Source of the DNA: Escherichia coli
GTDB taxonomy: Bacteria; Pseudomonadota; Gammaproteobacteria; Enterobacterales; Enterobacteriaceae
DNA: 64,000 nt
NCBI RefSeq assembly: GCF_013315695.1
Contig: NZ_CP054353.1
Strand: one strand, 5' to 3'
How positions within the stretch are numbered: position 1 is the stretch's first letter; every line of letters starts with the position of its first letter. Both the position numbers and the translations under genes were made by a program. Below, piece after piece: positions 1 through 64,000 of the stretch. A model generated the notes under the pieces. That model did no database searches and was not told the origin of the DNA. It saw only the letters and a list, made by a program, of their open reading frames with translations.

Positions 1-869
1 TAGTGGGTCAGCGGCGGCTCTTTTGCTGACTTGCGGCCTAAACGCTCCATGCTGCGGGCGATCATATCCAGCATCGGGTAAGGAACCGAACGAATACGAC
101 AGTCAATATTCAACTCGTCGATCAGCTTCTGCACGATGCTGCGCAGTGTGCGATGCTCGCCGTTGGTGATGTTGTACACACGCCCGGAAGGTAGCTTATC
201 GCAGGCTTCCTGGCTTGCCAGCCACATGGCGTGCACGGCATTTTCATAGTAGGTCATATCGACCAGCGCACTGCCGCCGTGCGGTAACAGAATGCTGCCG
301 TAGTGGTGCATCATATGCGCCAGACGGGGGATAAAGACTTTATCGTGCGGTCCGAACAGACTTTGTGGGCGCAGAATAGTAAAGCGCGTTTGTGGATTTG
401 CCTGCGAAAGCATATTGATCACTTCTTCGCTGGCTGCTTTGCTACGGGCAAACTCGTTAGCGAAGCGGTGAGGGCGAAAATCTTCTTTAATATCGCGATG
501 GTGGTGATAATCGAAGTACAGGGAGGGGGAAGAGATATGAATAAAGTTACGCACACCCCAGGCGACAGCCCATTCACCCAGGCGGCGAGTGGCGCGAACG
601 TTAGCCAGATCGAAAGCCTGTTGTGTCCCCCAGGGCGAGGTAAAGCTGGAGCAGTGCCACAGCGTATCAATGCCCGCGAGCATCACTTTAGCTTGTGATG
701 AGACCAGCTCGGTCAGATCCGCCGGAACAAACTCTGCGCCCATTTTTTCCAGCAATTTACCCATTGCCTCGTTGCGACCGGTCGCTCGCACGCTGATGCC
801 TTTCTGGCATAAAAACTCTACCGCGTTTCGACCTAAGCCGCTGGTGGCGCCGGTAACCAGTACCTTCAT
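1..869 (-). CDS. ybjS: NAD-dependent epimerase/dehydratase family protein YbjS (C-terminus beyond window edge)
   Basis: Minus-strand ORF from ATG at 869 ([19 protein letters not shown]..., Rossmann G-x-x-G motif) stays open to position 1; lies upstream of ybjT as in E. coli. Confidence 0.75.
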
Positions 870-967
870 ATCAATCCACTGTTGTTGAGAAAATAACGTG
901 CGCATTCTTCCGTGATTTCCTCCATGATGCAATGGGAAACATGAAAGAATAACGCAGGTTTTGTCGA

Positions 968-2398
968 TTAATCTGTGCTTTGTTCTGCCAGTCTGGCGAT
1001 TCGTTTTGCCATTCCGCGAAAAATAAACAGATGCGCGGGGATCATCAATAACCAGTAAAACAACCCTGGCATACCGTGCGGATGCCAGAATGCGCGAACA
1101 TCGATAGTACGATAGTCACCTTTATCTTCCAGGGTAAAACACAGTCGTCCCAGCCCCGGCGCTTTCATGCCAAATAACAGCGTAAGTTGTTTTTGCGGTT
1201 CAACGACAATCACTTTCCAGCTATCCACCGCATCTCCGGTCTGCAAATATTCACGCTCCGGGCGGCCTTTTGCCAGCTTATGACCGATCGCGCGGTCCAT
1301 CAGCGCCCGGGTCTGCCACAAAATATTACCAAAGAAATAACGCTCTCTACCGCCGATTTGATTCACCACCTGCCATAAAGCCGCAAGGCTGGCGGACGTT
1401 TTAACGGTAAACCCCGCCTGTTTGGCGAAATAACCGTACTCCGGTCGCCAGCGGGCAAAGGCCTGAGCGTCGTATCCCCAGTCGCTGGAGTTGACCAGCT
1501 TTTCTTCCTCTTTCAGGGTGCGACGTACCGCGTCATCGAAAGCAATCAGCCGTTGTGGGATGAGTGCACGTAACGCGGTGTCATCTGCCAGCAGATCGTG
1601 TTTCAGCCCCTGAATCAACGCTTTGGCGGTGGTGGGCGGTACGGAAGTAATCACATTGAGAAACCACACCGAAATCCAGCGGGTCGGAAAGGGGATGGGG
1701 ATCAACCAGCGGCGCTTACCGCTCACCGCCATAAAATGTTCAAACTGTTGCTGATAACTGAGTACTTCTGGCCCAGCGGCTTCGAAGATGCGATGTTCGC
1801 AGGCCGGATGATCTAACAGCGCCACCAGATAGTGCAGCAGGTTTTCCAGCGCAATGGGCGTGGTGCGTGAACGGACCCAGCGTGGCGGCGTTAACACGGG
1901 CAAGTTGTAAACCATATCGCGCATGACTTCGAACGCCGCTGAACCTGCACCAACGATTATTCCGGCACGCAATTCGGTCACCGGGACACCCGCTTCACGA
2001 AGAATATCCGCCGTAGCCTGACGGGCGCGCAGATGGTCCGACTGCTCATGTGGCGGGGCCTGCAACGAACTGAGAAAGATTAATTGCTTAACTGGGACTT
2101 CACGTAGCGCATCGCGGACGTTGAGGGCCACCTGGCGCTCCTGAGCGATAAAATCGCCGCCTTCGCCCATGCTGTGCACCAGAAAATAGACCGTATCGAT
2201 ATCCTGCAACAGGGCCGGAAGGTTATCCGGCCAGCTGAGATCGACTTTATGGCAACTGACATTTGCCAGTTGCAGCTTTGCAAGCCTGTCGACATGACGT
2301 GCCGCCGCCAGGATCTGATGCCCCTGCTGGCTGAGTGTTCGCACCAGATGCTGACCAATGTAGCCACTGGCACCGAGAACTAAAATGCGTTGCGGCAC
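968..2398 (-). CDS. ybjT: DUF2867/NAD(P)-binding domain protein YbjT
   Basis: ORF 968..2473; likely GTG start at 2398 giving ...[18 protein letters not shown] (Rossmann motif); recognised as E. coli YbjT from memory. Confidence 0.8.
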
Positions 2399-2408
2399 GT
2401 CTCCCTCC

Positions 2409-3410
2409 TTAACGCGCCAGGAATGCGCGCCAGTGGGCGGCGACTTCCGCCAGCTGAGCGCGCGAGACGTCAAGATGCGTCACCAGGCGGACAATCGGCG
2501 AGGCGTTAATCAGCACGTTTCTCGCTTTCATGTATTCGCCTAACGCGGCAGCATTTTCTTCCCCGACGCGAACAAACAGCATATTGGTGTCCTGACGCAT
2601 CACATCCGCGCCTGCTTCACGCAGCTGCTCCGCCATCCAGGCAGCGTTGTCGTGGTCTTCCTGCAAGCGCGCAACGTTATTTTTCAGGGCATATATTCCG
2701 GTGGCAGCCAGAATGCCGGACTGGCGCATCCCGCCACCTGTCATTTTCCGCCAGCGAATGGCACGTTTAATGTAATCACGATTACCGACGAGTAATGAAC
2801 CGACTGGCGTCCCAAGACCTTTCGACAGGCAAATGGTGAACGAATCACAATATTGTGTGATCTCTTTCAGTTCGCAGCCGTAAGCCACCACAGCATTAAA
2901 GATGCGCGCACCGTCCACATGCAGCGCCAGATTGCGCTCGCGGGTAAATTCCCATGCTTCTTTGAGGTATTCACGCGGCAGCACTTTGCCGTTGTGAGTG
3001 TTTTCCAGACTGAGTAATTTGGTGCGGGCGAAATGGATATCGTCGGGTTTGATTTTCATCGCCACTTTATCCAGCGGTAGCGTGCCGTCGGCAGCCGCGT
3101 CGATGGGTTGCGGTTGAATACTGCCCAGCACCGCCGCGCCACCGGCTTCAAACAGATAGTTATGCGCGGCCTGACCGACAATATACTCTTCGCCGCGTTC
3201 ACAGTGACTGAGCAGAGCGACCAGGTTGGCCTGAGTGCCGGTAGGCAGAAAAATGGCGGCTTCTTTACCGGAAAGCTCTGCTGCATAGTCCTGCAGAGCA
3301 TTAACGGTAGGGTCGTCTCCGTAAACGTCGTCCCCAACCGGGGCGGCCATCATCGCTTCGAGCATGGCGCGGCTCGGTCGGGTAACGGTATCACTGCGTA
3401 AATCAATCAT
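2409..3410 (-). CDS. ltaE: low-specificity L-threonine aldolase
   Basis: 333-aa [16 protein letters not shown]..., PLP-dependent aldolase signature; synteny ybjT-ltaE-poxB. Confidence 0.9.
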
Positions 3411-3446
3411 GGCATGTCCTTATTATGACGGGAAATGCCACCCTTT

Positions 3447-5165
3447 TTACCTTAGCCAGTTCGTTTTCGCCAGTTCGATCACTTCATCACCGCGTCCGCT
3501 GATGATTGCGCGCAACATATACAAGCTGAAACCTTTGGCCTGTTCGAGTTTGATCTGCGGTGGAATGGCTAATTCTTCTTTGGCTACTACCACATCCACC
3601 AACACCGGACCGTCGATGGAAAAGGCGCGTTGCAGGGCTTCATCGACTTCAGAGGCTTTTTCCACGCGAATACCCGTAATTCCGCACGCTTCGGCAATGC
3701 GGGCAAAGTTGGTGTCGTGCAGCTCAGTACCGTCTGTCAGGTAGCCTCCGGCTTTCATCTCCATCGCCACAAAGCCCAGCACGCTGTTATTAAAGACGAT
3801 AATTTTCACTGGCAATTTCATCTGCATTACTGAGAGGAAATCGCCCATCAACATACTGAAACCGCCATCGCCGCACATGGCGACCACCTGACGTTCCGGC
3901 TCGGTTGCCTGCGCACCCAGCGCCTGCGGCATGGCGTTAGCCATCGAACCGTGGTTAAACGAACCTAACAGACGACGCTTGCCGTTCATTTTCAGATAAC
4001 GTGCCGCCCACACCGTTGGCGTACCAACGTCACAGGTAAAGATGGCGTCATCGGCGGCAAAATGACTAATTTGCTGCGCCAGATATTGCGGGTGAATGGC
4101 TTTCTCGCTCGGTTTAGCTAAATCATCCAGCCCTTTGCGGGCGTCGCGGTAATCTTCCAGCGCTTTATCCAGAAACTTGCGATCGGTTTTTTCTTCCACC
4201 AGTGGCAGCAATGCCCGCAGGGTTGATTTGATATCGCCGACCAGTGCCATATCTACCTTGCTATGCGCGCCGATGCTGGCTGGGTTGATATCAATCTGAA
4301 TAATTTTGGCATCGGTCGGGTAGAACGCGCGGTAGGGAAATTGCGTGCCGAGCAGCACTAACGTATCGGCATTCATCATGGTATGGAAACCTGACGAGAA
4401 GCCGATTAATCCCGTCATTCCGACATCATACGGATTATCGTATTCGACATGCTCTTTACCGCGCAGGGCATGAACAATAGGCGCTTTAATTTTCCCGGCA
4501 AACTCAACTAACTCTTTATGCGCCCCCGCGCAGCCGCTGCCACACATCAGGGCGATATTGCTGGAATAACGCAGCAGTTGCGCCAGTTTGCGTAACTCTT
4601 CTTCTTCCGGCGTCACGACTGGTTGTGGCGCATTATACCAGTGGGTAGTTGCCCCTTCTGGTGCAGGTTTTAACGCCACGTCGCCCGGTAACACGACAAC
4701 GGAAACGCCACGGTTTAGCACTGCTTTGCGCATAGCAATTGCCAGCACTTGTGGGATCTGCTCTGGGCTGGAAACCAGCTCGCAATAGTGACTACATTCG
4801 CGGAATAGCTCTTGTGGGTGGGTTTCCTGGAAATAGCCGCTGCCAATTTCGCTGGAGGGAATATGAGCGGCAATCGCCAGTACCGGAACGTGATTGCGGT
4901 GGCAATCGAACAGGCCGTTGATTAAGTGCAGGTTGCCGGGGCCGCACGATCCGGCACAGACCGCCAGTTCTCCGCTAAGTTGTGCTTCAGCGCCAGCGGC
5001 AAACGCCGCCACTTCTTCATGCCGGGTGGACATCCACTCGATGGTGCCCATGCGATTAAGACTGTCACTAAGACCGTTCAGAGAGTCGCCCGTGACTCCC
5101 CAGATGCGTTTCACTCCTGCCGATTCGAGTGTTTTGGCGATATAAGCTGCAACCGTTTGTTTCAT
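3447..5165 (-). CDS. poxB: pyruvate oxidase (ubiquinone-dependent pyruvate dehydrogenase), TPP/FAD enzyme
   Basis: 572-aa [34 protein letters not shown]..., TPP-binding GDGG motif. Confidence 0.9.
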
Positions 5166-5297
5166 GGTTCTCCATCTCCTGAATGTGATAACGGTAACAA
5201 GTTTAGTTCATCTGACGGAGGGGGAAGGGATGGGAGAAAAAGGAGGCACTAACGGTTAAATAGCCCGATGAAAGGAATATCATCGGGCATAAGGCGA

Positions 5298-6266
5298 TTA
5301 TGCGAGAACCAAATCCCCCTGCGGATGGCAGGAGCAGGCCAGTACGTAACCTTCAGCGATTTCGGCGTCGGTCAGCGTCATTGTGCTGCTCACCGTATAT
5401 TCACCGGAAACCACTTTCGTCTTACAGCAGCCGCAAACACCTGCGCGGCAGGCGGCGACAACCGGAACGTTATTGCTTTCCAGCGCCTCCAGTAGCGTGG
5501 TGCCAACCGGGGCGTAAAATTCTCGTGCCGGTTGCAGTTTGGTGAATTTCAGACCGCTGATCGCCGCTTCCGCTACTGGGGTGAAGAATTTCTCTTTAAA
5601 GAAACGCGTCACGCCGAGCGCTTTCACTTCCTGCTCTACCCAATCCATATATGGAGCAGGGCCACAGGTCATCACGGTACGTGAGGCTAAATCAGGGACA
5701 CCTGCCAGCAGTTCGCGAGTGAGACGACCAGCGATAAAGCCTTCGGTAACGTTATTTTCCGCCACCAGCGTTACCGGATAGTTACGCCACTCATCGGCGA
5801 AAATCACATCCTGCGGCGTACGCACGTTGTAGATCACCTGCACATCGGCCTGTGGACGGTTCTTCGCCAGCCAGCGACGCATCGACATAATCGGCGTAAC
5901 GCCGCAGCCTGCCGCCAGCAACAGGAATTTATCTTCTGCTTTATCGTCGCAGGTAAATTCCCCCATCGCGTCCGAAAGCCAGAGATAATCACCGCGTTTT
6001 ACATCGCGCGTCAGCCACTGGGAGCCGACACCGTCATCAATCCGCCGCACAGTCAGGGTGATGTATTCACTCACGCCTGGCGTGGAGGAAATGGTGTAAG
6101 CACGCAGCGTTTCCGCTGAGTTACGCACGCTGACCAGTGCATATTGCCCGGCGCGATATGGGTAGTAATCGTGGCAAATCAGGGAAATCGTCCACACATC
6201 CGGCGTTTCTTGCGTAATGTGATGAACCTGCATCCGCCACGGGCATTGATTCGTTGGCATCGTCAT
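5298..6266 (-). CDS. hcr: NADH oxidoreductase for hybrid-cluster protein (FAD/NAD and 2Fe-2S ferredoxin domains)
   Basis: ORF 5298..6272; likely start MTMPTNQCPW at 6266; C-terminal CxxGxCGxC...C 2Fe-2S motif; immediately downstream of hcp. Confidence 0.9.
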   Translation of the reverse strand: MTMPTNQCPWRMQVHHITQETPDVWTISLICHDYYPYRAGQYALVSVRNSAETLRAYTISSTPGVSEYITLTVRRIDDGVGSQWLTRDVKRGDYLWLSDAMGEFTCDDKAEDKFLLLAAGCGVTPIMSMRRWLAKNRPQADVQVIYNVRTPQDVIFADEWRNYPVTLVAENNVTEGFIAGRLTRELLAGVPDLASRTVMTCGPAPYMDWVEQEVKALGVTRFFKEKFFTPVAEAAISGLKFTKLQPAREFYAPVGTTLLEALESNNVPVVAACRAGVCGCCKTKVVSGEYTVSSTMTLTDAEIAEGYVLACSCHPQGDLVLA

Positions 6267-6277
6267 CGACAAACTCC

Positions 6278-7930
6278 TTACGCGCTCAACAGTTGCTTCA
6301 TGTCTTCTTCAACAGTGGTGATAGAACGCAGGCCGAATTTCTCGTTCAGCACCGCCAGCAGGTCTGGTGTCAGGAAACCAGGTGCAGTCGGGCCGGTGAC
6401 GATATTTTTCACACCCAGAGAAAGCAGCGTCAGCAGAATGACAATCGCTTTCTGTTCAAACCAGGAGAGCACCAGCGACAGCGGCAGATCGTTGACTCCG
6501 CAGCCCAGTTTCTCTGCCAGCGTTACCGCCAGAATAATTGCTGAGTAAGCATCGTTACACTGACCAGCATCTACCAGACGCGGCAGACCTTCGATATCGC
6601 CAAACTCAAGTTTATTAAAGCGATATTTACCGCAAGCGAGGGTCAGGATCAGGCAGTCATCCGGCACGCTGGTGGCGAAATCGGTGAAGTAGTGACGCTC
6701 GCCGCGTGCGCCGTCACAGCCGCCAAGCAGGAAGATATGACGCAGTTTTTCACGGCTCACCAGATCAATCAGCGTATCGGCTGCGCCAAGCAGTGTCTGG
6801 CGACCAAAGCCCACGGTGATCAGGTGCGGAATTTCGCTGTACGGGAAGCCCGCCATCTGTTGCGCCTGGGCAATGACCGCAGAGAAATCTTCGCCATCCA
6901 GATGACGCACACCCGGCCAGCCAACGATGCTGCGGGTCCAGATACGATCGTCATAAGCGCCTACGGTTGGGTCGATGATGCAGTTTGAGGTCATCACGAT
7001 GGGGCCAGGGAAACGAGCGAACTCCACTTGCTGATTCTGCCAGCCGCTGCCGTAGTTACCGACCAGATGCTTGAATTTACGCAGCTCCGGGTAACCATGC
7101 GCAGGCAGCATTTCGCCGTGGGTGTAGACATTAACGCCCGTGCCTTCTGTCTGTTCCAGCAGGTTGTAGAGATCTTTGAGATCGTGACCGGAAATCAGAA
7201 TGCATTTACCCGCCGTCGCTTTGACGTTGACCTGGGTTGGCGTCGGGTGACCGTATTTACTGGTTTCGCCTGCATCCAGAATGCTCATCACTTTGAAGTT
7301 CATCTGGCCGATTTCCATTGAACACTCAAGAAGCGCGTTCATATCGGCAGGCCAGGTCCCCAGCCACGCCATGATTTTATGGTACTGGGCATAAATATCA
7401 TTGTCGTATTGACCGAGAACGTGTGCGTGTTCCATATAGGCCGCCGCACCTTTCAGGCCATACAGGCACAGCAGACGCAGGCCGAGAATGTTTTCGCCAA
7501 TCGCCGCTTTATCTTTGTTAGGGGTAAATTCTGCTGCCTGACGTTGCAGCTCGCCGAGATCGTCGCTCACCAGTTGCAGGTCAGCCATCGGGTTATCGAC
7601 GCGGGCGTTGGCATCTACAGCCAGGCAGTGTGCTTTCAGCGCCTCGCGCAGGGCAATCGCTTCACGAGCGTAGCCGACAATACGCGGAGAATCGAAGTTA
7701 ACGTTGGTCAGGGTTGAGAAAAAGGCACGTGGCGCAAAGCTGTCTACATCGTGGTTGATGATGCCGTATTCACGCGCTTTTACCGCCCAGGCCGAAAGCC
7801 CTTGCAGCGCCGCGATGAGTAAATCCTGAAGGTCAGAGGTTTCCGCCGTTTTACCACACATCCCCTGCGCGTATGAGCAGCCGTTTCCTGCCGGAGTACG
7901 GATAGTTTGTTCACATTGCACACAAAACAT
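6278..7930 (-). CDS. hcp: hybrid-cluster protein (hydroxylamine reductase)
   Basis: ORF 6278..7936; N-terminal MFCVQCEQT cysteine motif; ~550 aa. Confidence 0.9.
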
Positions 7931-8073
7931 GATCACACCTTTTAAAGTTATATTTAATATACATGTTTAAGGTTAAGACGCTTAACGCGGGGATAAAAGG
8001 GATTTTTCATGCAACTTTAAGGGAGATTGATTTAGCGCAATTTTGGCGGCAGGGATCTACCGCCAGAGAGGTA

Positions 8074-8973
8074 TTACGCGGAAAAAAAGGCGATGAGGAT
8101 CGGCACTAACAGGCTGAGAATAAAACCGTGAACAATCGCCGCCGGGACCATATCCAGCCCGCCAGTACGTTGAAGAACGGGCAGGGTGAAATCCATCGAC
8201 GTCGCACCGCATAAGCCCAGTGCAGTAGAGCGGCTACGGCGAATCAGCCCAGGGATTAACATAATAGCAATCAGCTCACGGGCCAGATCATTAAAAAACG
8301 CCGCGCTCCCGATTACTGGACCAAAAGATTCGGTCAATAAAATACCGGAAAGAGAATACCAGCCGAAACCGGAGGCCATTGCCAGCGCGGTATTGATGGG
8401 AAGATCAAGAATAAAGGCGTTAATTAAACCACCAATTAATGAACTGGCAACCACCACCACGGCGACAATCATTCCCCGGCGATTAAGGACAATCTGCTTT
8501 AAGGTCATGCCATTATTGCGCAACTGAATACCGACGAGGAAAAGTAGCAGAATTAAGGTGTATTCACTGGCTTTGGTCGCGTGTTGTAAGAAAGCCAGTC
8601 CACTCAGACCAATGGCAAAACCAATCACTACTACGCCGCACAGTTTTAGCGACTCCAGTGCCATCGCAATACGCGACGGGAGTTTTTCTTGATGATGGTG
8701 GTTGCGCCATGGCAGGCCGCGCTCCAGCCACAACAACGCAATAATATTGCAGAGTAAAATAATGGTAATGCTGACGGAGGAATAATGCAGAATCGCCAAC
8801 AGGTTACTGGCGAGGTTATCGAGAAACGCCAGACTGATACCCATAAAAAAGAGAATGAGGTAAACCATCCAACTTAATAGCTGATTAATAACTCTTAATG
8901 CAGCTTTTTGGCGAAGCGGAATGAGGTAACCCACAATCAGGGGAACCAGAATGATTAACAGCCCAGAAAACAT
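8074..8973 (-). CDS. ybjE: lysine exporter LysO (YbjE), inner-membrane protein
   Basis: ORF 8074..9021, highly hydrophobic; likely start MFSGLLIILVPL at 8973. Confidence 0.85.
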   Translation of the reverse strand: MFSGLLIILVPLIVGYLIPLRQKAALRVINQLLSWMVYLILFFMGISLAFLDNLASNLLAILHYSSVSITIILLCNIIALLWLERGLPWRNHHHQEKLPSRIAMALESLKLCGVVVIGFAIGLSGLAFLQHATKASEYTLILLLFLVGIQLRNNGMTLKQIVLNRRGMIVAVVVVASSLIGGLINAFILDLPINTALAMASGFGWYSLSGILLTESFGPVIGSAAFFNDLARELIAIMLIPGLIRRSRSTALGLCGATSMDFTLPVLQRTGGLDMVPAAIVHGFILSLLVPILIAFFSA

Positions 8974-9312
8974 GAAAACCCAGTCCTTGCAAAGATGAAG
9001 TCGAAATGCGCGATGACACACTACTGAAAGCGGAAGGACGAGTAAAGTTGCAATTAAAAGGAAATGTTATGCAAAAGGAGCAGTAGAGTATTCGTTTTCA
9101 TTTAAAGATGTTCTTGCGCTTTAATTACAAACCGCACCGGTGTTGGTGGCGTCAAAATCGCTGAAGCGTTCCCCGAAGGCCGGGGCAGCCCACATGGATG
9201 TGGGCTGAGGGCGCGTCTTACAAGGATAATGAGATGGACGCTCCAGATTTTACGGTATCAAAGTACCAGACTGGATCGTTGCAATACGTCCTGAAAAATT
9301 AGGGGCGTCCAC

Positions 9313-10338
9313 ATGAAAGTATCAACTCTTGGTATCGACCTGGCAAAGAACGTTTTTCAGCTTCATGGTGTCGATCATGAAGGCCATACTATTTTGCGTA
9401 AAAAGCTCACCCGGGCTAAGTTTGTTCAGTTTGTGATTCAACTGGAACCTTGTCTGATTGGCATGGAAGCCTGCTCATCCAGTCATTATTTTGCGCGATT
9501 ATTCACCCGCTATGGTCATGAGGTAAAACTCATACCTCCGCAGTATGTGAAGCCTTATGTGAAAACGAACAAGACGGATGCAGCAGATGCTGAAGCAATC
9601 TGCGAAGCGGTAACCCGTCCGAATATGCGTTTTGTTCAGATAAAAACCGAAGAGCAGCAGGCCGTTTTAGCGTTACACACTGAACGGGGAATACTTATCC
9701 GTGAGCGGATTGCCTGTGCCAATAGTTTAAGAGCCACACTTGCTGAGTTTGGTATTACGATTGCGGCCGGACAAAGCCATTTAACACGTGAGCTGCCAGC
9801 CATTCTGGAGGATGGCGAAAATGGTTTATCTCCCTTTGTCAGAACCAGCATCTACAGACAGTCTAAACATATCCGGGAACTTGAAGAACAAGTTAAACAG
9901 GTAGAAGAAGCTCTGGCCTCCTGGTATAGAACGCAGGAAGCCTGCCAGAGAATGGCCAAGATCCCGGGGGTTGGCATGCTAACGGCCACTTATGTGGTAG
10001 CAGCAGTGGGTAATGCCCGACAATTCAGTACCGCAAAGCAGTTCGCTTCATGGCTGGGGCTGACACCAAAGGAACATTCCAGCGGCGGGAAACAGCAACT
10101 GGGAGGGATCAGCAAACGTGGAGATGGATATTTCCGATACCTGCTGGTTCACGGCGCACGCGCACTTACCGCCTGGGTCAACCGAAACGGCGCGGTTGAG
10201 GAGAATTCCTGGCTTCAGGGACTCCTTGAGCGGAAGCACTACAATGTAGCTGTTGTCGCCATGGCGGCAAAAACAGCGAGGATCATGTGGTCAATGTTGT
10301 CACACAATACTGAATATCAACCTCGGCAGCTCGCCTGA
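9313..10338 (+). CDS. IS110-family (IS1111-subgroup-like) transposase
   Basis: 341-aa ORF MKVSTLGIDLAKNVFQLHG...EACSSSHYFAR...VKSNKTDAADAEAICEA; matches the N-terminal RuvC-like DEDD architecture of IS5075/IS1111-type transposases as I recall them. Confidence 0.85.
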   Translation: MKVSTLGIDLAKNVFQLHGVDHEGHTILRKKLTRAKFVQFVIQLEPCLIGMEACSSSHYFARLFTRYGHEVKLIPPQYVKPYVKTNKTDAADAEAICEAVTRPNMRFVQIKTEEQQAVLALHTERGILIRERIACANSLRATLAEFGITIAAGQSHLTRELPAILEDGENGLSPFVRTSIYRQSKHIRELEEQVKQVEEALASWYRTQEACQRMAKIPGVGMLTATYVVAAVGNARQFSTAKQFASWLGLTPKEHSSGGKQQLGGISKRGDGYFRYLLVHGARALTAWVNRNGAVEENSWLQGLLERKHYNVAVVAMAAKTARIMWSMLSHNTEYQPRQLA

Positions 10339-10800
10339 CACAAGGTCAGTCAATCTGACGAGGTGCTGAAAAAAAGTTAACGTCCTGGTAGGTGCAGGTG
10401 ACTTCAGAAGATGGCAAAACAGGTAAGACCGCAGGCAGGATACACCGAGAGGTAACAAGGGCAAGTTAGCCCGTAGAGGATGATTGGTACCTGCCTGGCG
10501 GATTTCATCATGGTTCGGGATAAAAATCCCATCAGAAACCGGATATATGGCTGCACCTACCCGTTTTATTACATAACTGAAGAAAGCATTGCATTCCGGG
10601 AGCGTCCATATATGTTACCTCGCGCCCGACCCGGTAGCCGTAAGGGATAAGCCGAGGGCACCGCGCAGCGGCGATTTTGTTCGCCAGAGCCCGGGGGTGC
10701 AGGGGGCGGCGGCGATTGGCCGCCCCCTGCGCGCTCCTTGCGCCAGTGATTATATGAAGCAATGCACATGACAGGAGCGCAACAGGATGAGAGACTGAAC
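10339..10800 (+). ncRNA. candidate IS-encoded guide (seekRNA/bridge-RNA-like) structured region at the 3' end of the transposase
   Basis: No credible ORF; GC-rich with strong hairpins, e.g. gcagggggcggc-ggcgattg-gccgccccctgc near 10700; IS1111-subgroup elements carry their guide RNA downstream of tnp. Confidence 0.3.
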
Positions 10801-10840
10801 TATTCTCGTTATTTTCGGACCTGATGACATTAATTAATTT

Positions 10841-10924
10841 TAAAATATCATCTTAAATACGCCAGTCACCACCAGTAGCCCAATCAGGAAAATAATCAAT
10901 ACAGCCCAGAGTATAATTTTCATT
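10841..10924 (-). CDS. yohP: small membrane protein YohP (27 aa)
   Basis: Minus-strand ORF translating to MKIILWAVLIIFLIGLLVVTGVFKMIF; too short for the ORF track. Confidence 0.85.
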
Positions 10925-11146
10925 GGCGTTCCTTTATTTGTGAGTGCTGAATAAGTATAGGAAAAAACGAAGCCCTTTGCCGCTATTCATAAACGATTAA
11001 GATAAATCGGAAGATATCATTCGCTTAGTGTATATTTTTCTGGATATGTCGTTTTATTGCCACTGATGTATTGCCACGCGAAACTAAAAAATATATCGCA
11101 ACACACGGTAATCTCCGCGCACCTTTTCTTACCTGATTATTCCCCC

Positions 11147-12583
11147 ATGAATCGTGATTCTTTTTATCCAGCCATCGCCTGTTTTCCGCTGTTACTGATG
11201 CTAGCCGGGTGTGCGCCTATGCATGAAACCCGCCAGGCGTTAAGCCAGCAAACACCCGCGGCACAAGTTGACACCGCATTACCCACGGCGCTGAAAAATG
11301 GTTGGCCAGACAGCCAATGGTGGCTGGAGTATCACGATAATCAACTCACCTCATTAATTAATAACGCACTACAGAACGCACCGGATATGCAGGTGGCTGA
11401 ACAGCGCATTCAGCTGGCTGAAGCCCAGGCGAAGGCAGTTGCCACTCAGGATGGTCCACAGCTCGACTTTTCTGCGGATATGGAGCGGCAAAAAATGTCG
11501 GCAGAAGGGTTAATGGGGCCGTTTGCTTTGAACGATCCTGCCGCAGGTACGACCGGTCCGTGGTACACCAACGATACTTTTGGCTTAACGGCGGGCTGGC
11601 ATCTCGATATCTGGGGAAAGACTCGGGCGGAGGTTACTGCTCGCCTCGGTACGGTTAAAGCACGGGCGGCGGAACGCGAGCAAACCCGCCAATTGCTGGC
11701 TGGCAGCGTAGCCCGCCTGTACTGGGAGTGGCAAACCCAGGCGGCGTTAAACACGGTCTTACAGCAAATCGAAAAAGAGCAGAACACCATTATCGCCACC
11801 GATCGCCAGCTATATCAGAACGGGATTACTTCTGCAGTTGAAGGTGTGGAAACCGATATTAATGCCAGCAAAACCCGGCAGCAGCTCAACGATGTCGCGG
11901 GGAAAATGAAAATTATTGAGGCACGGTTAAGTGCGCTCACCAACCACCAGACAAAGTCATTGAAGCTTAAACCGGTCGCGTTGCCGAAAGTGGCAAGTCA
12001 GCTTCCTGATGAACTCGGGTACTCCTTACTGGCCCGGCGGGCAGATTTGCAGGCGGCGCACTGGTACGTTGAGTCATCGTTAAGCACTATTGATGCGGCA
12101 AAAGCGGCATTTTATCCTGACATCAACCTGATGGCCTTTCTGCAACAGGATGCGTTGCACTTAAGCGATCTGTTCCGTCATTCCGCGCAGCAAATGGGCG
12201 TTACGGCAGGCCTGACGCTACCCATTTTCGATAGTGGTCGTCTTAACGCCAATCTCGATATCGCAAAAGCCGAAAGCAACTTGTCTATCGCCAGCTACAA
12301 CAAAGCGGTGGTTGAAGCGGTAAATGACGTGGCGCGGGCGGCCAGCCAGGTTCAGACACTGGCGGAGAAAAACCAGCATCAGGCGCAAATTGAGCACGAT
12401 GCCTTGCGTGTGGTAGGTCTTGCGCAGGCGCGCTTTAACGCGGGCATCATTGCTGGTTCCCGCGTCAGCGAAGCCAGAATCCCCGCGCTGCGTGAGCGGG
12501 CCAATGGCCTGTTATTGCAAGGGCAGTGGCTGGATGCCTCCATTCAACTCACCGGTGCGCTGGGCGGGGGTTACAAACGCTGA
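11147..12583 (+). CDS. mdtQ: multidrug efflux outer-membrane factor lipoprotein (OprM/NodT family), apparently intact
   Basis: ORF 11057..12583; likely start MNRDSFYPAIACFPLLLMLAGC (lipobox) at 11147; OMF family features. Confidence 0.8.
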   Translation: MNRDSFYPAIACFPLLLMLAGCAPMHETRQALSQQTPAAQVDTALPTALKNGWPDSQWWLEYHDNQLTSLINNALQNAPDMQVAEQRIQLAEAQAKAVATQDGPQLDFSADMERQKMSAEGLMGPFALNDPAAGTTGPWYTNDTFGLTAGWHLDIWGKTRAEVTARLGTVKARAAEREQTRQLLAGSVARLYWEWQTQAALNTVLQQIEKEQNTIIATDRQLYQNGITSAVEGVETDINASKTRQQLNDVAGKMKIIEARLSALTNHQTKSLKLKPVALPKVASQLPDELGYSLLARRADLQAAHWYVESSLSTIDAAKAAFYPDINLMAFLQQDALHLSDLFRHSAQQMGVTAGLTLPIFDSGRLNANLDIAKAESNLSIASYNKAVVEAVNDVARAASQVQTLAEKNQHQAQIEHDALRVVGLAQARFNAGIIAGSRVSEARIPALRERANGLLLQGQWLDASIQLTGALGGGYKR

Positions 12584-12635
12584 TGATATGCGCCTTCTAT
12601 ACTTAACATTTATTCAGCGTTAAGTGGAGAACTCG

Positions 12636-13397
12636 ATGGCACAGGTCGCGATAATTACCGCCTCCGATTCGGGGATCGGCAAAGAGTGCGCGTTATTACT
12701 GGCGCAGCAGGGGTTTGATATTGGCATTACCTGGCACTCAGATGAAGAAGGGGCAAAAGATACCGCGCGTGAGGTAGTTAGCCACGGCGTACGTGCGGAG
12801 ATCGTGCAACTGGATCTCGGCAATCTACCAGAAGGGGCACTGGCGCTGGAGAAACTTATTCATCGGCTGGGGCGTATTGATGTGCTGGTGAATAATGCGG
12901 GCGCAATGACCAAAGCGCCGTTTCTTGATATGGCTTTCGATGAGTGGCGCAAGATTTTTACCGTTGATGTCGATGGTGCATTTTTATGCTCGCAAATTGC
13001 TGCCCGCCAGATGGTGAAGCAAGGGCAGGGCGGTCGCATCATCAACATTACATCGGTACATGAACATACGCCGCTGCCGGATGCCAGCGCCTACACAGCC
13101 GCTAAACATGCGCTCGGCGGGTTAACCAAAGCAATGGCGTTGGAGTTGGTCAGGCATAAAATTTTGGTGAACGCAGTCGCACCTGGGGCGATCGCCACGC
13201 CAATGAACGGCATGGATGACGGCGATGTGAAGCCCGACGCGGAGCCTTCGATTCCCTTGCGACGTTTTGGCACAACGCATGAGATTGCCAGTCTGGTGGT
13301 ATGGCTTTGTTCGGAGGGCGCAAATTACACCACCGGGCGGTCGTTGATAGTGGATGGCGGCTTTATGTTGGCGAATCCGCAGTTCAACCCAGAATAG
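12636..13397 (+). CDS. yohF: short-chain dehydrogenase/reductase YohF
   Basis: ORF 12624..13397; start MAQVAIITASDSGIGKE (SDR TGxxxGxG motif), YxxxK catalytic motif. Confidence 0.85.
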   Translation: MAQVAIITASDSGIGKECALLLAQQGFDIGITWHSDEEGAKDTAREVVSHGVRAEIVQLDLGNLPEGALALEKLIHRLGRIDVLVNNAGAMTKAPFLDMAFDEWRKIFTVDVDGAFLCSQIAARQMVKQGQGGRIINITSVHEHTPLPDASAYTAAKHALGGLTKAMALELVRHKILVNAVAPGAIATPMNGMDDGDVKPDAEPSIPLRRFGTTHEIASLVVWLCSEGANYTTGRSLIVDGGFMLANPQFNPE

Positions 13398-13516
13398 CGC
13401 AGTGAGGTGCGTGGTTATTTCATTGGGTTAGGCCAGATAAGACACGCCAGCGTCGCATCAGGCATGGTGCACCGGATGTCGGATGCGGCGCGAACACCTT
13501 ATCCAGGGCAATAGTT
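13398..13516. repeat. REP/BIME-like palindromic units in the yohF-yohD intergenic region
   Basis: gccagataagacacgccagcgtcgcatcaggca and ccggatgtcggatgcggcgcgaacaccttatccagg resemble E. coli REP consensus. Confidence 0.55.
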
Positions 13517-14095
13517 TTACGCCTGATGATCCGGCTTTTTCTTCCCGCGCCGTTTCAGCCACCAGCGCACGCCTACCACCAGAACCACGACCAGAATCAA
13601 CCAGACCCAGTGCTTCAAATGCTGGTCGAGATTGTGCAACCACGGCGCAATCACCTGCCCACCAGCGTAACCGATAGTGGTAAAAATCAGCGACCAGGCA
13701 AATGCGCCGAGAATATTCAGCGGCAGAAAGATTTTCGGCGGCAGCTGGCTGGCACCAATCAGCGTCGGGCCAATGACCCGAAAGCCATACATAAAACGCG
13801 TACCAATGACAAACAGATACGGATGGCGTTGGATAAGTTTCTGCGCCCGCTCAATTTTATCCTGATGTTTCGAGAAACGGCGTAACAGCTTGCCGCCAAA
13901 CCGCCGCCCGCACAGATAAAGCACCTGGTCGCCAATCATGCCGCCAAGCGCCACAGAAAGTACCACCAGCGGGAACTTTAATAGCCCCTGATGTGCCGCA
14001 ACGCCTCCCAGCAAAGTCACGGTTTCACCTTCCGCCAGGCTACCGATCACCAGCGCGGCATAACCATATTGTGAGATGAGTGTATTGAGATCCAT
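13517..14095 (-). CDS. yohD: DedA-family inner-membrane protein YohD
   Basis: ORF 13517..14131; likely start MDLNTLISQYGYAALVIGSLAEGE at 14095. Confidence 0.85.
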   Translation of the reverse strand: MDLNTLISQYGYAALVIGSLAEGETVTLLGGVAAHQGLLKFPLVVLSVALGGMIGDQVLYLCGRRFGGKLLRRFSKHQDKIERAQKLIQRHPYLFVIGTRFMYGFRVIGPTLIGASQLPPKIFLPLNILGAFAWSLIFTTIGYAGGQVIAPWLHNLDQHLKHWVWLILVVVLVVGVRWWLKRRGKKKPDHQA

Positions 14096-14264
14096 AGGAC
14101 AGTCTGTCTCCCTTTGCTTGCCTGTAAGCATACACCCTGTGAATCATTCACGCTGAAAAAGGACGTACATCAGACGGTGCAAATTACATGAGCGAACAAA
14201 AAATAATCACAAGCTGACTTATACTTGAACTGTCAGGTTCATGAACTCACAACAAGGGGGCGGT

Positions 14265-14852
14265 ATGAGCCATGTCTGGGGACTGTTTTCCCATCCCGAT
14301 CGTGAAATGCAGGTGATTAATCGCGAAAACGAAACGATTTCTCACCATTACACCCACCACGTTTTGCTGATGGCGGCGATTCCGGTGATTTGCGCCTTCA
14401 TTGGCACTACACAGATTGGCTGGAATTTTGGCGATGGCACTATCCTGAAGTTATCCTGGTTTACCGGACTGGCGCTGGCTGTCTTGTTTTACGGCGTTAT
14501 GCTGGCTGGGGTTGCGGTGATGGGGCGGGTCATCTGGTGGATGGCGCGTAATTATCCGCAGCGTCCGTCACTTGCGCACTGCATGGTCTTCGCGGGCTAC
14601 GTTGCAACTCCGCTGTTTTTAAGCGGTCTGGTGGCGCTTTACCCGCTGGTCTGGTTGTGTGCGCTGGTCGGCACGGTGGCGCTGTTTTACACCGGCTACC
14701 TGCTGTATCTCGGTATTCCGAGCTTCCTGAATATCAACAAAGAGGAAGGACTTAGCTTCTCCAGTTCGACACTGGCGATAGGCGTGCTGGTGCTGGAAGT
14801 GCTGCTCGCCCTTACCGTTATACTATGGGGCTACGGTTATCGTTTGTTCTAG
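14265..14852 (+). CDS. yohC: Yip1-family inner-membrane protein YohC
   Basis: ORF 14241..14852; likely start MSHVWGLFSHPDRE at 14265; multi-pass membrane. Confidence 0.85.
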   Translation: MSHVWGLFSHPDREMQVINRENETISHHYTHHVLLMAAIPVICAFIGTTQIGWNFGDGTILKLSWFTGLALAVLFYGVMLAGVAVMGRVIWWMARNYPQRPSLAHCMVFAGYVATPLFLSGLVALYPLVWLCALVGTVALFYTGYLLYLGIPSFLNINKEEGLSFSSSTLAIGVLVLEVLLALTVILWGYGYRLF

Positions 14853-15025
14853 AAAGTTCTTTTGCGCTGCATTGCTGGCGTAAATGTCAGCAATGCAGCA
14901 TTTCCTCACGATTCTTCTTTGACGATCGCACTTTTTGCTCGTTATGATGGCGTCGCTAGCCTCAGTAAATCCTTACTCCGGCGGTGCGCAACCCGTGCGC
15001 GTGAACCACTATCTGAATGCTCATC

Positions 15026-15958
15026 ATGCCGAAATTTCGAGTTTCTTTATTTAGCCTGGCCCTGATGCTGGCTGTGCCTTTTGCACCGCAGGCCGTTGCG
15101 AAAACGGCAGCCGCTACCACCGCGTCACAACCGGAAATTGCCTCCGGTAGCGCGATGATTGTTGATCTGAATACCAACAAAGTGATCTATTCGAACCACC
15201 CGGATCTGGTGCGTCCGATTGCGTCTATCAGCAAATTAATGACCGCGATGGTTGTGCTGGATGCACGACTGCCGCTGGATGAAAAACTAAAAGTGGATAT
15301 CAGCCAGACGCCGGAGATGAAAGGGGTCTATTCGCGCGTACGACTGAACAGCGAAATCAGCCGTAAAGATATGCTGTTGCTGGCGCTGATGTCTTCAGAA
15401 AACCGCGCGGCGGCAAGCCTTGCGCACCATTATCCCGGTGGTTACAAAGCCTTTATTAAGGCGATGAACGCGAAAGCGAAATCGCTCGGAATGAACAACA
15501 CGCGCTTTGTTGAACCAACCGGATTGTCGGTGCATAACGTTTCAACCGCCCGTGACTTAACCAAACTGCTCATTGCCAGCAAACAATATCCGCTGATCGG
15601 GCAGTTAAGTACCACCCGGGAAGATATGGCAACCTTCTCTAACCCGACGTATACGCTGCCGTTCCGCAATACTAACCATCTGGTGTATCGCGATAACTGG
15701 AATATTCAGTTAACTAAAACCGGCTTTACCAATGCGGCGGGCCATTGTCTGGTGATGCGTACGGTTATCAATAATAAACCGGTGGCGCTGGTAGTGATGG
15801 ACGCGTTTGGCAAATATACCCATTTTGCCGATGCCAGCCGCCTGCGTACCTGGATTGAGACCGGTAAAGTGATGCCTGTTCCGGCAGCAGCGTTGAGCTA
15901 TAAAAAACAAAAAGCCGCCCAGATGGCGGCGGCGGGGCAGACGGCACAGAACGATTAA
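15026..15958 (+). CDS. pbpG: D-alanyl-D-alanine endopeptidase PBP7
   Basis: ORF 15017..15958; start [15 protein letters not shown] signal peptide; SxxK (ASISK), SxN and KTG motifs. Confidence 0.9.
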
Positions 15959-15996
15959 ATGAATGACGGATGGCGATACTCTGCCATCCGTAATTT

Positions 15997-17712
15997 TTAC
16001 TCCACTTCCTGCCAGTTTTTCCGCTTACTGGTTTTACCGATCCCCGGATTCATACTGTTGGTCGGATCGTTCTCGCGATAGAACTTCTGCAACGTCTCCG
16101 GTGCTTTATACAAATGACCGACGTTATGCTCGGCAGGGTATTGCGCGCCGCGCTGCTGCAGCAGTTCCAGCATCTGTTCTTTCAACGCATGCACATCCAC
16201 GCCTTTTTTCACGATGTAATCCTGATGGAAGACATAGCACATAAAATGGCCGTAATAGAGCTTGTGCACCAGCTGGCTGTCGATCTCCGGCGGTAAATGC
16301 TCATACCATTCGGTGTCGTTACGCCGCAGAGCGATATCCAGCGCCAGAATGTCTTCGACTTCATCGGAATGCACAGCCTGATAACGAATTGCTGCGCCCG
16401 CAGCGGCGAAACGGTGTAAAAACGCTTTGCTGCCTTCCTCCGGCGTACAGACAAAGAAATCGCCCTCGGCCTGTTTGAAATAATCCACCAGCCACGATTT
16501 GGCTTCACCGACGCCATCGCCCGCCATTTTTAACAGCAGATGATGCTCGTATTTATCGCGCCAGTTTTTCATGCGTGGCGGTAAATGGCTGGGGAACAGG
16601 TGACCGAATTTTTGCATTGCACGGTCGGTAAAATGCGGACGGAAGAATTTCACTTTCTCCAGCATCGCATCGGTGCGTCCCTTGAGATTAAAGAAGAACG
16701 GCATCTTGTCGGTGCCTAACTTATCAATCATCAGGAAGGTGTCTTTGCCGTATTTTTCCGCAATATCGTAGATATCCCGGTGCATATATTCCCCGGCAAC
16801 CGGCAAATTTTCGAAATTAGCCAGAATATGACGGCGGATTTCGGTCAGCACTTCCGGCTGGTTGGTGCCGATATAAAACACCTGCTGATTTTTTTCCGCT
16901 TCGAAGGTATCAAGACGTACCGCAAAGACGGCCAGCTTACCTGCGCAACCAGAAGATTCAAATAACCGATCCGGATCAGCGTTATAACGTGCGGGCGTGT
17001 CGGCTTCAATATCACGAACGCGGTGGACATAGTCATAATCGTGGGCGTGACGACCATCGTGGCGCACATCGTCATCTTTGATGCGATCGTCATCCAGCTT
17101 GCTAAGGATCTGCTCCGGCGTTTCGCCCAGATCAATCCCCAGATGGTTAACCAGCGTCAGCTTGCCATCTTCATTTATACGCGCGAATAACGACATTTCG
17201 GTATACGCCGGGCCACGTTGCACCAGCGAACCACCAGAGTTATTACAGATACCGCCGATGACCGATGCGCCTATACACGATGATCCAATCACCGAGTGCG
17301 GTTCGCGTCCCAGCGGTTTGAGGGCTTTTTCCAGTGAATAGAGCGTGGTGCCCGGATAGGCCAGCACCTGTTCGCCCTTGCCGAGAACGTGTAGCTTGTC
17401 GAGACGCAGGGTGCTGATGATCACGATATCGCGATCATAGTCGTTACCGTTTGGCGTAGATCCTTCGGTCAGACCTGTATTGGCGGCCTGCATGAGAATA
17501 ATTTTGTCGGCGGTGACGCAGGCTTTCAGCACCCGCCACAATTCCAGTAGTGAGCCAGGGAAAACGACAGCCAGCGCGTCGCCCTGACCAGAACGGAAGC
17601 CCTTGCGATAGCGGGCCGTTTTTGCGGGATCGGTGAGCAGGTGTGAATGACCGACCAGACGGGCAAGTTCATTCAAAAAGGCTTTATTATCAGTTGTTGT
17701 CATGGAAGACAT
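15997..17712 (-). CDS. dld: FAD-dependent D-lactate dehydrogenase
   Basis: ORF 15997..17745; likely start MSSMTTTDNKAFLNELARLVG at 17712. Confidence 0.9.
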   Translation of the reverse strand: MSSMTTTDNKAFLNELARLVGHSHLLTDPAKTARYRKGFRSGQGDALAVVFPGSLLELWRVLKACVTADKIILMQAANTGLTEGSTPNGNDYDRDIVIISTLRLDKLHVLGKGEQVLAYPGTTLYSLEKALKPLGREPHSVIGSSCIGASVIGGICNNSGGSLVQRGPAYTEMSLFARINEDGKLTLVNHLGIDLGETPEQILSKLDDDRIKDDDVRHDGRHAHDYDYVHRVRDIEADTPARYNADPDRLFESSGCAGKLAVFAVRLDTFEAEKNQQVFYIGTNQPEVLTEIRRHILANFENLPVAGEYMHRDIYDIAEKYGKDTFLMIDKLGTDKMPFFFNLKGRTDAMLEKVKFFRPHFTDRAMQKFGHLFPSHLPPRMKNWRDKYEHHLLLKMAGDGVGEAKSWLVDYFKQAEGDFFVCTPEEGSKAFLHRFAAAGAAIRYQAVHSDEVEDILALDIALRRNDTEWYEHLPPEIDSQLVHKLYYGHFMCYVFHQDYIVKKGVDVHALKEQMLELLQQRGAQYPAEHNVGHLYKAPETLQKFYRENDPTNSMNPGIGKTSKRKNWQEVE

Positions 17713-17907
17713 TTTCCACTCCTTGTGGTGGCGAAAAAATATCACAAACTAGAATAGCGCCTTGTATGACAATTCAGCGAGTGAATATTTTGAAAATTCA
17801 GACAATAAACTGAGCATTCTTTTTCTCTCTCTATCATGCTTATGGCAAACTACGGTTTTTGCACCATTTTCGCTGCCTCGTCGGGCAACAGAGGAAGAAA
17901 AATCCAT

Positions 17908-20205
17908 ATGAAATGGCTATGTTCAGTAGGAATCGCGGTGAGTCTGGCCCTGCAGCCAGCACTGGCGGATGATTTATTCGGCAACCATCCATTAACGCCC
18001 GAAGCGCGGGATGCGTTCGTCACCGAACTGCTTAAGAAAATGACAGTTGATGAGAAAATTGGTCAGCTGCGTTTAATCAGCGTCGGCCCGGATAATCCGA
18101 AAGAGGCGATCCGCGAGATGATCAAAGACGGGCAGGTTGGGGCGATTTTCAACACCGTAACCCGTCAGGATATCCGCGCCATGCAGGATCAGGTGATGGA
18201 ATTAAGCCGCCTGAAAATTCCTCTTTTCTTTGCTTACGACGTGCTGCACGGTCAGCGCACGGTGTTCCCGATTAGCCTCGGTCTGGCCTCGTCTTTTAAC
18301 CTCGATGCGGTGAAAACAGTCGGGCGTGTCTCTGCTTATGAAGCGGCAGATGATGGCCTGAATATGACCTGGGCACCGATGGTCGATGTTTCGCGCGATC
18401 CGCGCTGGGGACGTGCTTCCGAAGGTTTTGGCGAAGATACGTATCTCACCTCAATAATGGGTAAAACCATGGTGCAAGCGATGCAGGGTAAAAGTCCGGC
18501 AGATCGCTACTCGGTGATGACCAGCGTCAAACACTTTGCCGCTTACGGCGCGGTAGAAGGCGGTAAAGAGTACAACACCGTCGATATGAGTCCGCAGCGC
18601 CTGTTTAATGATTATATGCCGCCGTACAAAGCGGGGCTGGACGCAGGCAGCGGCGCGGTGATGGTGGCGCTGAACTCGCTGAACGGCACGCCAGCCACCT
18701 CCGACTCCTGGCTGCTGAAAGATGTTCTGCGCGACCAGTGGGGCTTTAAAGGCATCACCGTTTCCGATCACGGCGCAATCAAAGAGCTGATTAAACATGG
18801 CACAGCGGCAGACCCGGAAGATGCGGTGCGCGTGGCGCTGAAATCCGGCATCAACATGAGTATGAGCGACGAGTATTACTCGAAGTATCTGCCTGGGTTG
18901 ATCAAATCCGGCAAAGTGACGATGGAAGAGCTGGATGACGCTGCCCGTCATGTACTGAACGTTAAATATGATATGGGGTTGTTTAACGACCCGTACAGCC
19001 ATCTCGGTCCGAAAGAGTCTGACCCGGTGGATACCAATGCCGAAAGCCGCCTGCACCGCAAAGAAGCGCGTGAAGTGGCACGCGAAAGCCTGGTGTTGCT
19101 GAAAAACCGTCTCGAAACGTTACCGCTGAAAAAATCAGCCACCATTGCGGTGGTTGGGCCATTGGCGGACAGCAAACGTGACGTGATGGGCAGCTGGTCC
19201 GCAGCCGGTGTTGCCGATCAATCTGTTACTGTGCTAACAGGGATTAAAAACGCCGTCGGTGAAAACGGTAAAGTGCTGTACGCCAAAGGGGCGAACGTCA
19301 CCAGTGACAAAGGCATTATCGATTTCCTGAATCAGTATGAAGAGGCGGTCAAAGTCGACCCGCGCTCGCCGCAAGAGATGATTGATGAAGCGGTGCAAAC
19401 CGCGAAGCAATCTGATGTGGTGGTGGCTGTGGTCGGTGAAGCTCAGGGGATGGCGCACGAGGCCTCCAGCCGTACCGATATCACTATTCCGCAAAGCCAA
19501 CGTGACTTGATTGCGGCGCTGAAAGCCACCGGTAAACCACTGGTGCTGGTGCTGATGAACGGACGTCCGCTGGCGCTGGTGAAAGAAGATCAGCAGGCTG
19601 ATGCGATTCTGGAAACCTGGTTTGCGGGGACTGAAGGCGGTAATGCAATTGCCGATGTATTGTTTGGCGATTATAACCCGTCCGGCAAGCTGCCGATGTC
19701 CTTCCCGCGTTCTGTCGGGCAGATCCCGGTGTACTACAGCCATCTGAATACCGGTCGCCCGTATAATGCCGACAAGCCGAACAAATACACTTCGCGTTAT
19801 TTTGATGAAGCTAACGGGGCGCTTTATCCGTTCGGCTATGGTCTGAGCTATACCACTTTCACCGTCTCTGATGTGAAACTTTCTGCGCCGACCATGAAGC
19901 GTGACGGCAAAGTGACCGCCAGCGTGCAGGTGACGAACACCGGTAAGCGCGAAGGGGTGACGGTAGTTCAGATGTACCTGCAGGATGTGACGGCTTCCAT
20001 GAGTCGCCCGGTAAAACAGCTGAAAGGCTTTGAGAAAATCACCCTGAAACCGGGCGAAACCCAGACTGTCAGCTTCCCGATTGATATCGAGGCGCTGAAG
20101 TTCTGGAATCAACAGATGAAATATGACGCCGAGCCTGGCAAGTTCAATGTCTTTATCGGCACTGATTCCGCACGCGTTAAGAAAGGCGAGTTTGAGTTGC
20201 TGTAA
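17908..20205 (+). CDS. bglX: periplasmic beta-glucosidase (glycoside hydrolase family 3)
   Basis: ORF 17836..20205; likely start MKWLCSVGIAVSLALQPALA signal peptide at 17908; GH3 motifs. Confidence 0.9.
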   Translation: MKWLCSVGIAVSLALQPALADDLFGNHPLTPEARDAFVTELLKKMTVDEKIGQLRLISVGPDNPKEAIREMIKDGQVGAIFNTVTRQDIRAMQDQVMELSRLKIPLFFAYDVLHGQRTVFPISLGLASSFNLDAVKTVGRVSAYEAADDGLNMTWAPMVDVSRDPRWGRASEGFGEDTYLTSIMGKTMVQAMQGKSPADRYSVMTSVKHFAAYGAVEGGKEYNTVDMSPQRLFNDYMPPYKAGLDAGSGAVMVALNSLNGTPATSDSWLLKDVLRDQWGFKGITVSDHGAIKELIKHGTAADPEDAVRVALKSGINMSMSDEYYSKYLPGLIKSGKVTMEELDDAARHVLNVKYDMGLFNDPYSHLGPKESDPVDTNAESRLHRKEAREVARESLVLLKNRLETLPLKKSATIAVVGPLADSKRDVMGSWSAAGVADQSVTVLTGIKNAVGENGKVLYAKGANVTSDKGIIDFLNQYEEAVKVDPRSPQEMIDEAVQTAKQSDVVVAVVGEAQGMAHEASSRTDITIPQSQRDLIAALKATGKPLVLVLMNGRPLALVKEDQQADAILETWFAGTEGGNAIADVLFGDYNPSGKLPMSFPRSVGQIPVYYSHLNTGRPYNADKPNKYTSRYFDEANGALYPFGYGLSYTTFTVSDVKLSAPTMKRDGKVTASVQVTNTGKREGVTVVQMYLQDVTASMSRPVKQLKGFEKITLKPGETQTVSFPIDIEALKFWNQQMKYDAEPGKFNVFIGTDSARVKKGEFELL

Positions 20206-20212
20206 TGCTTTA

Positions 20213-20240
20213 GCAAGGGCGCGACGTTTGCGCCCTTTGC
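20213..20240 (+). terminator. stem-loop downstream of bglX (possible terminator)
   Basis: Inverted repeat caagggcgc-gacgtt-gcgccctttg directly after the bglX stop; no strong T-run. Confidence 0.45.
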
Positions 20241-20278
20241 CTGATGTTCATATCTTAACTTGCTGAATTTTCGCCCTT

Positions 20279-20315
20279 TGTAGGCCGGATAAGGCGCTCG
20301 CGCCGCATCCGGCAG
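20279..20315. repeat. REP element
   Basis: gtaggccggataaggcgctcgcgccgcatccggca matches the E. coli REP palindromic-unit consensus. Confidence 0.7.
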
Positions 20316-20456
20316 GAAACGCCGGACCGAATATGCCTCTTAAGTATTTATCTGATTCTGTAACTGAATCCGTCCGCTCAGGCTAACCCTGTCATTATCA
20401 ACTATGCTTTTCTCTTAATTCGCTGAAAACAACAGTAAAAGAATGAGGAAAGCATC

Positions 20457-21374
20457 ATGCCACTCTCAAAGGTCTGGGCAGGTTCACTGGTTTTGTTGGC
20501 AGCCGTGAGCCTGCCGCTGCACGCGGCTTCCCCAGTTAAAGTCGGTTCAAAAATCGATACCGAAGGCGCGCTGCTCGGCAATATCATTTTGCAGGTGCTG
20601 GAAAGCCACGGCGTACCAACGGTCAATAAAGTGCAACTTGGAACGACTCCTGTGGTGCGCGGGGCGATTACTTCCGGTGAACTGGATATCTATCCGGAAT
20701 ATACCGGCAATGGCGCGTTTTTCTTTAAAGATGAAAACGATGCGGCATGGAAAAATGCCGGGCAGGGCTACGAGAAAGTCAAAAAGCTCGATGCAGAGCA
20801 AAACAAGTTAATCTGGCTGACGCCCGCACCTGCGAATAACACCTGGACCATCGCCGTGCGTCAGGATGTGGCAGAGAAAAATAAACTCACTTCGCTTGCT
20901 GACCTGAGTCGTTACCTGAAAGAGGGCGGCACCTTCAAACTGGCTGCCTCAGCAGAGTTTATCGAACGCGCCGATGCGTTACCCGCGTTTGAAAAAGCCT
21001 ATGGCTTTAAGCTCGGTCAGGATCAGTTGCTGTCACTGGCTGGTGGCGATACGGCAGTGACGATCAAAGCCGCTGCTCAGCAAACCTCTGGCGTTAATGC
21101 CGCAATGGCTTACGGTACCGACGGTCCGGTCGCGGCGCTGGGGCTGCAAACCTTAAGCGATCCGCAAGGCGTGCAACCTATCTACGCACCTGCACCAGTG
21201 GTGCGTGAATCGGTGTTGAAGGAGTATCCGCAAATGGCACAGTGGCTACAGCCAGTCTTCGCCAGCCTCGATGCAAAAACATTGCAGCAACTGAATGCCA
21301 GCATTGCTGTGGAAGGACTGGATGCCAAAAAAGTGGCTGCCGACTACCTGAAACAAAAAGGGTGGACGAAGTAA
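20457..21374 (+). CDS. osmF: glycine-betaine-type ABC transporter periplasmic substrate-binding protein
   Basis: 305-aa ORF with signal peptide MPLSKVWAGSLVLLAAVSLPLHA; first gene of yehZYXW. Confidence 0.85.
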   Translation: MPLSKVWAGSLVLLAAVSLPLHAASPVKVGSKIDTEGALLGNIILQVLESHGVPTVNKVQLGTTPVVRGAITSGELDIYPEYTGNGAFFFKDENDAAWKNAGQGYEKVKKLDAEQNKLIWLTPAPANNTWTIAVRQDVAEKNKLTSLADLSRYLKEGGTFKLAASAEFIERADALPAFEKAYGFKLGQDQLLSLAGGDTAVTIKAAAQQTSGVNAAMAYGTDGPVAALGLQTLSDPQGVQPIYAPAPVVRESVLKEYPQMAQWLQPVFASLDAKTLQQLNASIAVEGLDAKKVAADYLKQKGWTK

Positions 21375-21380
21375 TTTCCC

Positions 21381-22538
21381 GTGACTTATCTACGTATTAA
21401 TCCTGTTCTGGCGCTGTTGCTGTTGCTGACGGCAATCGCAGCGGCGCTGCCGTTTATCAGTTACGCGCCTAATCGTTTAGTTTCGGGTGAGGGGCGTCAT
21501 CTCTGGCAGCTGTGGCCGCAAACGATCTGGATGCTGGTGGGCGTTGGTTGCGCCTGGATGACAGCCTGTTTTATTCCCGCTAAAAAAGGCAGCATTTTTG
21601 CACTCATTCTGGCGCAATTCGTCTTCGTATTGCTGGTGTGGGGAGCAGGAAAGGCGGCGACACAACTGGCACAAAATGGCAGTGCGCTGGCGCGTACCAG
21701 CCTCGGCAGTGGTTTCTGGCTGGCTGCGGCGCTGGCATTGCTGGCCTGTAGCGATGCCATCCGCCGAATCTCCACGCATCCGCTGTGGCGCTGGTTGTTG
21801 CATATGCAGATTGCCATTATTCCGCTGTGGTTGCTGTACTCCGGCACGCTTAACGATCTCTCGCTAATGAAAGAATACGCCAACCGTCAGGATGTGTTTG
21901 ACGACGCGCTGGCACAACATCTGACGTTGCTGTTTGGTGCGGTGCTGCCTGCGTTAGTGATTGGTGTGCCGTTGGGCGTCTGGTGCTACTTTTCCACTGC
22001 GCGGCAGGGGGCGATTTTTTCGCTACTCAATGTCATTCAGACCGTGCCTTCGGTGGCGCTCTTTGGCCTGTTGATTGCGCCGCTTGCCGCGCTGGTTACG
22101 GCCTTTCCGTGGCTGGGTAAGCTCGGCATAGCAGGAACCGGAATGACACCCGCACTGATTGCGCTGGTGCTCTATGCCTTGCTGCCGCTGGTGCGCGGCG
22201 TGGTAGTCGGCTTGAACCAGATCCCGCGCGATGTGCTGGAGAGCGCCAGAGCGATGGGCATGAGCGGGGCGCAGCGATTCCTGCATGTTCAGTTACCGCT
22301 GGCGTTACCGGTATTTCTGCGTAGCCTGCGGGTGGTGATGGTGCAAACCGTCGGCATGGCGGTGATTGCGGCGTTAATCGGCGCAGGCGGTTTTGGTGCG
22401 CTGGTTTTCCAGGGGCTGCTAAGCAGTGCCATTGATTTAGTGTTGCTGGGGGTGATCCCGGTAATTGTTCTGGCGGTGCTGATCGATGCGCTGTTCGATT
22501 TGCTTATCGCACTGCTGAAGGTGAAACGTAATGATTGA
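21381..22538 (+). CDS. yehY: ABC transporter permease YehY
   Basis: 385-aa hydrophobic ORF (GTG start), overlaps yehX start. Confidence 0.85.
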
Positions 22539-23457
22539 ATTTAGCCATGTCAGCAAACTGTTCGGCGCACAAAAAGCCGTTAACGATCTCAATCTCAATT
22601 TTCAGGAAGGGAGTTTTTCGGTGCTGATTGGCACTTCTGGCTCCGGCAAATCCACCACCCTGAAAATGATTAACCGCCTGGTGGAGCATGACAGCGGCGT
22701 GATCCGCTTTGCCGGAGAAGAAATTCGCTCGCTGCGAGTACTGGAGTTGCGCCGCCGGATGGGCTATGCCATTCAATCTATTGGCCTGTTTCCCCACTGG
22801 AGCGTGGCGCAAAATATTGCCACCGTGCCGCAATTACAAAAATGGTCACGGGCGCGGATCGACGATCGTATCGACGAATTAATGGCGCTACTGGGGCTGG
22901 AGCCAAATTTGCGTGAGCGTTATCCGCATCAGCTTTCCGGTGGTCAGCAGCAACGTGTGGGAGTGGCGCGCGCACTGGCTGCCGATCCGCAAGTCTTACT
23001 GATGGATGAACCTTTTGGCGCGCTGGACCCGGTAACGCGCGGCGCGTTGCAACAAGAGATGACGCGCATACACCGTTTGCTGGGGCGTACCATTGTGCTG
23101 GTCACTCATGATATTGATGAGGCGCTACGGCTGGCAGAACATCTGGTATTGATGGATCACGGTGAAGTGGTGCAGCAGGGCAATCCGCTGACGATGCTGA
23201 CTCGTCCGGCGAATGATTTTGTTCGCCAGTTTTTTGGACGTAGTGAACTGGGTGTGCGCCTGCTTTCGTTACGTAGTGTGGCGGATTACGTGCGTCGCGA
23301 AGAACGTGCAGAAGGTGAGGCACTGGCAGAAGAGATGACGCTACGCGATGCGCTCTCCCTGTTTGTCGCGCGGGGATGCGAGGTGCTGCCGGTGATGAAC
23401 ACGCAGGGCCAGCCTTGCGGCACGCTGCATTTTCAGGATCTGCTGGTGGAGGCGTAA
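22531..23457 (+). CDS. yehX: ABC transporter ATP-binding protein YehX
   Basis: Walker [13 protein letters not shown] signature LSGGQQQRV, Walker B LLMDEP. Confidence 0.9.
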
Positions 23458-23461
23458 ACGT

Positions 23462-24193
23462 ATGAAGATGTTGCGCGATCCGCTGTTCTGGCTCATTGCT
23501 CTGTTTGTGGCACTGATTTTCTGGCTGCCTTACAGCCAGCCGCTGTTTGCTGCCTTGTTCCCACAACTGCCACGCCCCGTTTATCAGCAAGAGAGTTTTG
23601 CAGCTCTGGCACTGGCTCATTTCTGGCTGGTGGGAATTTCGAGTTTGTTTGCGGTGATCATTGGTACTGGTGCCGGAATTGCTGTCACTCGCCCTTGGGG
23701 CGCGGAATTTCGTCCACTGGTGGAAACTATTGCCGCCGTTGGACAGACTTTTCCGCCCGTTGCAGTGCTGGCGATTGCCGTTCCGGTGATCGGCTTTGGC
23801 CTGCAACCGGCGATTATCGCCTTGATCCTTTACGGTGTGCTACCCGTCCTGCAGGCGACACTTGCCGGGCTGGGATCGATTGATGCCAGCGTGACCGAAG
23901 TTGCCAAAGGCATGGGAATGAGTCGTGGTCAGCGACTGCGTAAGGTCGAGCTACCGCTGGCGGCTCCGGTGATTCTGGCGGGCGTGCGAACTTCGGTGAT
24001 TATCAACATTGGTACGGCGACGATCGCCTCAACGGTAGGGGCCAGCACGCTGGGTACGCCCATCATCATCGGGCTTAGCGGATTTAATACCGCGTATGTG
24101 ATCCAGGGGGCGTTACTGGTGGCACTGGCGGCGATCATCGCAGACCGCCTGTTTGAAAGGCTGGTGCAGGCGTTCAGCCAGCACGCAAAATAA
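23462..24193 (+). CDS. yehW: ABC transporter permease YehW
   Basis: 243-aa hydrophobic ORF completing the yehZYXW operon. Confidence 0.85.
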
Positions 24194-24281
24194 AGGTATA
24201 ACCTGCGAGCATGACGCCACCAATTCCGCCTAACGCCATAAACAGGAACAGGGCGATGACTCCAATTTTAGCTATGCGCAT
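24174..24281 (-). CDS. yohO: small membrane protein YohO (35 aa)
   Basis: Minus-strand [38 protein letters not shown]; overlaps the yehW 3' end convergently. Confidence 0.7.
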
Positions 24282-24340
24282 AATGCACTCCTTATGTTAA
24301 CGAAAGGATTGTACAGTAAAGCGCATTTGTTAACGAATCA

Positions 24341-25027
24341 TTAAATGCCGAGTGGGAAAATATCATGGCCTTGTTCCTGCCAACTGGTGAGTTGCTGCTG
24401 TTGGGCGGAGGTTCGATTTTCACCGCACCACACCAGCAATGTACGGCCTTCGAACAGTTCAGGGCGTAGTTGATTGAGCGAGTGGGCGAGGACATCAATG
24501 CGCCATCCTTGTTGACTGGCAATCCAGCCCTCCAGCCACAGACGGGTGGTATCCTGAATATTCCAGCCAACCACCAGCGCATCTTTACCCTGTTTTTTAC
24601 GTGCCGAAGCCAGACAAATGGCAATGTAGTTGATCAGTACGCCGTCGAGGATCGCCAGCAGCGCCTGGAGAGTCGGTTGTTGGCACTGAAGCCGTCGGCG
24701 CAGTGGAATGAACAGATGTGTGGTGAGTGTCTGGGCGGGGTAATCCTGACCGCGCTCTTTGATCCACGTTCGCAGGCTATGCAGATTGCCGCTTTGCAGG
24801 TAAGTCAGTAATGTTTCTTGCTGATCGCGCCAGCCGTTCTGCACATCAACATTTTCATTACTGAGCAGCATTTTTACTTTGCTGACCTGCACGCCATTGT
24901 CGATCCAGCGTTTGATCTCGCGGATCCGGTCAATATCGGCATCGTTGAACAGCCGATGACCGCCGTCTGTCCGTTGCGGTTTCAGCAATCCGTAACGCCT
25001 CTGCCACGCGCGTAACGTGACAGGGAT
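24341..25027 (-). pseudogene. mlrA: MerR-family curli regulator MlrA (YehV), 5' end replaced by prophage DNA
   Basis: Reading frame matches MlrA from ...PVTLRAWQRRYGLLKPQRTDGGHRLF onward; upstream codons diverge and hit an in-frame stop, with no ATG for the native N-terminus (MALYTIGEVALLCDIN missing); first in-frame ATG gives the 215-aa ORF 24341..24988. Confidence 0.7.
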
Positions 25028-25062
25028 TAAGGGTAAACTAACTGATTTTACAAGTTTTTATT

Positions 25063-26349
25063 TTACCCCACTTTCTTATGGGGCATACATGGGACACTTT
25101 CAGATAGTCTTTTGTTAAGGAGTTCTATCTGTTCGTGATTGTTGTCTTTCATCCATGCTCCGTAAACATTGAATACCATTTGTGCGTTTGTGTGGCCCAT
25201 CTGGCTTGCGATAAAACTAGGATTAGCTCCAGCGGCAAGTGACCAGCATGCATAAGTATGCCTGGATTGGTACGATTTTCTGTGTCTCAGACCTGCGTGT
25301 TTTAAGATACTTGTCCATGACTCCCTGATGGAGTCAACCTTATAGTGCGGTCCGGAAAACTGCCGCTGTTTTATTACCTGAGGACTAAAAACAAAAGTGC
25401 ATTTATGCACAGTACTTCTCCCATATTCCCTCTGCTTTACCTCTACAGAATGTTGCTTTCCAAGCATGGTCATTTCCGCCTGACTTTTAAGAGCATCAAT
25501 AGCTGGTTGAACCAGATGAATTGTCCTTCCGGTGCCAGCATCGGTTTTTGGTGGAGTGAATTCGCCAAGTTTTGTATAATTCCTACGGATGGTTATAGTC
25601 CTTGCTTTAAGATCTATATCTTCCCATGCCAGCGATACCAGCTCCCCGTGACGAATACCCGTGTATACAGCGAGAATCCACAGGTTTTTTGTTTGTTGAT
25701 GACGGCAAGCCTCAATAAAACGAATAAATTCGTCACGGGTGAGAGGATCTGGTTTTACCTTGGACTTTTTTAAGGGAGCCAGACCGTTAAATGGGTTTCC
25801 TGAGGTATAACCATTATCTGTTGCAAATTGAAACATTCCAGCTATGGTTGTCATATAGTAGTTTACCGTGACCACTGAGCGCCCTTTTATGGAAGAAGTC
25901 TTTCCATTAGAAAGTTTTTGGTAACCGGTCAACAAATCTCTCCTTACGAAAAGTAAATCCTCTTTTGTTATGGATGAAACCAGTTTTTTTTCACCTAACA
26001 TTGGTAACATGTTTTTAATTACTGACTGGTAACGGTTAAGTGCATTCGCACAAATCTCAATTTTCTTAAGGTCCAACCATTTTTCCGAAAGTGCCTTAAC
26101 GGTTATCTCTCTTTTTCCCAGACCAAAGTGTTTCAGGTTAGGGGAATTAGGGAACTGCGCGGAGTAGTCGAAACTCCCCATTCTGATTGCAAAACAAACG
26201 GAAGTGCGAAGTTCACCAGCGATCTTCCGGTTTTTGGCTGTGTCAGGAACACCGAGGTTTTCTCTGACACGTTTGCCATTATAGTGAAACCATATACGGA
26301 GTGATCCTCCATGGTTTTCAACGCCTGTCGGGTATGATGCGTTACTCAT
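25063..26349 (-). CDS. int: tyrosine-type site-specific integrase
   Basis: 428-aa ORF with R (GIRHGEL), HxxR (SRHTYA) and catalytic Y (VFNVYGAW) motifs; adjacent to the attL junction. Confidence 0.9.
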   Translation of the reverse strand: MSNASYPTGVENHGGSLRIWFHYNGKRVRENLGVPDTAKNRKIAGELRTSVCFAIRMGSFDYSAQFPNSPNLKHFGLGKREITVKALSEKWLDLKKIEICANALNRYQSVIKNMLPMLGEKKLVSSITKEDLLFVRRDLLTGYQKLSNGKTSSIKGRSVVTVNYYMTTIAGMFQFATDNGYTSGNPFNGLAPLKKSKVKPDPLTRDEFIRFIEACRHQQTKNLWILAVYTGIRHGELVSLAWEDIDLKARTITIRRNYTKLGEFTPPKTDAGTGRTIHLVQPAIDALKSQAEMTMLGKQHSVEVKQREYGRSTVHKCTFVFSPQVIKQRQFSGPHYKVDSIRESWTSILKHAGLRHRKSYQSRHTYACWSLAAGANPSFIASQMGHTNAQMVFNVYGAWMKDNNHEQIELLNKRLSESVPCMPHKKVG

Positions 26350-26382
26350 TAAACCTCCCAGACGTCCAGGAGCATTAACAGG

Positions 26383-26637
26383 TTAACCGGAACTTGCATT
26401 TTTGGCACCTGGTTGTTTCTGGTTTTCGATCCATCGCATAATTTCTTCGATGTTGTACAGGCATTCACTGTAGTGCCTCGGATCACCTTCTACAGCGTAA
26501 TGGCGGTATTCTTTTCCCTGCATCCATGACTTTCTTCTTGCCCGCTCAATGGTGCCAGGCTTTAGCCCTGTTGATGCAATGAGGACTCTCTCCGTACACC
26601 ATTTGCTGGGGGTTATCTGATAGATGATTGTCTGCAT
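26383..26637 (-). CDS. xis: excisionase-like protein
   Basis: 84-aa basic ORF immediately upstream of int; typical xis position. Confidence 0.6.
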   Translation of the reverse strand: MQTIIYQITPSKWCTERVLIASTGLKPGTIERARRKSWMQGKEYRHYAVEGDPRHYSECLYNIEEIMRWIENQKQPGAKNASSG

Positions 26638-26654
26638 GCCAACCTCATAAAATT

Positions 26655-26790
26655 TTCATCCACGGCAGTGGCACCACACGTCAAACATTCGCTTCACAAC
26701 TTCACGACAGTAGAAGCCGTCAACATCTCGCGTCAGGTCATAGCGATTGCCGTAACGCTGGTGGACCCATCGTTCAAATGCTTTATTCAT
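26655..26790 (-). CDS. small phage protein (44 aa)
   Basis: ORF MNKAFERWVHQRYGNRYDLTRDVDGFY...; below the ORF-track size cutoff. Confidence 0.4.
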
Positions 26791-26793
26791 TCT

Positions 26794-27072
26794 TTACTTC
26801 CTTTTTATGGCTCGTAATTTTTTCAGGTGCTTTTCCTGCTCAGTGTCCGCGAGAATTTTGCGGTACTCCTGGTGGTCAATATGTTCGAACAGGCAGTTTA
26901 ACTCACCAATGCGTACCCGCCCGGATCGTCCGTCCATCCGTCGAAAGAACACTGAGTGCTCAGTGATGCGAGTAATCACCACGGGGTATCCGGCTCTGTC
27001 CGTGTATATCTGACCGCGTTGAATCAAAGCGAACATGTGGTTATCCCCATCGACAAATCGAGAACACAACAA
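26794..27072 (-). CDS. hypothetical early-left protein
   Basis: 92-aa ORF; true start may be the internal Met (MFALIQRGQIYTD...). Confidence 0.4.
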   Translation of the reverse strand: MLCSRFVDGDNHMFALIQRGQIYTDRAGYPVVITRITEHSVFFRRMDGRSGRVRIGELNCLFEHIDHQEYRKILADTEQEKHLKKLRAIKRK

Positions 27073-27120
27073 ACGCTGCTGCGAATACCACCCCCAGAGT
27101 TACGATTGCATCAGGCCAGC

Positions 27121-27639
27121 TCATTGATTCACCTCCTGCCTGTCGTCCGGCATTCGCTCACTACAGCTTATCCAACCATCCGGAGTTACCGGAGAGCTGG
27201 TTGACGCTTCCGGGATTTTCCGAAAATTATTGGTTGACGAATCTTTATTTTCCCGAAAGTTTCCGGACTGAAGCATGGCTTCGCGGCAATCGTTCCAGCC
27301 TGTAGCGTATGCAGCCGCTTTGCTGCTGCCTTCAACTGGCGCATCCTGCCAATACATTTCTTCCGGCACTACCGGCGCTGGAGGGGCGGCGTAAATGCCC
27401 TCTATCACTAAATGTTTGCGCTCAAAATCATCTGGCTCTCGATGATATACGTAACTCCAATCACCAAGGTTATCATTGCGCCTGCAACGGAAACCTATCG
27501 GCTCTGCTTCCAGCGATGCCAGAGCAATTCGTGCCAGTTCTTCCGCTTCTTCTGCTGGCAGTACAACGTTGCTACCCGGTCCGTATGTTTCGCGCCACTG
27601 CTTGATTGTCAGCAGTCGCTCTTTGGTAATAGTGATCAT
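27121..27639 (-). CDS. hypothetical early-left protein
   Basis: 172-aa ORF, 4-bp overlap (translational coupling) with the upstream gene. Confidence 0.5.
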   Translation of the reverse strand: MITITKERLLTIKQWRETYGPGSNVVLPAEEAEELARIALASLEAEPIGFRCRRNDNLGDWSYVYHREPDDFERKHLVIEGIYAAPPAPVVPEEMYWQDAPVEGSSKAAAYATGWNDCREAMLQSGNFRENKDSSTNNFRKIPEASTSSPVTPDGWISCSERMPDDRQEVNQ

Positions 27640-28151
27640 GCCGCGTTTCCTTCTTTCTTATTAACAATTACACCGTCATATATTTCATTAAGGTGCCCTC
27701 TCAACTCCATGCGCCTTAATGCAGATAACATGTAATCGCATTCAACCTGCTTATTCCCGGTAAATGGCTTATCGTCAGGATTACCCCAACAGCAATTACC
27801 CCTGGGCCATCCATGTACTTTCCGTACTCTTCCGTTAACAACGTGAAGTAATCCCCAGCCGGGAGGTAAATCCTCAACTGAAATAATTTCCGGCTCACTA
27901 ATAAAGAATCGCCAGTCGCCCATGCCAAGTGAGGGATTTTTACGGAAACGCTTTTTTCTATCTGCCAACAAGTCAGCACGAGAACACTTCGCCTCTATCA
28001 GGCATGATGCTGAATTTCTGAATCCCATAGCATCTGGCTGTTCTCCGGTACTGGTTACAGCAACAAAGCGGTCATGAAAGCAAACCTTGAACCCGTTGCG
28101 CTTAAGGAACTTGTACGCAATCTGACAGAGTTCGTGGTGTGTTAACGCCAT
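27636..28151 (-). CDS. PD-(D/E)xK-type nuclease-like protein
   Basis: 171-aa ORF with an E-x-PD...IEAK arrangement (GEQPDAMGF ... CLIEAKCS) typical of restriction-endonuclease-fold nucleases. Confidence 0.5.
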   Translation of the reverse strand: MALTHHELCQIAYKFLKRNGFKVCFHDRFVAVTSTGEQPDAMGFRNSASCLIEAKCSRADLLADRKKRFRKNPSLGMGDWRFFISEPEIISVEDLPPGWGLLHVVNGRVRKVHGWPRGNCCWGNPDDKPFTGNKQVECDYMLSALRRMELRGHLNEIYDGVIVNKKEGNAA

Positions 28152-28152
28152 A

Positions 28153-28752
28153 TCACTCTCCTTTGATGCGAATGTCAGCGACGCGTAATGCGTGTTCTAG
28201 GTCAATCAGGTAAAGCCAACTGCCATTTTCTTTAGGTATCATGACTTGTCGCTCATCTGCATTTATGGGGTGTCCATATCGAAGGTCGTAGCGAGTCGGT
28301 AATTGAACTTCCCGCGCTTCCAGTTCAGCAATACGCTTGCACCCATCAGAGATAACTCCCTCATAATACTCGCGCTGCTCGTTGAGTTTTGATTTTGTCT
28401 CCTCAAGCTCAACGCGCAGCTTCCCTACCGTTAGCGCAATATCCTCGTTCTCCTGGTCGCGGCGTTTGATGTATTGCTGGTTTCTTTCCTGTTCATCCAG
28501 CAGTGCCAGCACGGTAGCCGGGTTAGCCTCTGCTATGAATTCAGCGTTTGCATAAGCCTGAGCATCTGTTTCAACCAGGCAGTTAACGTGACATTCTGCA
28601 ATTACGCCACCGGGTTCTCCTTTCCATTTTTGACAAACAAAAACTCCTGTTAAATTGCCGTGTTGGTTAACAGATGTATGCCCTACGATGTAGCTTCCTT
28701 TAGTTGCTTTCTCTGCCTTTTCACGCAGTACCTGATAGTTAATGTTGCTCAC
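28153..28752 (-). CDS. Ead/Ea22-like protein
   Basis: 199-aa ORF with NPATVLALLDE motif and coiled-coil region, as in lambdoid ea22-like genes. Confidence 0.55.
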   Translation of the reverse strand: MSNINYQVLREKAEKATKGSYIVGHTSVNQHGNLTGVFVCQKWKGEPGGVIAECHVNCLVETDAQAYANAEFIAEANPATVLALLDEQERNQQYIKRRDQENEDIALTVGKLRVELEETKSKLNEQREYYEGVISDGCKRIAELEAREVQLPTRYDLRYGHPINADERQVMIPKENGSWLYLIDLEHALRVADIRIKGE

Positions 28753-28988
28753 TGGTTGCCTCCTTTACGGATCTGCGCTGCGATGCACGAAAAAAAAGAC
28801 TTTCGCGTATGACTGTTAAGAGCTGGCGCGAACGCCGCGTTAAGAACGGCGGCATCACAGCCGTCATCGATATAGAGCGCAATTTTTTTCTCCAGGCGTG
28901 CTTTGGCTTCCTGCAACTGCATATCCCGGCACGCACGCGGGATATACTCAGCAATTTGAGCGATAGATTTTTCGTTCTGTTTAAACAT
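28749..28988 (-). CDS. hypothetical small protein
   Basis: 79-aa ORF in a run of overlapping early-left genes. Confidence 0.4.
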   Translation of the reverse strand: MFKQNEKSIAQIAEYIPRACRDMQLQEAKARLEKKIALYIDDGCDAAVLNAAFAPALNSHTRKSFFSCIAAQIRKGGNQ

Positions 28989-29184
28989 GCTTCACCTCGA
29001 TAGGCTTGATGGTATCGATCAGCAGTCGGCGGCGAGTATTTTCTGCAAAGTGGCGGCGTCCGGTTTCTTTGTGGTAAAACTCGTTTTTTCCGACGACCCA
29101 CATCCGCTTTGTCTGGTGCAGTTTTTTTACCTGCGGACCGTCTCGGGTGATAACAATTCCTGTATGAGTTTTTATCACGCTCAT
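28981..29184 (-). CDS. hypothetical small basic protein
   Basis: 67-aa ORF overlapping its neighbours. Confidence 0.4.
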   Translation of the reverse strand: MSVIKTHTGIVITRDGPQVKKLHQTKRMWVVGKNEFYHKETGRRHFAENTRRRLLIDTIKPIEVKHV

Positions 29185-29543
29185 TTTTTATTCTTCGGTG
29201 CTTTCGGCATTACTGCCCAGTGAGTGATATTGACGTTTTCAAGGTCCCCGACCTGAAATGTCCACAGCCATTCTCCGGTTTCTTTTTGTCCCCAGGTGTA
29301 CCAGAGAGAACGCCAGCCAATTAGCCAGCCTTCTCCGTTAGCATCAAATAACAGAACACTTTCATTTGCTGGTGGCAGTTCAGCTGACACTGGTATTATT
29401 TTGTTTTCCAGTGCCGCACATTTAGCTTCAAGCGCGTCGAATTTACGTAACAGGTACTCAGCATTTGTTTCATTCACTTTCAGATCTCGCGGTACACATT
29501 TCCCGCGAAGAAACCCTTCCATTTCGAAAACATTCATGCGCAT
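29181..29543 (-). CDS. DUF551-like phage protein
   Basis: 120-aa ORF with GEGWLIGWRSLWYTWGQ tryptophan-rich motif. Confidence 0.45.
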   Translation of the reverse strand: MRMNVFEMEGFLRGKCVPRDLKVNETNAEYLLRKFDALEAKCAALENKIIPVSAELPPANESVLLFDANGEGWLIGWRSLWYTWGQKETGEWLWTFQVGDLENVNITHWAVMPKAPKNKK

Positions 29544-30139
29544 TTGCGTAACTCCGATAAATCGTTAAAACGTTCCATAAACATCCCGTAGGCATGACCC
29601 GGTGCCAGTGGAATCACGTTGAACATCTCTGTTGCCGGGATGCCTTCCAGTACTGGCCAGAAAGAGCCATCATCAAGCCCGAGATCGCGGCGTTCGGTTG
29701 CCAGCATGATGAGATCGGCATATTTCACAGGCGTGCGCATAACCGGGGGTAACCCGTATTTCTCACGGATTACGGCGTCTATTTTTTCTTCCATCCGTTT
29801 ATAGTCAGGAAGAAGGCGTTTCAGTGGAGCGGGAATATCCTGGCAATACGCTTCTGTTGCATCATGCATTAACGCTTCAAAAGCAAATTCCTGCGGCACC
29901 AGCTGGCTGCAAAGCACCGCATGCTGGGCGACACTGTAGAAGTGTGAAAGATGTCCTGCAAAGCGACAGATATTTGAAAGGGAAACCGCGATATCGTTAA
30001 TCACGATGTCGTCTTTATTTATCTTGTCATAATAAAAATGCTTCCCGGAAAAAGTTTTAATAAATGACATTTCGTTCTCCACTTTATATGCGCTGCACCG
30101 CTCTGAATTTTGATTGCAGCAATCCAGCCCATTTGACAT
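29534..30139 (-). CDS. HD-domain metal-dependent phosphohydrolase (5'-nucleotidase-like)
   Basis: 201-aa ORF with H...HD motif (SVAQHAVLCS ... ALMHDATEAY). Confidence 0.55.
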   Translation of the reverse strand: MSNGLDCCNQNSERCSAYKVENEMSFIKTFSGKHFYYDKINKDDIVINDIAVSLSNICRFAGHLSHFYSVAQHAVLCSQLVPQEFAFEALMHDATEAYCQDIPAPLKRLLPDYKRMEEKIDAVIREKYGLPPVMRTPVKYADLIMLATERRDLGLDDGSFWPVLEGIPATEMFNVIPLAPGHAYGMFMERFNDLSELRKCA

Positions 30140-30160
30140 GGGATGATTGCTGCAATTTTT

Positions 30161-31078
30161 TTAAGTTGTTGGATTTTGGCTTTTATCTTCTTTGTAAGAA
30201 AGAAGGTCACACATCAAATTAACTACCTTGCTGAATTGGAAAAGGTCAGCGCCAGTCTGATGACGCCACTGGAATGCTTTATCATCTTCATCATTAAATG
30301 TCTGAGATTGAGTATTGATGCGCGAAAAATGGAAATTTTCGGTAAGAATGAAGGTCACACCGCAACCGGATAACTCCATTTTATCAGCAGTGAAACTACT
30401 ACTAAGGCTATCGGCCAGTTCGCTTTGAATTGACTCATGCTCAGCTGAGTAGCGAATAATTTCCTTTTGATCTGCGTAGCGTGATAGCTGAATATAATTT
30501 CCGACAGTGAATCCTTCAAATGCATTGGCTGCACCATTGATGTAGTTATTCAGGCGTGTAGTCAGTCCATTCTTGATATCACTGATGTTGATTGTTTCTG
30601 TTTTCACTGAACCGACAACCTTAATCAGCATTGCGCATACCATACCGGCTATTATTTTATTGGTTGTGTTGATTACCAATAATTTCTCATCAGTGCTGTA
30701 CAATGCAAGAATCAGAGTAGACTTAACAAATGCCTGTTTGCATAGATCTACTCGTACGTTATCAATAATGGCCAGTCGTTCGGCACGCTTTAATTTATTC
30801 CCGGACATATTTTCGGTTGTTTGGATTCGAGAATTAGCTTCTTTCATGACGACATGTCGGGGAATTATTTTCTGATCATGACGGATTACCATTGCGTACC
30901 CACCAGATATCGGAGTTACCAGTTCACCAGTGACAGGATTCTCTACAAAAGAGGACCGTGAAAATTCTGTTTCCCCGATTTCAGAATAAGGGAGTTCGAG
31001 AAGATGACCTTCAATAGCCTGTATACTAGGTAATGTTGCTCGGTACACAATTGCGTTACGAAATTTTGGTAATTTCAT
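30161..31078 (-). CDS. RdgC-like recombination-associated protein
   Basis: Long ORF 30161..31279; likely start MKLPKFRNAIVYRATLP at 31078 with a GAGGAAAA RBS; RdgC-like N-terminus; AT-rich. Confidence 0.5.
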   Translation of the reverse strand: MKLPKFRNAIVYRATLPSIQAIEGHLLELPYSEIGETEFSRSSFVENPVTGELVTPISGGYAMVIRHDQKIIPRHVVMKEANSRIQTTENMSGNKLKRAERLAIIDNVRVDLCKQAFVKSTLILALYSTDEKLLVINTTNKIIAGMVCAMLIKVVGSVKTETINISDIKNGLTTRLNNYINGAANAFEGFTVGNYIQLSRYADQKEIIRYSAEHESIQSELADSLSSSFTADKMELSGCGVTFILTENFHFSRINTQSQTFNDEDDKAFQWRHQTGADLFQFSKVVNLMCDLLSYKEDKSQNPTT

Positions 31079-31692
31079 TCTATTTTCCTCTGCACAATGT
31101 ATTAGTTTCTCCACAAAACAGAGAAGAACACCTGCGGTGGCAGCCGCCCGGATGGATTGGGTTATGAGCCCGTCGTCCGGTGATGCTCTTCTCTGTTTTG
31201 TAAAAAGAGCGGTACCAGCCGGAAGCAAGTGTACAAACTGGTACCGCCAAAGCAGTGGCTGTTGTGGTGGGGTTGTCACTCAGGCGTATGGTCAACCTGA
31301 CAACCCGGTGTCCTCAACGGGGAAAGAGTAACCCCGCCATACTTACCGCCGCGCCATTTCGCGGATTACCACAACGCTGAGAGCACTTAGCCAGTTACGG
31401 CACCACACTTTGTCGCGGTTCCATAAATGCCCTCATCGTTGCACCCTGGTCTCTTCCCAGGCGTCAAACCGAATCGCCACGCTGGTTAGGCGTCTTATCA
31501 GCATCCTCATTGACTTGCACATTCCGGCTATCTGGTTTGTTTGCCCGAGCAAGGAGTGGATTGTCCCCTTTAACGTCCCCAGACCGCTAACGACGCATGT
31601 GCCATACGCCGTGTTACAACCAAATTTTGTTAGTACCTTGTTTGTAGGTCTGGAGAGAAAGATAAAATGAAGTTGCGCATTATGCAAGTGTT

Positions 31693-31710
31693 TTATTGCG
31701 AGATAAGCAA
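31693..31710. promoter_or_regulatory. candidate OL operator
   Basis: ttattgcgagataagcaa is a near-copy of ttattgcgcgttaagcaa in the cI-cro intergenic region. Confidence 0.5.
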
Positions 31711-31719
31711 TTTGGTGGG

Positions 31720-31745
31720 TAATGAAAAGCCACCTTCTGGTGGCT
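31720..31745 (-). terminator. intrinsic terminator downstream of cI
   Basis: agccacc-ttct-ggtggct hairpin followed (minus strand) by a U-rich tract, about 25 bp past the cI stop. Confidence 0.55.
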
Positions 31746-31766
31746 AATTGATGTTGAGGTAGGGGG

Positions 31767-32459
31767 TTAATTGTGTCGCTTAAGGGTCTGTGACTGACTG
31801 ATTAAGACCTTTCCAAAGACCATAAACCGGTGTTCGTTTTCGCTGGTAATTCCCCATTCGCGGTAAATCTGATTATCAGAAATTACCAGCAGTTTATCAG
31901 GTATCATTTGCAGTCGTTTGACGTAAATTTTATCATCAAAACCAAATACATATATACCATCCCCATCAAACTGATTGATACTGATATCAACGAAGATGAG
32001 ATCTCCTGGCTCAATGGTTGGACACATACTGTCCCCACGAACGTTGATAACTTTAATGTGATTTGCTGGTCGTCCACCAAACATCGATACAGCATTATCA
32101 GTTCTGTATTCAATGGCATGAATCACATCAATGACATCACCGCCCTGGATAAGGCCATTTCCCGCACTGGCACTGACATCCAGCATTTCAATACGGAATA
32201 CATCCTTCACCTGCGTAACATCCTCACTAATACTGTTTTTACATACAGTATTACTTTTGAGGTCTGAGGTAAAGAGATCAGCAATATCAACACCTAAGCT
32301 CCTGGCAATATTACTCAGGGCTTGTTCAGTGAATTGTTTCTGCTTACCTGTTTCGAGGCGCGAGATATTCGCCGCATCCACTCCTATTGCTTCAGCGAGA
32401 TCGGCGATTTTCATGTTCTTCGCCTGGCGAAGTTGTCTGACTCGATTTCCTATGTTCAT
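31767..32459 (-). CDS. cI: CI-like phage repressor (HTH plus S24 LexA-like peptidase domain)
   Basis: 230-aa ORF with N-terminal HTH (IADLAEAIGVDAANISRLETGK) and C-terminal S24 motifs (GDSMCPTI ... KRL); divergent from cro. Confidence 0.85.
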   Translation of the reverse strand: MNIGNRVRQLRQAKNMKIADLAEAIGVDAANISRLETGKQKQFTEQALSNIARSLGVDIADLFTSDLKSNTVCKNSISEDVTQVKDVFRIEMLDVSASAGNGLIQGGDVIDVIHAIEYRTDNAVSMFGGRPANHIKVINVRGDSMCPTIEPGDLIFVDISINQFDGDGIYVFGFDDKIYVKRLQMIPDKLLVISDNQIYREWGITSENEHRFMVFGKVLISQSQTLKRHN

Positions 32460-32556
32460 GCGTTTATTACATTTCTTTATTGCGCGTTAAGCAAATCAAC
32501 TTGCGCAAAATATTTGCGTGAAATAATATGCTCATCACGCAATATGTGGAGGTTAT
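32460..32556. promoter_or_regulatory. OR/PR/PRM-like switch region
   Basis: 97-bp AT-rich divergent intergenic region with repeated TTGCGC-containing operator-like half-sites. Confidence 0.6.
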
Positions 32557-32817
32557 ATGCAATCACCATTACGGAATGTGCGTAAGGCGCACGGATTTAC
32601 TTTGCAGCATGTTGCTGCGGGCGTTCAGGTCAATCCAGCGACGCTGAGTCGTATTGAAAGACTGGAACAAATTCCATCTATCGATCTTGCAGAACGTCTG
32701 GCCAATTTTTTTAAGGGTGAAATCAGCGAAATGCAGATTCTTTATCCGGCACGTTTTCAATCTAGCCAAAACCAGAATGGGTTTAAACCACAGGAACAGG
32801 AGGTAAGCCGTGGGTAA
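32557..32817 (+). CDS. cro: Cro-like HTH (XRE-family) regulator
   Basis: 86-aa ORF with HTH LQHVAAGVQVNPATLSRIE; first gene rightward of the switch. Confidence 0.75.
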   Translation: MQSPLRNVRKAHGFTLQHVAAGVQVNPATLSRIERLEQIPSIDLAERLANFFKGEISEMQILYPARFQSSQNQNGFKPQEQEVSRG

Positions 32818-33367
32818 GCATCATTGGAAAGTGGAAAAACAGCCTGAGTGGTACGTGAAAGCTGTCAGAAAAACTATCGCGGCGTTGCCGGGGGGTTACG
32901 CTGAAGCTGCTGAGTGGCTGGATGTAACAGAGAACGCATTATTCAACCGCCTTCGTGCAGATGGCGATCAGATTTTCCCGCTGGGATGGGCAATGGTTTT
33001 ACAGCGTGCGGCTGGCACTCACTACATTGCGGATGCTGTCGCACAGTCTGCTGGTGGGGTGTTCGTATCGCTTCCTGAAATTGAGGCAGTAGAGAACGCC
33101 GATATAAACCAGCGCCTGCTGGAAGTCATTGAACAGATCGGCAGTTATTCCAGACAGATTCGTTCAGCAATCGAAGACGGTGTAGTGGAACCGCATGAGA
33201 AGACAGCAATTAACGACGAACTGTATCTTTCAATTTCGAAGCTCCAGGAGCATGCAGCACTGGTCTACAAAATCTTCTGCGCTCCAGAAAAGAGTAACGC
33301 CCGCGAGTGTGCAGCTCCGGGCGTCGTGGCGTCGATTGCTTCTGGTTGTGGAGAAACTAACGCATGA
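32810..33367 (+). CDS. hypothetical regulator in the cII position (possibly YmfL-like)
   Basis: 185-aa ORF overlapping the cro stop and the next start. Confidence 0.4.
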   Translation: MGKHHWKVEKQPEWYVKAVRKTIAALPGGYAEAAEWLDVTENALFNRLRADGDQIFPLGWAMVLQRAAGTHYIADAVAQSAGGVFVSLPEIEAVENADINQRLLEVIEQIGSYSRQIRSAIEDGVVEPHEKTAINDELYLSISKLQEHAALVYKIFCAPEKSNARECAAPGVVASIASGCGETNA

Positions 33368-34509
33368 ATAGTTTAACGGCAAATAACCGTTTGTCGCAAC
33401 AGCTGGTGGTCAGCGTCGCTGAACACCTGTTGTTACGGCATGAATGCAGATTACCAAATCACCTGGCTGTAAGTAACCACAGAGAACTTTACCTGACTGT
33501 GGGGGGCGAGTTGTGCAGGAACTTAACCGCTGGTTTCGTGACGGAAGAGGGCTTTATGTCCATGTTATTCGTTGGGAGCCAGAAACACAGCGCGTTATCT
33601 ATCTTCGCAAAGACTACCCGCATGAGTGCTTTAGTCCTTTGTGGAAATTCAGGCGTGATTTTGTTGAGTGTGAAGGACCACCAGCATATTGATTCTGCAA
33701 TTCCGGGACGTTACACTGTTCAGGCACCTTATAAAGCGGGTGCCGGGATTGGCGTCCTGAAATTCGCACATGCGCATAACCGCGCTTCAGCGGTTTTTTT
33801 GCGCACGTTTCCTCACATCCAAATTATGGTGGGGCGTGCAGGGGCATCGAAAGATGCGCCGGGGTCATGTGCGACCGGTTACGCCAACCCTGTACGTCTC
33901 ACCACCTCTGTGATTGGCGTCCCATGTGGTGAGTTTTCAAAATTCGCACATGAGGATGTCACTATGGCAACCACCCCTACCCAAACTCACCCTAAAATTG
34001 ATGTTATCCATGGGAAGGCTGTTACCTCTTCTTTGGCCGTTGCCGAATATTTCTGCAAGCAGCACAAAAACGTTATTCAAAAAATCCAGACGCTTGAGTG
34101 CTCTGTTGAATTCACTGAGCTGAATTTTCAGCCCAGTGATTACACCGATTGCACAGGCCGCAAACTCCCTTGTTACCAAATCACCCGCGACGGTTTTGCG
34201 TTTCTTGCCATGGGCTTCACGGGGAAACGTGCTGCCCGGTTCAAAGAGGCATACATCAATGCCTTTAACCAGATGGAGAAACAGCTTTCAAATCCCTCTG
34301 TACTGAGCGACGTTGCACATAACGCCAGCGTTCTCTATTCCTACATTTCATCAATTCATCAGGTCTGGCTGCAGCAGCTTTATCCTATGTTGGCAAAAGC
34401 CGAATCTCCGCTGGCTGTTAGCTTGTATGACTATATTAATGATGCTTCGGCGCTGGCCTGCCTCATAAATTTGTCGCTGAATCCTTCAGAGGTAAGGGGG
34501 CGTAAATGA
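33364..34509 (+). CDS. Rha-family phage regulatory protein, copy 1 (variable N-terminal region plus Rha domain)
   Basis: C-terminal ITRDGFAFLAMGFTGKRAARFKEAYINAFNQME matches the Rha-domain signature as I recall it; possible internal start near 33965 (MATTPTQ...). Confidence 0.65.
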   Translation: MNSLTANNRLSQQLVVSVAEHLLLRHECRLPNHLAVSNHRELYLTVGGELCRNLTAGFVTEEGFMSMLFVGSQKHSALSIFAKTTRMSALVLCGNSGVILLSVKDHQHIDSAIPGRYTVQAPYKAGAGIGVLKFAHAHNRASAVFLRTFPHIQIMVGRAGASKDAPGSCATGYANPVRLTTSVIGVPCGEFSKFAHEDVTMATTPTQTHPKIDVIHGKAVTSSLAVAEYFCKQHKNVIQKIQTLECSVEFTELNFQPSDYTDCTGRKLPCYQITRDGFAFLAMGFTGKRAARFKEAYINAFNQMEKQLSNPSVLSDVAHNASVLYSYISSIHQVWLQQLYPMLAKAESPLAVSLYDYINDASALACLINLSLNPSEVRGRK

Positions 34510-35387
34510 TCCGGAATATTTTCAAACTGTTTACCAATCGCCACCAGCATATTGATTCTGCAATTCCGGGACGTTACACTGTTCAGGCACCTTATAAAGC
34601 GGGTGCCGGGATTGGCGTCCTGAAATTGTCAACGGCGATGTATGACGCGCCAGCGTCTTTTTTATCGTCCGCATTTGCTCACATCCAGATTATGGTGGGC
34701 TGGGCGGGGGCACCGAAAGGTGCGCCGGTCTCCGTTGACGCCGGTTACGCCAACCCCGTCCAGTTCACCACCAGTGAAATTGGCGTTTCCGGTGGTGGAA
34801 GTTTTTCACTGTCAACGGAGGCTGCCATCATGGCTACGATCCCAGCCCTCACTCAACCTGAAATCACCATTGACAACGGCCAGGCCGTTACCACTTCTTT
34901 GGCTGTTGCCAACTTCTTCTCCAAGCGTCACGACGATGTGCTGAAAAAGATCCGCACTCTGGATTGTTCCCCTGAGTTTTGTGCCCGCAATTTTGCGGAG
35001 ACATCGATTTCGGTAAATCAACCGAACGGTGGTACACGCAAGCTCCTTTGCTATCAAATCACACGAGACGGTTTTGCGTTTCTTGCTATGGGTTTCACGG
35101 GTAAACGTGCTGCCCGGTTCAAAGAGGCATACATCAATGCCTTTAACCAGATGGAAAAACTGCTTTCAAAGCCATCCACGCTGAGCGATGCCGCAGATAA
35201 CGCCAGCGTGCTTTACTCCCACCTGTCGGTAATCCACAAGGTCTGGCTGCAGCAGCTTTATCCCATGTTGGCAAAAGCCGAATCCCCGCTGGCTGTAAGT
35301 CTGTATGACCGCATCAACGACGCGGCGCTACTGGCCAGTCTCATAAATTTGTCGCTGAACCCTTCAGAGGTAAGGGGGCGTAAATGA
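34506..35387 (+). CDS. Rha-family phage regulatory protein, copy 2 (tandem paralogue)
   Basis: 293-aa ORF; same Rha C-terminal motif; N-terminus MIRNIFKLFTNRHQHIDSAIPGRY repeats a segment inside copy 1. Confidence 0.65.
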   Translation: MIRNIFKLFTNRHQHIDSAIPGRYTVQAPYKAGAGIGVLKLSTAMYDAPASFLSSAFAHIQIMVGWAGAPKGAPVSVDAGYANPVQFTTSEIGVSGGGSFSLSTEAAIMATIPALTQPEITIDNGQAVTTSLAVANFFSKRHDDVLKKIRTLDCSPEFCARNFAETSISVNQPNGGTRKLLCYQITRDGFAFLAMGFTGKRAARFKEAYINAFNQMEKLLSKPSTLSDAADNASVLYSHLSVIHKVWLQQLYPMLAKAESPLAVSLYDRINDAALLASLINLSLNPSEVRGRK

Positions 35388-35608
35388 TCCGGAATATTTT
35401 CAAACGGTTTACCAATCATACTTTCCGTTGTCCTCGTCCGGGTCAGTGGTACACCACGCCTGCAGGGCATGTTCTACGTGTTAGCCTGGTTGACCGTGAA
35501 TGTCAGAAGGTGATTTGTGAACCGCTGGGCCGTAATTACCGCGTCAGTATGCCGCTTATAGCCTTTCGCTCCGGAAAAAACATGAAGCATCTCGGAGGTG
35601 CTGCATGA
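35384..35608 (+). CDS. small protein sharing the repeat-derived N-terminus
   Basis: 74-aa ORF starting MIRNIFKRFTN, the same N-terminal motif as Rha copy 2. Confidence 0.35.
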   Translation: MIRNIFKRFTNHTFRCPRPGQWYTTPAGHVLRVSLVDRECQKVICEPLGRNYRVSMPLIAFRSGKNMKHLGGAA

Positions 35609-36423
35609 GTATGGAGTTGATGGTTAAAGCGATGAAAATTCGAGTGGGAAATCCATTGCGAAAACTGGTTCTGATTAAGCTGGCTGATAATGCCAGCGAT
35701 CAGGGTGAGTGCTGGCCCAGCTACCAGCATATTGCTGACCAGTGCGAGATTAGCAAACGTTCTGTGATGAATCATATTGCGGCCCTTTGTGAGTCCGGGC
35801 TGGTAAAAAAAGTCACCCGGAAAGGTGAAAAAGGTAACTCAAGTAATATCTATCTCCTTCATCTTGATGGTGCAGGAGATTCACTAGGGGGTAGTGCAAA
35901 TAATTCACTATCTGGTGCAGCAAATTCACCAGGTAGTGCAGGAGTTGCACCAGGGGGTAGTGCAGGAGATTCACCCAGAACCAGTCACTCTTTTGAACCA
36001 GTCAAAGAACCAGTCAATGAACCAATAGCTGTTGGTGCATCTGCTGATGAGTCTGTGCGAGTTCGTTCAAACCGACCGGAATACTCTCCGGAGTTTGAGC
36101 AGGCATGGCTGGCCTATCCAAAACGTGCTGGTGGCAATTCAAAATCTGCAGCCTTCAAAGCCTGGAAAGCCCGTTTGAATGAGGGGGTAAACCCCGAAAC
36201 CATGCTGGAAGGTGTGAAACGCTACGCGGGCTGGGTATCTGCGATGGGTAACAGCGGCACACAATTTGTGAAACAGGCTGTCACGTTCTTTGGCCCGGAT
36301 CGTCATTTCGAAGAATCCTGGGAAGTTCCTGCGGTATCTGCAGTCAGACGCGAGGACCCGTACTTCAAAGCCAGTTACGACAACGTGGACTACAGCCAGA
36401 TCCCGGAAGGATTCAGGGGGTGA
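35605..36423 (+). CDS. replication initiation protein (O-like, N-terminal HTH)
   Basis: 272-aa ORF in the O position; N-terminal HTH-like segment; internal DNA iterons at 35868-35976. Confidence 0.6.
   Translation: MSMELMVKAMKIRVGNPLRKLVLIKLADNASDQGECWPSYQHIADQCEISKRSVMNHIAALCESGLVKKVTRKGEKGNSSNIYLLHLDGAGDSLGGSANNSLSGAANSPGSAGVAPGGSAGDSPRTSHSFEPVKEPVNEPIAVGASADESVRVRSNRPEYSPEFEQAWLAYPKRAGGNSKSAAFKAWKARLNEGVNPETMLEGVKRYAGWVSAMGNSGTQFVKQAVTFFGPDRHFEESWEVPAVSAVRREDPYFKASYDNVDYSQIPEGFRG
35868..35976. repeat. iteron-like direct repeats (candidate replication origin) inside the O-like gene
   Basis: About five imperfect ~20-bp repeats of the form GGTAGTGCA(GGAG/AAAT)..TTCAC encoding a low-complexity G/S/A linker. 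Confidence 0.5.
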
Positions 36424-36914
36424 TCATGAGTCTTTTGAATGAAGTTCAGAAATTCATTGAAGCCCATCCGGGCTGTACTTCCGGAGACATTGCGGATGCT
36501 TTTGCTGGTTACTCACGGCAGCGCGTTCTGCAGTCAGCAAGCAAGTTACGTCAGAGTGGGCGTGTGGCTCACCGTTGTGAAGGAGATACACGCAGACATT
36601 TCCCACGCCTGACTGAGAGAGCGCAGGATCCGGAACCACAACCAGTTCGTGAAACCAGACCTGTGCGCAATTTCTATGTCGGCACTAACGATCCCCGTGT
36701 GATTTTGTGCCTGACCCGCCAGGCTGAAGAACTGGAGTCCAGGGGCTTATACCGTCGTGCTGCAACGGTGTGGATGGCGGCATTCCGTGAAAGCCACTCC
36801 CAGCCAGAACGAAACAATTTTCTGGCACGTCGTGAGCGGTGCTTACGGAAAAGCAGCAAGCGCGCTGCATCGGGTGAAGAGTGGTATCTGTCAGGGAATT
36901 TCGTGGGGGCTTAA
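36420..36914 (+). CDS. hypothetical protein (replication-module position)
   Basis: 164-aa basic ORF translationally coupled to both neighbours. Confidence 0.4.
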   Translation: MIMSLLNEVQKFIEAHPGCTSGDIADAFAGYSRQRVLQSASKLRQSGRVAHRCEGDTRRHFPRLTERAQDPEPQPVRETRPVRNFYVGTNDPRVILCLTRQAEELESRGLYRRAATVWMAAFRESHSQPERNNFLARRERCLRKSSKRAASGEEWYLSGNFVGA

Positions 36915-37567
36915 TGAGTAATAAATATTGCCAGGCGCTGGTGGAACTGCGGAACAAACCAGCCCATGAACTGAAGGAAGTGGGCGATCAGTGGCGCACG
37001 CCGGACAACATTTTCTGGGGAATTAACACCCTGTTTGGCCCGTTTGTTCTGGATCTGTTCACTGACGGTGATAACGCCAAATGTGCTGCGTATTACACTG
37101 CGGAAGACAACGCGCTGGCGCATGACTGGTCTGAACGTCTTGCGGAGCTTAAAGGTGCTGCCTTTGGTAATCCCCCGTACAGCCGCGCCAGTCAGCATGA
37201 GGGGCAATACATCACCGGCATGCGTTACATCATGAAACATGCCAGTGCCATGCGTGATAAAGGCGGGCGCTATGTTTTCCTGATCAAAGCTGCCACCAGC
37301 GAAGTGTGGTGGCCGGAAGATGCAGATCATATTGCTTTTATTCGCGGGCGTATTGGTTTTGAACTGCCTGCCTGGTTTATCCCGAAAGACGAAAAGCAGG
37401 TGCCAACAGGTGCTTTCTTCGCTGGTGCTATTGCTGTTTTCGACAAGACCTGGAAGGGACCGGCAATCAGCTACATAGGGCGCGATGAACTTGAGGCATG
37501 TGGTGAGGCGTTTCTGGCGCAGGTTCGCCAGCAGGCGGAAAAACTGGTCAGGGAGATGGCGGCATGA
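36914..37567 (+). CDS. phage DNA N6-adenine methyltransferase (Dam-like)
   Basis: ORF 36881..37567; likely start MSNKYCQ at 36914; NPPY catalytic motif (AFGNPPYS). Confidence 0.7.
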   Translation: MSNKYCQALVELRNKPAHELKEVGDQWRTPDNIFWGINTLFGPFVLDLFTDGDNAKCAAYYTAEDNALAHDWSERLAELKGAAFGNPPYSRASQHEGQYITGMRYIMKHASAMRDKGGRYVFLIKAATSEVWWPEDADHIAFIRGRIGFELPAWFIPKDEKQVPTGAFFAGAIAVFDKTWKGPAISYIGRDELEACGEAFLAQVRQQAEKLVREMAA

Positions 37568-37890
37568 CGACGTTAACTCAATGCCAGCAGCAGGTGCTGG
37601 ATATGCTGATTTCTTATCAGAAAGAACGTGGCTTCCCGCCAACCAATCAGGAGGTGGCAACCATGCTGGGATACCGTTCGGTGAATGCAGCGGTGGAGCA
37701 TCTTCGCGCACTGGAGAAAAAAGGCGTCATCACGATAAAGCGTGGCGTGGCCCGGGGGATAACGCTTCATACTGCGATGAAGGACGACGACAGCGAGGCG
37801 GTCGGGATTATCCGCGCACTGCTTGCCGGTGAGGAAAACGCAAGGCTGCGTGCAACCCACTGGTTACATGAGAGGGGCCTGAAAGTATGA
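37564..37890 (+). CDS. LexA N-terminal DNA-binding-domain-like protein
   Basis: 108-aa ORF, winged-HTH segment LTQCQQQVLDMLISYQKERGFPPTNQEVATMLGYRSVNAAVEHLRALEKKGVI resembling the LexA DNA-binding domain; no peptidase domain. Confidence 0.55.
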   Translation: MTTLTQCQQQVLDMLISYQKERGFPPTNQEVATMLGYRSVNAAVEHLRALEKKGVITIKRGVARGITLHTAMKDDDSEAVGIIRALLAGEENARLRATHWLHERGLKV

Positions 37891-38282
37891 AGCTAATACT
37901 GCCTTTTCCGCCCAGCGTGAACACGTACTGGCGACACCCCAACAAAGGGGCGTTTGCTGGTAAGAGCCTGATAAGCGCGGCGGGGCGAAAATTCCAGAGC
38001 GCGGCGTGTGCAGCAATAGTTGAGCAGTTACGTCGTCTGCCGAAACCAACGTCGGCACCTGCTTCAGTGGAGATCGTGTTGTTTCCTCCGGATAACCGGA
38101 TCCGCGATCTGGACAACTATAACAAGGCGCTGTTTGACGCCCTGACCCACGCGGGTGTGTGGGAAGACGACAGTCAGGTGAAAAGAATGCTGGTGGAGTG
38201 GGGACCGGTTATCCCGGAGGGGAAGGTCGAGATCACTATCAGTAAGTACGAAAAAGCGAGTTGCAAATTAGCAACTCGGTAA
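37887..38282 (+). CDS. rusA: RusA-family Holliday-junction resolvase
   Basis: 131-aa ORF MKLILPFPPSVNTYW...DLDNYNKALFDALTHAGVWEDDSQV, conserved RusA motifs. Confidence 0.8.
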   Translation: MKLILPFPPSVNTYWRHPNKGAFAGKSLISAAGRKFQSAACAAIVEQLRRLPKPTSAPASVEIVLFPPDNRIRDLDNYNKALFDALTHAGVWEDDSQVKRMLVEWGPVIPEGKVEITISKYEKASCKLATR

Positions 38283-38432
38283 CGGAATTGAGCAACACCC
38301 TAAATTTGGGTATTACCTCGTTAAAGATACTGTATTTATGAACAGTGTATCCTTGATAACTATTAAAAATCGCAGTAAGTTCATCCTGCATCAACGAAAA
38401 GGGAGTGCAGTCCCGCTCGTGGATAAAAATTT

Positions 38433-39260
38433 GTGGAGAAACCAATGAATCAGTTGCTTGTAATTGATGGCGTTTCTGTGCGCCAGTACTTCGAATCTAA
38501 CTACTGTCTTAACGACCTTCAGAAAGCTGCTCTTCTTGCCGCTGGTGAGAATCGCTCCTCCCGTTCGCTGGAAGTTCACGAGTTTATGCGTCGTCCTGAA
38601 ACGAAGGCTCTTGTGGAATTATTGGAAGAAGAAACTACGGGAGATTCCCGTAGTATTCCTGTCATCACCATTCAGGGGCGCAATGGTGGGACGTATGTCT
38701 GTAAAGAGCTGGTCTATGCATATGCAATGTGGATCAGCCCGGCATTCAGCTTAAAAGTGATACGTACTTTTGATGCGCTTCATAATTCATCACCAGAAGA
38801 AACCACATCCGACAAAATTAAATCCGGGGTCATTCTGCTTGAATCAGCAGCAAAGACTCTAAATCTGTCAAACTCCTCGAAACTTGGTGCATACCAGAAA
38901 TTATCAAAGGTAGCTGGTCTTCCTGAACTTATGCCGATCTATGCCATTGATGCACCTGCTGATGCGCCAGATGGTTCAAGCCGCCCTACGCTGTCGCTGA
39001 GTGCACTGCTGAAGCAGTATGGTATCCGCCTGACGGCTAATCAGGCATATCACCAGATGGCGAAGCTGGGGATCGTTGAACAACGCGAACGATACAGCCG
39101 TACCGCGATTAACAACATCAAAAAATTCTGGTCGCTGACCGCGAAAGGCTGCATGTTCGGCAAGAACATCACCAGTCCTGCAAATCCGCGCGAGACGCAG
39201 CCGCATTTCTTCGAATCCCGATTTCCTGAGCTGTTAAAGCTGCTCGATACCGTTCATTGA
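38433..39260 (+). CDS. KilA-N domain protein
   Basis: 275-aa ORF; N-terminal region resembles the KilA-N domain. Confidence 0.5.
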   Translation: MEKPMNQLLVIDGVSVRQYFESNYCLNDLQKAALLAAGENRSSRSLEVHEFMRRPETKALVELLEEETTGDSRSIPVITIQGRNGGTYVCKELVYAYAMWISPAFSLKVIRTFDALHNSSPEETTSDKIKSGVILLESAAKTLNLSNSSKLGAYQKLSKVAGLPELMPIYAIDAPADAPDGSSRPTLSLSALLKQYGIRLTANQAYHQMAKLGIVEQRERYSRTAINNIKKFWSLTAKGCMFGKNITSPANPRETQPHFFESRFPELLKLLDTVH

Positions 39261-39261
39261 G

Positions 39262-40257
39262 GTGACTGTGAGAGCACTACTGACCCCTGAAATTGCCCCG
39301 CGTATGGGGATCGTATTGTTCAGGCCAGGTTCAGAGCTGATGCCCCTGTTTATGCAGGGGCGTGTCCTGCTGGAGCCTGAGCCGGAGCGTTATTCATCTT
39401 TCGCCAGTGGTGCCGTTCCGGCGGCATCACAACCGCTGGCGGATGATCCTGCCGTTCGGGCCGTGTTCCGCCATGAGGCAGTGATCCGTCGTGCTGGTGG
39501 CGTGGAATGTCTTGAAAGCTGGTTACTTCGTGAAAAAGGCTGCCAGTGGCCTCATTCCGGATGGCACAGCGAGAACATGACCACAATGCGACACGCTCCG
39601 GGTGCAATCCGTCTGTGCTGGCACTGCGATAACCAGCTGCGCGATCAGTTCACGGAACGGCTGGAATCAATGGCAACGGATAACTGTGCCCGCTGGGTGT
39701 TGTCTGTTGTGCGTCGGGATCTCGGTTTTGATGACAGTCACGTTGTGACAATGCCGGAACTGTGCTGGTGGCTGATTCGTAATGACCTGGCGGATGCCTT
39801 ACCGGAAAGTGCAGCCCGTAAGGCACTGAGATTACCGAAGCCTGTTGTGCCGTCTGTCACCCGGGAAAGTGACCTTGTGCCTTCGGTTCCTGCCACCAGC
39901 ATCATCCAGGATAAAGCGAAAAAGGTGCTGGCGCTGAAAGTGGATCCGGAGTCGCCGGAGTCTTTTATGTTACGCCCCAAACGTCGCCGCTGGGTTAATG
40001 AAAAGTACACGCGCTGGGTTAAGACGCAGCCGTGTGCATGTTGTGGAAAGCCTGCTGATGATCCCCACCACCTGATAGGCCACGGTCAGGGGGGAATGGG
40101 TACAAAAGCGCATGACCTCTTCGTGCTGCCTTTGTGCAGAAAGCATCACGACGAGCTGCATGCGGATACCGTGGCATTTGAAGAGAAGTATGGCTCCCAG
40201 CTGGAGCTGATATTTCGTTTTATCGATCGTGCGCTGGCAATAGGCGTGCTGGCCTGA
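39262..40257 (+). CDS. DUF968-like protein (YdfU-like)
   Basis: 331-aa ORF (GTG start) with C-terminal cysteine/histidine cluster CACCGKPADDPHHLIGH...CRKHHDELH. Confidence 0.5.
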   Translation: MTVRALLTPEIAPRMGIVLFRPGSELMPLFMQGRVLLEPEPERYSSFASGAVPAASQPLADDPAVRAVFRHEAVIRRAGGVECLESWLLREKGCQWPHSGWHSENMTTMRHAPGAIRLCWHCDNQLRDQFTERLESMATDNCARWVLSVVRRDLGFDDSHVVTMPELCWWLIRNDLADALPESAARKALRLPKPVVPSVTRESDLVPSVPATSIIQDKAKKVLALKVDPESPESFMLRPKRRRWVNEKYTRWVKTQPCACCGKPADDPHHLIGHGQGGMGTKAHDLFVLPLCRKHHDELHADTVAFEEKYGSQLELIFRFIDRALAIGVLA

Positions 40258-40259
40258 TT

Positions 40260-40646
40260 TTGTGGAGAAAGTTGATGCGTGATATTCAAATGGTTCTTGA
40301 ACGTTGGGGGGCATGGGTGGCAAATAATCACGAGGATGTGGAATGGTCATCTGTTGCTGCAGGTTTTAAGGGATTAATTCCTTCGAAAGTAAAATCCCGC
40401 CCGCAATGTAGCGATGACGATGGCCTGATCATTAGCTCTGCGATGACAGTTCTTAAGAAAAAGGAACCGTATCAATACGAATTACTGGAAATGTATTATG
40501 TGTATGGGGTTACATTACGGGTGTTGGGGGTAAAACTGGGGATATCACTTAATCAGGTTGTTATCAGACTGCAGAAAGCTGAAGGGTTTATTGACGGTTG
40601 TCTGGCAATGTTGGGGGTATCTTTAGAAATTGATTGTTACATATAG
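40260..40646 (+). CDS. late-gene antiterminator Q
   Basis: 128-aa ORF resembling the short Q proteins of E. coli cryptic prophages (QuuD-like); true start may be MRDIQMVLERW at 40275; sits directly upstream of the late region. Confidence 0.7.
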   Translation: MWRKLMRDIQMVLERWGAWVANNHEDVEWSSVAAGFKGLIPSKVKSRPQCSDDDGLIISSAMTVLKKKEPYQYELLEMYYVYGVTLRVLGVKLGISLNQVVIRLQKAEGFIDGCLAMLGVSLEIDCYI

Positions 40647-40685
40647 TAATAAATTCAATCAAAGTAAATAATCATATTTTATTAT

Positions 40686-40718
40686 AACCTCCTGATGATA
40701 CCTGTTCATTGGGAGGTT
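40686..40718 (+). promoter_or_regulatory. RBS-sequestering hairpin upstream of the 214-aa cargo gene
   Basis: aacctcc(40686-40692) pairs with ggaggtt(40712-40718), which contains the GGAGG RBS for the ATG at 40722. Confidence 0.45.
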
Positions 40719-41339
40719 ATTATGGATAAAAATGTAGAGCATGTATTAGTTGATGCAATTGAAAATAAGCAATCTTTAACAGTCGTTTACTTAGGAGGGA
40801 GCCAGCCCGGAACATTAAGGAATATTTCTCCGATTAGTATAAATGGGGATAAATTGCGGGCAAGATGCCATAGTTCTGGAGCAGTAAAGGTTTTCAATCT
40901 TGGGAAAATACAGTTACCCAGTGACTCCTGCGCGGTATCTATGCACTATGGAGATTTAGAAGTTAAAGCTTATGAGACGATGCAGAGCGTAAATGACAAC
41001 TTTCATGCCCTTTATCCTGAAGGACGATGGGGTGTTGATTTTAATGAGCATCGCTTTGCTTTATTTGATTTTTTTAAAAACGGGAAACGAAAAAAAACGG
41101 CATTTATGGCAATTGAGTTCAGGGAAAGAGATGAAGAGAAAATAATAACAGGTGTAACAATTGATATTGGTATATCTGGAACAGTGATTTCTGAGAAGTC
41201 CCGAATCCCAAAAAGACGACCATGGGTAGTGGTTGGTCCCGAACACGGAGAATACAGTACTTATTCAACTTTGGACAAGGCTGCTACAGCGTTTTTTGAG
41301 AGGCTTTCGTTGATAGCATCCGGCCTGGAAGATAATTGA
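40695..41339 (+). CDS. hypothetical cargo protein downstream of Q, family not recognised
   Basis: 214-aa ORF, AT-rich; probable start MDKNVEH at 40722 preceded by a GGAGG RBS; segment YLGGSQPGTLRNISPISINGDKLRARC...FNLGKI could be a small beta-barrel ligand-binding domain. Confidence 0.5.
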   Translation: MIPVHWEVIMDKNVEHVLVDAIENKQSLTVVYLGGSQPGTLRNISPISINGDKLRARCHSSGAVKVFNLGKIQLPSDSCAVSMHYGDLEVKAYETMQSVNDNFHALYPEGRWGVDFNEHRFALFDFFKNGKRKKTAFMAIEFRERDEEKIITGVTIDIGISGTVISEKSRIPKRRPWVVVGPEHGEYSTYSTLDKAATAFFERLSLIASGLEDN

Positions 41340-41468
41340 TTTTATGTTTGGTATTCAGAGTTCGCCGTGCTTAAGAAAGTCAAGATTCTAAAAATACTGA
41401 ATGAGCTACTTGTGTTATAACAAAAATGCTATTAGTGTGTTAAGAGTGGTTACTTCGCCACACAACTT

Positions 41469-41494
41469 AAACCCGCCACTGAGCGGGTTTTTTG
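41469..41494 (+). terminator. rho-independent terminator
   Basis: acccgc-cactga-gcgggt stem-loop followed by TTTTTT. Confidence 0.75.
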
Positions 41495-41617
41495 TACCTG
41501 TAAACTTGGTGCAGTACAGTAAACACGCTGGTGGTCGTGAATACTGGCTTTTTATCTTGCTGGCTTTTTAGACAAGAGTTATTGGTATGTCACGTTAACC
41601 GGAAAGGGTAAAAAGAC

Positions 41618-41815
41618 ATGCTGAAACAGCAGGATATGACAGAAACCGCCAGAGTTGTGTTTGATGAATTAAGCGTTACCGAACCGGCGACAGTCGGGGA
41701 GATTGCGCAGAATACTTACCTTTCACGCGAACGCTGCCAGTTAATACTGACCCAGCTTGTTATGGCGGGTCTGGCAGACTATCAGTGCGGTTGTTACAGA
41801 CGCCTTCAGTCCTGA
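41618..41815 (+). CDS. small winged-HTH-like regulator
   Basis: 65-aa ORF; PATVGEIAQNTYLSRERCQLILTQLVMAGL resembles a PapI/FaeA-like winged helix. Confidence 0.4.
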   Translation: MLKQQDMTETARVVFDELSVTEPATVGEIAQNTYLSRERCQLILTQLVMAGLADYQCGCYRRLQS

Positions 41816-41949
41816 AGGCTTTTTATTTGTGGTGAATGGGCGGCTGGTGGGGGGGCGACACCTGTCAGTCCTTTGCTTATGTGTTGATGATAATTTACCT
41901 TTTGGGGCTATAATTGAGCTAACCAATTGCTAATGAAAGTAAAATTATA

Positions 41950-42663
41950 ATGGCTGTTGTCTGTTCAGTTATCATGGTTTGCTCCCCAATTAATATTTTT
42001 CTTGAAAAGGATACGTTGTCACTTAAGCCAGGCTCAGTTGTTCTGGCCACCAAATGCATCAGGGAGCTTTTCCTTATGCATTATGGCAAAGTTAAAATTG
42101 TCGATATAAGCGAATCCGTCGTAAGTCAATATCTGGAAAGTCAGCATAAGCTGACGAGGACTCGTCTGACTGACATTCCGCTTTACCTGTTGCTGGAACC
42201 CAACAATCCTGCGTTGGCTGCGGCTTTAATTACCAGCCAGGGATTTTCCGGAGAGGCCACGGATATGTTTCTTATGATGGCCTGCCTGTCTCTGTTTGAA
42301 ACAGATGAACGGATGTCATTGTTTTTAAGTGGATGTTTATCCAGCATAAGTGCCAAAGTCAGGGCGATAATTCAGACAGATATATCAGCAAGCTGGACGC
42401 TTGGTGCGATTGCTCTACAGTTGCATATGAGTGAGAGTTTGTTAAAGACAAAACTGAAAAATGAAGGGGGCATGTTCAGTCGCTTGTTGCTGGAAGAGCG
42501 GATGCGTGTTGCTGTAAATATGTTATGTTCCCGGCATGGATATGGACAGGCTATAGCAGAAAAATGCGGTTATTCAAGCAGGTCCTACTTTATTTCTGTA
42601 TTTCACCGCTATTATGGCTTCCCGCCAGACAGATATGTATCCAGGCAAGGGCTTGATTATTGA
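41950..42663 (+). CDS. AraC-family transcriptional regulator
   Basis: 237-aa ORF with C-terminal AraC-type dual HTH (WTLGAIALQLHMSESLLKTKLK ... IAEKCGYSSRSYFISVFHRYYGFPP); AT-rich. Confidence 0.7.
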   Translation: MAVVCSVIMVCSPINIFLEKDTLSLKPGSVVLATKCIRELFLMHYGKVKIVDISESVVSQYLESQHKLTRTRLTDIPLYLLLEPNNPALAAALITSQGFSGEATDMFLMMACLSLFETDERMSLFLSGCLSSISAKVRAIIQTDISASWTLGAIALQLHMSESLLKTKLKNEGGMFSRLLLEERMRVAVNMLCSRHGYGQAIAEKCGYSSRSYFISVFHRYYGFPPDRYVSRQGLDY

Positions 42664-42691
42664 TTTTCATCTGATTATTATTTTTTGGCTC

Positions 42692-42767
42692 GGCCCTTTA
42701 GCTCAGTGGTGAGAGCGAGCGATTCATAATCGCCAGGTCGCTGGTTCAAATCCAGCAAGGGCCACCA
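42692..42767 (+). tRNA. tRNA with CAU anticodon (Ile2/Met-type; ileZ-like)
   Basis: Cloverleaf GGCCCTT-TA-GCTCAGTGGTGAGAGC..anticodon loop TTCATAA..GGTTCAAATCC..AAGGGCC-A-CCA. Confidence 0.85.
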
Positions 42768-42774
42768 TCACATA

Positions 42775-42851
42775 CCGCCATTAGCTCATCAGGATAGAGC
42801 GCCAGCCTTCGAAGCTGGTTGCGCGGGGTTCGAGTCCTCGATGGCGGTCCA
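42775..42851 (+). tRNA. tRNA-Arg (anticodon UCG; argN-like)
   Basis: Acceptor CCGCCAT/ATGGCGG, anticodon loop CTTCGAA, T-loop GGTTCGAGTCC, encoded CCA. Confidence 0.8.
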
Positions 42852-42864
42852 TTATCTGTACCCT

Positions 42865-42941
42865 GCGTTATTAGCTCAGCCGGACAGAGCAATTGCCTTC
42901 TAAGCAATCGGTCACTGGTTCGAATCCAGTACAACGCGCCA
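42865..42941 (+). tRNA. tRNA-Arg (anticodon UCU; argO/argU-like)
   Basis: GCGTTATTAGCTCAGCCGGACAGAGC..anticodon loop CTTCTAA..GGTTCGAATCC..CGCCA, close to host argU. Confidence 0.8.
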
Positions 42942-42954
42942 GACTTATTTTTCC

Positions 42955-42980
42955 CGGCTCGCTTTTGCGGGCTTTTTTTT
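42955..42980 (+). terminator. rho-independent terminator after the tRNA cluster
   Basis: gctcgc-tttt-gcgggc hairpin followed by eight T. Confidence 0.7.
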
Positions 42981-43433
42981 AAATGTCTCACAATTCAGAC
43001 GGTTGACAGTTGTCTGTTTTGCGGGGAGTTTGTTAAAAGAAACTGGCATGGTGAATCCCCCTGTGCGGAGGGGCAATCAGCAACTGGTGTTTTGTCACCG
43101 ACCCTTATCCTTTCTGTGCGGGTTCAGGTGCTGATACTGAACTCACCGGGAGGCACCCGGCATCATGTGCATGATGATACAGATACGCGGCTTTAGCCCC
43201 TCTCCGGAGGGGCTTTCTTGTGGGCAAAAAAAAGCCCGAGTGGGTTCGGGCAACAGCATGAGATATACATTTTTATAATCGAATGGATTTTAACCAGAAT
43301 TCATAAGGCTGCGCAACTGCGCGGTCTTTTTCGAATTGCGGGCTGTCGTCTCTCTTCTGCCATTGTCCTGTAACTTCCGGACTTCAGCCCGCTCCTTATT
43401 TTACTCACAATATTATCCCGGCCGGGAGGATTC

Positions 43434-45395
43434 ATGGCATTTAAACACTATGACGTGGTCAGGGCGGCATCGCCGTCAGACCTTGCGAAACGACTGACAC
43501 AAAAACTGAAGGAGGGGTGGCAGCCATTTGGCAGTCCGGTGGCCATCACGCCTTATACCCTGATGCAGGCCATTGCGGCGGAAGGTGATGTCACCACACC
43601 TGTGGTGGTGAAGCCGTCGGATGGAGAAGGCGCAGTTATCAGCAACACCAGCAACCCGGAGTATTACTTTGTTGTTGCCCTGGCCGGGCAGTCAAACGGT
43701 ATGGCGTATGGTGAAGGGCTTCCGCTGCCGGAGACATATGACCGTCCGGACCCGCGTATTAAACAGCTGGCGCGTCGCAGCACTGTCACGCCGGGTGGTG
43801 CGTCCTGTAACTACAATGACATTATTCCTGCGGACCACTGCCTGCATGATGTTCAGGATTTGAGTAAGTTTTCACACCCGAAAGCCAGCGCAGCTCAGTA
43901 TGGATGCGTGGGGCAGGGATTACATATCGCGAAGAAATTGTTGCCGTTTATTCCGGCGAATGCCGGTATTCTTCTGGTTCCGTGCTGCCGTGGTGGTTCT
44001 GCATTTTTGGCGGGCGATGAAGGTACCTTCAGCGAATCCACCGGCGCAAGCGAGACCTCGGCACGCTGGGGTGTAGATAAGCCACTGTACAAGGACCTGC
44101 TTACCCGTACTCAGGCCGCACTGAAGGCCAACCCTAAAAATATTCTGCTTGCAGTGGTCTGGATGCAGGGCGAGTTTGATTTGAAACAGGGTGCATACGC
44201 CACTCAGCCGGGGCTGTTTGATTCCATGGTGGAAAAATATCGTTCTGACCTGTCGGAATTCGGAGGTCAGTGTCTCGGGGGCTCTCCGTCATCAGTTCCC
44301 TGGATTTGTGGCGACACGACCTACTACTGGAAGCAGACTTATTCTTCGCAATACGATGCGGTGTATGGTGCATATAAGACGAAATCCGCAAAAAAAATCT
44401 TCTTTGTGCCGTTTATGACGGATGAAAACGGGCGAAATGTGGGTACCAACGAGCCGTCAGAAGATCCGGATGTTGCGGATATTGGGTATTACGGAGCCGG
44501 TGGTCGAACGGACGCCAAAACCTGGACGACGGCTGACCGTAAAACGCATTTTGGATCATGGGCACGTCGTGGGATTATTTCCGACCGTCTGGCAACGGCG
44601 ATTCTTGTGCATGCCGGGAGAACCGCTGAATTCATTACCGGAAAACAGCCTGATACGGTGAAGCCCACCGGACCTTCCGGTGAAGGTACGGAGAGAGAGC
44701 CGGAAGGTCCGGTCAGTAACCGAACCCTGATGAGTCTGCTGGCGTCCGGCGAAGACCTGGCATCACAGGGCTGGCGCTATTATCACAAACCGGCGAGCGG
44801 AGACAATGTTAACAAAAACATTGCTGAAGCGGTGGTCAGTGATGCGGGGGCTACGGGAGGTAAGGCCCTGCAACTGAATAAACCGGAAAACCACATCTGG
44901 TTTCTGGAGCATGATGCAGCCGGGCAGGGGGCAGAGTTGCTGAAGAAAGGAGGACGTGTGAGCGTACGGTTTAAGTTGCCGGGTTCACTGGTGCCGAATC
45001 AGTTTGCCCTGGGCATTTACTGGCAGTTGTCGTCCCTGCCGGAGGGAGTGACGCTGGCAGAGGAAGGCAACGACATGCTGATGTCCTTCTTTCTGCAGAC
45101 GGATGCGACGAACCTGAACGCGATGCACCACAAGAAGCCGAATGCGAAGCTGGAAACGTTCGGGGTCTTTGATAACGGATGGCACACACTGGCTTTTGAG
45201 TTTGCCGGAAACAACAGCATTCAGGTGACGCCGGTACTGGATGAGAAACGGGGGACGCCGTTCACACTGGTGAAATCTCCGGCATCAGGGGCGGCGGACA
45301 AACTGCAACTGACAGGCATATCAAAGGCGGCGACATATACGCTGCTGATTGACAGTGTGAAGGTGGAAGTGAACAACGCGGATGCCGCGGCATGA
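43434..45395 (+). CDS. nanS-p: prophage sialate O-acetylesterase (NanS-p-like)
   Basis: 653-aa ORF; position and sequence recalled as the esterase found downstream of stx in Stx phages. Confidence 0.65.
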   Translation: MAFKHYDVVRAASPSDLAKRLTQKLKEGWQPFGSPVAITPYTLMQAIAAEGDVTTPVVVKPSDGEGAVISNTSNPEYYFVVALAGQSNGMAYGEGLPLPETYDRPDPRIKQLARRSTVTPGGASCNYNDIIPADHCLHDVQDLSKFSHPKASAAQYGCVGQGLHIAKKLLPFIPANAGILLVPCCRGGSAFLAGDEGTFSESTGASETSARWGVDKPLYKDLLTRTQAALKANPKNILLAVVWMQGEFDLKQGAYATQPGLFDSMVEKYRSDLSEFGGQCLGGSPSSVPWICGDTTYYWKQTYSSQYDAVYGAYKTKSAKKIFFVPFMTDENGRNVGTNEPSEDPDVADIGYYGAGGRTDAKTWTTADRKTHFGSWARRGIISDRLATAILVHAGRTAEFITGKQPDTVKPTGPSGEGTEREPEGPVSNRTLMSLLASGEDLASQGWRYYHKPASGDNVNKNIAEAVVSDAGATGGKALQLNKPENHIWFLEHDAAGQGAELLKKGGRVSVRFKLPGSLVPNQFALGIYWQLSSLPEGVTLAEEGNDMLMSFFLQTDATNLNAMHHKKPNAKLETFGVFDNGWHTLAFEFAGNNSIQVTPVLDEKRGTPFTLVKSPASGAADKLQLTGISKAATYTLLIDSVKVEVNNADAAA

Positions 45396-45546
45396 TAAAA
45401 AAAGGCCGCCAGCAATGAAGGAAAGGGATGAACTGTGTCCACTACATGAATGCTGGCGGCTGGTAAAACGACCACGATGACACCGAAGTTTGCGATATTT
45501 TTCTACAAAAATAAGTAAATCATGTCAACTATCACGGTGAGAAACC

Positions 45547-45729
45547 ATGACATTTCTGAACCAGTTAATGCTGTACTTCTGTACGGCAGTCTGTGTTATG
45601 TATCTTCTTTCGGGTGGGTACAGGGCAGTGCGCGATTTCTGGCGCAGGCAGATTGATAAAAGGGCCGCTGAGAGAATCAGCGCCAGTCAGTCAGCCGGAA
45701 GCAAACCCGAAGATCCGCTCATTCCGTAG
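45547..45729 (+). CDS. small hydrophobic protein
   Basis: 60-aa ORF with one predicted TM segment, upstream of the lysis cassette. Confidence 0.35.
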   Translation: MTFLNQLMLYFCTAVCVMYLLSGGYRAVRDFWRRQIDKRAAERISASQSAGSKPEDPLIP

Positions 45730-45766
45730 TCACTTTCTTGACAACACCTTTCAACGAGAAAATCCC

Positions 45767-46036
45767 ATGTCAGAAATCACATCCCTGGTCACTGCTGAGG
45801 CAGTGAAGGAAGTCCTGCGCTCTGAAGAAGTCCTGAGCGCACTGAAACAGAAACTCCGCCAGAACCTTGAGGCGCGTCTTGATGCAGAAGTGGATGCCAT
45901 TCTGGATGAGCTGCTGGGCGTACCAGCGGTTCCGGAGCCGGAAGGCATTGCGGATGACAGTACTGTTTCAGATGGCGTCGGGTCTCAGCCTGACGGTAGT
46001 GAAGAGCCTCAGCCTGACGGCGAAATGATGATGTAA
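45767..46036 (+). CDS. acidic hypothetical protein
   Basis: Internal start MSEITSLVTAE of ORF 45593..46036; highly acidic C-terminus. Confidence 0.4.
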   Translation: MSEITSLVTAEAVKEVLRSEEVLSALKQKLRQNLEARLDAEVDAILDELLGVPAVPEPEGIADDSTVSDGVGSQPDGSEEPQPDGEMMM

Positions 46037-46111
46037 CCATGCGCAGGGGGTGTCGGTGTGAGCTGATGCCCCACTTGTTGTTGTGAGCTTCCGGATTGCG
46101 GGAGACGGGGT

Positions 46112-46327
46112 ATGTACCAGATGGAAAAAATCACAACAGGTGTGTCATACACCACGTCAGCGGTGGGAACGGGCTACTGGTTCCTGCAGTTGCTGGACAG
46201 GGTTTCCCCGTCTCAGTGGGCGGCAATAGGCGTGCTGGGGAGTCTGCTGTTTGGGCTGCTGACATATCTGACTAACCTGTATTTCAAAATCAGAGAGGAC
46301 CGGCGTAAGGCGGCGCGGGGAGAGTAA
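46112..46327 (+). CDS. holin (phage-21 S-type pinholin)
   Basis: 71-aa [46 protein letters not shown]..., two TM segments, charged C-terminus; recalled as S21 family. Confidence 0.85.
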
Positions 46328-46328
46328 A

Positions 46329-46682
46329 GTGATGAATAAAAAATATGAACTGGTTGTTAAGGGGATAAATAATTACGGGGATAAGGTTACTGTTACTGTG
46401 AAGCCGGAAGGTGACGGGCAAGCGTCGCTGTTGTTGCCAGATGTGGCGATTAGTCTTGACCGTACTGAAGGTGCCACGCTGGAGTTTTACGAAGCTGAGG
46501 CGAAAAAGCAGGCGAAGCAGTTTTTCATGGATGTTGCTGCCGGGTTATGTGAAGGGGATGGTCCGTTGCCGGAAAAGCGCCCCGTAATTTTAGAGGCGCA
46601 GGATGTGTTGATAACCTACAAAGGAAAGCTACCGGGAAGAATTACTGGTTCTCTGAAGACTCCACCGGAATCACAACCTTAA
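46329..46682 (+). CDS. hypothetical protein inserted between holin and endolysin
   Basis: 117-aa hydrophilic ORF starting 1 bp after the holin stop. Confidence 0.5.
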   Translation: MMNKKYELVVKGINNYGDKVTVTVKPEGDGQASLLLPDVAISLDRTEGATLEFYEAEAKKQAKQFFMDVAAGLCEGDGPLPEKRPVILEAQDVLITYKGKLPGRITGSLKTPPESQP

Positions 46683-46745
46683 TTCACTGACCGGAACAGA
46701 TAAACCTGTCCGTGGGCAGAAACCGATAAATCCTGATAAATATCC

Positions 46746-47279
46746 ATGAACGCAAAAATCAGATACGGCCTGTCGGCTGCCGTTCTGGCGCTGATTGCCG
46801 CAGGTGCGCCTGCGCCTGACATTCTCGACCAGTTTCTGGATGAAAAGGAAGGTAACCACACCACGGCATACCGTGATGGTGCGGGTATCTGGACTATCTG
46901 CCGCGGTGCCATCCTGGTGGATGGCAAACCTGTCGTTCCGGGCATGAAGTTGTCGAAGGAAAAATGCGACCAGGTTAACGCCATTGAGCGTGATAAAGCG
47001 CTGGCGTGGGTGGAGAAAAACATCAGAGTGCCGCTGACCGAACCCCAGAAAGCGGGGATCGCGTCATTCTGTCCGTACAACATTGGTCCCGGTAAGTGTT
47101 TCCCGTCGACGTTTTATAAACGAATTAATGCAGGTGATCGCAGGGGAGCGTGTGAGGCGATTCGCTGGTGGATTAAGGACGGTGGCAGAGACTGCCGTAT
47201 CCGCTCAAACAACTGTTATGGTCAGGTATCCCGTCGTGACCAGGAGAGCGCGCTGGCGTGCTGGGGAATCGACAGATAA
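46746..47279 (+). CDS. SAR endolysin (lysozyme, GH24; phage-21 R-type)
   Basis: N-terminal signal-anchor-release segment (LSAAVLALIAAGAPA) and E-D-T catalytic triad spacing (EGNHTTAYRDGAGIWTICRG). Confidence 0.85.
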   Translation: MNAKIRYGLSAAVLALIAAGAPAPDILDQFLDEKEGNHTTAYRDGAGIWTICRGAILVDGKPVVPGMKLSKEKCDQVNAIERDKALAWVEKNIRVPLTEPQKAGIASFCPYNIGPGKCFPSTFYKRINAGDRRGACEAIRWWIKDGGRDCRIRSNNCYGQVSRRDQESALACWGIDR

Positions 47280-47370
47280 GCAGAATATTTTGCTGAAAAA
47301 TAAGGCATGGCCACGCGGGCGGATAACACGAAATCCTGCGAACTGGCGAAACGTAAGTGAATAAAAGTAA

Positions 47371-47410
47371 AAACCCCGTTTGTTGGCACCAAGCGGGGTT
47401 TTGTGTTTCC
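47371..47410 (+). terminator. strong stem-loop with U-tract inside the lysis cassette
   Basis: aaaccccgtttg-ttggcac-caagcggggttt followed by tgtgttt. Confidence 0.5.
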
Positions 47411-47438
47411 TGACTCCGGAAAAGTCAAAGGAGAAAGT

Positions 47439-47576
47439 GTGTTTGATTTTAGCAAACTGATTCGGGAGATTCGAGTGATGGCTGAAAAATTATCCACCTG
47501 GAAGTTCATTCTTATCTGGCTGGTGTTTGTGATTATGGCCTCCGGTTATTTCATCGGTCAGATACGCTGGTGGTGA
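47439..47576 (+). CDS. small membrane protein (45 aa from GTG, or 32 aa from ATG at 47478)
   Basis: AGGAG RBS 9 nt upstream of GTG; product ...MAEKLSTWKFILIWLVFVIMASGYFIGQIRWW; stop overlaps the Rz start. Confidence 0.4.
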   Translation: MFDFSKLIREIRVMAEKLSTWKFILIWLVFVIMASGYFIGQIRWW

Positions 47577-47577
47577 A

Positions 47578-48015
47578 ATGAACCGCGTACTGTGCGTGGT
47601 CATCATTGCCCTGCTGGTGGCCTGTGGTGCGCTTAGTCTGGGGCTGAATCATTACCGTGATAACGCCATGACCTACAAAGAGCAGCGCGATAAAGCCACA
47701 TCCATCATCGCTGATATGCAGAAGCGTCAACGTGATGTAGCAGAACTCGACGCCAGATACACAAAGGAGCTTGCTGATGCTAACGCGACTATCGAAAGTC
47801 TCCGTGCTGATGTTTCTGCTGGTCGTAAGCGCCTGCAAGTCGCCGCCACCTGTGCAAAGTCAACGACCGGAGCCAGCAGCATGGGCGATGGAGAAAGCCC
47901 AAGACTTACAGCAGATGCTGAACTCAATTATTACCGTCTCCGAAGTGGAATCGACAAGATAACCGCGCAGGTTAACTACCTGCAGGAATACATCAGGACG
48001 CAATGCCTGAAATAA
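47578..48015 (+). CDS. i-spanin Rz
   Basis: 145-aa ORF with N-terminal TM and coiled-coil periplasmic domain; Rz1 embedded. Confidence 0.8.
   Translation: MNRVLCVVIIALLVACGALSLGLNHYRDNAMTYKEQRDKATSIIADMQKRQRDVAELDARYTKELADANATIESLRADVSAGRKRLQVAATCAKSTTGASSMGDGESPRLTADAELNYYRLRSGIDKITAQVNYLQEYIRTQCLK
47771..47962 (+). CDS. o-spanin Rz1 (lipoprotein) embedded in Rz in the +1 frame
   Basis: Lipobox LVVSAC followed by a proline-rich segment; fully inside Rz. Confidence 0.7.
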   Translation: MLMLTRLSKVSVLMFLLVVSACKSPPPVQSQRPEPAAWAMEKAQDLQQMLNSIITVSEVESTR

Positions 48016-48216
48016 TTTTTTTGCAAATCACAAAGTCAATTTAATGAGCCTCGCGATGCGGGGCTTTTTGCAATAAATGCGTACCGCAACGCATGTTTTT
48101 TACACCGAACCTGCCCCTTTGGAATGGGCCTTTGAGGATACCAGTTAGTGCTGGCGAGCCTCGGTGGGCTGGTTTCCTATGCGGCAAAGGTTCATTTCAA
48201 ATGGTAGGTAAACGTT

Positions 48217-48738
48217 ATGAATATCGTGCCACTTAATTACAAAGGTGAAATTGTCAGTTTCAACACTGATGGTTGGATCAACGTCACAGGTGTTGCTGAG
48301 AGATTTGGAAAACGCATTGATAACTGGATGCGTTTGGCAGAAACGCTTGAATACGTTCGTGCTTTAGACGAAGCGTTGACCGGGAAAGAATCTCAAATTT
48401 TACATCCCTCACAATCGAGGTATGTAAAAACCAGCAAGGCACGAAAGGACAGGGGTGGTGGTACGTGGCTACATCCAAAACTTTCAGTTGCATTTGCCCG
48501 TTGGTGTGATGCTCGTTTTGCTGTGTGGTGCGACCTGCACATTGATAGTCTGCTTCGCGGTGAACTGACTGAGCAGCAGAAATATGAGCAAGCATGTCGC
48601 ATTCGCGATGACCGGAAATCAAAAGCCAGCAATGGGGCAAGAGAGATGGCTCGCTGGCGATGGGATAAGCCGGTTATTGAAGCAAATGTTGAGTACTGGC
48701 GCGAGCAACTGCAGTTGACTCTCGATATCGCGTGCTGA
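48217..48738 (+). CDS. KilA-N-like domain protein
   Basis: 173-aa ORF with WLHPKLSVAFARWCDARFAVW motif. Confidence 0.45.
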   Translation: MNIVPLNYKGEIVSFNTDGWINVTGVAERFGKRIDNWMRLAETLEYVRALDEALTGKESQILHPSQSRYVKTSKARKDRGGGTWLHPKLSVAFARWCDARFAVWCDLHIDSLLRGELTEQQKYEQACRIRDDRKSKASNGAREMARWRWDKPVIEANVEYWREQLQLTLDIAC

Positions 48739-49719
48739 TGGCAAACGCAAAACTGCGTTATCGGAAAAATCAAAGCATTACGAGAACTGAGCAACGGCTA
48801 TCCATTACAAAGCCCATCTACGGGTGGGCTTGATAATGAAACCGGAATTTATTCTTGGCAACCAGTTACGGCAGTACCACGAAACAACCCAAGCCAGTAA
48901 GTGGGGAAATAACACTGGCAGCCACTGAAAGATGAAGCTCCTGCCTTAAGGCAAAAAAGATTCTTTGTGGTGGCGGACTGATGGAAAGACATCGGTTATT
49001 GCAGAGGCCATTCAATGAGTGGTCTCGACAATGGCTTATACCCTACACGGGATAACTTAACTGATATCCCTTTTAAAGGATAAAGGTATTCAAGCCTGAC
49101 ACATCATGCGCTGTATCGTCGCCGTATTCCTGCATTAACAGAGACCGCAGCCCGACAGGGAGACTCCTCTGCGCGAGTGTGCGGGGATAATCAAAAACGA
49201 TACACACCGGGGTTTACCGCGTTAACGGAGCGCGGCGTTGTCCCCTCATAGTCGCCTGTCCGGTGCGATGGTGGAAGAAACCGGATGTTTATCACTATTA
49301 ATTGATGACACAGAAATGGATTCATTGAATTTCAGCACGTTTTTGTATTCGTGTTATTGAACATCTGTTTATTTTACTTTTAACATATTGATAATAAAAA
49401 GAGCTGTAAATCTTTAGATGAGTCGATTTTGTCCGGGGAAGTTCAAATGGATTTTATGCTGACGGTTTCTGGTGTGGTTATCCTGTCCATTGCTTATACT
49501 GCAGATAAATATGGCTGCCATTTGTTATCACGTATTGGCGCTTATTGTTCGTTGATGCTGATTTTCTCGTCGCTTTTTTTTGAGTAAGTTATATTAATTA
49601 TAACAAATAATTTTCTGTGTTATTTTTTCAGGCTATCCCGTCAGAGGGGAAGCCTGTACTGCCGGGGAGCGAATGGAAAACTGATGTGTCCGGTAACTGC
49701 GTGTTCTGTGAACACCATG

Positions 49720-49905
49720 TTACTTAATTATGTAATTCATACCCGAACTCTCTGTTGACAGCCTTCTTCTGCAGGCTTCAATAACCCACGCTGAAAAGTT
49801 TCCTGAACCTTTCAGATCAAGAGCGATGTTAATTTGTTCAATCATCTGGTTTGGAAATCGGATGTTGCGGGTTGTTGTTCTGCGGGTTCTGTTCTTTGAT
49901 GACAT
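49720..49905 (-). CDS. small ribbon-helix-helix-like DNA-binding protein (YlcI/DUF3950-like)
   Basis: 61-aa ORF MSSKNRTRRTTTRNIRFPNQMIEQINIALDLKGSGNFSAWVIEACRRRL. Confidence 0.45.
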   Translation of the reverse strand: MSSKNRTRRTTTRNIRFPNQMIEQINIALDLKGSGNFSAWVIEACRRRLSTESSGMNYIIK

Positions 49906-50112
49906 AATGTTTCCCCATATTCAGTGTTGCTGATTTGTATTATCTGAAGTTGCTTTTACGTTAATTTGATGCAGATCAATTAATACGATACCTGCGTCAT
50001 AATTGATTATTTCTCGTGGTTTGATGGCGTACACACATGTTGTGATAAACCTTATATAGATGATAATCATTATCATTTTCGTGGGTCCTTTCCGGCGATC
50101 CGACCGGTTACG

Positions 50113-50124
50113 GGGCGGCGACCT
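50113..50124 (+). other. cosN cohesive-end site
   Basis: gggcggcgacct followed by cgcggattttcactatttatgaaaattttccgg, matching the lambda left cohesive end GGGCGGCGACCT as recalled. Confidence 0.8.
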
Positions 50125-50308
50125 CGCGGATTTTCACTATTTATGAAAATTTTCCGGGATCCATGTCCGGTTTCTCTGCAAGTTAACCATATGAAAAATA
50201 TAAAAACATGCTTTCCATGAACCGGGCATGCGCAAAAAATAGACACTAAAACCGGACATGACCGGTTTTGTTGTGATTGTGAGGTGAGAGTTTTTTGCGA
50301 GGTGAGGA

Positions 50309-50818
50309 GTGGCTACGCAGACTGAAGTTGCCAGGCATTTAAGTCTGACCGATCGCCAGCTTCGCAGATTGCAGAAATTGCCGGGTGCCCCGATATCGAA
50401 TAAGCGAGGGCAACTGGATCTGGATGCCTGGCGCGATTTTTACATATCGTATCTGAGAAGAAGTAAAAACGATGTGCCTGATGGCGATAGCGAAGACGAC
50501 TATGAGGAGAAATTGCTTATTGCCAGATGGGAACTGACAGCAGAACAGGCTGTTACACAGCAGTTAAAAAATGAGGTGTCAAAAGGAAAACTTATTGACA
50601 CCGGGTTCTGTATTTTTGCCCTCAGCAAGCTGGCAATGGCGTTATCCAGTACGCTTGATTCCATCCCTTTATCCATGCAGCGACAGTTTCCTGATTTAAC
50701 ACCGCGCCATCTTGACCATCTGAAAACCCTTATTGCGAAGGGGGCAAATCAGTGTGCGCGGGCGGGGGATAAATTACCGGATTTACTCGATGAATATATC
50801 AGAGCAACAACTGAATAA
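50309..50818 (+). CDS. terminase small subunit (Nu1-like)
   Basis: 169-aa ORF (GTG start); C-terminal similarity to lambda Nu1. Confidence 0.8.
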   Translation: MATQTEVARHLSLTDRQLRRLQKLPGAPISNKRGQLDLDAWRDFYISYLRRSKNDVPDGDSEDDYEEKLLIARWELTAEQAVTQQLKNEVSKGKLIDTGFCIFALSKLAMALSSTLDSIPLSMQRQFPDLTPRHLDHLKTLIAKGANQCARAGDKLPDLLDEYIRATTE

Positions 50819-52707
50819 TATGATGAGTGCTGTCACAACAGCATTACAGCCCCTGATAAGGGCATTGCCGGTGACGCCAGTTGAATGGGCTGATCAAAAT
50901 TATTATCTGCCTAAAGAATCTTCATATGGTGAGGGAGAATGGAAAACGCTGCCGTTCCAGATCGCCATCATGAACAGCATGGGGAATGATCAGATCCGGA
51001 CTGTTAATCTGATTAAATCTGCCCGTGTTGGCTATACAAAGATGTTGCTGGGGGTGGTCGGGTATTTTATTGAGCATAAATCCCGAAACAGTCTGCTTTT
51101 TCAGCCCACGGATTCTGCCGCTGAAGATTTTATGAAGTCTCACGTGGAGGCGACGATTCGGGATGTGCCATGTCTGAAAGACCTTTCTCCATGGCTGGGG
51201 CGTAAACATCGTGACAATACTCTCACGCTGAAACGCTTTTCATCGGGTGTGGGCTTCTGGTGCCTGGGCGGCGCTGCCGCCAAAAACTACCGTGAAAAAT
51301 CCGTGGACGTGGTCTGCTATGACGAACTTTCCTCGTTCGAACCGGATGTCGAAAAAGAGGGTTCGCCAACCCTGCTTGGGGATAAACGTATTGAGGGCTC
51401 TGTATGGCCCAAATCCATTCGCGGCTCGACGCCTAAAATCAAAGGCACCTGCCAGATCGAAAAAGCGGCCAACGAGTCGGCGCATTTCATGCGTTTTTAT
51501 GTGCCCTGCCCGCACTGTGGGGAGGCGCAGTATCTGAAATTTGGCGATGAGTCCACGCCTTTTGGCCTTAAATGGGAGAAGGACAGCCCCGAAAGCGTTT
51601 TCTACCTCTGTGAACATCATGGCTGCGTGATCCATCAGTCTGAGCTTGACCAGAGCAACGGGCGGTGGATCTGTGAAAACACGGGGATGTGGACCCGCGA
51701 CGGTCTGACGTTTTTCAGCGCTGCGGATAATGAAATTCCGCCGCCGCGCTCCATCACATTCCATATCTGGACGGCGTACAGTCCGTTCACCACCTGGGTA
51801 CAGATTGTCTATGACTGGCTGGATGCACTGAAAGATCCCAACGGCCTGAAAACCTTTGTGAACACCACGCTGGGCGAGACCTGGGAAGAGGCCGTGGGCG
51901 AAAAACTCGATCACCAGGTGCTGATGGATAAGGTTGTGCGTTACACGGCTGCGGTGCCTTCCCGGGTGGTTTATCTGACGGCGGGCATTGACTCGCAGCG
52001 AAACCGTTTTGAGATGTATGTCTGGGGATGGGCTCCGGGAGAGGAAGCCTTTCTGGTGGATAAAATCATCATTATGGGGCGTCCCGATGAGGAAGAGACG
52101 CTGTTACGTGTGGATGTGGCGATCAACAAAAAATACCGCCATGCAGACGGAACCGAAATGACCATTTCCCGTGTCTGCTGGGACACCGGGGGGAATTGTC
52201 TATCAGAGGTCAAAAAAACACGGTGTTTTCCGGGTGCTGCCGGTAAAAGGTGCATCTGTTTATGGCAAGCCGGTGATCACCATGCCAAAAACCCGCAATC
52301 AGCGGGGCGTGTATCTGTGCGAAGTGGGGACGGACACCGCAAAAGAAATTCTCTATGCCCGTATGAAAGCCGATCCCACGCCTGCGGATGAAGCCACGTC
52401 GTATGCCATCCGTTTTCCTGATGATCCGGAGATTTTTTCGCAGACAGAGGCGCAGCAACTGGTGGCGGAAGAGCTTGTGGAGAAGTGGGAAAAAGGAAAG
52501 ATGCGTCTGCTGTGGGATAACAAAAAGCGGCGTAACGAAGCGCTGGACTGCCTGGTGTATGCCTACGCGGCATTACGTGTGTCCGTGCAACGCTGGCAGC
52601 TTGATCTGGCTGTACTGGCAAAATCCCGGGAAGAAGAGACGACCCGGCCAACCCTTAAAGAACTGGCAGCGAAGCTGTCCGGAGGAGTGAATGGTTACAG
52701 TCGCTGA
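50790..52707 (+). pseudogene. terminase large subunit (lambda A-like) with a frameshift at 52188-52193
   Basis: N-terminal frame (MNISEQQLNN...RVCWDTGG) and C-terminal frame (GIVYQRSKKHGVFRVLPVKGASVYGKPV...) both match lambda gpA as recalled, but are offset by one base at a run of six G. Confidence 0.8.
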
Positions 52708-52897
52708 ACTGCAGGCGCTGCGTCAGGCGCGCCTTGATTTATTAACCGGTAAACGGGTGGTGTCTGTCCAGAAAGATGGTCGCAGAATTGAATATACGGC
52801 AGCTTCTCTGGATGAGCTTAACCGGGCGATCAATGATGCGGAGTCGGTACTGGGGACAACCCGCCGTCGCCGTCGTCCGCTGGGAGTGAGGTTATGA
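52691..52897 (+). CDS. head-tail joining protein W
   Basis: 68-aa ORF ...LTGKRVVSVQKDGRRIEYTAASL... close to lambda gpW. Confidence 0.85.
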   Translation: MVTVAELQALRQARLDLLTGKRVVSVQKDGRRIEYTAASLDELNRAINDAESVLGTTRRRRRPLGVRL

Positions 52898-54486
52898 AAC
52901 GAACGCCTGTCCTGATTGATGTGAACGGCGTTCCGCTTCGGGAGAGCCTCAGCTACAACGGTGGCGGTGCAGGATTTGGCGGGCAAATGGCAGAGTGGTT
53001 GCCACCCTCGCAGAGTGCCGATGCGGCCCTGCTGCCCGCGTTGCGTCTGGGGAATGCCCGTGCAGATGATCTGGTGCGCAATAACGGAATAGCGGCCAAT
53101 GCGGTGGCCCTGCATAAGGATCACATTGTCGGGCATATGTTTCTGATCAGTTACCGTCCGAACTGGCGCTGGCTGGGGATGCGGGAGACCGCGGCAAAAA
53201 GTTTTGTCGATGAGGTGGAGGCGGCCTGGTCAGAATACGCAGAAGGGATGTTTGGTGAGATCGACATGGAAGGGAAACGCACGTTCACGGAATTTATCCG
53301 TGAAGGTGTGGGCGTTCATGCGTTTAACGGCGAAATCTTTGTGCAGCCGGTCTGGGATACGGAGAGCACGCAACTGTTTCGTACGCGTTTTAAAGCCGTG
53401 AGTCCGAAACGGGTGGACACGCCAGGACACGGTATGGGGAACCGTTTTCTGCGGGCCGGTGTGGAGGTCGATCGATATGGTCGTGCCGTTGCGTACCATA
53501 TCTGTGAGGATGATTTTCCTCGCTCCGGGAGTGGACGATGGGAACGGATCCCGCGTGAACTTCCCACCGGGCGTCCGGCCATGCTGCATATTTTCGAGCC
53601 GGTGGAGGACGGGCAGACCCGTGGGGCCAATCAGTTTTACAGCGTAATGGAACGGCTGAAGATGCTCGATTCCCTGCAGGCAACACAGCTTCAGTCGGCC
53701 ATAGTGAAGGCGATGTATGCAGCGACGATTGAAAGTGAACTTGATACCGAAAAGGCCTTTGAATATATCGCCGGTGCGCCGCAGGGGCAGAAGGATAATC
53801 CGCTTATTAATATTCTGGAGAAGTTCTCCACCTGGTATGACACGAATAGCGTGACGCTGGGCGGTGTCAAAATTCCGCACCTTTTCCCCGGTGATGATCT
53901 GAAACTTCAGACCGCGCAGGATTCAGACAATGGATTTTCGGCGCTTGAACAGGCGCTGCTGCGGTATATCGCCGCCGGTCTTGGCGTTTCCTACGAACAG
54001 TTGTCCCGTGATTACTCGAAGGTCAGTTATTCAAGTGCCCGCGCATCCGCCAATGAGTCGTGGCGCTATTTTATGGGGCGGCGAAAATTTATTGCGTCCC
54101 GGCTGGCCACGCAGATGTTTTCCTGCTGGCTGGAAGAGGCACTTCTTCGGGGGATTATTCGTCCGCCACGGGCGCGTTTTGATTTTTATCAGGCGCGATC
54201 AGCCTGGTCACGGGCTGAGTGGATTGGAGCCGGAAGAATGGCCATTGACGGGCTCAAGGAGGTTCAGGAATCAGTGATGCGCATTGAGGCCGGACTGAGC
54301 ACGTATGAGAAAGAGCTGGCGCTGATGGGCGAGGATTATCAGGACATTTTCCGCCAGCAGGTCAGGGAATCTGCAGAGCGGGAAAAAGCCGGACTCTCAC
54401 GTCCGGTGTGGATAGCGCAGGCGTATCAGCAGCAGATAGCGGAGAGTCGCAGGCCGGAAGAGGAGACAACACCACGTGAGACGTAA
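52894..54486 (+). CDS. portal protein (lambda B-like)
   Basis: 530-aa ORF with long near-identical stretches to lambda gpB (VEDGQTRGAN.FYSVME..KMLD.LQ.TQLQSAIVKAMYAATIESELDT). Confidence 0.9.
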   Translation: MKRTPVLIDVNGVPLRESLSYNGGGAGFGGQMAEWLPPSQSADAALLPALRLGNARADDLVRNNGIAANAVALHKDHIVGHMFLISYRPNWRWLGMRETAAKSFVDEVEAAWSEYAEGMFGEIDMEGKRTFTEFIREGVGVHAFNGEIFVQPVWDTESTQLFRTRFKAVSPKRVDTPGHGMGNRFLRAGVEVDRYGRAVAYHICEDDFPRSGSGRWERIPRELPTGRPAMLHIFEPVEDGQTRGANQFYSVMERLKMLDSLQATQLQSAIVKAMYAATIESELDTEKAFEYIAGAPQGQKDNPLINILEKFSTWYDTNSVTLGGVKIPHLFPGDDLKLQTAQDSDNGFSALEQALLRYIAAGLGVSYEQLSRDYSKVSYSSARASANESWRYFMGRRKFIASRLATQMFSCWLEEALLRGIIRPPRARFDFYQARSAWSRAEWIGAGRMAIDGLKEVQESVMRIEAGLSTYEKELALMGEDYQDIFRQQVRESAEREKAGLSRPVWIAQAYQQQIAESRRPEEETTPRET

Positions 54487-55981
54487 TCTTTCACACATTA
54501 TTGCCGCAGCATTCAATGAACCGCTGCTTCTGGAGCCCGCCTATGCGCGGGTTTTCTTTTGCGCGCTCGGGCGCGAGATGGGGGCAGCAAGTCTTTCGGT
54601 ACCGCAACAGCAGGTACAGCTTGATGCTCCCGGGATGCTGGCTGAAACGGACGAGTACATGGCCGGAGGTAAACGACCGGCCCGTGTTTACCGGGTGGTG
54701 AACGGTATTGCGGTACTGCCGGTGACCGGCACGCTGGTGCACCGGCTGGGGGGGATGCGGCCATTTTCCGGAATGACTGGCTATGACGGCATTGTCGCCT
54801 GTCTTCAGCAGGCAATGGCAGATAGCCAGGTGCGGGGCATACTGCTGGACATTGACAGTCCGGGCGGGCAGGCCGCCGGCGCGTTTGACTGCGCTGACAT
54901 GATTTACCGCCTCCGGCAGCAGAAGCCGGTCTGGGCACTGTGTAATGACACGGCCTGTTCTGCAGCCATGCTGCTGGCGTCGGCCTGCTCCCGACGGCTG
55001 GTTACCCAGACATCCCGTATCGGCTCCATTGGCGTGATGATGAGCCATGTCAGCTATGCCGGTCATCTGGCGCAGGCCGGTGTGGATATCACGCTGATTT
55101 ACTCAGGAGCGCACAAGGTGGATGGCAATCAGTTTGAAGCGTTGCCGGCAGAGGTTCGCCAGGACATGCAGCAGCGGATTGATGCGGCGCGCCGGATGTT
55201 TGCCGAAAAAGTGGCGATGTATACCGGTCTGTCTGTTGATGCGGTCACGGGAACAGAGGCTGCCGTTTTTGAAGGTCAGTCCGGCATTGAGGCCGGGCTG
55301 GCGGATGAATTAATCAATGCGTCGGATGCCATCAGTGTGATGGCCACGGCGCTGAACAGTAATGTCAGAGGAGGCACTATGCCGCAATTAACTGCAACGG
55401 AAGCCGCCGTGCAGGAGAACCAGCGAGTGATGGGGATCCTGACATGCCAGGAAGCGAAAGGACGTGAACAGCTTGCCACGATGCTGGCAGGGCAACAGGG
55501 CATGAGCGTTGAACAGGCCCGGGCGATTCTGGCCGCGGCGGCACCGCAGCAGCCGGTGGCATCCGCACAGAGTGAAGCCGATCGCATTATGGCGTGTGAA
55601 GAAGCGAACGGTCGTGAACAACTGGCGGCAACGCTGGCGGCGATGCCGGAGATGACGGTGGAAAAAGCCCGCCCGATCCTGGCTGCTTCACCGCAGGCGA
55701 ATGCCGGACCATCACTCCGTGATCAGATCATGGCACTGGATGAGGCAAAAGGGGCTGAGGCGCAGGCTGAACAGCTGGCTGCCTGCCCGGGAATGACTGT
55801 GGAGAGCGCCCGGGCTGTGCTGGCTGCGGGATCAGGTAAGGCAGAACCGGTCTCTGCATCCACAACCGCCCTGTTTGAACATTTCATGGCGAACCATTCA
55901 CCGGCTGCGGTCCAGGGGGGCGTGTCACAGGCGTCAGAAGACGGTGATGCGGACGTGAAAATGCTCATGGCCATGCCATGA
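54476..55981 (+). CDS. head protease/scaffold (lambda C/Nu3-like, S49 peptidase family)
   Basis: 501-aa ORF; C-terminal half carries three tandem ~35-aa repeats. Confidence 0.8.
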   Translation: MRRNLSHIIAAAFNEPLLLEPAYARVFFCALGREMGAASLSVPQQQVQLDAPGMLAETDEYMAGGKRPARVYRVVNGIAVLPVTGTLVHRLGGMRPFSGMTGYDGIVACLQQAMADSQVRGILLDIDSPGGQAAGAFDCADMIYRLRQQKPVWALCNDTACSAAMLLASACSRRLVTQTSRIGSIGVMMSHVSYAGHLAQAGVDITLIYSGAHKVDGNQFEALPAEVRQDMQQRIDAARRMFAEKVAMYTGLSVDAVTGTEAAVFEGQSGIEAGLADELINASDAISVMATALNSNVRGGTMPQLTATEAAVQENQRVMGILTCQEAKGREQLATMLAGQQGMSVEQARAILAAAAPQQPVASAQSEADRIMACEEANGREQLAATLAAMPEMTVEKARPILAASPQANAGPSLRDQIMALDEAKGAEAQAEQLAACPGMTVESARAVLAAGSGKAEPVSASTTALFEHFMANHSPAAVQGGVSQASEDGDADVKMLMAMP

Positions 55982-56017
55982 AGTCAGTGCTGAACATCAA
56001 TACGAGGTTTTTACAAT

Positions 56018-56368
56018 ATGGTGACGAAAACCATCACTGAACAGCGTGCGGAAGTACGTATTTTTGCCGGTAATGATCCGGCTCACACCGCCACAGGCAG
56101 CAGCGGGATTTCCTCGGCAACACCGGCACTGACACCCCTGATGCTGGATGGGGCCACCGGGAAACTGGTGGTCTGGGACGGACAGAAAGCCGGTAGTGCG
56201 GTTGGCATACTGGTACTGCCGCTTGAAGGCACAGAGGAGGTGCTGACCTATTACAAGTCGGGGACCTTTGCGACGGAGGCAATCCGCTGGCCTGAAAGTG
56301 TGGATGAACACAAAAAGGCCAACGCCTTTACCGGCAGTGCCCTGAGTCACGCGGCGCTGCCGTAACAC
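56018..56368 (+). CDS. head decoration protein D
   Basis: 115-aa ORF ...DPAHTAT...TPLMLD...YYKSGTF... lambda gpD-like. Confidence 0.85.
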
Positions 56369-56422
56369 GTTATCAGGCCACCGCGTTGGCCTGACTGATT
56401 TCTTAATGAAAGGAACTGATTT

Positions 56423-57451
56423 ATGGGATTGTTTACGACCCGCCAGTTACTCGGTTATACCGAACAAAAAGTTAAATTCCGTGCGCTGTTTCTGGAGCTG
56501 TTTTTCCGCCGTACGGTGAATTTCCACACCGAAGAGGTGATGCTGGACAAAATTACCGGAAAAACGCCGGTGGCGGCCTATGTCTCCCCGATCGTTGAAG
56601 GAAAAGTGCTTCGCCATCGCGGTGGTGAAACCCGCGTGTTACGTCCGGGCTACGTCAAGCCCAAACACGAATTTAATTACCAGCAGGCGGTTGAGCGCCT
56701 TCCTGGTGAAGATCCGGCTCAGCTGAACGACCCGGCCTACCGTCGTCTGCGTATCATTACCGATAACCTCAAACAGGAAGAGCACGCCATTGTCCAGGTG
56801 GAAGAAATGCAGGCGGTGAATGCCGTGCTGTATGGCAAATACACCATGGAAGGGGATCAGTTTGATACTGTCGAGGTGGATTTCGGGCGCTCTGAAGGAA
56901 ATAACATTGAGCAGGCTGACGGTAAAAAATGGTCTGAGCAGGACCGTGATACGTTTGATCCGACGCATGATATTGACCTCTACTGCGATCAGGCCAGCGG
57001 CCTTGTGAATATCGCCATTATGGACGGTACGGTCTGGCGTCTGCTGAATGGCTTTAAGCTGTTCCGCGAAAAACTGGATACCCGTCGCGGCTCAAATTCA
57101 CAACTCGAAACGGCAGTGAAAGATCTGGGGGCGGTGGTGTCCTTCAAGGGGTATTACGGCGATCTGGCCATTGTGGTGGCGAAAACGTCTTATGTGGCAG
57201 AGGACGGTACCGAAAAACGTTATCTGCCGGAGGGCATGCTGGTGCTGGGGAATACGGCAGCAGAGGGCATTCGTTGCTATGGTGCCATTCAGGATGCGCA
57301 GGCGTTGTCCGAAGGTGTGGTGGCCTCTTCCCGTTACCCGAAACACTGGCTGACCGTGGGCGATCCGGCCCGTGAATTCACCATGACGCAGTCCGCACCG
57401 CTGATGGTGCTGCCGGATCCGGATGAGTTTGTGGTGGTACAGGTGAAATAA
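56423..57451 (+). CDS. major capsid protein E
   Basis: 342-aa ORF with extended identity to lambda gpE (GYVKPKHE ... TRRGSNS.LETAVKDLG ... GDPAREFTM.QSAPLM). Confidence 0.9.
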   Translation: MGLFTTRQLLGYTEQKVKFRALFLELFFRRTVNFHTEEVMLDKITGKTPVAAYVSPIVEGKVLRHRGGETRVLRPGYVKPKHEFNYQQAVERLPGEDPAQLNDPAYRRLRIITDNLKQEEHAIVQVEEMQAVNAVLYGKYTMEGDQFDTVEVDFGRSEGNNIEQADGKKWSEQDRDTFDPTHDIDLYCDQASGLVNIAIMDGTVWRLLNGFKLFREKLDTRRGSNSQLETAVKDLGAVVSFKGYYGDLAIVVAKTSYVAEDGTEKRYLPEGMLVLGNTAAEGIRCYGAIQDAQALSEGVVASSRYPKHWLTVGDPAREFTMTQSAPLMVLPDPDEFVVVQVK

Positions 57452-57502
57452 TCCGTGAGCGGGGGCGAAATGCCCCCGTGTCTTTTTTCACAGGAGGCTG
57501 AG

Positions 57503-57886
57503 ATGGCAACAAAAGAAGAAAATCTGAATCGTCTTCGTCAACTGGCTGGCCTGCTGGGGCGCGAGGCGGATATGTCGGGGAGTGCTGCGGATATTGCTCA
57601 ACGTGTGTCTGAGTGGGAAGAGGAGCTTGCTGTTTCCCCGGAGGGCATTATGCACTCTGATGAGAGCGGGGCTGATCAAAATCACACAGACGATGGTGAG
57701 CAGTTGCACAACACTGATGCTCCGGATGATGTTAAAGCGGTCCGTGTGCGGAAATGCCTGCATGTGATGGGGTATTGCCCGGAGACAGGCCGTCCCGTTG
57801 AACTGACGTACCGGGGCATGCGTGTTATGGTGCCATCACCACTGGCGACAGCCATGATACAGCACGGAACGGCTGAGCATGCGTGA
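57503..57886 (+). CDS. DNA-packaging protein FI
   Basis: ORF 57455..57886; AGGAGG RBS before MATKEENLNRLRQLAG at 57503. Confidence 0.65.
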   Translation: MATKEENLNRLRQLAGLLGREADMSGSAADIAQRVSEWEEELAVSPEGIMHSDESGADQNHTDDGEQLHNTDAPDDVKAVRVRKCLHVMGYCPETGRPVELTYRGMRVMVPSPLATAMIQHGTAEHA

Positions 57887-58232
57887 TTTTCAGAATGCCT
57901 TTGATGCTGCCCTCGCCGGGGTGGACAGTACGATCGTTGAAGTGATGGGGATCCGTGCGCAGTTCACCTCCGGAGCACAACGTGGCGGCGAAGTTCAGGG
58001 GGTTTTTGACGATCCGGAGTCGCTGGGTTTTGCCGGTGGCGGGGTCCGTATTGAAGGAAGCAGCCCGTCATTATTTGTGCGGACGGATACGGTGCGTGCC
58101 GTGCGGCGTGGTGACACGCTGACCATTAACGGCGAGATGTTCTGGGTGGATCGTGTTTCTCCGGATGACGGGGGAAGCTGTTATCTCTGGCTCAACCGTG
58201 GGCAACCACCCGCTGTTAACCGGCGACGATAA
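57879..58232 (+). CDS. head-tail joining protein FII
   Basis: 117-aa ORF ending ...FWVDRVSPDDGGSCYLWLNRGQPPAVNRRR, near-identical to lambda gpFII. Confidence 0.85.
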   Translation: MRDFQNAFDAALAGVDSTIVEVMGIRAQFTSGAQRGGEVQGVFDDPESLGFAGGGVRIEGSSPSLFVRTDTVRAVRRGDTLTINGEMFWVDRVSPDDGGSCYLWLNRGQPPAVNRRR

Positions 58233-58247
58233 ACGCAGGGTGAAATT

Positions 58248-58823
58248 ATGGCGATAAAAGGGCTTGATCAGGCGATTGATAATCTGAGCCGGGTTCGTAA
58301 AAACGCCATTCCGGCGGCTTCAGCAATGACGATTAACCGCGTGGCCACAACGGCGATTAATCAGTCTTCATCACAGGTTGCCCGGGAGACAAAGGTACGC
58401 CGGAAACTGGTTAAGGAACGGTCCAGACTGAAACGGGCCACGGTCAGAAATCCGAATGCAAAAATTATCGTTAACCGCGGTGATCTCCCTGTGATTAAGC
58501 TGGGGATCAGAATGCTGGGGCGTCGTCCGGACAGCATACTCAAAGCCGGTCAGCATCGTTATCAGCGGGCATTTATCCAGCGATTAAATAATGGGCGCTG
58601 GCATGTTATGCAACGTCTTCCCCAGGCCAGATATGAGGAGGGCAATGACGACAAGGGAAGGAAAAAGCGTAATCGCCTTCCCATTCAGGTGGTGAAAATC
58701 CCGATGGCGGCCCCACTGAAACAGGCATTTGATGAGAATGTTGACCGTATCCGGCGTGAACGCCTGCCTAAAGAACTGGCATACGCGCTGAAACAACAAC
58801 TGAGGATTGCGATAAAACGATGA
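58248..58823 (+). CDS. minor tail protein Z
   Basis: 191-aa ORF MAIKGLDQAIDNLSR...ARETKVRRKLVKER.RLKRATV, lambda gpZ-like. Confidence 0.85.
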   Translation: MAIKGLDQAIDNLSRVRKNAIPAASAMTINRVATTAINQSSSQVARETKVRRKLVKERSRLKRATVRNPNAKIIVNRGDLPVIKLGIRMLGRRPDSILKAGQHRYQRAFIQRLNNGRWHVMQRLPQARYEEGNDDKGRKKRNRLPIQVVKIPMAAPLKQAFDENVDRIRRERLPKELAYALKQQLRIAIKR

Positions 58824-59215
58824 AACACACTGACATTCGTGCCGCAGTGCTGGATGCACTCGAGCAGCATGAACACGGGGCGACGCTGTTTGATGGTCGC
58901 CCCGTTGTTTTTGACGAAGAGGATTTTCCTGCGATCGCGGTTTATCTGACGGATGCAGAGTATACCGGTGAAGAGCTGGATGCAGATACCTGGCGGGCCA
59001 CGCTGCATATTGAGGTGTTTTTACCGGCACAGGTACCGGATTCAGAGCTTGATCAGTGGATGGAAAGCCGGATTTACCCGGCGATGACTGCGATCCCGGC
59101 ACTGGCAGGACTGATTACCACGATGGTTACGCAGGGCTATGAGTATCGTCGTGATGACGATATGGCGTTATGGAGCTCTGCGGATCTGACTTATTCCATT
59201 ACATACGAGATGTGA
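58820..59215 (+). CDS. tail terminator protein U
   Basis: 131-aa [36 protein letters not shown]..., lambda gpU-like. Confidence 0.85.
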
Positions 59216-59222
59216 GGACGAT

Positions 59223-59969
59223 ATGGCAACACCAAATCCCCTGGAGCCGGTAAAAGGTGCCGGTACCACTCTGTGGGTTTACAACGGCAAGGCTGATGCT
59301 TATGCAAACCCGTTGTCAGACGATGACTGGCAGCGACTGGCTAAGGTGAAGGATCTGACGCCGGGCGAGATGACGGCTGAATCCTACGATGATAACTACC
59401 TGGATGATGAAGACGCGGACTGGAGCGCGACCGGGCAGGGGCAGAAATCTGCAGGTGATACCAGTTTTACGCTGGCCTGGAAACCGGGAGAGGAAGGTCA
59501 GAAAGGGCTTATAGGCTGGTTTGAAAGCGGCGATGTCCGGGCCTATAAAATCCGTTTTCCGAATGGCACGGTGGATGTGTTTCGTGGCTGGGTCAGCAGT
59601 ATCGGTAAGGCCGTGACGGCGAAAGAAGTGATCACCCGCACGGTGAAAGTCACTAACGTGGGTAAACCTTCTGTAGCGGAAGAACGCAGCAAAATTACGC
59701 CGGTCACTGCGATTAAGGTAACGCCGACAGGTACGGTTGAAAAAGGGAAAACAACCACCCTGACCGTTACTGTGGAACCGGAAAATGCAACGGATAAGAC
59801 ATTCAGGGCGATTTCCGCCGATCCATCAAAAGCCACCATTAGCGTGAAAGATATGACGATTACTGTGACGGGGGTTAAGGATGGAAAAGTCAGCATCCCT
59901 GTGATTTCCGGTAATGGTCAGTTTGCTGCGGTGGCTGAAATTACCGTTAATAATGTGCCGGGTGGCTAA
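59223..59969 (+). CDS. major tail tube protein V (C-terminal Ig-like domain)
   Basis: 248-aa ORF ...[11 protein letters not shown]...[40 protein letters not shown], lambda gpV-like. Confidence 0.9.
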
Positions 59970-59987
59970 AGAGCTGAGAGATAAGCG

Positions 59988-60419
59988 ATGTTCCTGAAAA
60001 CAGAACAATTTGAATATAACGGTGTATCCGTCACGCTTTCTGAGCTGTCTGCGCTGCAGCGTATTGAGCATCTTGCCCTCCTGAAACGGCGGGCAGAAGA
60101 GGCTGAAGCCAGCGGCAACCTGCAGGTGAGTGTGGAAGATCTTGTCAGAACCGGCGCGTTTCTGGTGGCGATGTCCCTGTGGCATAACCATCCACAGAAA
60201 ACGCAGTCACCGTCAATGAATGAGGCCGTGATGAAGATAGAGCAGGAAGTGCTCACCACCTGGCCTGCCGATGCCATTGCCCGGGCGGAAGACGTGGTGT
60301 TGTGCCTGTCCGGGATGATCGAAGCTGTTCGTCCGGATACTGATATTACTGAAGTGGCGAAAAATAACACGCTGACTGATGATGATTTTTCTGCGGGAAA
60401 GTCTTCGACGGCGAGCTGA
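59988..60419 (+). CDS. tail assembly chaperone G
   Basis: 143-aa ORF followed by an overlapping -1 frame ORF (T). Confidence 0.8.
   Translation: MFLKTEQFEYNGVSVTLSELSALQRIEHLALLKRRAEEAEASGNLQVSVEDLVRTGAFLVAMSLWHNHPQKTQSPSMNEAVMKIEQEVLTTWPADAIARAEDVVLCLSGMIEAVRPDTDITEVAKNNTLTDDDFSAGKSSTAS
60395..60401 (+). promoter_or_regulatory. programmed -1 ribosomal frameshift slippery site (G to G-T fusion)
   Basis: Heptamer GGGAAAG at the 3' end of G, as in lambda G/GT; -1 frame continues as ORF 60446..60859. Confidence 0.75.
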
Positions 60420-60445
60420 ACTTTGCCCTCAGACTGGCGCGTGAG

Positions 60446-60859
60446 ATGGGGAGACCCGACTGGCGCGCCATGCTTGCCGGGATGACATCCACCGAATATG
60501 CCGACTGGCACCGTTTTTACCGCACGCATTATTTTCAGGATACCCAGCTGGATATGCATTTTTCCGGGCTGACGTACGCTGTACTCAGCCTGTTTTTTTG
60601 CGATCCGGATATGCATCCCTCTGATTTCAGTCTGCTTGTCCCCCGGCATGAGGAAGAGCAGGTGGAGAGGCCGGATGAGGACAAAATGCTGATGCAGAAA
60701 GCGGCAGGACTTGCCGGAGGCGTCCGGTTCGGTGGGGACGGAGGGCGCGATATTTTATCGTCTGCGGATGTGGCGGATGTCATGGTGGATGATGCCGCAT
60801 TAATGATGGCTTCAGCGGGGATTCCGGGAGGTGTGAGATATGTCCCAGCCGGTTGGTGA
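60446..60859 (+). CDS. T-frame portion of the G-T tail assembly protein
   Basis: 137-aa ORF in the -1 frame relative to G, ends overlapping the H start. Confidence 0.7.
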   Translation: MGRPDWRAMLAGMTSTEYADWHRFYRTHYFQDTQLDMHFSGLTYAVLSLFFCDPDMHPSDFSLLVPRHEEEQVERPDEDKMLMQKAAGLAGGVRFGGDGGRDILSSADVADVMVDDAALMMASAGIPGGVRYVPAGW

Positions 60860-63401
60860 TCTTGTTATTGACCTTAGTCTGGATGCTGTCCGTTTCGATG
60901 AGCAGATGAGCCGGGTAAGGCGTCATTTTTCAGGTCTGGATACCGACGCCAGAAAAACCGCCAGTGCTGTTGAACAGGGCCTGAGCCGCCAGGCGCTGGC
61001 TGCACAAAAAGCAGGGATTTCCGTCGGGCAGTATAAAGCGGCCATGCGAACCCTGCCCGCACAGTTTACGGATATCGCCACGCAGCTTGCCGGTGGTCAG
61101 AATCCCTGGCTGATCCTGCTGCAACAGGGCGGTCAGGTGAAGGACTCCTTCGGCGGGATGATCCCCATGTTCAGGGGGCTTGCCGGTGCGATCACCCTGC
61201 CGATGGTCGGGGTCACCTCGCTGGCGGTGGCGACAGGTGCGCTGGTGTACGCCTGGTACCAGGGAGATTCCACGCTTTCAGCGTTTAATAAAACCCTGGT
61301 TCTTTCCGGTAATCAGTCCGGACTGACTGCCGATCGCATGCTGACGCTCTCCAGAGCCGGACAGGCCGCAGGGCTGACGTTTAACCAGGCGAGTGAGTCA
61401 CTGGCAGCCATGGTGAATGCCGGTGTGCGTGGTGGTGAACAGTTTGATGCCATCAACCAGAGTGTCGCGCGTTTTGCGTCTGCATCCGGTGTGGAGGTGG
61501 ACAAGGTTGCAGAGGCTTTCGGAAAACTGACCACTGACCCGACGTCGGGGCTGATTGCGATGGCGAAGCAGTTCCATAACGTGACGGCGGAGCAGATTGC
61601 GTATGTTGCTCAGTTGCAGCGTTCCGGCGATGAAACCGGGGCATTGCAGGCGGCGAACGAGGCCGCAACGAAAGGGTTTGATGACCAGACCCGCCGCCTG
61701 AAAGAGAACATGGGCACGCTGGAGACCTGGGCAGACAGGACAGCGCGGGCATTCAAATCCATGTGGGATGCGGTGCTGGATATTGGTCGTCCTGATACCG
61801 CGCAGGAGATGCTGATTAAGGCAGAGGCTGCGTTTAAGAAAGCAGACGACATCTGGAATCTGCGCAAGGATGATTATTTTGTTAACGATGAAGCGCGGGC
61901 GCGTTACTGGGATGATCGTGAAAAGGCCCGTCTTGCGCTTGAAGCCGCCCGAAAGAAGGCTGAGCAGCAGACTCAACAGGACAAAAATGCGCAGCAGCAG
62001 AGCGATACCGAAGCGTCACGGCTGAAATATACCGAAGAGGCGCAGAAGGCTTACGAACGGCTGCAGACGCCGCTGGAGAAATATACCGCCCGTCAGGAAG
62101 AACTGAACAAGGCACTGAAAGACGGGAAAATCCTGCAGGCGGATTACAACACGCTGATGGCGGCGGCGAAAAAGGATTATGAAGCGACGCTGAAAAAGCC
62201 GAAACAGTCCGGCGTGAAGGTGTCTGCGGGCGATCGTCAGGAAGACAGTGCTCATGCTGCCCTGCTGACGCTTCAGGCAGAACTCCGGACGCTGGAGAAG
62301 CATGCCGGAGCAAATGAGAAAATCAGCCAGCAGCGCCGGGATTTGTGGAAGGCGGAGAGTCAGTTCGCGGTACTGGAGGAGGCGGCGCAACGTCGCCAGC
62401 TGTCTGCACAGGAGAAATCCCTGCTGGCGCATAAAGATGAGACGCTGGAGTACAAACGCCAGCTGGCTGCACTTGGCGACAAGGTTACGTATCAGGAGCG
62501 CCTGAACGCGCTGGCGCAGCAGGCGGATAAATTCGCACAGCAGCAACGGGCAAAACGGGCCGCCATTGATGCGAAAAGCCGGGGGCTGACTGACCGGCAG
62601 GCAGAACGGGAAGCCACGGAACAGCGCCTGAAGGAACAGTATGGCGATAATCCGCTGGCGCTGAATAACGTCATGTCAGAGCAGAAAAAGACCTGGGCGG
62701 CTGAAGACCTGCTTCGCGGGAACTGGATGGCAGGCCTCAGGTCCGGCTGGAGTGAGTGGGAAGAGAGTGCCACGGACAGTATGTCGCAGGTAAAAAGTGC
62801 TGCCACGCAGACCTTTGACGGTATTGCACAGAATATGGCAGCGATGCTGACCGGCAGCGAACAGAACTGGCGTGGTTTCACCCGTTCTGTGCTGTCCATG
62901 CTGACAGAGATTTTTCTGAAGCAGGCGATGGTGGGGATAGTCGGGAGTATCGGCAGCGCCATTGGCGGTGCTTTCGGTGGTGGTGCGTCTGCCTCCACGG
63001 GGACGGCCATTCAGGCTGCGGCGGCGAACTTCCATTTCGCGACCGGGGGATTTACGGGGACGGGGGGTAAATATGAACCTGCGGGGATTGTTCATCGCGG
63101 GGAGTTTGTCTTCACGAAGGAGGCGACCAGCCGGATTGGTGTCGGCAATCTGTACCGCCTGATGCGGGGCTATGCGGAAGGTGGTTATGTCGGCGGTGCC
63201 GGAAGTCCGGCGCAGATGCGGCGGGCGGAAGGCATTAATTTTAATCAGAACAATCACGTGGTGATTCAGAACGACGGCCCCAACGGGCGGGCAGGGCCGC
63301 AGCTGATGAAAGCGGTGTATGAGATGGCCCGCAAGGGGGCACAGGATGAACTCCGGCTGCAGTTGCGTGATGGCGGTATGTTATCAGGGAGCGGTGGATG
63401 A
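60840..63401 (+). CDS. tail tape-measure protein H
   Basis: 853-aa ORF, same length as lambda gpH, with coiled-coil-rich centre. Confidence 0.9.
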   Translation: MSQPVGDLVIDLSLDAVRFDEQMSRVRRHFSGLDTDARKTASAVEQGLSRQALAAQKAGISVGQYKAAMRTLPAQFTDIATQLAGGQNPWLILLQQGGQVKDSFGGMIPMFRGLAGAITLPMVGVTSLAVATGALVYAWYQGDSTLSAFNKTLVLSGNQSGLTADRMLTLSRAGQAAGLTFNQASESLAAMVNAGVRGGEQFDAINQSVARFASASGVEVDKVAEAFGKLTTDPTSGLIAMAKQFHNVTAEQIAYVAQLQRSGDETGALQAANEAATKGFDDQTRRLKENMGTLETWADRTARAFKSMWDAVLDIGRPDTAQEMLIKAEAAFKKADDIWNLRKDDYFVNDEARARYWDDREKARLALEAARKKAEQQTQQDKNAQQQSDTEASRLKYTEEAQKAYERLQTPLEKYTARQEELNKALKDGKILQADYNTLMAAAKKDYEATLKKPKQSGVKVSAGDRQEDSAHAALLTLQAELRTLEKHAGANEKISQQRRDLWKAESQFAVLEEAAQRRQLSAQEKSLLAHKDETLEYKRQLAALGDKVTYQERLNALAQQADKFAQQQRAKRAAIDAKSRGLTDRQAEREATEQRLKEQYGDNPLALNNVMSEQKKTWAAEDLLRGNWMAGLRSGWSEWEESATDSMSQVKSAATQTFDGIAQNMAAMLTGSEQNWRGFTRSVLSMLTEIFLKQAMVGIVGSIGSAIGGAFGGGASASTGTAIQAAAANFHFATGGFTGTGGKYEPAGIVHRGEFVFTKEATSRIGVGNLYRLMRGYAEGGYVGGAGSPAQMRRAEGINFNQNNHVVIQNDGPNGRAGPQLMKAVYEMARKGAQDELRLQLRDGGMLSGSGG

Positions 63402-63727
63402 AAACCTTTCGCTGGAAAGTGAAGCCGGATATGGAGGTGAACTCGCAGCCATCGGTGCGTGAAGTGCGTTTTGGTGACGGGTACTCACAGCGTATGGCGG
63501 CAGGGCTGAATGCTGACCTGAAAACATACAGGGTGACGCTTTCCGTGACCCGGGAGGAGGCCCGGCATCTGGAAGCGTTCCTGGCAGAGCACGGTGGCTG
63601 GAAGGCATTTTTGTGGAAGCCACCCTATGCATACCGGCAGATAAAGGTGACCTGTGCCGGGTGGTCTGCGCGGGTCGGGATGTTGCGCGTTGAGTTCAGC
63701 GCGGAGTTTAAGCAGGTGGTGAACTGA
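63398..63727 (+). CDS. minor tail protein M
   Basis: 109-aa ORF MKTFRWKVKP...VRFGDGYSQR...VTCAGWSARVGMLRVEFSAEFKQVVN, lambda gpM-like. Confidence 0.9.
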   Translation: MKTFRWKVKPDMEVNSQPSVREVRFGDGYSQRMAAGLNADLKTYRVTLSVTREEARHLEAFLAEHGGWKAFLWKPPYAYRQIKVTCAGWSARVGMLRVEFSAEFKQVVN

Positions 63728-64000
63728 TGCAGGATATTCGCGAAGAAAGTCTGAACGAGTCGGTTAAGTCAGAGCAGTCACCGCGGGTGGTACTCTGGGA
63801 AATCGACCTGACGGTACAGGGTGGTGAGCGGTATTTTTTCTGTAATGAGCTGAATGAAAAAGGGGAGCCGGTCACCTGGCAGGGGCGTAAGTATGAGGCA
63901 TACCCGATTGACGGCAGCGGCTTTGAGATGAACGGCCGGGGCAGCAGTGCCAGACCGTCGCTGACGGTGTCCAATCTGTTCGGTCTGGTCACCGGGATGG
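63727..64000 (+). CDS. minor tail protein L (N-terminal part; continues beyond window)
   Basis: ORF from ATG at 63727: MQDIREESLNESVKSEQSPRVVLWEIDLTVQGGERYFFCNE..., lambda gpL-like. Confidence 0.85.
   Translation, partial: MQDIREESLNESVKSEQSPRVVLWEIDLTVQGGERYFFCNELNEKGEPVTWQGRKYEAYPIDGSGFEMNGRGSSARPSLTVSNLFGLVTGM

What the first reader, a model, noticed from the sequence alone, without database searches (positions are those of the whole stretch)
29534..31078. HD-domain phosphohydrolase and RdgC-like gene as the first early-left genes
The two AT-rich genes nearest the candidate PL are an HD-motif hydrolase (nucleotide-pool or signalling-nucleotide cleavage) and an RdgC-like DNA-binding protein. 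Both would be expressed immediately on induction and could act on host recombination or nucleotide-based immunity. I cannot decide their role from sequence.
Basis: inference. Interest (0 to 1): 0.35.

Follow-up and report, generated by a model that had tools for sequence, protein, structure and literature searches.

The report
Known prophage genes yfdR and rdgC
The two genes are real but ordinary: one is the already-studied prophage protein YfdR and the other a phage version of the DNA-binding ring protein RdgC; the more interesting thing is an unannotated folded RNA just upstream of them.

Summary
The window is E. coli chromosome carrying an SfV/mEp460-like lambdoid prophage next to mlrA. On the minus strand, 29534-30070 is yfdR. 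It is 177/178 identical to K-12 CPS-53 YfdR, an HD-domain weak 5'-deoxynucleotidase published as a DnaA binder. 30161-31078 is a diverged phage-type RdgC (Pfam E 2.6e-30; predicted structure matches E. coli RdgC 2OWL full length, TM 0.84). RefSeq already annotates both, and a 2025 paper already noted RdgC homologs at this position in lambdoid phages.

rdgC is the first ORF left of the immunity region. It sits on an AT-rich 989-bp cassette that replaces yfdP-yfdQ of related phages.

"Expressed immediately" is doubtful. About 590 nt of non-coding RNA with two strong terminator-like hairpins lies between the operator pair just left of cI and rdgC.

That leader holds a ~244-nt structured RNA with five helices, one a pseudoknot. 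It shows 98% pairing and 12 of 28 pairs with compensatory changes. It has no Rfam match and no annotation, yet occurs in 1830 of 5426 complete E. coli genomes and sits next to phage tRNAs.

No evidence links either protein to nucleotide-based immunity. The finding is ordinary; the leader RNA deserves follow-up.

The parts
29181..29543 (-). yfdS-like gene (120 aa, DUF551), third gene of the block; overlaps the yfdR stop
   Evidence: 97% identical to K-12 YfdS; PHROG 583
29534..30070 (-). yfdR: HD-domain protein, 178 aa (weak 5'-deoxynucleotidase, DnaA binder)
   Evidence: 177/178 identical to K-12 YfdR; PHROG 318 E 4.8e-111; HD structure 2GZ4 E 1.7e-13; HD..E..D aligned with YfbR; RefSeq call
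30161..31078 (-). Phage-type rdgC, 305 aa
   Evidence: Pfam RdgC E 2.6e-30; AF2 model pLDDT 88; Foldseek 2OWL TM 0.84 over 304 columns; RefSeq WP_001571187.1 'RdgC'
30113..31101 (.). AT-rich mosaic cassette (39.8% GC) carrying rdgC; replaces yfdP-yfdQ of mEp460 and K-12 CPS-53
   Evidence: BLAST breakpoints against mEp460; annotation of mEp460 and CPS-53; GC content
31113..31199 (-). T2: 21-bp stem with a structured loop, followed by UUUUG, just upstream of the rdgC ribosome-binding site (terminator or RNase III-type site)
   Evidence: -47.3 kcal/mol, z -7.5; stays linked to rdgC in strain AVS0542 although the sequence further upstream differs
31201..31248 (-). T1: intrinsic-terminator-like hairpin GGCGGUACCAG..CUGGUACCGC followed by UCUUUUUAC
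   Evidence: -21.2 kcal/mol, z -5.0; homologous hairpins with varied stems follow the RNA element in most other phage contexts
31369..31612 (-). Conserved structured RNA: P1, P2, P4, a pseudoknot between the P4 loop and downstream GGUG, P6, and a 3' stem P7
   Evidence: Alignment A3: 98.2% paired, 12/28 pairs compensatory, slid controls 3 or fewer; covariance-model alignment of 28 distinct sequences: 98.3% paired, 9/24 compensatory; no Rfam hit; in 1830/5426 E. coli genomes with nothing annotated
31673..31710 (.). OL: two 15-bp operator-like palindromes (TTGCG-N3-TAAGCAA type), centres 23 bp apart; the candidate PL -10 CATAAT at 31684-31679 (minus strand) lies inside the left one
   Evidence: Pattern searches; 19-nt similarity to the OR site; sequence read directly
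31728..31745 (-). Terminator hairpin plus UUUUCAUU, 22 nt after the cI stop codon
   Evidence: Scan; -12.3 kcal/mol, z -4.6
31767..32459 (-). CI-type repressor (HTH plus S24 peptidase)
   Evidence: Pfam; RefSeq XRE family regulator
32480..32542 (.). OR: operator-like sites at 32480-32494 (perfect) and 32528-32542 (2 mismatches) between cI and cro

Best explanation
These are the first two protein genes of the repressor-controlled leftward (PL) operon of an SfV/mEp460-like lambdoid prophage.

Shown:
- Gene 2 is yfdR, essentially the K-12 CPS-53 protein.
- Gene 1 is a diverged, full-length member of the RdgC family.
- rdgC sits on an AT-rich cassette that replaced yfdP-yfdQ.

Inferred from sequence:
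- Transcription starts at a CI-controlled promoter within the operator pair at 31673-31710.
- It then runs through a ~590-nt non-coding leader holding a conserved ~244-nt pseudoknotted RNA and two terminator-like hairpins.
- It reaches rdgC-yfdR-yfdS only if those hairpins are read through or processed.

Inferred from homologs:
- The RdgC-like protein forms a ring dimer that clamps double-stranded DNA non-specifically and damps RecA-dependent reactions (strand exchange, and co-protease action on LexA and CI).
- YfdR binds DnaA domain I and competes with DiaA and DnaB. Together with neighbouring gene products it lowers initiation at oriC. Its dNMP phosphatase activity is weak.

Together they would act as an early module that takes over host DNA transactions, not as immune-signal degraders.
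For: Identity:
- Family, structure and pairwise matches for both proteins.
- RefSeq annotates both.

Operon position:
- Terminator directly after cI.
- Two perfect or near-perfect operator palindromes at 31673-31710 matching those at OR. Four of the 12 best matches in 64 kb flank cI.
- No ORF with a ribosome-binding site in the leader.
- rdgC is the first leftward gene beside the immunity region in three other prophages or phages.
- In Klebsiella phage ST101-KPC2phi6.3 a TTGACC-17-TACATT promoter, the same RNA element and rdgC follow one another directly.

Function by homology:
- YfdR binds DnaA through Phe46. Multicopy yfdQ-R-(S or T) inhibits oriC initiation (PMC4776307).
- E. coli RdgC is a ring dimer that binds DNA and inhibits RecA functions (PMC2965237; PMC11077077).
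- The gate residue F120 and three of the four fingertip basic residues are kept.
- Some homologs carry an FtsK-gamma DNA-binding domain.
Against: - No expression data, and the -35 of the candidate PL is poor. TTGCTT lies 20 nt from CATAAT, and the promoter scan did not call it.
- Replication inhibition in K-12 needed yfdQ, which is absent here. YfdQ is not an RdgC-like fold, so RdgC cannot be assumed to substitute for it.
- Purified YfdR alone did not block initiation in vitro.
- The phage protein is only 18% identical to E. coli RdgC and scores far below the NCBIfam equivalog cutoffs. The horseshoe-interface residue K227 is replaced by Phe.
- The prophage is rich in Chi sites, which fits phages that exploit RecBCD and RecA. 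That sits badly with a RecA inhibitor.
Confidence: 0.55

Rival explanations
1. RexA-like role. The RdgC homolog is made in the lysogen on the cI transcript. It would act in superinfection exclusion or bias the CI/Cro switch, as proposed for lambdoid RdgC homologs.
For: The proposal is in PMC12315714. Lambda RexA shares domain-level structural homology with RdgC (PMC11077077). The gene lies just left of cI and on the same strand.
Against: - A terminator follows cI directly. An operator pair and two further strong hairpins lie between cI and rdgC.
- In strain AVS0542 a ParA gene and an opposite-strand gene separate rdgC from the repressor.
- The model matches the full three-domain RdgC (TM 0.84). 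RexA is not among the 50 best PDB matches.
- There is no rexB-like partner; the next gene is yfdR.
Confidence: 0.15
2. The HD protein degrades signalling or pool nucleotides to defeat nucleotide-based immunity, and RdgC blocks a DNA-sensing defence.
For: The catalytic HD motif is intact. The gene sits early in the operon. The YfdR family is widespread in phages, with 333 records.
Against: - No PADLOC or related match.
- The studied, near-identical protein is a low-affinity dNMP phosphatase and DnaA binder.
- The literature searches turned up no report linking RdgC to anti-defence.
Confidence: 0.07
3. Passenger genes with no current selected role: mosaic cargo of a decaying prophage.
For: The closest genome has an IS-disrupted integrase and several pseudogenes in this operon. 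K-12 carries yfdR in a cryptic prophage whose deletion has no phenotype. The rdgC cassette is rare, in 23 of 5426 genomes.
Against: - Both reading frames are intact. rdgC is at least 99% conserved across 19 genomes.
- The phage-type RdgC clade is conserved from Enterobacterales to Pseudomonas with many invariant residues.
- The integrase ORF is intact in this window.
Confidence: 0.15

Closest known systems
E. coli K-12 CPS-53 (KpLE1) YfdR and the yfdQ-yfdR-yfdS-yfdT cluster
   Same: YfdR is 177/178 identical and YfdS 97% identical, in the same gene order and with the same start-stop overlap. The published DnaA-binding and weak nucleotidase properties should carry over.
   Different: yfdP and yfdQ are replaced by rdgC. 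yfdQ was required for the published replication-inhibition phenotype. Here the operon sits in a prophage that still has its integrase, excisionase and immunity region.
E. coli chromosomal RdgC (PDB 2OWL) and the Pfam PF04381 family
   Same: Same length and three-domain fold (TM 0.84). Gate Phe, finger helices and the basic fingertip K-L-K-R are conserved.
   Different: 18% identity, below all NCBIfam equivalog cutoffs. Horseshoe-interface K227 is Phe. The gene is phage-borne at the head of an early operon, and some clade members carry an FtsK-gamma domain.
Lambda RexA
   Same: A phage protein encoded just left of cI, with domain-level structural homology to RdgC and non-specific DNA binding.
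   Different: RexA has two domains, pairs with RexB and is co-transcribed with cI. Here the fold is full RdgC, there is no RexB, and a terminator and operators separate it from cI.
E. coli YfbR (HD-domain 5'-deoxynucleotidase) and Atu1052 (PDB 2GZ4)
   Same: HD..E..D catalytic core.
   Different: Similarity to YfbR is limited to about 40 residues around the motif. Pfam YfbR-like scores 24.3, below the cutoff of 25.9. Reported nucleotide affinity is much lower.
HK022 put RNAs and the lambda N-leader (for the leader RNA upstream of rdgC)
   Same: A promoter-proximal structured RNA at the start of an early operon, followed by terminators. A long hairpin sits just before the first gene, as with the RNase III site in the lambda N leader (the lambda comparison is from my own knowledge).
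   Different: About 244 nt with five or more helices and a pseudoknot, against ~70 nt and two stems for put. A single copy, with no PR-side twin. No sequence match to HK022. It also occurs as a self-contained unit next to tRNAs in P1/P7 and Uetakevirus phages.

Membership tests
RdgC (Pfam PF04381) | Profile match above the curated threshold over the whole length | tested here: met
   106.2 bits against cutoff 25; residues 6-280 on profile positions 3-278 of 298
RdgC (Pfam PF04381) | Three-domain RdgC fold (base, centre, finger/tip) | tested here: met
   AF2 pLDDT 88, pTM 0.82; Foldseek 2OWL_A E 1.4e-18, TM 0.84, rmsd 2.7 over 304 columns; 2OWY TM 0.77
RdgC (Pfam PF04381) | Gate residue F120 and basic fingertip (R97, K98, K100, K101), shown to be needed for dimer stability and DNA loading (PMC2965237) | tested here: met
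   F117 aligns with F120; N-K-L-K-R aligns with R-K-L-K-K, so 3 of 4 basic residues are kept
RdgC (Pfam PF04381) | Horseshoe-interface network Q212, E218, K227 | tested here: inconclusive
   The E218 equivalent is kept; K227 aligns with Phe and Q212 with His in an 18%-identity alignment
RdgC (Pfam PF04381) | Equivalog (same-function ortholog) of chromosomal RdgC by NCBIfam cutoffs | tested here: not met
   Best score 88.4 bits against cutoffs of 227-501. It is a family member, not an ortholog.
RdgC (Pfam PF04381) | Ring dimer, non-specific DNA binding, inhibition of RecA | not testable with these tools
   Needs purified protein
YfdR / HD-domain 5'-deoxynucleotidase | H..HD..D metal-binding residues plus catalytic Glu | tested here: met
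   H50, H69-D70, E73, D78 and D119 aligned with 2GZ4 and with YfbR H68-D69-E72-D77
YfdR / HD-domain 5'-deoxynucleotidase | Near-identity to the characterised K-12 YfdR | tested here: met
   177/178 identical
YfdR / HD-domain 5'-deoxynucleotidase | Pfam YfbR-like (PF12917) above the gathering score | tested here: not met
   24.3 bits against 25.9. This places it in the HD superfamily but as a borderline YfbR-like match.
YfdR / HD-domain 5'-deoxynucleotidase | dNMP phosphatase activity and DnaA domain I binding | not testable with these tools
   Reported for the K-12 protein only (PMC4776307)
Lambda RexA-like exclusion protein | Two-domain RexA architecture, RexB partner, co-transcription with cI | tested here: not met
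   Full RdgC fold, with RexA absent from the 50 best PDB matches; the next gene is yfdR; a terminator and operators lie between cI and rdgC
Known anti-phage defence or anti-defence proteins (PADLOC-DB) | Profile match | tested here: not met
   No hit for YfdR, RdgC, YfdS or the 171-aa ORF at E up to 0.01
HK022 put-type antiterminator RNA (for the leader) | About 70 nt, two stem-loops, paired putL/putR copies | tested here: not met
   244 nt with five or more helices; a single copy in the window; no hit in the HK022 loci. Acting like put is not excluded.
Any Rfam 15 family (for the leader) | Covariance-model match | tested here: not met
   No hit at E up to 10 apart from two chance-level matches to the T2 hairpin

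The most novel reading that the evidence does not exclude
The ~244-nt pseudoknotted RNA between the CI-controlled promoter and rdgC is a new class of cis-acting leader RNA. It would work as a processive antiterminator or attenuator and decide whether RNA polymerase passes the T1/T2 hairpins into rdgC-yfdR and the rest of the early-left operon. The same module would drive tRNA and moron units in P1-like and Uetakevirus phages. Within that operon, the RdgC cassette would be an alternative partner for YfdR in shutting down host DnaA- and RecA-dependent DNA transactions.
Probability: 0.25. Interest if true: 0.65.

Novelty: already known. Interest (0 to 1): 0.2.

Why it matters
For the two genes, little changes. 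yfdR is a studied gene. Phage-type rdgC is already annotated and its position in lambdoid phages has been noted. The work here adds four things:
- a corrected yfdR start;
- proof that the protein is a full RdgC fold rather than RexA-like;
- the cassette swap with yfdP-yfdQ;
- sequence evidence that the gene lies in the PL operon rather than on the cI transcript.

If a phage RdgC does restrain RecA early after induction, it would be a simple viral handle on the SOS response and on induction of co-resident prophages.

The by-product matters more. A covariation-supported, unannotated structured RNA sits in about a third of complete E. coli genomes. It is always close to a promoter and is often joined to phage tRNAs or followed by conserved terminators. 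It is a good candidate for a new regulatory RNA class in temperate phages.

Tried and rejected
1. YfdQ as a structural analogue of RdgC, tested because the two swap at the same locus. Rejected: BLASTP found nothing, profile-profile probability was 0.2%, and the YfdQ AF2 model (pLDDT 76) has no significant PDB match.
2. A small N-like gene in the 688-bp gap. Rejected: no ORF of 25 codons or more has an ATG plus a Shine-Dalgarno sequence. The plus-strand ORFs annotated in mEp460 (gp36, gp37) overlap an RNA with compensatory base changes.
3. Upstream extension of rdgC to GTG 31279. Rejected: it has no ribosome-binding site, family alignments start at the ATG, and the mosaic junction is at 31101.
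4. Leader as tRNA or tmRNA, or as a known Rfam family. Rejected.
5. HK022 put homology. BLAST and the covariance model found nothing. My attempt to locate putL and putR in the HK022 record by L/R similarity failed, so a direct structural comparison was not made.
6. RNAalifold's long-range pairing of GCACAU with AUGUGC. I set it aside in favour of the local P1 hairpin, which carries the G-C to A-U covariation. An alternative conformer is not excluded.
7. Literature search for the RNA by its sequence found nothing.
8. Defence-system membership of either protein: no PADLOC hits.
Full report
**Where the window comes from.** Region 29100-31800 is 100% identical to the E. coli MSB1_4I chromosome. 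There it lies in a prophage inserted beside mlrA (yehV), downstream of yehW-yohO. The minus-strand layout is:
- integrase 25063-26349, excisionase, then a run of small early genes (DUF4222, DUF551, Ea22-like);
- a yfdS-like gene, the HD gene and the RdgC-like gene;
- a 688-bp gap;
- a CI-type repressor at 31767-32459.

cro (32557-32817) and a CII-like gene diverge from cI on the plus strand. The flanks of the finding are 95-98% identical to phage mEp460 and relatives such as SfV and the Stx2c phages.

**The HD gene is yfdR.**
- The longest ORF is 29534-30139 (201 aa). ATG 30139 has no Shine-Dalgarno sequence, while ATG 30070 has GGAG 8 nt upstream.
- RefSeq calls the 178-aa form. That form is 177/178 identical to K-12 CPS-53 YfdR. 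The next gene is 97% identical to YfdS.
- Family matches: PHROG 318 'deoxyribonucleoside 5' monophosphate phosphatase' at E 4.8e-111; the HD structure 2GZ4 at E 1.7e-13; Pfam YfbR-like just under its cutoff, 24.3 against 25.9 bits.
- The catalytic H..HD..E..D residues align with YfbR.
- Noguchi and Katayama (PMC4776307) report that YfdR has much lower nucleotide affinity than YfbR. They also report that it binds DnaA in a Phe46-dependent way and moderately inhibits DiaA-DnaA and DnaB-DnaA binding. Multicopy yfdQ + yfdR + (yfdS or yfdT) inhibits initiation at oriC, whereas purified YfdR alone does not.
- The family is common in phages, with 333 records.

**The RdgC-like gene is a real but diverged RdgC.**
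- ATG 31078 has GAGG 9 nt upstream.
- Profile matches: Pfam RdgC 106 bits, E 2.6e-30, nearly end to end; PHROG 724 E 2.5e-76; PDB 2OWL by sequence E 6e-9.
- NCBIfam equivalog cutoffs are not reached, at 88 bits against 227-501. It is therefore a family member, not an ortholog of the host gene.
- An AlphaFold2 model built on 43 homologs (pLDDT 88, pTM 0.82) superposes on E. coli RdgC over 304 columns (TM 0.84, rmsd 2.7 A, 18% identity). The next non-RdgC hits are kinetochore CCAN proteins at E of about 0.02. RexA is not among the 50 best matches.
- Of the residues shown experimentally to matter in E. coli RdgC (PMC2965237), the gate Phe120 and three of the four fingertip basic residues are conserved. 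Horseshoe-interface Lys227 is Phe.
- The clade spans Enterobacterales to Pseudomonas. Some members carry a C-terminal FtsK-gamma DNA-binding domain.
- It occurs in 179 phage records, the closest at 67% identity in Klebsiella phages. It occurs in only 23 of 5426 complete E. coli genomes.

**A cassette swap.** Compared with mEp460 and K-12 CPS-53, window 30113-31101 (39.8% GC) replaces the yfdP-yfdQ segment. The junctions fall 43 nt upstream of the yfdR start and 23 nt upstream of the rdgC start. Because YfdQ was needed for the published YfdR phenotype, I tested whether YfdQ is a hidden RdgC relative. It is not.

**Where the promoter is.**
- A hairpin plus U-run follows cI by 22 nt (-12.3 kcal/mol, z -4.6).
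- Next come two 15-bp palindromes of the type TTGCG-N3-TAAGCAA, at 31696-31710 (perfect) and 31673-31687 (one mismatch), with centres 23 bp apart.
- The same motif occurs between cI and cro at 32480-32494 (perfect) and 32528-32542 (two mismatches). These are four of the 12 best matches in the whole 64 kb.
- I read these as OL and OR. A good -10 (CATAAT, 31684-31679) lies in the left OL site, but the -35 is poor, so the exact promoter remains an inference.
- rdgC is also the first leftward gene beside the immunity region in E. coli AVS0542, in E. coli 1943 (an 80% variant) and in Klebsiella phage ST101-KPC2phi6.3.
- Together this argues against the suggestion in PMC12315714 that such rdgC genes ride on the cI transcript like rexA.

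**Expression is unlikely to be 'immediate'.**
- The ~590 nt between the operators and rdgC have no credible ORF. They fold far better than shuffled controls (z -4.4).
- They end in two strong hairpins. T1 (31248-31201) has a 13-bp stem plus UCUUUUUAC at -21 kcal/mol. T2 (31199-31113) has a 21-bp stem at -47 kcal/mol followed by UUUUG, just before an unstructured rdgC ribosome-binding site.
- T1-T2 stay attached to rdgC even where the sequence further upstream differs.

**The leader contains an undescribed structured RNA.**
- *Relatives.* Window 31612-31369 (minus strand) is 78-83% identical to sequences in unrelated phages. In P1/P7 the match lies directly after tRNA-Ile and before ban. In Uetakevirus phages it abuts the 5' end of tRNA-Arg, in its own unit between the portal and terminase genes. 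An exact 17-mer found at least 120 viral contigs.
- *Covariation.* On 14 representatives, a hand-drawn structure (P1, P2, P4, a pseudoknot between the P4 loop and a downstream GGUG, and P6) gives 98.2% of cells paired. Twelve of 28 pairs carry compensatory changes. Versions with the 3' partners slid by 1-3 columns give 28-49% pairing and at most 3 such pairs.
- *Covariance model.* The model finds exactly one copy per locus. It also finds the Klebsiella phage copy that was not used to build it (109 bits). The resulting 28 distinct sequences give 98.3% pairing and 9 of 24 compensatory pairs. A further 3' stem (P7) also varies in a compensatory way by eye (not counted formally).
- *Known families and prevalence.* Rfam 15 has no match. 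ARAGORN finds no tRNA there. PGAP annotates nothing, although the element is in 1830 of 5426 complete E. coli genomes, including P1-like plasmids. A literature search by sequence found nothing.
- *Context.* Strong sigma-70 -35 boxes lie about 45 nt upstream in two divergent copies. A T1-type terminator with varied stems, and usually a second terminator, follow in most contexts. In the Klebsiella phage the order is promoter, element, rdgC.
- *Interpretation.* I think a promoter-proximal cis-acting RNA that governs read-through is the most economical reading, but this is not shown. A stable RNA with a role of its own is equally open.

**Function.**
- *Shown:* the identities, folds, order and mosaic structure.
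- *Inferred:* CI-controlled transcription, the need for read-through, and the biochemical roles.
- By analogy, phage RdgC would clamp duplex DNA and restrain RecA. YfdR would bind DnaA and may dephosphorylate dNMPs weakly. Together they would form an early module directed at host DNA transactions.
- *Cautions:* YfdQ is missing, the RdgC is very diverged, and the prophage is Chi-rich. It has 18 Chi sites in 26757-47620, 14 of them on one strand, against 2.7 expected in the whole window. That pattern is linked in PMC12315714 to phages that use RecBCD-dependent recombination.
- Nothing supports a role in nucleotide-based immunity.

**Verdict.** The finding itself is already known and of low interest. 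The leader RNA is the item worth carrying forward.

Noticed in passing
window 31369-31612 (minus strand): Conserved ~244-nt structured RNA with a pseudoknot. It has no Rfam family and no annotation, occurs in 1830 of 5426 complete E. coli genomes, and is found next to tRNAs in P1/P7 and Uetakevirus phages and in PL leaders of lambdoid phages. Covariation support is strong.
   Followed up: partly
window 31113-31248 (minus strand): Two consecutive strong hairpins with U-runs (T1, T2) directly upstream of rdgC. T1-type hairpins with compensatory stem changes follow the RNA element in most other phages. T2 could be an RNase III site like the one in the lambda N leader.
   Followed up: partly
window 33364-35387 (plus strand); RNAs at 33711-33909 and 34574-34775: Two tandem copies of a P1/P7 immI-like module. 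Each has isrK (62 bits) and C4 antisense RNA (75-81 bits) with weak a1/b1 target matches, embedded in two consecutive Rha-family antirepressor-like genes. This is a duplicated RNA-controlled antirepressor system in the PR operon.
   Followed up: no
window 26757-47620: Chi (GCTGGTGG) is strongly enriched in the early half of the prophage. There are 18 sites, 14 on the plus strand, and none from 47621 to 64000. The whole window has 30 against 2.7 expected. No Red, RecET or Erf recombination module was seen in the early-left operon.
   Followed up: no
L002 (phage mEp460) 5425-5978, equivalent to window ~31137-31690 plus strand: The hypothetical proteins gp36 and gp37 annotated in mEp460 lie antisense to the structured RNA and leader. 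In the window the corresponding ORF is truncated (86 aa, TTG start). They are probably not genes.
   Followed up: partly
window 27636-28151 (minus strand): 171-aa early-left ORF with no Pfam or PADLOC match. By eye it has a D..E-x-K pattern (DAMGF...LIEAKC) suggestive of a PD-(D/E)xK nuclease. In the closest genome this stretch is annotated only as a frameshifted fragment.
   Followed up: no
proteins P0109, P0111, P0113, P0117, P0120: Some phage-type RdgC homologs (364-385 aa) carry a C-terminal FtsK-gamma winged-helix domain (PF09397). Pseudomonas phage Skulduggery's copy is annotated 'FtsK/SpoIIIE-like'.
   Followed up: no
window 31269-31364 (minus strand) and L004 (P7) 153-249: A second leader segment is 82% identical to P7 sequence lying just downstream of the C1-controlled Op(ban) operator and upstream of tRNA-Asn. 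Its function is unknown.
   Followed up: no
window 42692-42941 (plus strand): tRNA-Met, tRNA-Arg(TCG) and tRNA-Arg(TCT) cluster in the late region of the prophage.
   Followed up: no

Follow-up and report, generated by a model that had tools for sequence, protein, structure and literature searches.

The interval 31079-31690 on the minus strand of Escherichia coli contig NZ_CP054353.1 (assembly GCF_013315695.1), which is gene-free and lies 3' of a prophage repressor gene, is made up of four RNA cassettes, each conserved independently of the others, and is a real feature at the RNA level. In the order of transcription these are module C, the long stem LS1, module B with a terminator, and the long stem LS2. 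The interval is best explained as the 5' untranslated portion of the early-left (PL) transcript, which the repressor controls. For its function we favour, at about an even chance, the reading as a polycistronic, non-coding precursor comparable to the dicF region in the dicBF operon of Qin; this precursor would be terminated or read through at a DicF-type terminator and cut at the long stems. The term window is used here for the whole stretch of 64 kb that was analysed.

Genetic context and putative promoter

The interval is flanked by a gene for an S24-type CI-like repressor (31767-32459) and a gene for an RdgC-family protein (30161-31078), both on the minus strand. A terminator scan and the sequence itself place an intrinsic terminator of the repressor gene at 31728..31745 (minus strand; AGCCACCAGAAGGTGGCT then TTTTCATT). 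It is followed by the OL/PL region (31659..31710, minus strand), as read from the sequence. The cI-distal operator copy, which the preliminary description had located at 31693-31710, corresponds to TTGCTTATCTCGCAA at 31696-31710, and a second copy, TTGCATAATGCGCAA at 31673-31687, overlaps the likely -35 element. The putative -35 (TTGCAT, 31687-31682) and -10 (TATCTT, 31664-31659) elements, both on the minus strand, would place the start of PL transcription near 31652. We infer this promoter from its elements, since a consensus promoter scan did not flag PL. The combination of a TTGC-N7-GCAA operator and a TATCTT -10 element directly 5' of module C is also found in relatives, among them L017, L087, L091, L092 and L095.

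At the other end, similarity to other phages breaks off at position 103 of the query, corresponding to 31102 in the window, which marks a mosaic junction within the rdgC start region (31076..31102, minus strand). This region contains a Shine-Dalgarno sequence (GAGGA, 31090-31086) and the ATG at 31078. None of the first four early-left genes encodes an N-like protein and the relatives likewise lack N, in agreement with the N-less leader originally proposed.

Coding capacity and folding of the interval

The longest minus-strand open reading frames in the interval comprise 84 aa (31433-31687) and 71 aa (31080-31295), and both start with TTG. Six-frame stop counts across 21 and 15 diverged homologues reveal no frame that is kept open, and the lengths of the homologues fall into all three modulo-3 classes; the claim that the interval holds no credible ORF is thus borne out. 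Its GC content is 0.53-0.565 over 31100-31600, compared with 0.38-0.44 in rdgC and 0.37-0.45 in cI, so it is indeed richer in GC than its flanks. The 577-nt leader RNA folds to -223 kcal/mol, while shuffled sequences reach -189 +/- 6.4 kcal/mol (z = -5.3; 0 of 100 shuffles as good), which confirms that it is highly structured.

All three perfect stems named before are present. The 15-bp stem is the core of 25-nt arms (31113-31137 and 31177-31201) which are 84% complementary, the 10-bp stem GCGGTACCAG / CTGGTACCGC lies at 31209-31218 / 31238-31247, and the 9-bp stem GGGTTGTCA / TGACAACCC at 31270-31278 / 31298-31306. The preliminary description missed that the 10-bp stem is an intrinsic terminator followed by a U-run, and it also lacked a fourth stem (GTTGTGGT / ACCACAAC, 31261-31268 / 31368-31375), which closes module B. 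The picture of a single leader with separate hairpins has to be replaced by that of four shuffled cassettes (C, LS1, B plus terminator, LS2). Each module shows compensatory changes on the strand transcribed from PL, and many G-U pairs fit only this strand, which upholds the proposed non-coding function at the RNA level.

Rfam 15 was scanned with the whole window at gathering thresholds, with the region 30900-31900 at E <= 10 and with four related loci at E <= 0.1. The region gave only two chance-level matches and none over modules C, B or A (module A being LS2), and the related loci in P1, a phiV10-type phage, GZ7 and Qin gave no match over these modules either. In the literature on 'dicF-like' regions and STnc100 we found no description of module C, module B or the long stems, and the main text of a catalogue paper on candidate structured RNAs in viruses contains neither DicF nor lambdoid phages nor antitermination.

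Module C

Module C is a pseudoknotted RNA of about 170 nt at about 31445..31624 (minus strand), defined by profile and covariation, with 31611-31445 as the narrower span; its nhmmer match covers 31613-31440 (E = 1.8e-35). The structure consists of a P1 hairpin (CGGCGU/GCGUCG) with the conserved loop AUGGCACAU, a long-range helix (GCGGUCUGG/CCAG..GCCG), an invariant single strand (GGAAUGUGCAAG), an H-type pseudoknot between the loop UAACC and GGUUUGA, and the hairpin CCUGG-GAAGAGA-CCAGG. A 5' extension, UUUGGUUGUAAC, is common to the window and P1. Among 21 diverged sequences 98.3% of the cells are paired, with 11 pairs and 52 cells doubly changed, and 0 of 500 shuffles were as good.

The module is found in P1, in epsilon15-like phages and in N-less lambdoid phages, among which it keeps 78-83% identity with invariant loops, and also in Stx-converting and SfV/mEp460-type phages. 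It is present in 34% of complete E. coli genomes and never annotated. A contig search (298 Gb) with the 15-mer GCCGGAATGTGCAAG used a query that is too short, most of the 120 rows being chance matches, and a profile filter was therefore applied. Among the matches listed this filter kept at least eight loci, six of them from Citrobacter, Pseudescherichia, Pseudocitrobacter and Superficieibacter, and one being a 1.7-kb contig binned as Bacillota.

Module C lies just 3' of cI repressor genes of the S24 type, at least five different ones, in the same orientation. It starts about 40 nt past the putative PL start in the window, and within a few nt of it in relatives with related operators. According to nhmmer both module C and module B occur once in the window, on the PL strand.

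The elaborate invariant core suggests a specific activity beyond that of a processed by-product, and the precursor reading assigns module C no function. We propose, as a tentative idea that we rate as possible rather than probable, that module C belongs to a class of phage RNAs not described before and has a specific biochemical activity. The foremost candidate is a factor-independent RNA, unrelated to put, which would modify RNA polymerase and let N-less lambdoid, P1 and epsilon15-like phages transcribe past terminators that stand in series in untranslated tRNA/sRNA arrays. Combined with the long-stem punctuation and the copy of the tRNA-fMet loop it might constitute a shared ncRNA cassette system of enterobacterial phages.

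More specifically, module C could be a cis-acting processive antiterminator, like put in action and not related to it. It would fold on the nascent PL RNA and bind the elongating RNA polymerase, which could then pass the DicF-type terminator and those beyond it and withstand Rho on this long untranslated RNA; in this way module C would replace the missing N. We consider this unlikely as an account of the interval. In its favour, the phage and its relatives lack N, an intrinsic terminator (-22 kcal/mol plus U-run) separates PL from every early-left gene, and the invariant single-stranded core and the pseudoknot would suit a specific macromolecular partner. Furthermore, in 65 of the 82 distinct loci with module C the 1.2 kb that follow hold one or more terminator-like hairpins on the same strand, often two to four in series; these hairpins total 124 on the same strand vs 49 on the opposite one. 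However, no terminator follows module C at the other 17 loci. In P1 the module is found 2.3 kb past Pban, after the terminator of module B, and no terminator lies between it and ban. Besides, the DicF terminator is leaky without any such element (PMC5069750).

The put RNAs of HK022 suppress termination and pausing in cis, independently of factors and by way of the beta' zinc-binding domain. Like module C they are structured RNAs which lie close to the promoter of an early operon, ahead of terminators, in a lambdoid phage without N; where module C starts within a few nt of the predicted transcription start its position is like that of putL (PMC9378689). The architecture, on the other hand, is different: a put RNA is about 70 nt long and forms two stem-loops and a triplex, whereas module C, at about 170 nt, combines a long-range helix with an H-type pseudoknot. 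HK022 has two sites, putL and putR, while nhmmer found no second, putR-like copy after PR in the 64-kb window. In a blastn-short comparison of the leader with the cI-PL-nun region of HK022 only chance matches of 9-13 nt were obtained, the putL sequence is unrelated, and the profiles of modules C and B have no match in HK022. Membership in the put family is therefore rejected.

Module B and the terminator at the DicF position

Module B is a cloverleaf-like RNA of four helices at 31261..31375 (minus strand), supported by alignment, profile and a structure test. P1 is formed by 31375-31368 with 31268-31261, P2 lies at 31364-31349, P3 at 31335-31319, and P4 pairs 31306-31298 with 31278-31270; a pseudoknot joins GUAUGG (31342-31337) with CCAUAC (31291-31286). 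In the structure test 95.2% were paired and 9 pairs had compensatory changes, and 0 of 500 shuffles were as good. By megablast and pairwise alignment the module shares about 94% identity with the approximately 107 nt that directly precede DicF in Qin. It is also a homologue of the region which P1 annotation calls 'dicF-like region'; the nhmmer E-values are 9.8e-40 for the window, 6.7e-40 for Qin and 7.7e-27 for P1. Homology and the shared fold of four helices and a pseudoknot identify it as the dicF-upstream element of P1 and Qin.

At 103 distinct viral loci the 3' strand of a long stem precedes the module B members, which are usually followed by a variable single strand and a terminator of the form GGCGG...CCGCC-UUUUU. 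At least eight variants of this following unit exist, DicF being one of them. The type present in the window occurs at 32 viral loci, and two of the variants continue directly into an ORF.

In the window this position is occupied by a unit at 31202..31260 (minus strand) consisting of the single strand AGCCACUGCUUU, the terminator hairpin GGCGGUACCAG-N-CUGGUACCGC and UCUUUUU. Like DicF it stands directly 3' of the conserved upstream element and ends in a Rho-independent terminator (31248-31202, minus strand). Aligned to DicF the unit has a common UUUGGCGGUA.CAGUUU start and a common CCGC.CUUUUUA tail. A deletion of 19 nt takes out the DicF seed AUCAAUUUUCUGGUGACG, and the unit does not contain the 5' pairing seed UUUCUGGUGAC of DicF. 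The Rfam DicF model RF00039 (gathering threshold 48 bits) has no match in 30900-31900 at E <= 10, while Qin scores 76.7 bits. Because the unit lacks the seed and fails the Rfam model, it may be only a terminator and not a regulatory sRNA. DicF binds Hfq and represses ftsZ, xylR, pykA and manX. In RNAduplex comparisons with the ftsZ leader neither authentic DicF nor the window variant could be separated from shuffles.

We also considered that DicF is enclosed by a long stem in Qin, as the source of the 72-nt species made by RNase III. Folding of Qin 3996-3896 does not support this, as it yields no stem that pairs the DicF 5' seed with the sequence after the terminator.

The long stems LS1 and LS2

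LS1 (31369..31441, minus strand) is a long punctuation stem of the form CAACGAUGAGGGCAUU...AAGUGCUCUCAGCGUUG(UGG) with a small variable tip. Stems of this type fold in 54 sequence types, and 12 of the 17 pairs predicted from an alignment of 23 types have compensatory changes. LS1 comprises about 17-19 bp including an A-G mismatch and might serve as an RNase III substrate.

LS2 (31111..31201, minus strand; ACAAAACAGAGAAGAGCAUCACC.../...GGUGUUCUUCUCUGUUUUGUGG), the stem of 24-25 bp which we also call module A, aligns with the LS family; its arms are confirmed and its folding energy is -49.7 kcal/mol (z = -8.3). It lies directly 5' of the first mRNA. Its tip is a three-way element composed of GGGCUCAUAACCC (31171-31159) and the hairpin GCGG-CUGCCA-CCGC. 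This 13-mer occurs once in the window, with 0.03 occurrences expected, and is identical to the anticodon stem-loop of the E. coli initiator tRNA metZ. The tip element is conserved in phages of Salmonella, Klebsiella, Citrobacter and Pantoea, whose flanking sequences diverge. Being invariant, the copy of the anticodon loop is beyond the reach of covariation. Only the anticodon stem-loop of tRNA-fMet is copied and no whole tRNA; ARAGORN calls none around the leader of the window, and Rfam tRNA matches are restricted to 42692-42938.

These features bring up the possibility that the modules sit in tRNA-gene positions of phage tRNA/sRNA islands and are released as stable tRNA-like or decoy RNAs which act in trans on the host machinery. 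The loop copy of LS2, for example, might be a bait for an anticodon nuclease, MetRS, IF3 or the 30S subunit. The unit which follows the LS end GUUGUG, about 160-175 nt past the module C motif, can be a tRNA-Arg, an STnc100-like RNA or module B, as if these were interchangeable. Some LS tips carry T-arm-like GGTTCGAATCC sequences, the tRNA-fMet anticodon stem-loop CGGGCUCAUAACCC in LS2 is conserved in phages of five genera with diverged flanks, Klebsiella phage GZ7 has this element right after a tRNA-Arg, within a short stem ending in ACCA, and the four-helix fold of module B is cloverleaf-like. Nevertheless we regard this reading as distinctly improbable. ARAGORN finds no tRNA in the leader, modules B and C have neither T-loop/D-loop signatures nor a CCA end, and the copy of the anticodon loop could be a tRNA fragment in decay that the phages still share through recent common descent.

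That the interval encodes small proteins or is non-functional debris at mosaic joints is very improbable: the region is clearly mosaic, the GenBank records of mEp460, cdtI and PhiR annotate hypothetical proteins there (mostly on the opposite strand) and one O157 copy is annotated as a frameshifted pseudogene, but no frame is conserved, indels are not multiples of three, compensatory changes maintain the helices of C, B and LS, the abundant G-U pairs of module C fit the PL strand alone, and module C keeps its invariant loops at the identity given above across P1, epsilon15-like and lambdoid phages. Six-frame stop-codon counts and length classes across the family reject the coding reading.

A possible polycistronic non-coding precursor

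Of the functions suggested earlier, the best fit is offered by a processing site or by a stable non-coding transcript of PL. The precursor reading rests on the homology of the middle part of the interval to the long untranslated dicF region of Qin, whose transcript is terminated and processed. In the dicBF transcript, which has a long untranslated region, termination at DicF occurs alongside read-through, and the processing is done by RNase E and RNase III (PMC5069750; PMC9438474). Further support for the precursor reading comes from the covariation in C, B and the long stems, from the recurrent order of long stem, module B and terminator at the viral loci and the place of B and C in P1, from the tRNA-Arg, STnc100-like RNA or module B that comes next after the LS end GUUGUG, from the location of LS2 just ahead of the first mRNA, and from that of module C behind S24-type repressor genes.

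After derepression RNA polymerase would start near 31652 and transcribe module C, LS1 and module B. A fraction of the transcripts would end at the terminator 31248-31202 and thereby acquire a 3' hairpin with a U-tail, of the kind bound by Hfq, while the remaining ones would read through LS2 into rdgC and the other early-left genes. LS1 and LS2 might be double-stranded cutting sites, most likely for RNase III, and cuts there would separate module C (about 200 nt), module B with the terminator (about 170 nt) and the mRNA. This reading predicts that termination is partial, that the long stems are cleaved and that the products are stable. Measured against about two turns of dsRNA as the stem length for RNase III, as in T7 early RNA, the lambda N leader and dicBF, LS2 has 24-25 bp; LS1, as a stem of about 17-19 bp with a mismatch, is at the lower limit for the E. 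coli enzyme, which counts against the cleavage reading. Our tentative placement of the published dicF processing sites on the long stems is based on reviews. A DicF precursor of about 190 nt that depends on RNase III would, counted back from the DicF 3' end, put the cut in the long stem of Qin, at about position 4114 of that locus (L001).

Few bacterial sRNA systems have been known for as long as the DicF locus. The data suggest that DicF is one interchangeable seed-plus-terminator cartridge on a conserved pseudoknotted upstream RNA, module B, which is present in most E. coli genomes; this bears on how DicF and its variants are made. Module C is usually the first thing transcribed once the repressor is lifted, and it is widespread, unannotated and outside Rfam 15. 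Should it prove to be an antiterminator, the problem that HK022 solves by put would have been solved a second time independently, and early-left expression in N-less lambdoid phages would be explained. The long-stem punctuation and the copy of the initiator-tRNA loop offer handles on phage ncRNA islands, which present annotation shows as empty space or as spurious hypothetical proteins.

Comparison with Qin dicBF, P1 ban and phage tRNA/sRNA islands

The dicBF operon of Qin (ydfABC-dicF-dicB-ydfD) resembles the window array in several respects. Module B is preceded by the 3' strand of a long stem (GUGCGCUUCCGGUUGUGG in Qin), and a hairpin follows at the same distance after module B, in a unit with the start and tail sequences described above. 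In both cases the array belongs to a repressor-controlled early operon and stands 5' of protein genes that need read-through (PMC5069750). In contrast to Qin, the window lacks the 19 nt of the DicF 5' seed, has a different hairpin body and gives no Rfam DicF match. Qin for its part has no module C and carries an STnc100-like element in the slot of LS2; three small ORFs precede its array, whereas that of the window starts right after the promoter.

In the ban operon of P1 module B comes right after the C1-controlled Pban/Op72 and is followed by an intrinsic terminator. Module C with the UUUGGUUGUAAC extension is found further downstream, between tRNA-Ile and ban. Both operons, that of the window and that of P1, give repressor-controlled early transcripts that mix tRNAs and structured RNAs. 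The order, however, is B then C in P1, with 2.3 kb of tRNAs and tci genes in between, and module C is followed there by the DicF-seed-like AUUUUCUGGUGAUGAC and then ban, while in the window LS1 and module B follow. The P1 annotation covers only the module B part and leaves module C unannotated.

The tRNA/sRNA islands 3' of Q (tRNA-Ile/Arg, STnc100, PasD, AsxR) belong to the late region, as is known for the Pas sRNAs from the STnc100/PasD context of such islands (bioRxiv 10.64898/2026.05.13.724894), whereas the window array is an early-left leader without a genuine tRNA. The islands share with it the long stem ending in GUUGUGG, which stands there before tRNA-Arg and STnc100-like units, and in Klebsiella and Pantoea phages an LS2-type element lies beside the tRNA genes.

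Coding content, folding and layout of the leader

The leader (31079-31690, minus strand) is flanked upstream by a gene for a CI-like repressor of the S24 type (230 aa, 31767-32459, minus), which has its own terminator at 31745-31728, and downstream by an RdgC-family gene (30161-31078, minus). The preliminary description had seen here a structured, GC-rich interval lacking both a credible minus-strand ORF and an N gene, and this observation is confirmed. The GC content is 0.53-0.565 inside, compared with about 0.38-0.45 for the genes on either side. On the minus strand every ORF begins with TTG; among diverged leader homologues no conserved reading frame was found, and their lengths fall into all classes modulo 3. 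No N-like protein is among the first four early-left proteins (RdgC-like, 5'-deoxynucleotidase and two unknowns), and N is also missing from related phages, for which the entire early-left operon was covered. All three stems described before were recovered, together with a fourth by which the middle module (module B) is closed. The leader RNA (577 nt) has a folding energy of -223 kcal/mol (z = -5.3), equalled by none of 100 shuffled sequences.

In BLAST searches of phage sequences and 5,426 complete E. coli genomes, pieces of the leader (31102-31269, 31269-31375 and 31376-31631) have separate distributions; judged by these matches, the leader is a mosaic of cassettes. Read 5' to 3', the RNA holds module C, the long stem LS1, module B plus a terminator, and module A (LS2). 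The array is preceded by two TTGC-N7-GCAA operator copies and a putative promoter (TTGCAT-17-TATCTT), and relatives with related operators have an identical -10 about 10 nt 5' of module C.

Module C

Module C (31611-31445) has homologues at 78-83% in very different phages: P1, P7 and hundreds of P1-like plasmids, the epsilon15-like phiV10, TL-2011b and SPN1S, SJ46, Enterobacter and Klebsiella phages, and the lambdoids mEp460, cdtI and Stx2c-type. It lies between tRNA-Ile and ban in P1 and adjoins tRNA-Arg in phiV10-type phages. Many loci are found just 3' of co-oriented repressor genes of the S24 type, which comprise five or more sequence types. In viral contigs a motif scan recovered 120 loci, among which 105 cores are distinct. 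Of 82 distinct loci, 65 have one or more terminator-like hairpins within 1.2 kb downstream (124 hairpins on the same strand versus 49 on the opposite strand). Module C is present in 1,830 of the 5,426 E. coli genomes, and in 12 E. coli records among the matches listed no annotated feature covers it. A poorly specific genome scan left eight loci after profile filtering, six of them from Citrobacter, Pseudescherichia, Pseudocitrobacter and Superficieibacter.

For 21 diverged representatives, RNAalifold with a pseudoknot added by hand gives a fold of 31 pairs in seven helices, in which 98.3% of the cells are paired and double changes occur in 11 pairs and 52 cells. On every measure 0 of 500 shuffles were equal, and slid controls reached 29-44% pairing. 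The frequent G-U pairs establish that the strand is that of PL. The invariant single-stranded segments, which include AUGGCACAU, GGAAUGUGCAAG and GAAGAGA, indicate a specific partner. In the window and in P1, phiV10-type and GZ7 loci, module C has no match to an Rfam family.

Hypothetical proteins annotated antisense over modules A and C (mEp460 gp36 and gp37, L234 5036-5589; cdtI orf40, L002 2775-3230) are probably annotation artefacts of C-rich antisense sequence.

Long stems and the initiator-tRNA loop

Across module C loci the long stem 3' of the module (LS1 in the window, 31441-31369) has the form CAAC-N-..AAGAGC../..GCUCUU..-N-GUUGUGG with an extremely variable tip of 10-140 nt, and this fold was found in 54 sequence types. 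An alignment of 23 types, in which the tips were swapped for GAAA, predicts 17 pairs, 12 of them with compensatory changes. Directly past the GUUGUG end follows tRNA-Arg, an STnc100-like RNA or module B. The 15-bp long-range stem noted earlier is of the same kind (LS2 or module A, 31201-31111; -49.7 kcal/mol, z = -8.3). It lies immediately 5' of the rdgC ribosome-binding site, and homology to other phages ends just past it, at 31102. Given their length and the fact that RNase III is known to process the dicBF transcript (PMC5069750, PMC9438474), the long stems may be RNase III-type cutting sites.

The tip of LS2 carries CGGGCUCAUAACCC, which exactly reproduces the anticodon stem-loop of E. coli initiator tRNA (tRNA-fMet), including the three G-C pairs; GGGCUCAUAACCC is found at this tip (31159-31171, minus) and also in comparison loci L237 (1520-1545) and L359-L362. 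The copy, with the loop CUCAUAA or CUCAUUA, is conserved in phages from five enterobacterial genera and is kept in Salmonella, Klebsiella, Citrobacter and Pantoea phages while the flanks diverge. In Klebsiella phage GZ7 it lies past tRNA-Arg, within a short stem ending in ACCA. It may act as a mimic or be the remnant of a tRNA.

Module B and DicF

The segment 31269-31375 of module B (31375-31261) is matched in almost all complete E. coli genomes (some match in 4,741 of 5,426), in the ydfC-dicB interval of the Qin prophage, where the Rfam DicF lies directly 3' of it. Window and Qin are near-identical for about 107 nt; next to module B a 19-nt deletion in the window takes out the DicF seed (AUCAAUUUUCUGGUGACG). 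The hairpin past the deletion shares with DicF only the first 17 nt and the CCGC.CUUUUUA tail, and no match to the Rfam DicF model appears in the window, even with a cut-off of E <= 10.

Searching viral contigs for a module B motif yielded 103 distinct loci, some of which are chance matches. In those that belong to module B, a long stem contributes its 3' strand (GUGCGCUUCCGGUUGUGG) upstream of the module, and downstream there is usually a variable single strand with a GGCGG...CCGCC-UUUUU terminator. At least eight downstream variants occur, DicF being one; the window-type unit is found in 32 viral loci, and two variants lead directly into an ORF. In P1, module B follows immediately after the C1-controlled Pban, with a terminator next. 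The proposed fold has four helices (P1, GUUGUGGU:ACCACAAC; P2; P3; P4) and a pseudoknot GUAUGG:CCAUAC. In 15 diverged sequences 95.2% of the cells are paired, with compensatory changes in nine pairs including the pseudoknot (GCAUGG:CCAUGC in phage P1); 0 of 500 shuffles were equal, and slid controls gave 34-58% pairing.

In L147, L223, ST64B (L359) and Kp4866-6 (L360) the large terminator-hairpin loop behind module B holds a strong Shine-Dalgarno sequence and a start codon, from which a tiny ORF (e.g. AUG UUC UAC CGC GGU ACC GCC CUU UUU) crosses the 3' arm. With such a layout, translation might control termination, or the ORF might encode a small toxic peptide. Next after module C in P1, in the interval before ban (L004 2686-2705), lies AUUUUCUGGUGAUGAC, closely resembling the DicF 5' seed that is absent from the unit at the DicF position of the window.

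Other RNA elements

Sub-threshold STnc100 matches lie directly past DicF in Qin (L001 3717-3926, minus, 34.4 bits) and within the ban operon of P1 (L004 1571-1690, 33.4 bits); therefore STnc100-like units appear to be part of the same cassette repertoire. The window itself has three tRNAs followed by STnc100 (131.7 bits) and antisense AsxR at 42692-43281, an RNA island of the late region such as is typical of Stx-type phages; the unit with its STnc100-like start GUGGUGAAUGCGG also takes the place of module B past the long stem in mEp460-type leaders. Two tandem isrK and C4 antisense-RNA pairs (Rfam; 33724-33909 and 34587-34775, +) are placed on the two sides of a Rha/Ant-like ORF (33364-34509), and the arrangement looks like a P1/P7 immI-type RNA immunity module, here within the early-right operon of this lambdoid prophage. 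As called, with 381 aa, the ORF overlaps the first pair and so probably starts later. At 14941-15021 (+) there is a full-length Peptidase-S11 RNA motif (Rfam RF03039, 72.8 bits).

A model for the leader transcript

Our preferred model, by analogy to dicBF and given an even chance, is that the leader is a polycistronic non-coding precursor. Transcription would start near 31652, partial termination at the terminator 31248-31202 would yield an RNA whose 3' end is of the Hfq type, read-through would continue into rdgC, and LS1 and LS2 would be cleaved. Of this, the homology, the structure and the presence of the terminator have been shown; the processing, the partial termination and the stability of the products are inferred.

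That module C is an antiterminator, put-like but unrelated to put, we consider unlikely, and still less probable is that the modules are trans-acting decoys in tRNA slots. Both are compatible with the precursor model, to which they would add a function. A coding or junk leader is hardly credible.

Comparison with known systems

The relationship to dicF is already known, and the P1 module B was annotated as a "dicF-like region" by the P1 authors. In Rfam 15, the record annotations examined and the searchable literature we did not find the module B fold, the view of DicF as one among many cartridges that follow it, the seedless variant of the window, the family of module C, the use of long stems as punctuation or the tRNA-fMet loop copy. 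There is a real chance that module C represents a new class.

For the comparison with HK022, whose put RNAs had been proposed as a parallel, nun and putL were located in that phage. The leader has no sequence similarity to the putL/nun region, and the module profiles have no match in HK022. The put RNA has about 70 nt and two stem-loops (PMC9378689), unlike the architecture of the window, and is present in two copies while the window has one. For these reasons membership of the leader in the put family was rejected; a functional analogy to put is conceivable.

Follow-up and report, generated by a model that had tools for sequence, protein, structure and literature searches.

The cI repressor gene of a prophage in Escherichia coli is flanked by two nearly identical 18-mers, which are very probably two of at least four operators bound by CI in the genetic switch of a lambdoid prophage of the mEp460/SfII/ST64B type. 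The sites were analysed within a stretch of 64,000 nucleotides (the window; Table 1). A first-pass annotation had placed one 18-mer between cI and cro and the other just past the cI terminator, with two differing bases, and re-reading of the window sequence bears out the coordinates, both locations and the two mismatches. The same annotation had proposed that the 18-mers define OR and OL and, with them, the immunity specificity of the prophage. This part stands insofar as the sites have the features of operators of the immunity module and are swapped in hetero-immune phages, but it has to be amended: the unit is 15 bp rather than 18 bp, the two sites are equivalent to OR3 and OL2, not to sites that would directly occlude PR and PL, and OL1 and, as a full site, OR1 had been missed.

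Table 1. Genes, putative operators and predicted transcription signals of the immunity module (positions in the window).
Feature	Sequence	Positions	Strand	Description
Left 18-mer	TTATTGCGAGATAAGCAA	31693-31710	+	2 mismatches to the right 18-mer
Right 18-mer	TTATTGCGCGTTAAGCAA	32477-32494	+	
Predicted PL		31659-31687	-	-35 TTGCAT 31687-31682, 17-nt spacer, -10 TATCTT 31664-31659, start near 31652
OL1	TTGCGCATTATGCAA	31673-31687		Overlaps -35 and spacer of predicted PL
OL2	TTGCGAGATAAGCAA	31696-31710		Core of left 18-mer; promoter-distal; centre 23 bp from OL1
cI intrinsic terminator		31728-31745	-	Hairpin AGCCACC-AGAA-GGTGGCT, then U-run; terminator scan
cI repressor		31767-32459	-	230 aa; N-terminal HTH, C-terminal S24
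Predicted PRM		32466-32494	-	-35 TTGCTT 32494-32489, 17-nt spacer, -10 TGTAAT 32471-32466
OR3-equivalent	TTGCGCGTTAAGCAA	32480-32494		Core of right 18-mer; overlaps -35 and spacer of predicted PRM
OR2-equivalent, candidate	TTGCGCAAAATATTT	32501-32515		Left half perfect, right half degenerate in this phage
Predicted PR		32501-32529	+	-35 TTGCGC 32501-32506, 17-nt spacer, -10 TAATAT 32524-32529, start near 32536
OR1-equivalent	ATGCTCATCACGCAA	32528-32542		Overlaps end of predicted PR -10 and transcription start
cro Shine-Dalgarno	GGAGG	32549-32553		
cro-like gene		32557-32817	+	86 aa, HTH_3; Pfam, PHROG 3; recognition helix PATLSRIE, similar to that of CI
Possible extra operator	GTGCGTAAGGCGCAC	32578-32592		Within cro codons 8-12; centre 50 bp from OR1
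cII-like regulator (YmfL/Phage_CP76)		32810-33367	+	First gene after cro in the PR operon

A chance origin of the similarity between the two 18-mers is unlikely. When the 127 bp that follow cI were compared with the cI-cro spacer, a 16/18 match occurred in only 3 of 1,000 composition-preserving shuffles (P ~0.003). A motif search of the kind suggested by the first-pass annotation found no further copy of the 18-mer in the 64 kb at up to three mismatches (expected count 0.10), and none of 100 shuffles contained two or more matches. The additional TTGCGC(A) half-sites reported for the intergenic region are present as well: TTGCG or CGCAA occurs five times in the 97-bp spacer between the divergent cI and cro, compared with 0.27 expected (Poisson P ~1e-5).

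The TTA at the start of the 18-mer is not kept in relatives, and the conserved unit is the 15-mer TTGCG-N5-nGCAA, in whose variable centre both differences between the 18-mers fall. Specifically, the operator unit is a 15-bp pseudo-palindrome, TTGCG-N5-CGCAA, made of inverted repeats with a half-site spacing of 10 bp, the geometry expected for an HTH dimer. A PWM trained solely on sites of SfII, ST64B, a Klebsiella phage and Flotzy ranked OL1, OR3, OL2 and OR1 of the window, in this order, as the top four matches of the 64 kb (20.9, 16.6, 16.4 and 14.7 bits), in a test that is not fully independent because the training sites are orthologous to those of the window. Single sites at 14.7-16.6 bits score in the range that the best chance match in 64 kb can reach (null maximum 15.3 +/- 2.3), and the operator signal resides in clustering and conservation, not in the scores of single sites. 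The TTGC...GCAA columns of OL1 are invariant in five lineages and OL2 is found in every relative; the TGCG...GCAA columns of OR3 and the ATGC...CGCA columns of OR1 are invariant in six lineages, OR1 reading ATGCGTAATACGCAA in both Flotzy and the Klebsiella phage. Neither sequence inspection nor the PWM revealed a third OL site 23 bp to either side of OL1 and OL2.

The candidate for OR2 is less regular. Its perfect left half is contained in the self-complementary TTGCGCAA (32501-32508), which doubles as the predicted PR -35, and CTTGCGCA is invariant in all six lineages; the centre of the candidate lies 21 bp from that of OR3 and 27 bp from that of OR1, compared with spacings of 23-24 bp in lambda. 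An everted palindrome, CGCAAAATATTTGCG (32504-32518), centred exactly 24 bp from OR3, was rejected as OR2, as Flotzy, ST64B and the Klebsiella phage do not have it. The 15-mer that starts from TTGCGCAA is preferred because it matches the consensus at 9/10 positions in two of those relatives, Flotzy (TTGCGCAAGTCGTAA) and the Klebsiella phage (TTGCGCAATTCGCCA), with just 5/10 in this phage. The possible extra operator inside cro has a perfect TGCG-N5-CGCA core, one of three in the 64 kb.

The operator sites are kept in all nine fetched relatives (cI identity 50-99.6%), whereas the DNA between them diverges, and each of these relatives has 5-7 sites scoring at least 8/10 within 260 bp of cI. Across six lineages (cI 50-100% identical), the invariant columns are those of the half-sites, promoter hexamers, Shine-Dalgarno and start codons. 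Relatives of this cI include phages of the same immunity type (mEp460, PhiR47_1/R40_1/R55_1, phiSTEC1575-Stx2k, 1720a-02, Stx2a_1447/WGPS2 and SfII; cI 95.7-99.6% identical) and of the same family (ST64B, Klebsiella ST147-VIM1phi7.2, Flotzy and phiNP; 68-84%). Fetched members of both groups share the operator consensus, the site positions and the recognition helix, a comparison that covers the relatives other than phiSTEC1575-Stx2k, WGPS2 and phiNP; members differ in their OL centres and in the distance from OL1 to OL2 (23 versus 24 bp). Membership in the mEp460/SfII group is indicated by a near-identical repressor (99.1% identity to mEp460 and 95.7% to SfII, with the N-terminal 44 residues identical to SfII), an identical helix and operators that agree in consensus and position. 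None of the relatives' records examined annotates operators. A 2025 paper describes the repressor specificity of LLS and mEp460_4F5 as unknown; neither phage is among the tblastn matches of this cI, and the statement does not apply here.

The first-pass annotation had named the absence of the motifs from homo-immune phages as an outcome that would speak against its proposal. Both sites are present in all 80 IMG/VR loci with cI at least 99% identical, and the OR3-equivalent is identical in 79 of them. In the 50 haplotypes into which these loci collapse, 3/20 half-site columns vary, as opposed to 9/10 centre columns and about 52% of flanking columns (Fisher P = 8e-4 and 1e-4). The same pattern holds at OL1 (1/10 half-site columns, 5/5 centre columns) and OL2 (2/10 and 4/5), and population variation in the cro-internal site is confined to a centre column.

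By contrast, the sites are replaced in the hetero-immune phages Ayreon and cdtI, which carry an e14-type module (cohE/ymfK-croE/ymfT) with the same flanking genes and layout and a cI that is 44% identical. These two phages lack TTGCG-type sites and instead have GTACC-N5-GGTAC or GATAC-N5-GTATC palindromes at equivalent places, one full palindrome lying about 20 bp away from the start of cI and a second one 50 bp beyond it, together with a different recognition helix. Their ymfL and rha flanks are near-identical to those of the prophage (about 95% over the flanking pieces), and their e14-type module is a hetero-immune allele of the one analysed here. The left-hand homology to the hetero-immune phages ends at about 31631-31635, so that OL and PL travel with cI-cro as one module. 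The recognition helices of CI and Cro are alike (A-N/T-h-S-R-h-E); every phage that retains the TTGCG half-site has this helix unaltered, a Cronobacter phage with the half-site ATGCG has a modified helix, and the helix of the e14 type is a different one. In Ayreon, cdtI and the Cronobacter phage, changes of operator accompany changes of repressor specificity.

The protein families agree with an immunity module. CI matches Peptidase_S24 (6e-19) and HTH_3/HTH_26/HTH_31 in Pfam, as well as PHROG 4 (transcriptional repressor); its N-terminal domain, with the recognition helix at about residues 29-36 (AANISRLE), aligns to a 434-type repressor, and its C-terminal domain aligns to UmuD, including GDSM and VKRL. 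The UmuD alignment points to Ser144/Lys181 as the S24 dyad, and Ala99-Gly100, read from the sequence, is a candidate autocleavage site. Several records annotate the cI start 45 nt too late. The cII-like gene matches PF06892 (3e-15) and PHROG 101 (CII-like activator, 3e-73).

The hexamers and starts of PL, PR and PRM were read from the sequence. A generic promoter consensus scan called none of the three; their -35 elements are only TTGCnn, and hand scores are 7-8/12 (7/12 for PL and PR). The PL -10, T-A-n-n-T-T, is invariant in five lineages and none of its six columns varies in the 50 haplotypes; at the equivalent place in Ayreon, the depositors annotated a leftward promoter. The PR -35 and the TA..AT of the PR -10 are invariant in six lineages, and ATTACA, the predicted PRM -10, is kept in 5/6 lineages at a fixed distance from the cI ATG. 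There is no Shine-Dalgarno upstream of this ATG, and the PRM start, placed by analogy with lambda PRM, probably lies at or next to its A (32459), which would yield a leaderless cI mRNA. The best match of the scan in the spacer, leftward TCCACA-16-TATTAT, was discarded as PRM; its -35 is the complement of the cro Shine-Dalgarno region and it is not conserved in Flotzy. The cI terminator folds at -12.3 kcal/mol (z = -4.2), and compensatory changes preserve its stem in the Klebsiella phage and in Flotzy. Downstream of PL, about 575 nt have no recognisable gene and are followed by an intrinsic terminator. The ORFs between PL and the rdgC-like gene on either strand, including one annotated in mEp460, have no PHROG family match, and a scan of the whole window at Rfam gathering thresholds found no RNA family within 31000-32900; sRNA-17 (RS218) was mapped through its published alignment only.

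Together, these features suggest how the switch may operate. A dimer of the HTH repressor would read the two outer 5-bp half-sites, leaving the central 5 bp free to vary. Bound at OR1, CI would cover the PR -10 and start, at a weak OR2 the PR -35, and at OR3 the PRM -35; on the left, OL1 would cover the PL -35, and OL2, 23 bp upstream, would probably aid the cooperative filling of OL1. In a lysogen, CI would thereby keep PR and PL shut and, at high concentration, shut PRM through OR3. OL and OR are about 820 bp apart, so a CI-mediated loop could bridge them, as in HK022. Upon DNA damage, RecA would stimulate the S24 domain to cleave CI at Ala99-Gly100, lifting repression, and Cro, which almost certainly also uses these operators, would then bind them and switch PRM off.

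Several other readings of the sites can be envisioned. That the 18-mers are a functionless chance match of two AT-rich non-coding stretches has almost no prospect of being correct. Single sites do score within the range of random matches, and the relaxed pattern TTGCG-N6-GCAA with one mismatch is not enriched window-wide (32 versus 30.6 expected); however, a match as good as 16/18 is rare in shuffles, the top four PWM matches are confined to two segments beside cI, each about 40-60 bp long, other palindromes take their place in hetero-immune phages, and the retention of half-sites while centres and flanks vary, across lineages and in the population, effectively refutes chance. As to constraint from an overlapping gene, the ORFs tested just left of OL have no PHROG family match. 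It is also quite unlikely that the palindromes serve a regulator different from CI, be it Cro alone, the CII-like YmfL, a Rha-type protein or a host factor. The recognition helix of Cro is similar enough that sequence alone cannot separate it from CI, and the TTGC repeats recall the CII sites of lambda, TTGC-N6-TTGC. Yet the sites co-vary with the cI-cro pair and not with cII or rha, as seen in cdtI and Ayreon, their symmetry is inverted with a 10-bp half-site spacing whereas lambda CII reads direct repeats, and they are laid out as is classical for a repressor, over divergent -35 and -10 elements and past the cI terminator.

A further reading, which we consider very unlikely, is that the left sites control no promoter and act solely as a loop anchor that strengthens or tunes repression at OR. 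The predicted PL is weak and is followed by the gene-less stretch and terminator described above, and looping between OL and OR has been shown for HK022 CI, over about 700 bp (PMC8053113); nevertheless, at a constant distance from OL1 the -10-like TAnnTT shows no variation across lineages or in the population, the early-left genes, among them the rdgC-like one, are all leftward and need a promoter, and the Ayreon record marks a leftward promoter in this location. Moreover, looping does not preclude promoter control. The cro-internal palindrome is more ambiguous, and its interpretation as an RNA hairpin for translation or stability of the cro mRNA, rather than as a DNA operator, is tenable, if the less favoured of the two. 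It folds into a 6-7-bp stem (-8.2 kcal/mol, z = -2.05) that looks terminator-like in the scan, and its outer bases have changed symmetrically between lineages (T...A to G...C), preserving both pairing and dyad symmetry. Against a hairpin alone, the match to the operator consensus, 10/10 in Flotzy (TTGCGAAAATCGCAA) and 9/10 in ST64B and the Klebsiella phage, is closer than an arbitrary hairpin needs, and these three phages use TTG (Leu) and TCG (Ser), uncommon codons in E. coli, which preserve TTGCG and CGCA. An operator inside cro also has a precedent in HK022, where an extra CI operator involved in immunity lies downstream of OR, about 300 bp away (PMC8053113), compared with 50 bp here.

Lambdoid character is apparent in the divergent cI and cro about 100 bp apart, the HTH repressor with a LexA-like, self-cleaving S24 domain, the three dyad sites over back-to-back PR and PRM, the second cluster over PL with adjacent OL sites 23-24 bp apart, and the probably leaderless cI mRNA. 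OR1 and OR3 are 48 bp apart in this phage and about 47 bp apart in lambda; the predicted PR and PRM starts are about 77 bp apart here. By contrast with lambda, the operators are 15 bp rather than 17 bp long, OL has two sites rather than three, OR2 is a half-site in this phage, and OL directly follows the cI terminator and, with rex genes lacking, is about 820 bp rather than 2.3 kb away from OR. Also different are the lack of a recognisable N gene downstream of PL and a CII of the 186/CP76 type, and CI and Cro are unrelated in sequence to their lambda counterparts beyond the fold.

The closest relative found with published repressor-operator studies is HK022, whose CI is 43% identical over residues 19-228 and whose repressor and operators were reportedly described by Carlson and Little in 1993. 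The HK022 OR region holds two copies of a 5-N5-5 palindrome, TGAAC-N5-GTTCA, which we take to be its operators, and no TTGCG-type sites occur near HK022 cI. Geometry and fold are thus shared but specificity is not, and the difference in half-site (TGAAC versus TTGCG) implies that immunity differs and sets the prophage apart from the HK022 immunity type. One could go further and regard the switch as a real architectural variant of the lambda design, which we find doubtful. In such a variant, two full OR operators 48 bp apart would enclose the conserved TTGCGCAA as PR -35 and lone half-site, and a cro-internal operator 50 bp beyond OR1 would be kept by codon choice, perhaps as an 'anti-virulence' site like O_FR of HK022. 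CI might then tie these sites, about 48-50 bp apart, to the two OL sites by looping out some 820 bp.

Among 5,426 complete E. coli genomes, 1,028 contain at least 80% of the 2.1-kb immunity segment. The immunity type also occurs in Stx2a- and Stx2k-converting phages and in the Shigella serotype-converting phage SfII, and a diverged form is found in Salmonella ST64B and Klebsiella prophages. A search of the literature on operators and site sequences of SfII, SfV, ST64B and mEp460 found no description of this operator; nor did the literature searched yield published binding, footprinting or transcript mapping for this repressor, or plating data on superinfection immunity in the mEp460/SfII group. 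The prophage switch is an ordinary and very common one of the lambda/HK022 type, and the operator finding is correct without being surprising; our understanding of temperate phage switches is unchanged by it. What the consensus TTGCG-N5-CGCAA and the site map provide is the means to predict immunity groups from sequence, to correct annotated cI starts, and to support the design of reporter and induction experiments for Shiga-toxin phages.

The unit repeated on both sides of the prophage cI gene is a 15-mer, TTGCG-N5-nGCAA, of which repeat finding and pattern searches recovered four clear copies. The first-pass annotation had described an 18-bp operator-like motif flanking cI; its two copies lie where it placed them and differ at 2 positions, both within the central N5, but the core common to all four copies is the 15-mer, the 'TTA' prefix not being conserved in relatives. 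These copies correspond to OL2 and OR3, whereas OL1 and OR1 had been missed. The extra half-sites it reported in the cI-cro spacer are real, TTGCG/CGCAA occurring five times in its 97 bp versus 0.27 expected. A 16/18 match between the non-coding DNA to either side of cI turned up in 3 of 1,000 shuffles, and the 64-kb window holds no further 18-mer match at up to 3 mismatches (0.10 expected). Under a weight matrix built solely from sites of the phages SfII, ST64B and Flotzy and a Klebsiella phage, the four sites rank 1-4 window-wide (20.9, 16.6, 16.4 and 14.7 bits). Because chance can reach single-site scores (null maximum 15.3 +/- 2.3 bits) and the training sites are orthologous to those of the window, the signal resides in clustering and, above all, conservation.

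Candidate operators, predicted promoters and other features of the window
Feature	Position	Strand	Sequence or description
OL1	31673-31687		TTGCGCATTATGCAA
OL1-OL2 spacer	31688-31695		T-run of 4 or 5
OL2	31696-31710		TTGCGAGATAAGCAA
OR3	32480-32494		TTGCGCGTTAAGCAA
Putative weak OR2	32501-32515		
OR1	32528-32542		ATGCTCATCACGCAA
cro-internal palindrome	32578-32592		GTGCGTAAGGCGCAC; cro codons 8-12
Predicted PL -35	31687-31682		TTGCAT, within OL1
Predicted PL -10	31664-31659		TATCTT
Predicted PRM -35	32494-32489		TTGCTT, within OR3
Predicted PRM -10	32471-32466		TGTAAT
Predicted PR -35	32501-32506		TTGCGC
Predicted PR -10	32524-32529		TAATAT
cI	31767-32459	-	230 aa
cro	32557-32817	+	86-aa HTH protein
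Intrinsic terminator	31728-31745		after cI
Predicted PL leader	31079-31655	-	~575 nt
Leader terminator hairpin	31247-31209		followed by U-run
Part of sRNA-17	31203-31262		GCGGTACCAG...CTGGTACCGC
Long hairpin	31110-31205	-	outer stem 24 bp
rdgC-like gene	30161-31078	-	first early-left gene
Rha/Ash-type genes	33364-35387		two, tandem
isrK/C4 RNA matches	33724-33909; 34587-34775		
Stx-phage-like late region	42692-45395		three tRNAs
STnc100	43017-43225		
AsxR	43229-43281	-	anti-stx2 sRNA
653-aa ORF	43434-45395		

Phages with related cI were fetched as a graded identity series from 99.6% down to 50% (PhiR47_1 99.6%, mEp460 99.1%, 1720a-02 97.8%, Stx2a_1447 97.4%, SfII 95.7%, ST64B 83.5%, Klebsiella ST147-VIM1phi7.2 70.6%, Flotzy 68.3% and Cronobacter ENT47670 50%), and every one carries 5-7 TTGCG-N5-CGCAA sites (at least 8 of 10 positions matched) no more than 260 bp from cI. 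Alignments of both regulatory regions retain half-sites, promoter-like hexamers, the Shine-Dalgarno sequence and start codons as invariant columns, and the spacers diverge across lineages. In this group the recognition helices of CI (AANISRLE) and Cro (PATLSRIE) are similar to one another, and the helix is unaltered wherever TTGCG is retained; the Cronobacter phage has an altered helix and ATGCG-N5-CGCAT sites. The motif also persists among homo-immune phages, as represented by 80 IMG/VR loci with cI at least 99% identical (50 distinct region haplotypes). Across these loci the OR region is nearly invariant and the OL region falls into 37 haplotypes; at OL, variation affects 3/20 half-site columns, 9/10 centre columns and ~52% of surrounding non-coding columns (Fisher P = 8e-4 and 1e-4), the pattern expected of an HTH dimer that makes its contacts in the outer 5 bp of either half-site. 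At position 11 of OL2 the window has A, an allele present in only 8/80 loci, the common base being T. Among the loci (L013-L092) the OL1-OL2 spacer differs in length through its T-run.

The sites fit a set of predicted promoters. OR1 would overlie the end of the PR -10 and the start, the PR hexamers being separated by 17 nt. CTTGCGCA, which contains the PR -35, is invariant in 6/6 lineages; the 15-mer from its start matches at 9/10 positions in Flotzy and the Klebsiella phage and at only 5/10 in the window, where we read it as a putative weak OR2. The PRM -10 is kept in 5/6 lineages, and PRM transcription would begin on or close to the first base of the cI ATG; as the cI start also has no Shine-Dalgarno sequence, a leaderless mRNA is suggested, as in lambda. 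The PL -10 pattern T-A-n-n-T-T is invariant across lineages and in the population. OL2 lies upstream of the PL-overlapping OL1, centre to centre 23 bp in the window; the commonest haplotype has 24 bp. Hand scores for PR, PL and PRM reach only 7-8/12, and a generic promoter scan called none of the three. With OL and OR ~820 bp apart, CI-mediated looping is plausible by analogy with HK022. Induction would proceed through RecA-stimulated CI cleavage at Ala99-Gly100, as established for LexA-like S24 repressors, the motifs being read from sequence and UmuD alignment.

An additional palindrome lies within cro and has one of the window's three perfect TGCG-N5-CGCA cores. Its sequence also folds into a small RNA hairpin, which could account for it without an operator. 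Points in favour of an operator are the consensus matches in relatives (TTGCGAAAATCGCAA, 10/10, in Flotzy; 9/10 in ST64B and the Klebsiella phage) and the half-site-preserving TTG and TCG codons of these three phages, both uncommon in E. coli. In the population, the site's only variable column is a centre one, versus six variable neighbouring columns, a contrast not significant alone. An operator lying downstream of OR is already known from HK022 (PMC8053113).

CI combines an N-terminal Cro/C1-type HTH, which aligns with the 434-type repressor, and a C-terminal Peptidase_S24 domain, which aligns with UmuD, including the GDSM serine and VKRL lysine. The divergent genes to its right encode Cro and a CII-like protein (YmfL/CP76 family). 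The stem of the cI terminator is preserved by compensatory changes among relatives. Records of mEp460, 1720a-02 and Stx2a_1447 (L001, L005 and L006) start cI 45 nt downstream (648 versus 693 nt), so that the part aligned with helix 1 of the 434-type HTH domain, residues 1-15, is lost; this is probably a start-codon mis-annotation.

Hetero-immune phages delimit the module. cdtI and Ayreon share flanking DNA with the window on both sides and carry an e14-type cI (44% identical) with a different recognition helix. They have no TTGCG-type sites; their perfect palindromes keep the 5-N5-5 geometry with other half-sites, GATAC-N5-GTATC for the left side and GTACC-N5-GGTAC for the right, with another site 50 bp on. 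Since the left homology ends at ~31631-31635, just outside the OL/PL segment, OL is part of the exchangeable immunity module. The closest architecture is that of HK022, whose CI (43% identical) loops its OL and OR across ~700 bp (PMC8053113). Its OR region carries two copies of a TGAAC-N5-GTTCA palindrome, a different half-site that places the prophage outside the HK022 specificity group.

The predicted PL leader is mosaic among related phages, and a moderately good fold (z = -2.95) is obtained for the first ~136 nt. Its ORFs have no PHROGs match, and no N-like antiterminator gene is evident. The leader's intrinsic terminator hairpin is part of published sRNA-17, a 193-nt, ArcA-modulated RNA of E. 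coli K1 RS218 inside an mEp460-like prophage, and with its U-run appears to form the sRNA-17 3' end in the published alignment (PMC7719688); the window diverges from the RS218/UTI89 version upstream of ~31262. A very stable long hairpin (-49.7 kcal/mol, z = -7.8) adjoins the terminator on its downstream side and stands ~30 nt ahead of the rdgC-like gene. No other part of the leader is as widely conserved (SfII, ST64B and Flotzy); speculatively, it might serve as a site of RNase III cleavage or other processing. The ORF list extends the rdgC-like gene, whose product resembles the recombination-associated protein RdgC (Pfam RdgC 5e-30, PHROG 724), upstream to GTG 31279 across both hairpins; the true start is almost certainly ATG 31078, with a GAGGA Shine-Dalgarno. 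mEp460, PhiR47_1 and cdtI have yfdP/yfdQ-type genes here. Rightward, each antirepressor-like Rha/Ash-type gene holds an isrK Hfq-binding RNA match and then one to the C4 antisense RNA, both above the Rfam gathering score; the arrangement resembles a duplicated c4-ant module of the P1/P7 style within the PR operon. In the Stx-phage-like late region no other ORF of at least 80 aa lies between AsxR and the 653-aa ORF, and no stx genes were recognised in the window's ORF list.

The 2.1-kb segment 31300-33400 is identical in E. coli strain MSB1_4I, 94.9-98.2% identical to PhiR47_1, mEp460, phiSTEC1575-Stx2k, 1720a-02 and Stx2a_1447/WGPS2; its identity to Shigella phage SfII is 90%. Among 5,426 complete E. 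coli genomes, 1,028 contain at least 80% of it. Fetched records of this cI type carry no operator annotation, and the literature search found neither printed site sequences nor an operator description for SfII, ST64B or mEp460; the operator consensus thus appears undescribed so far, although the kind of system is well known. The system is an ordinary lambdoid immunity switch, and the prophage, judged by repressor and operator identity, would belong to the mEp460/SfII immunity type.
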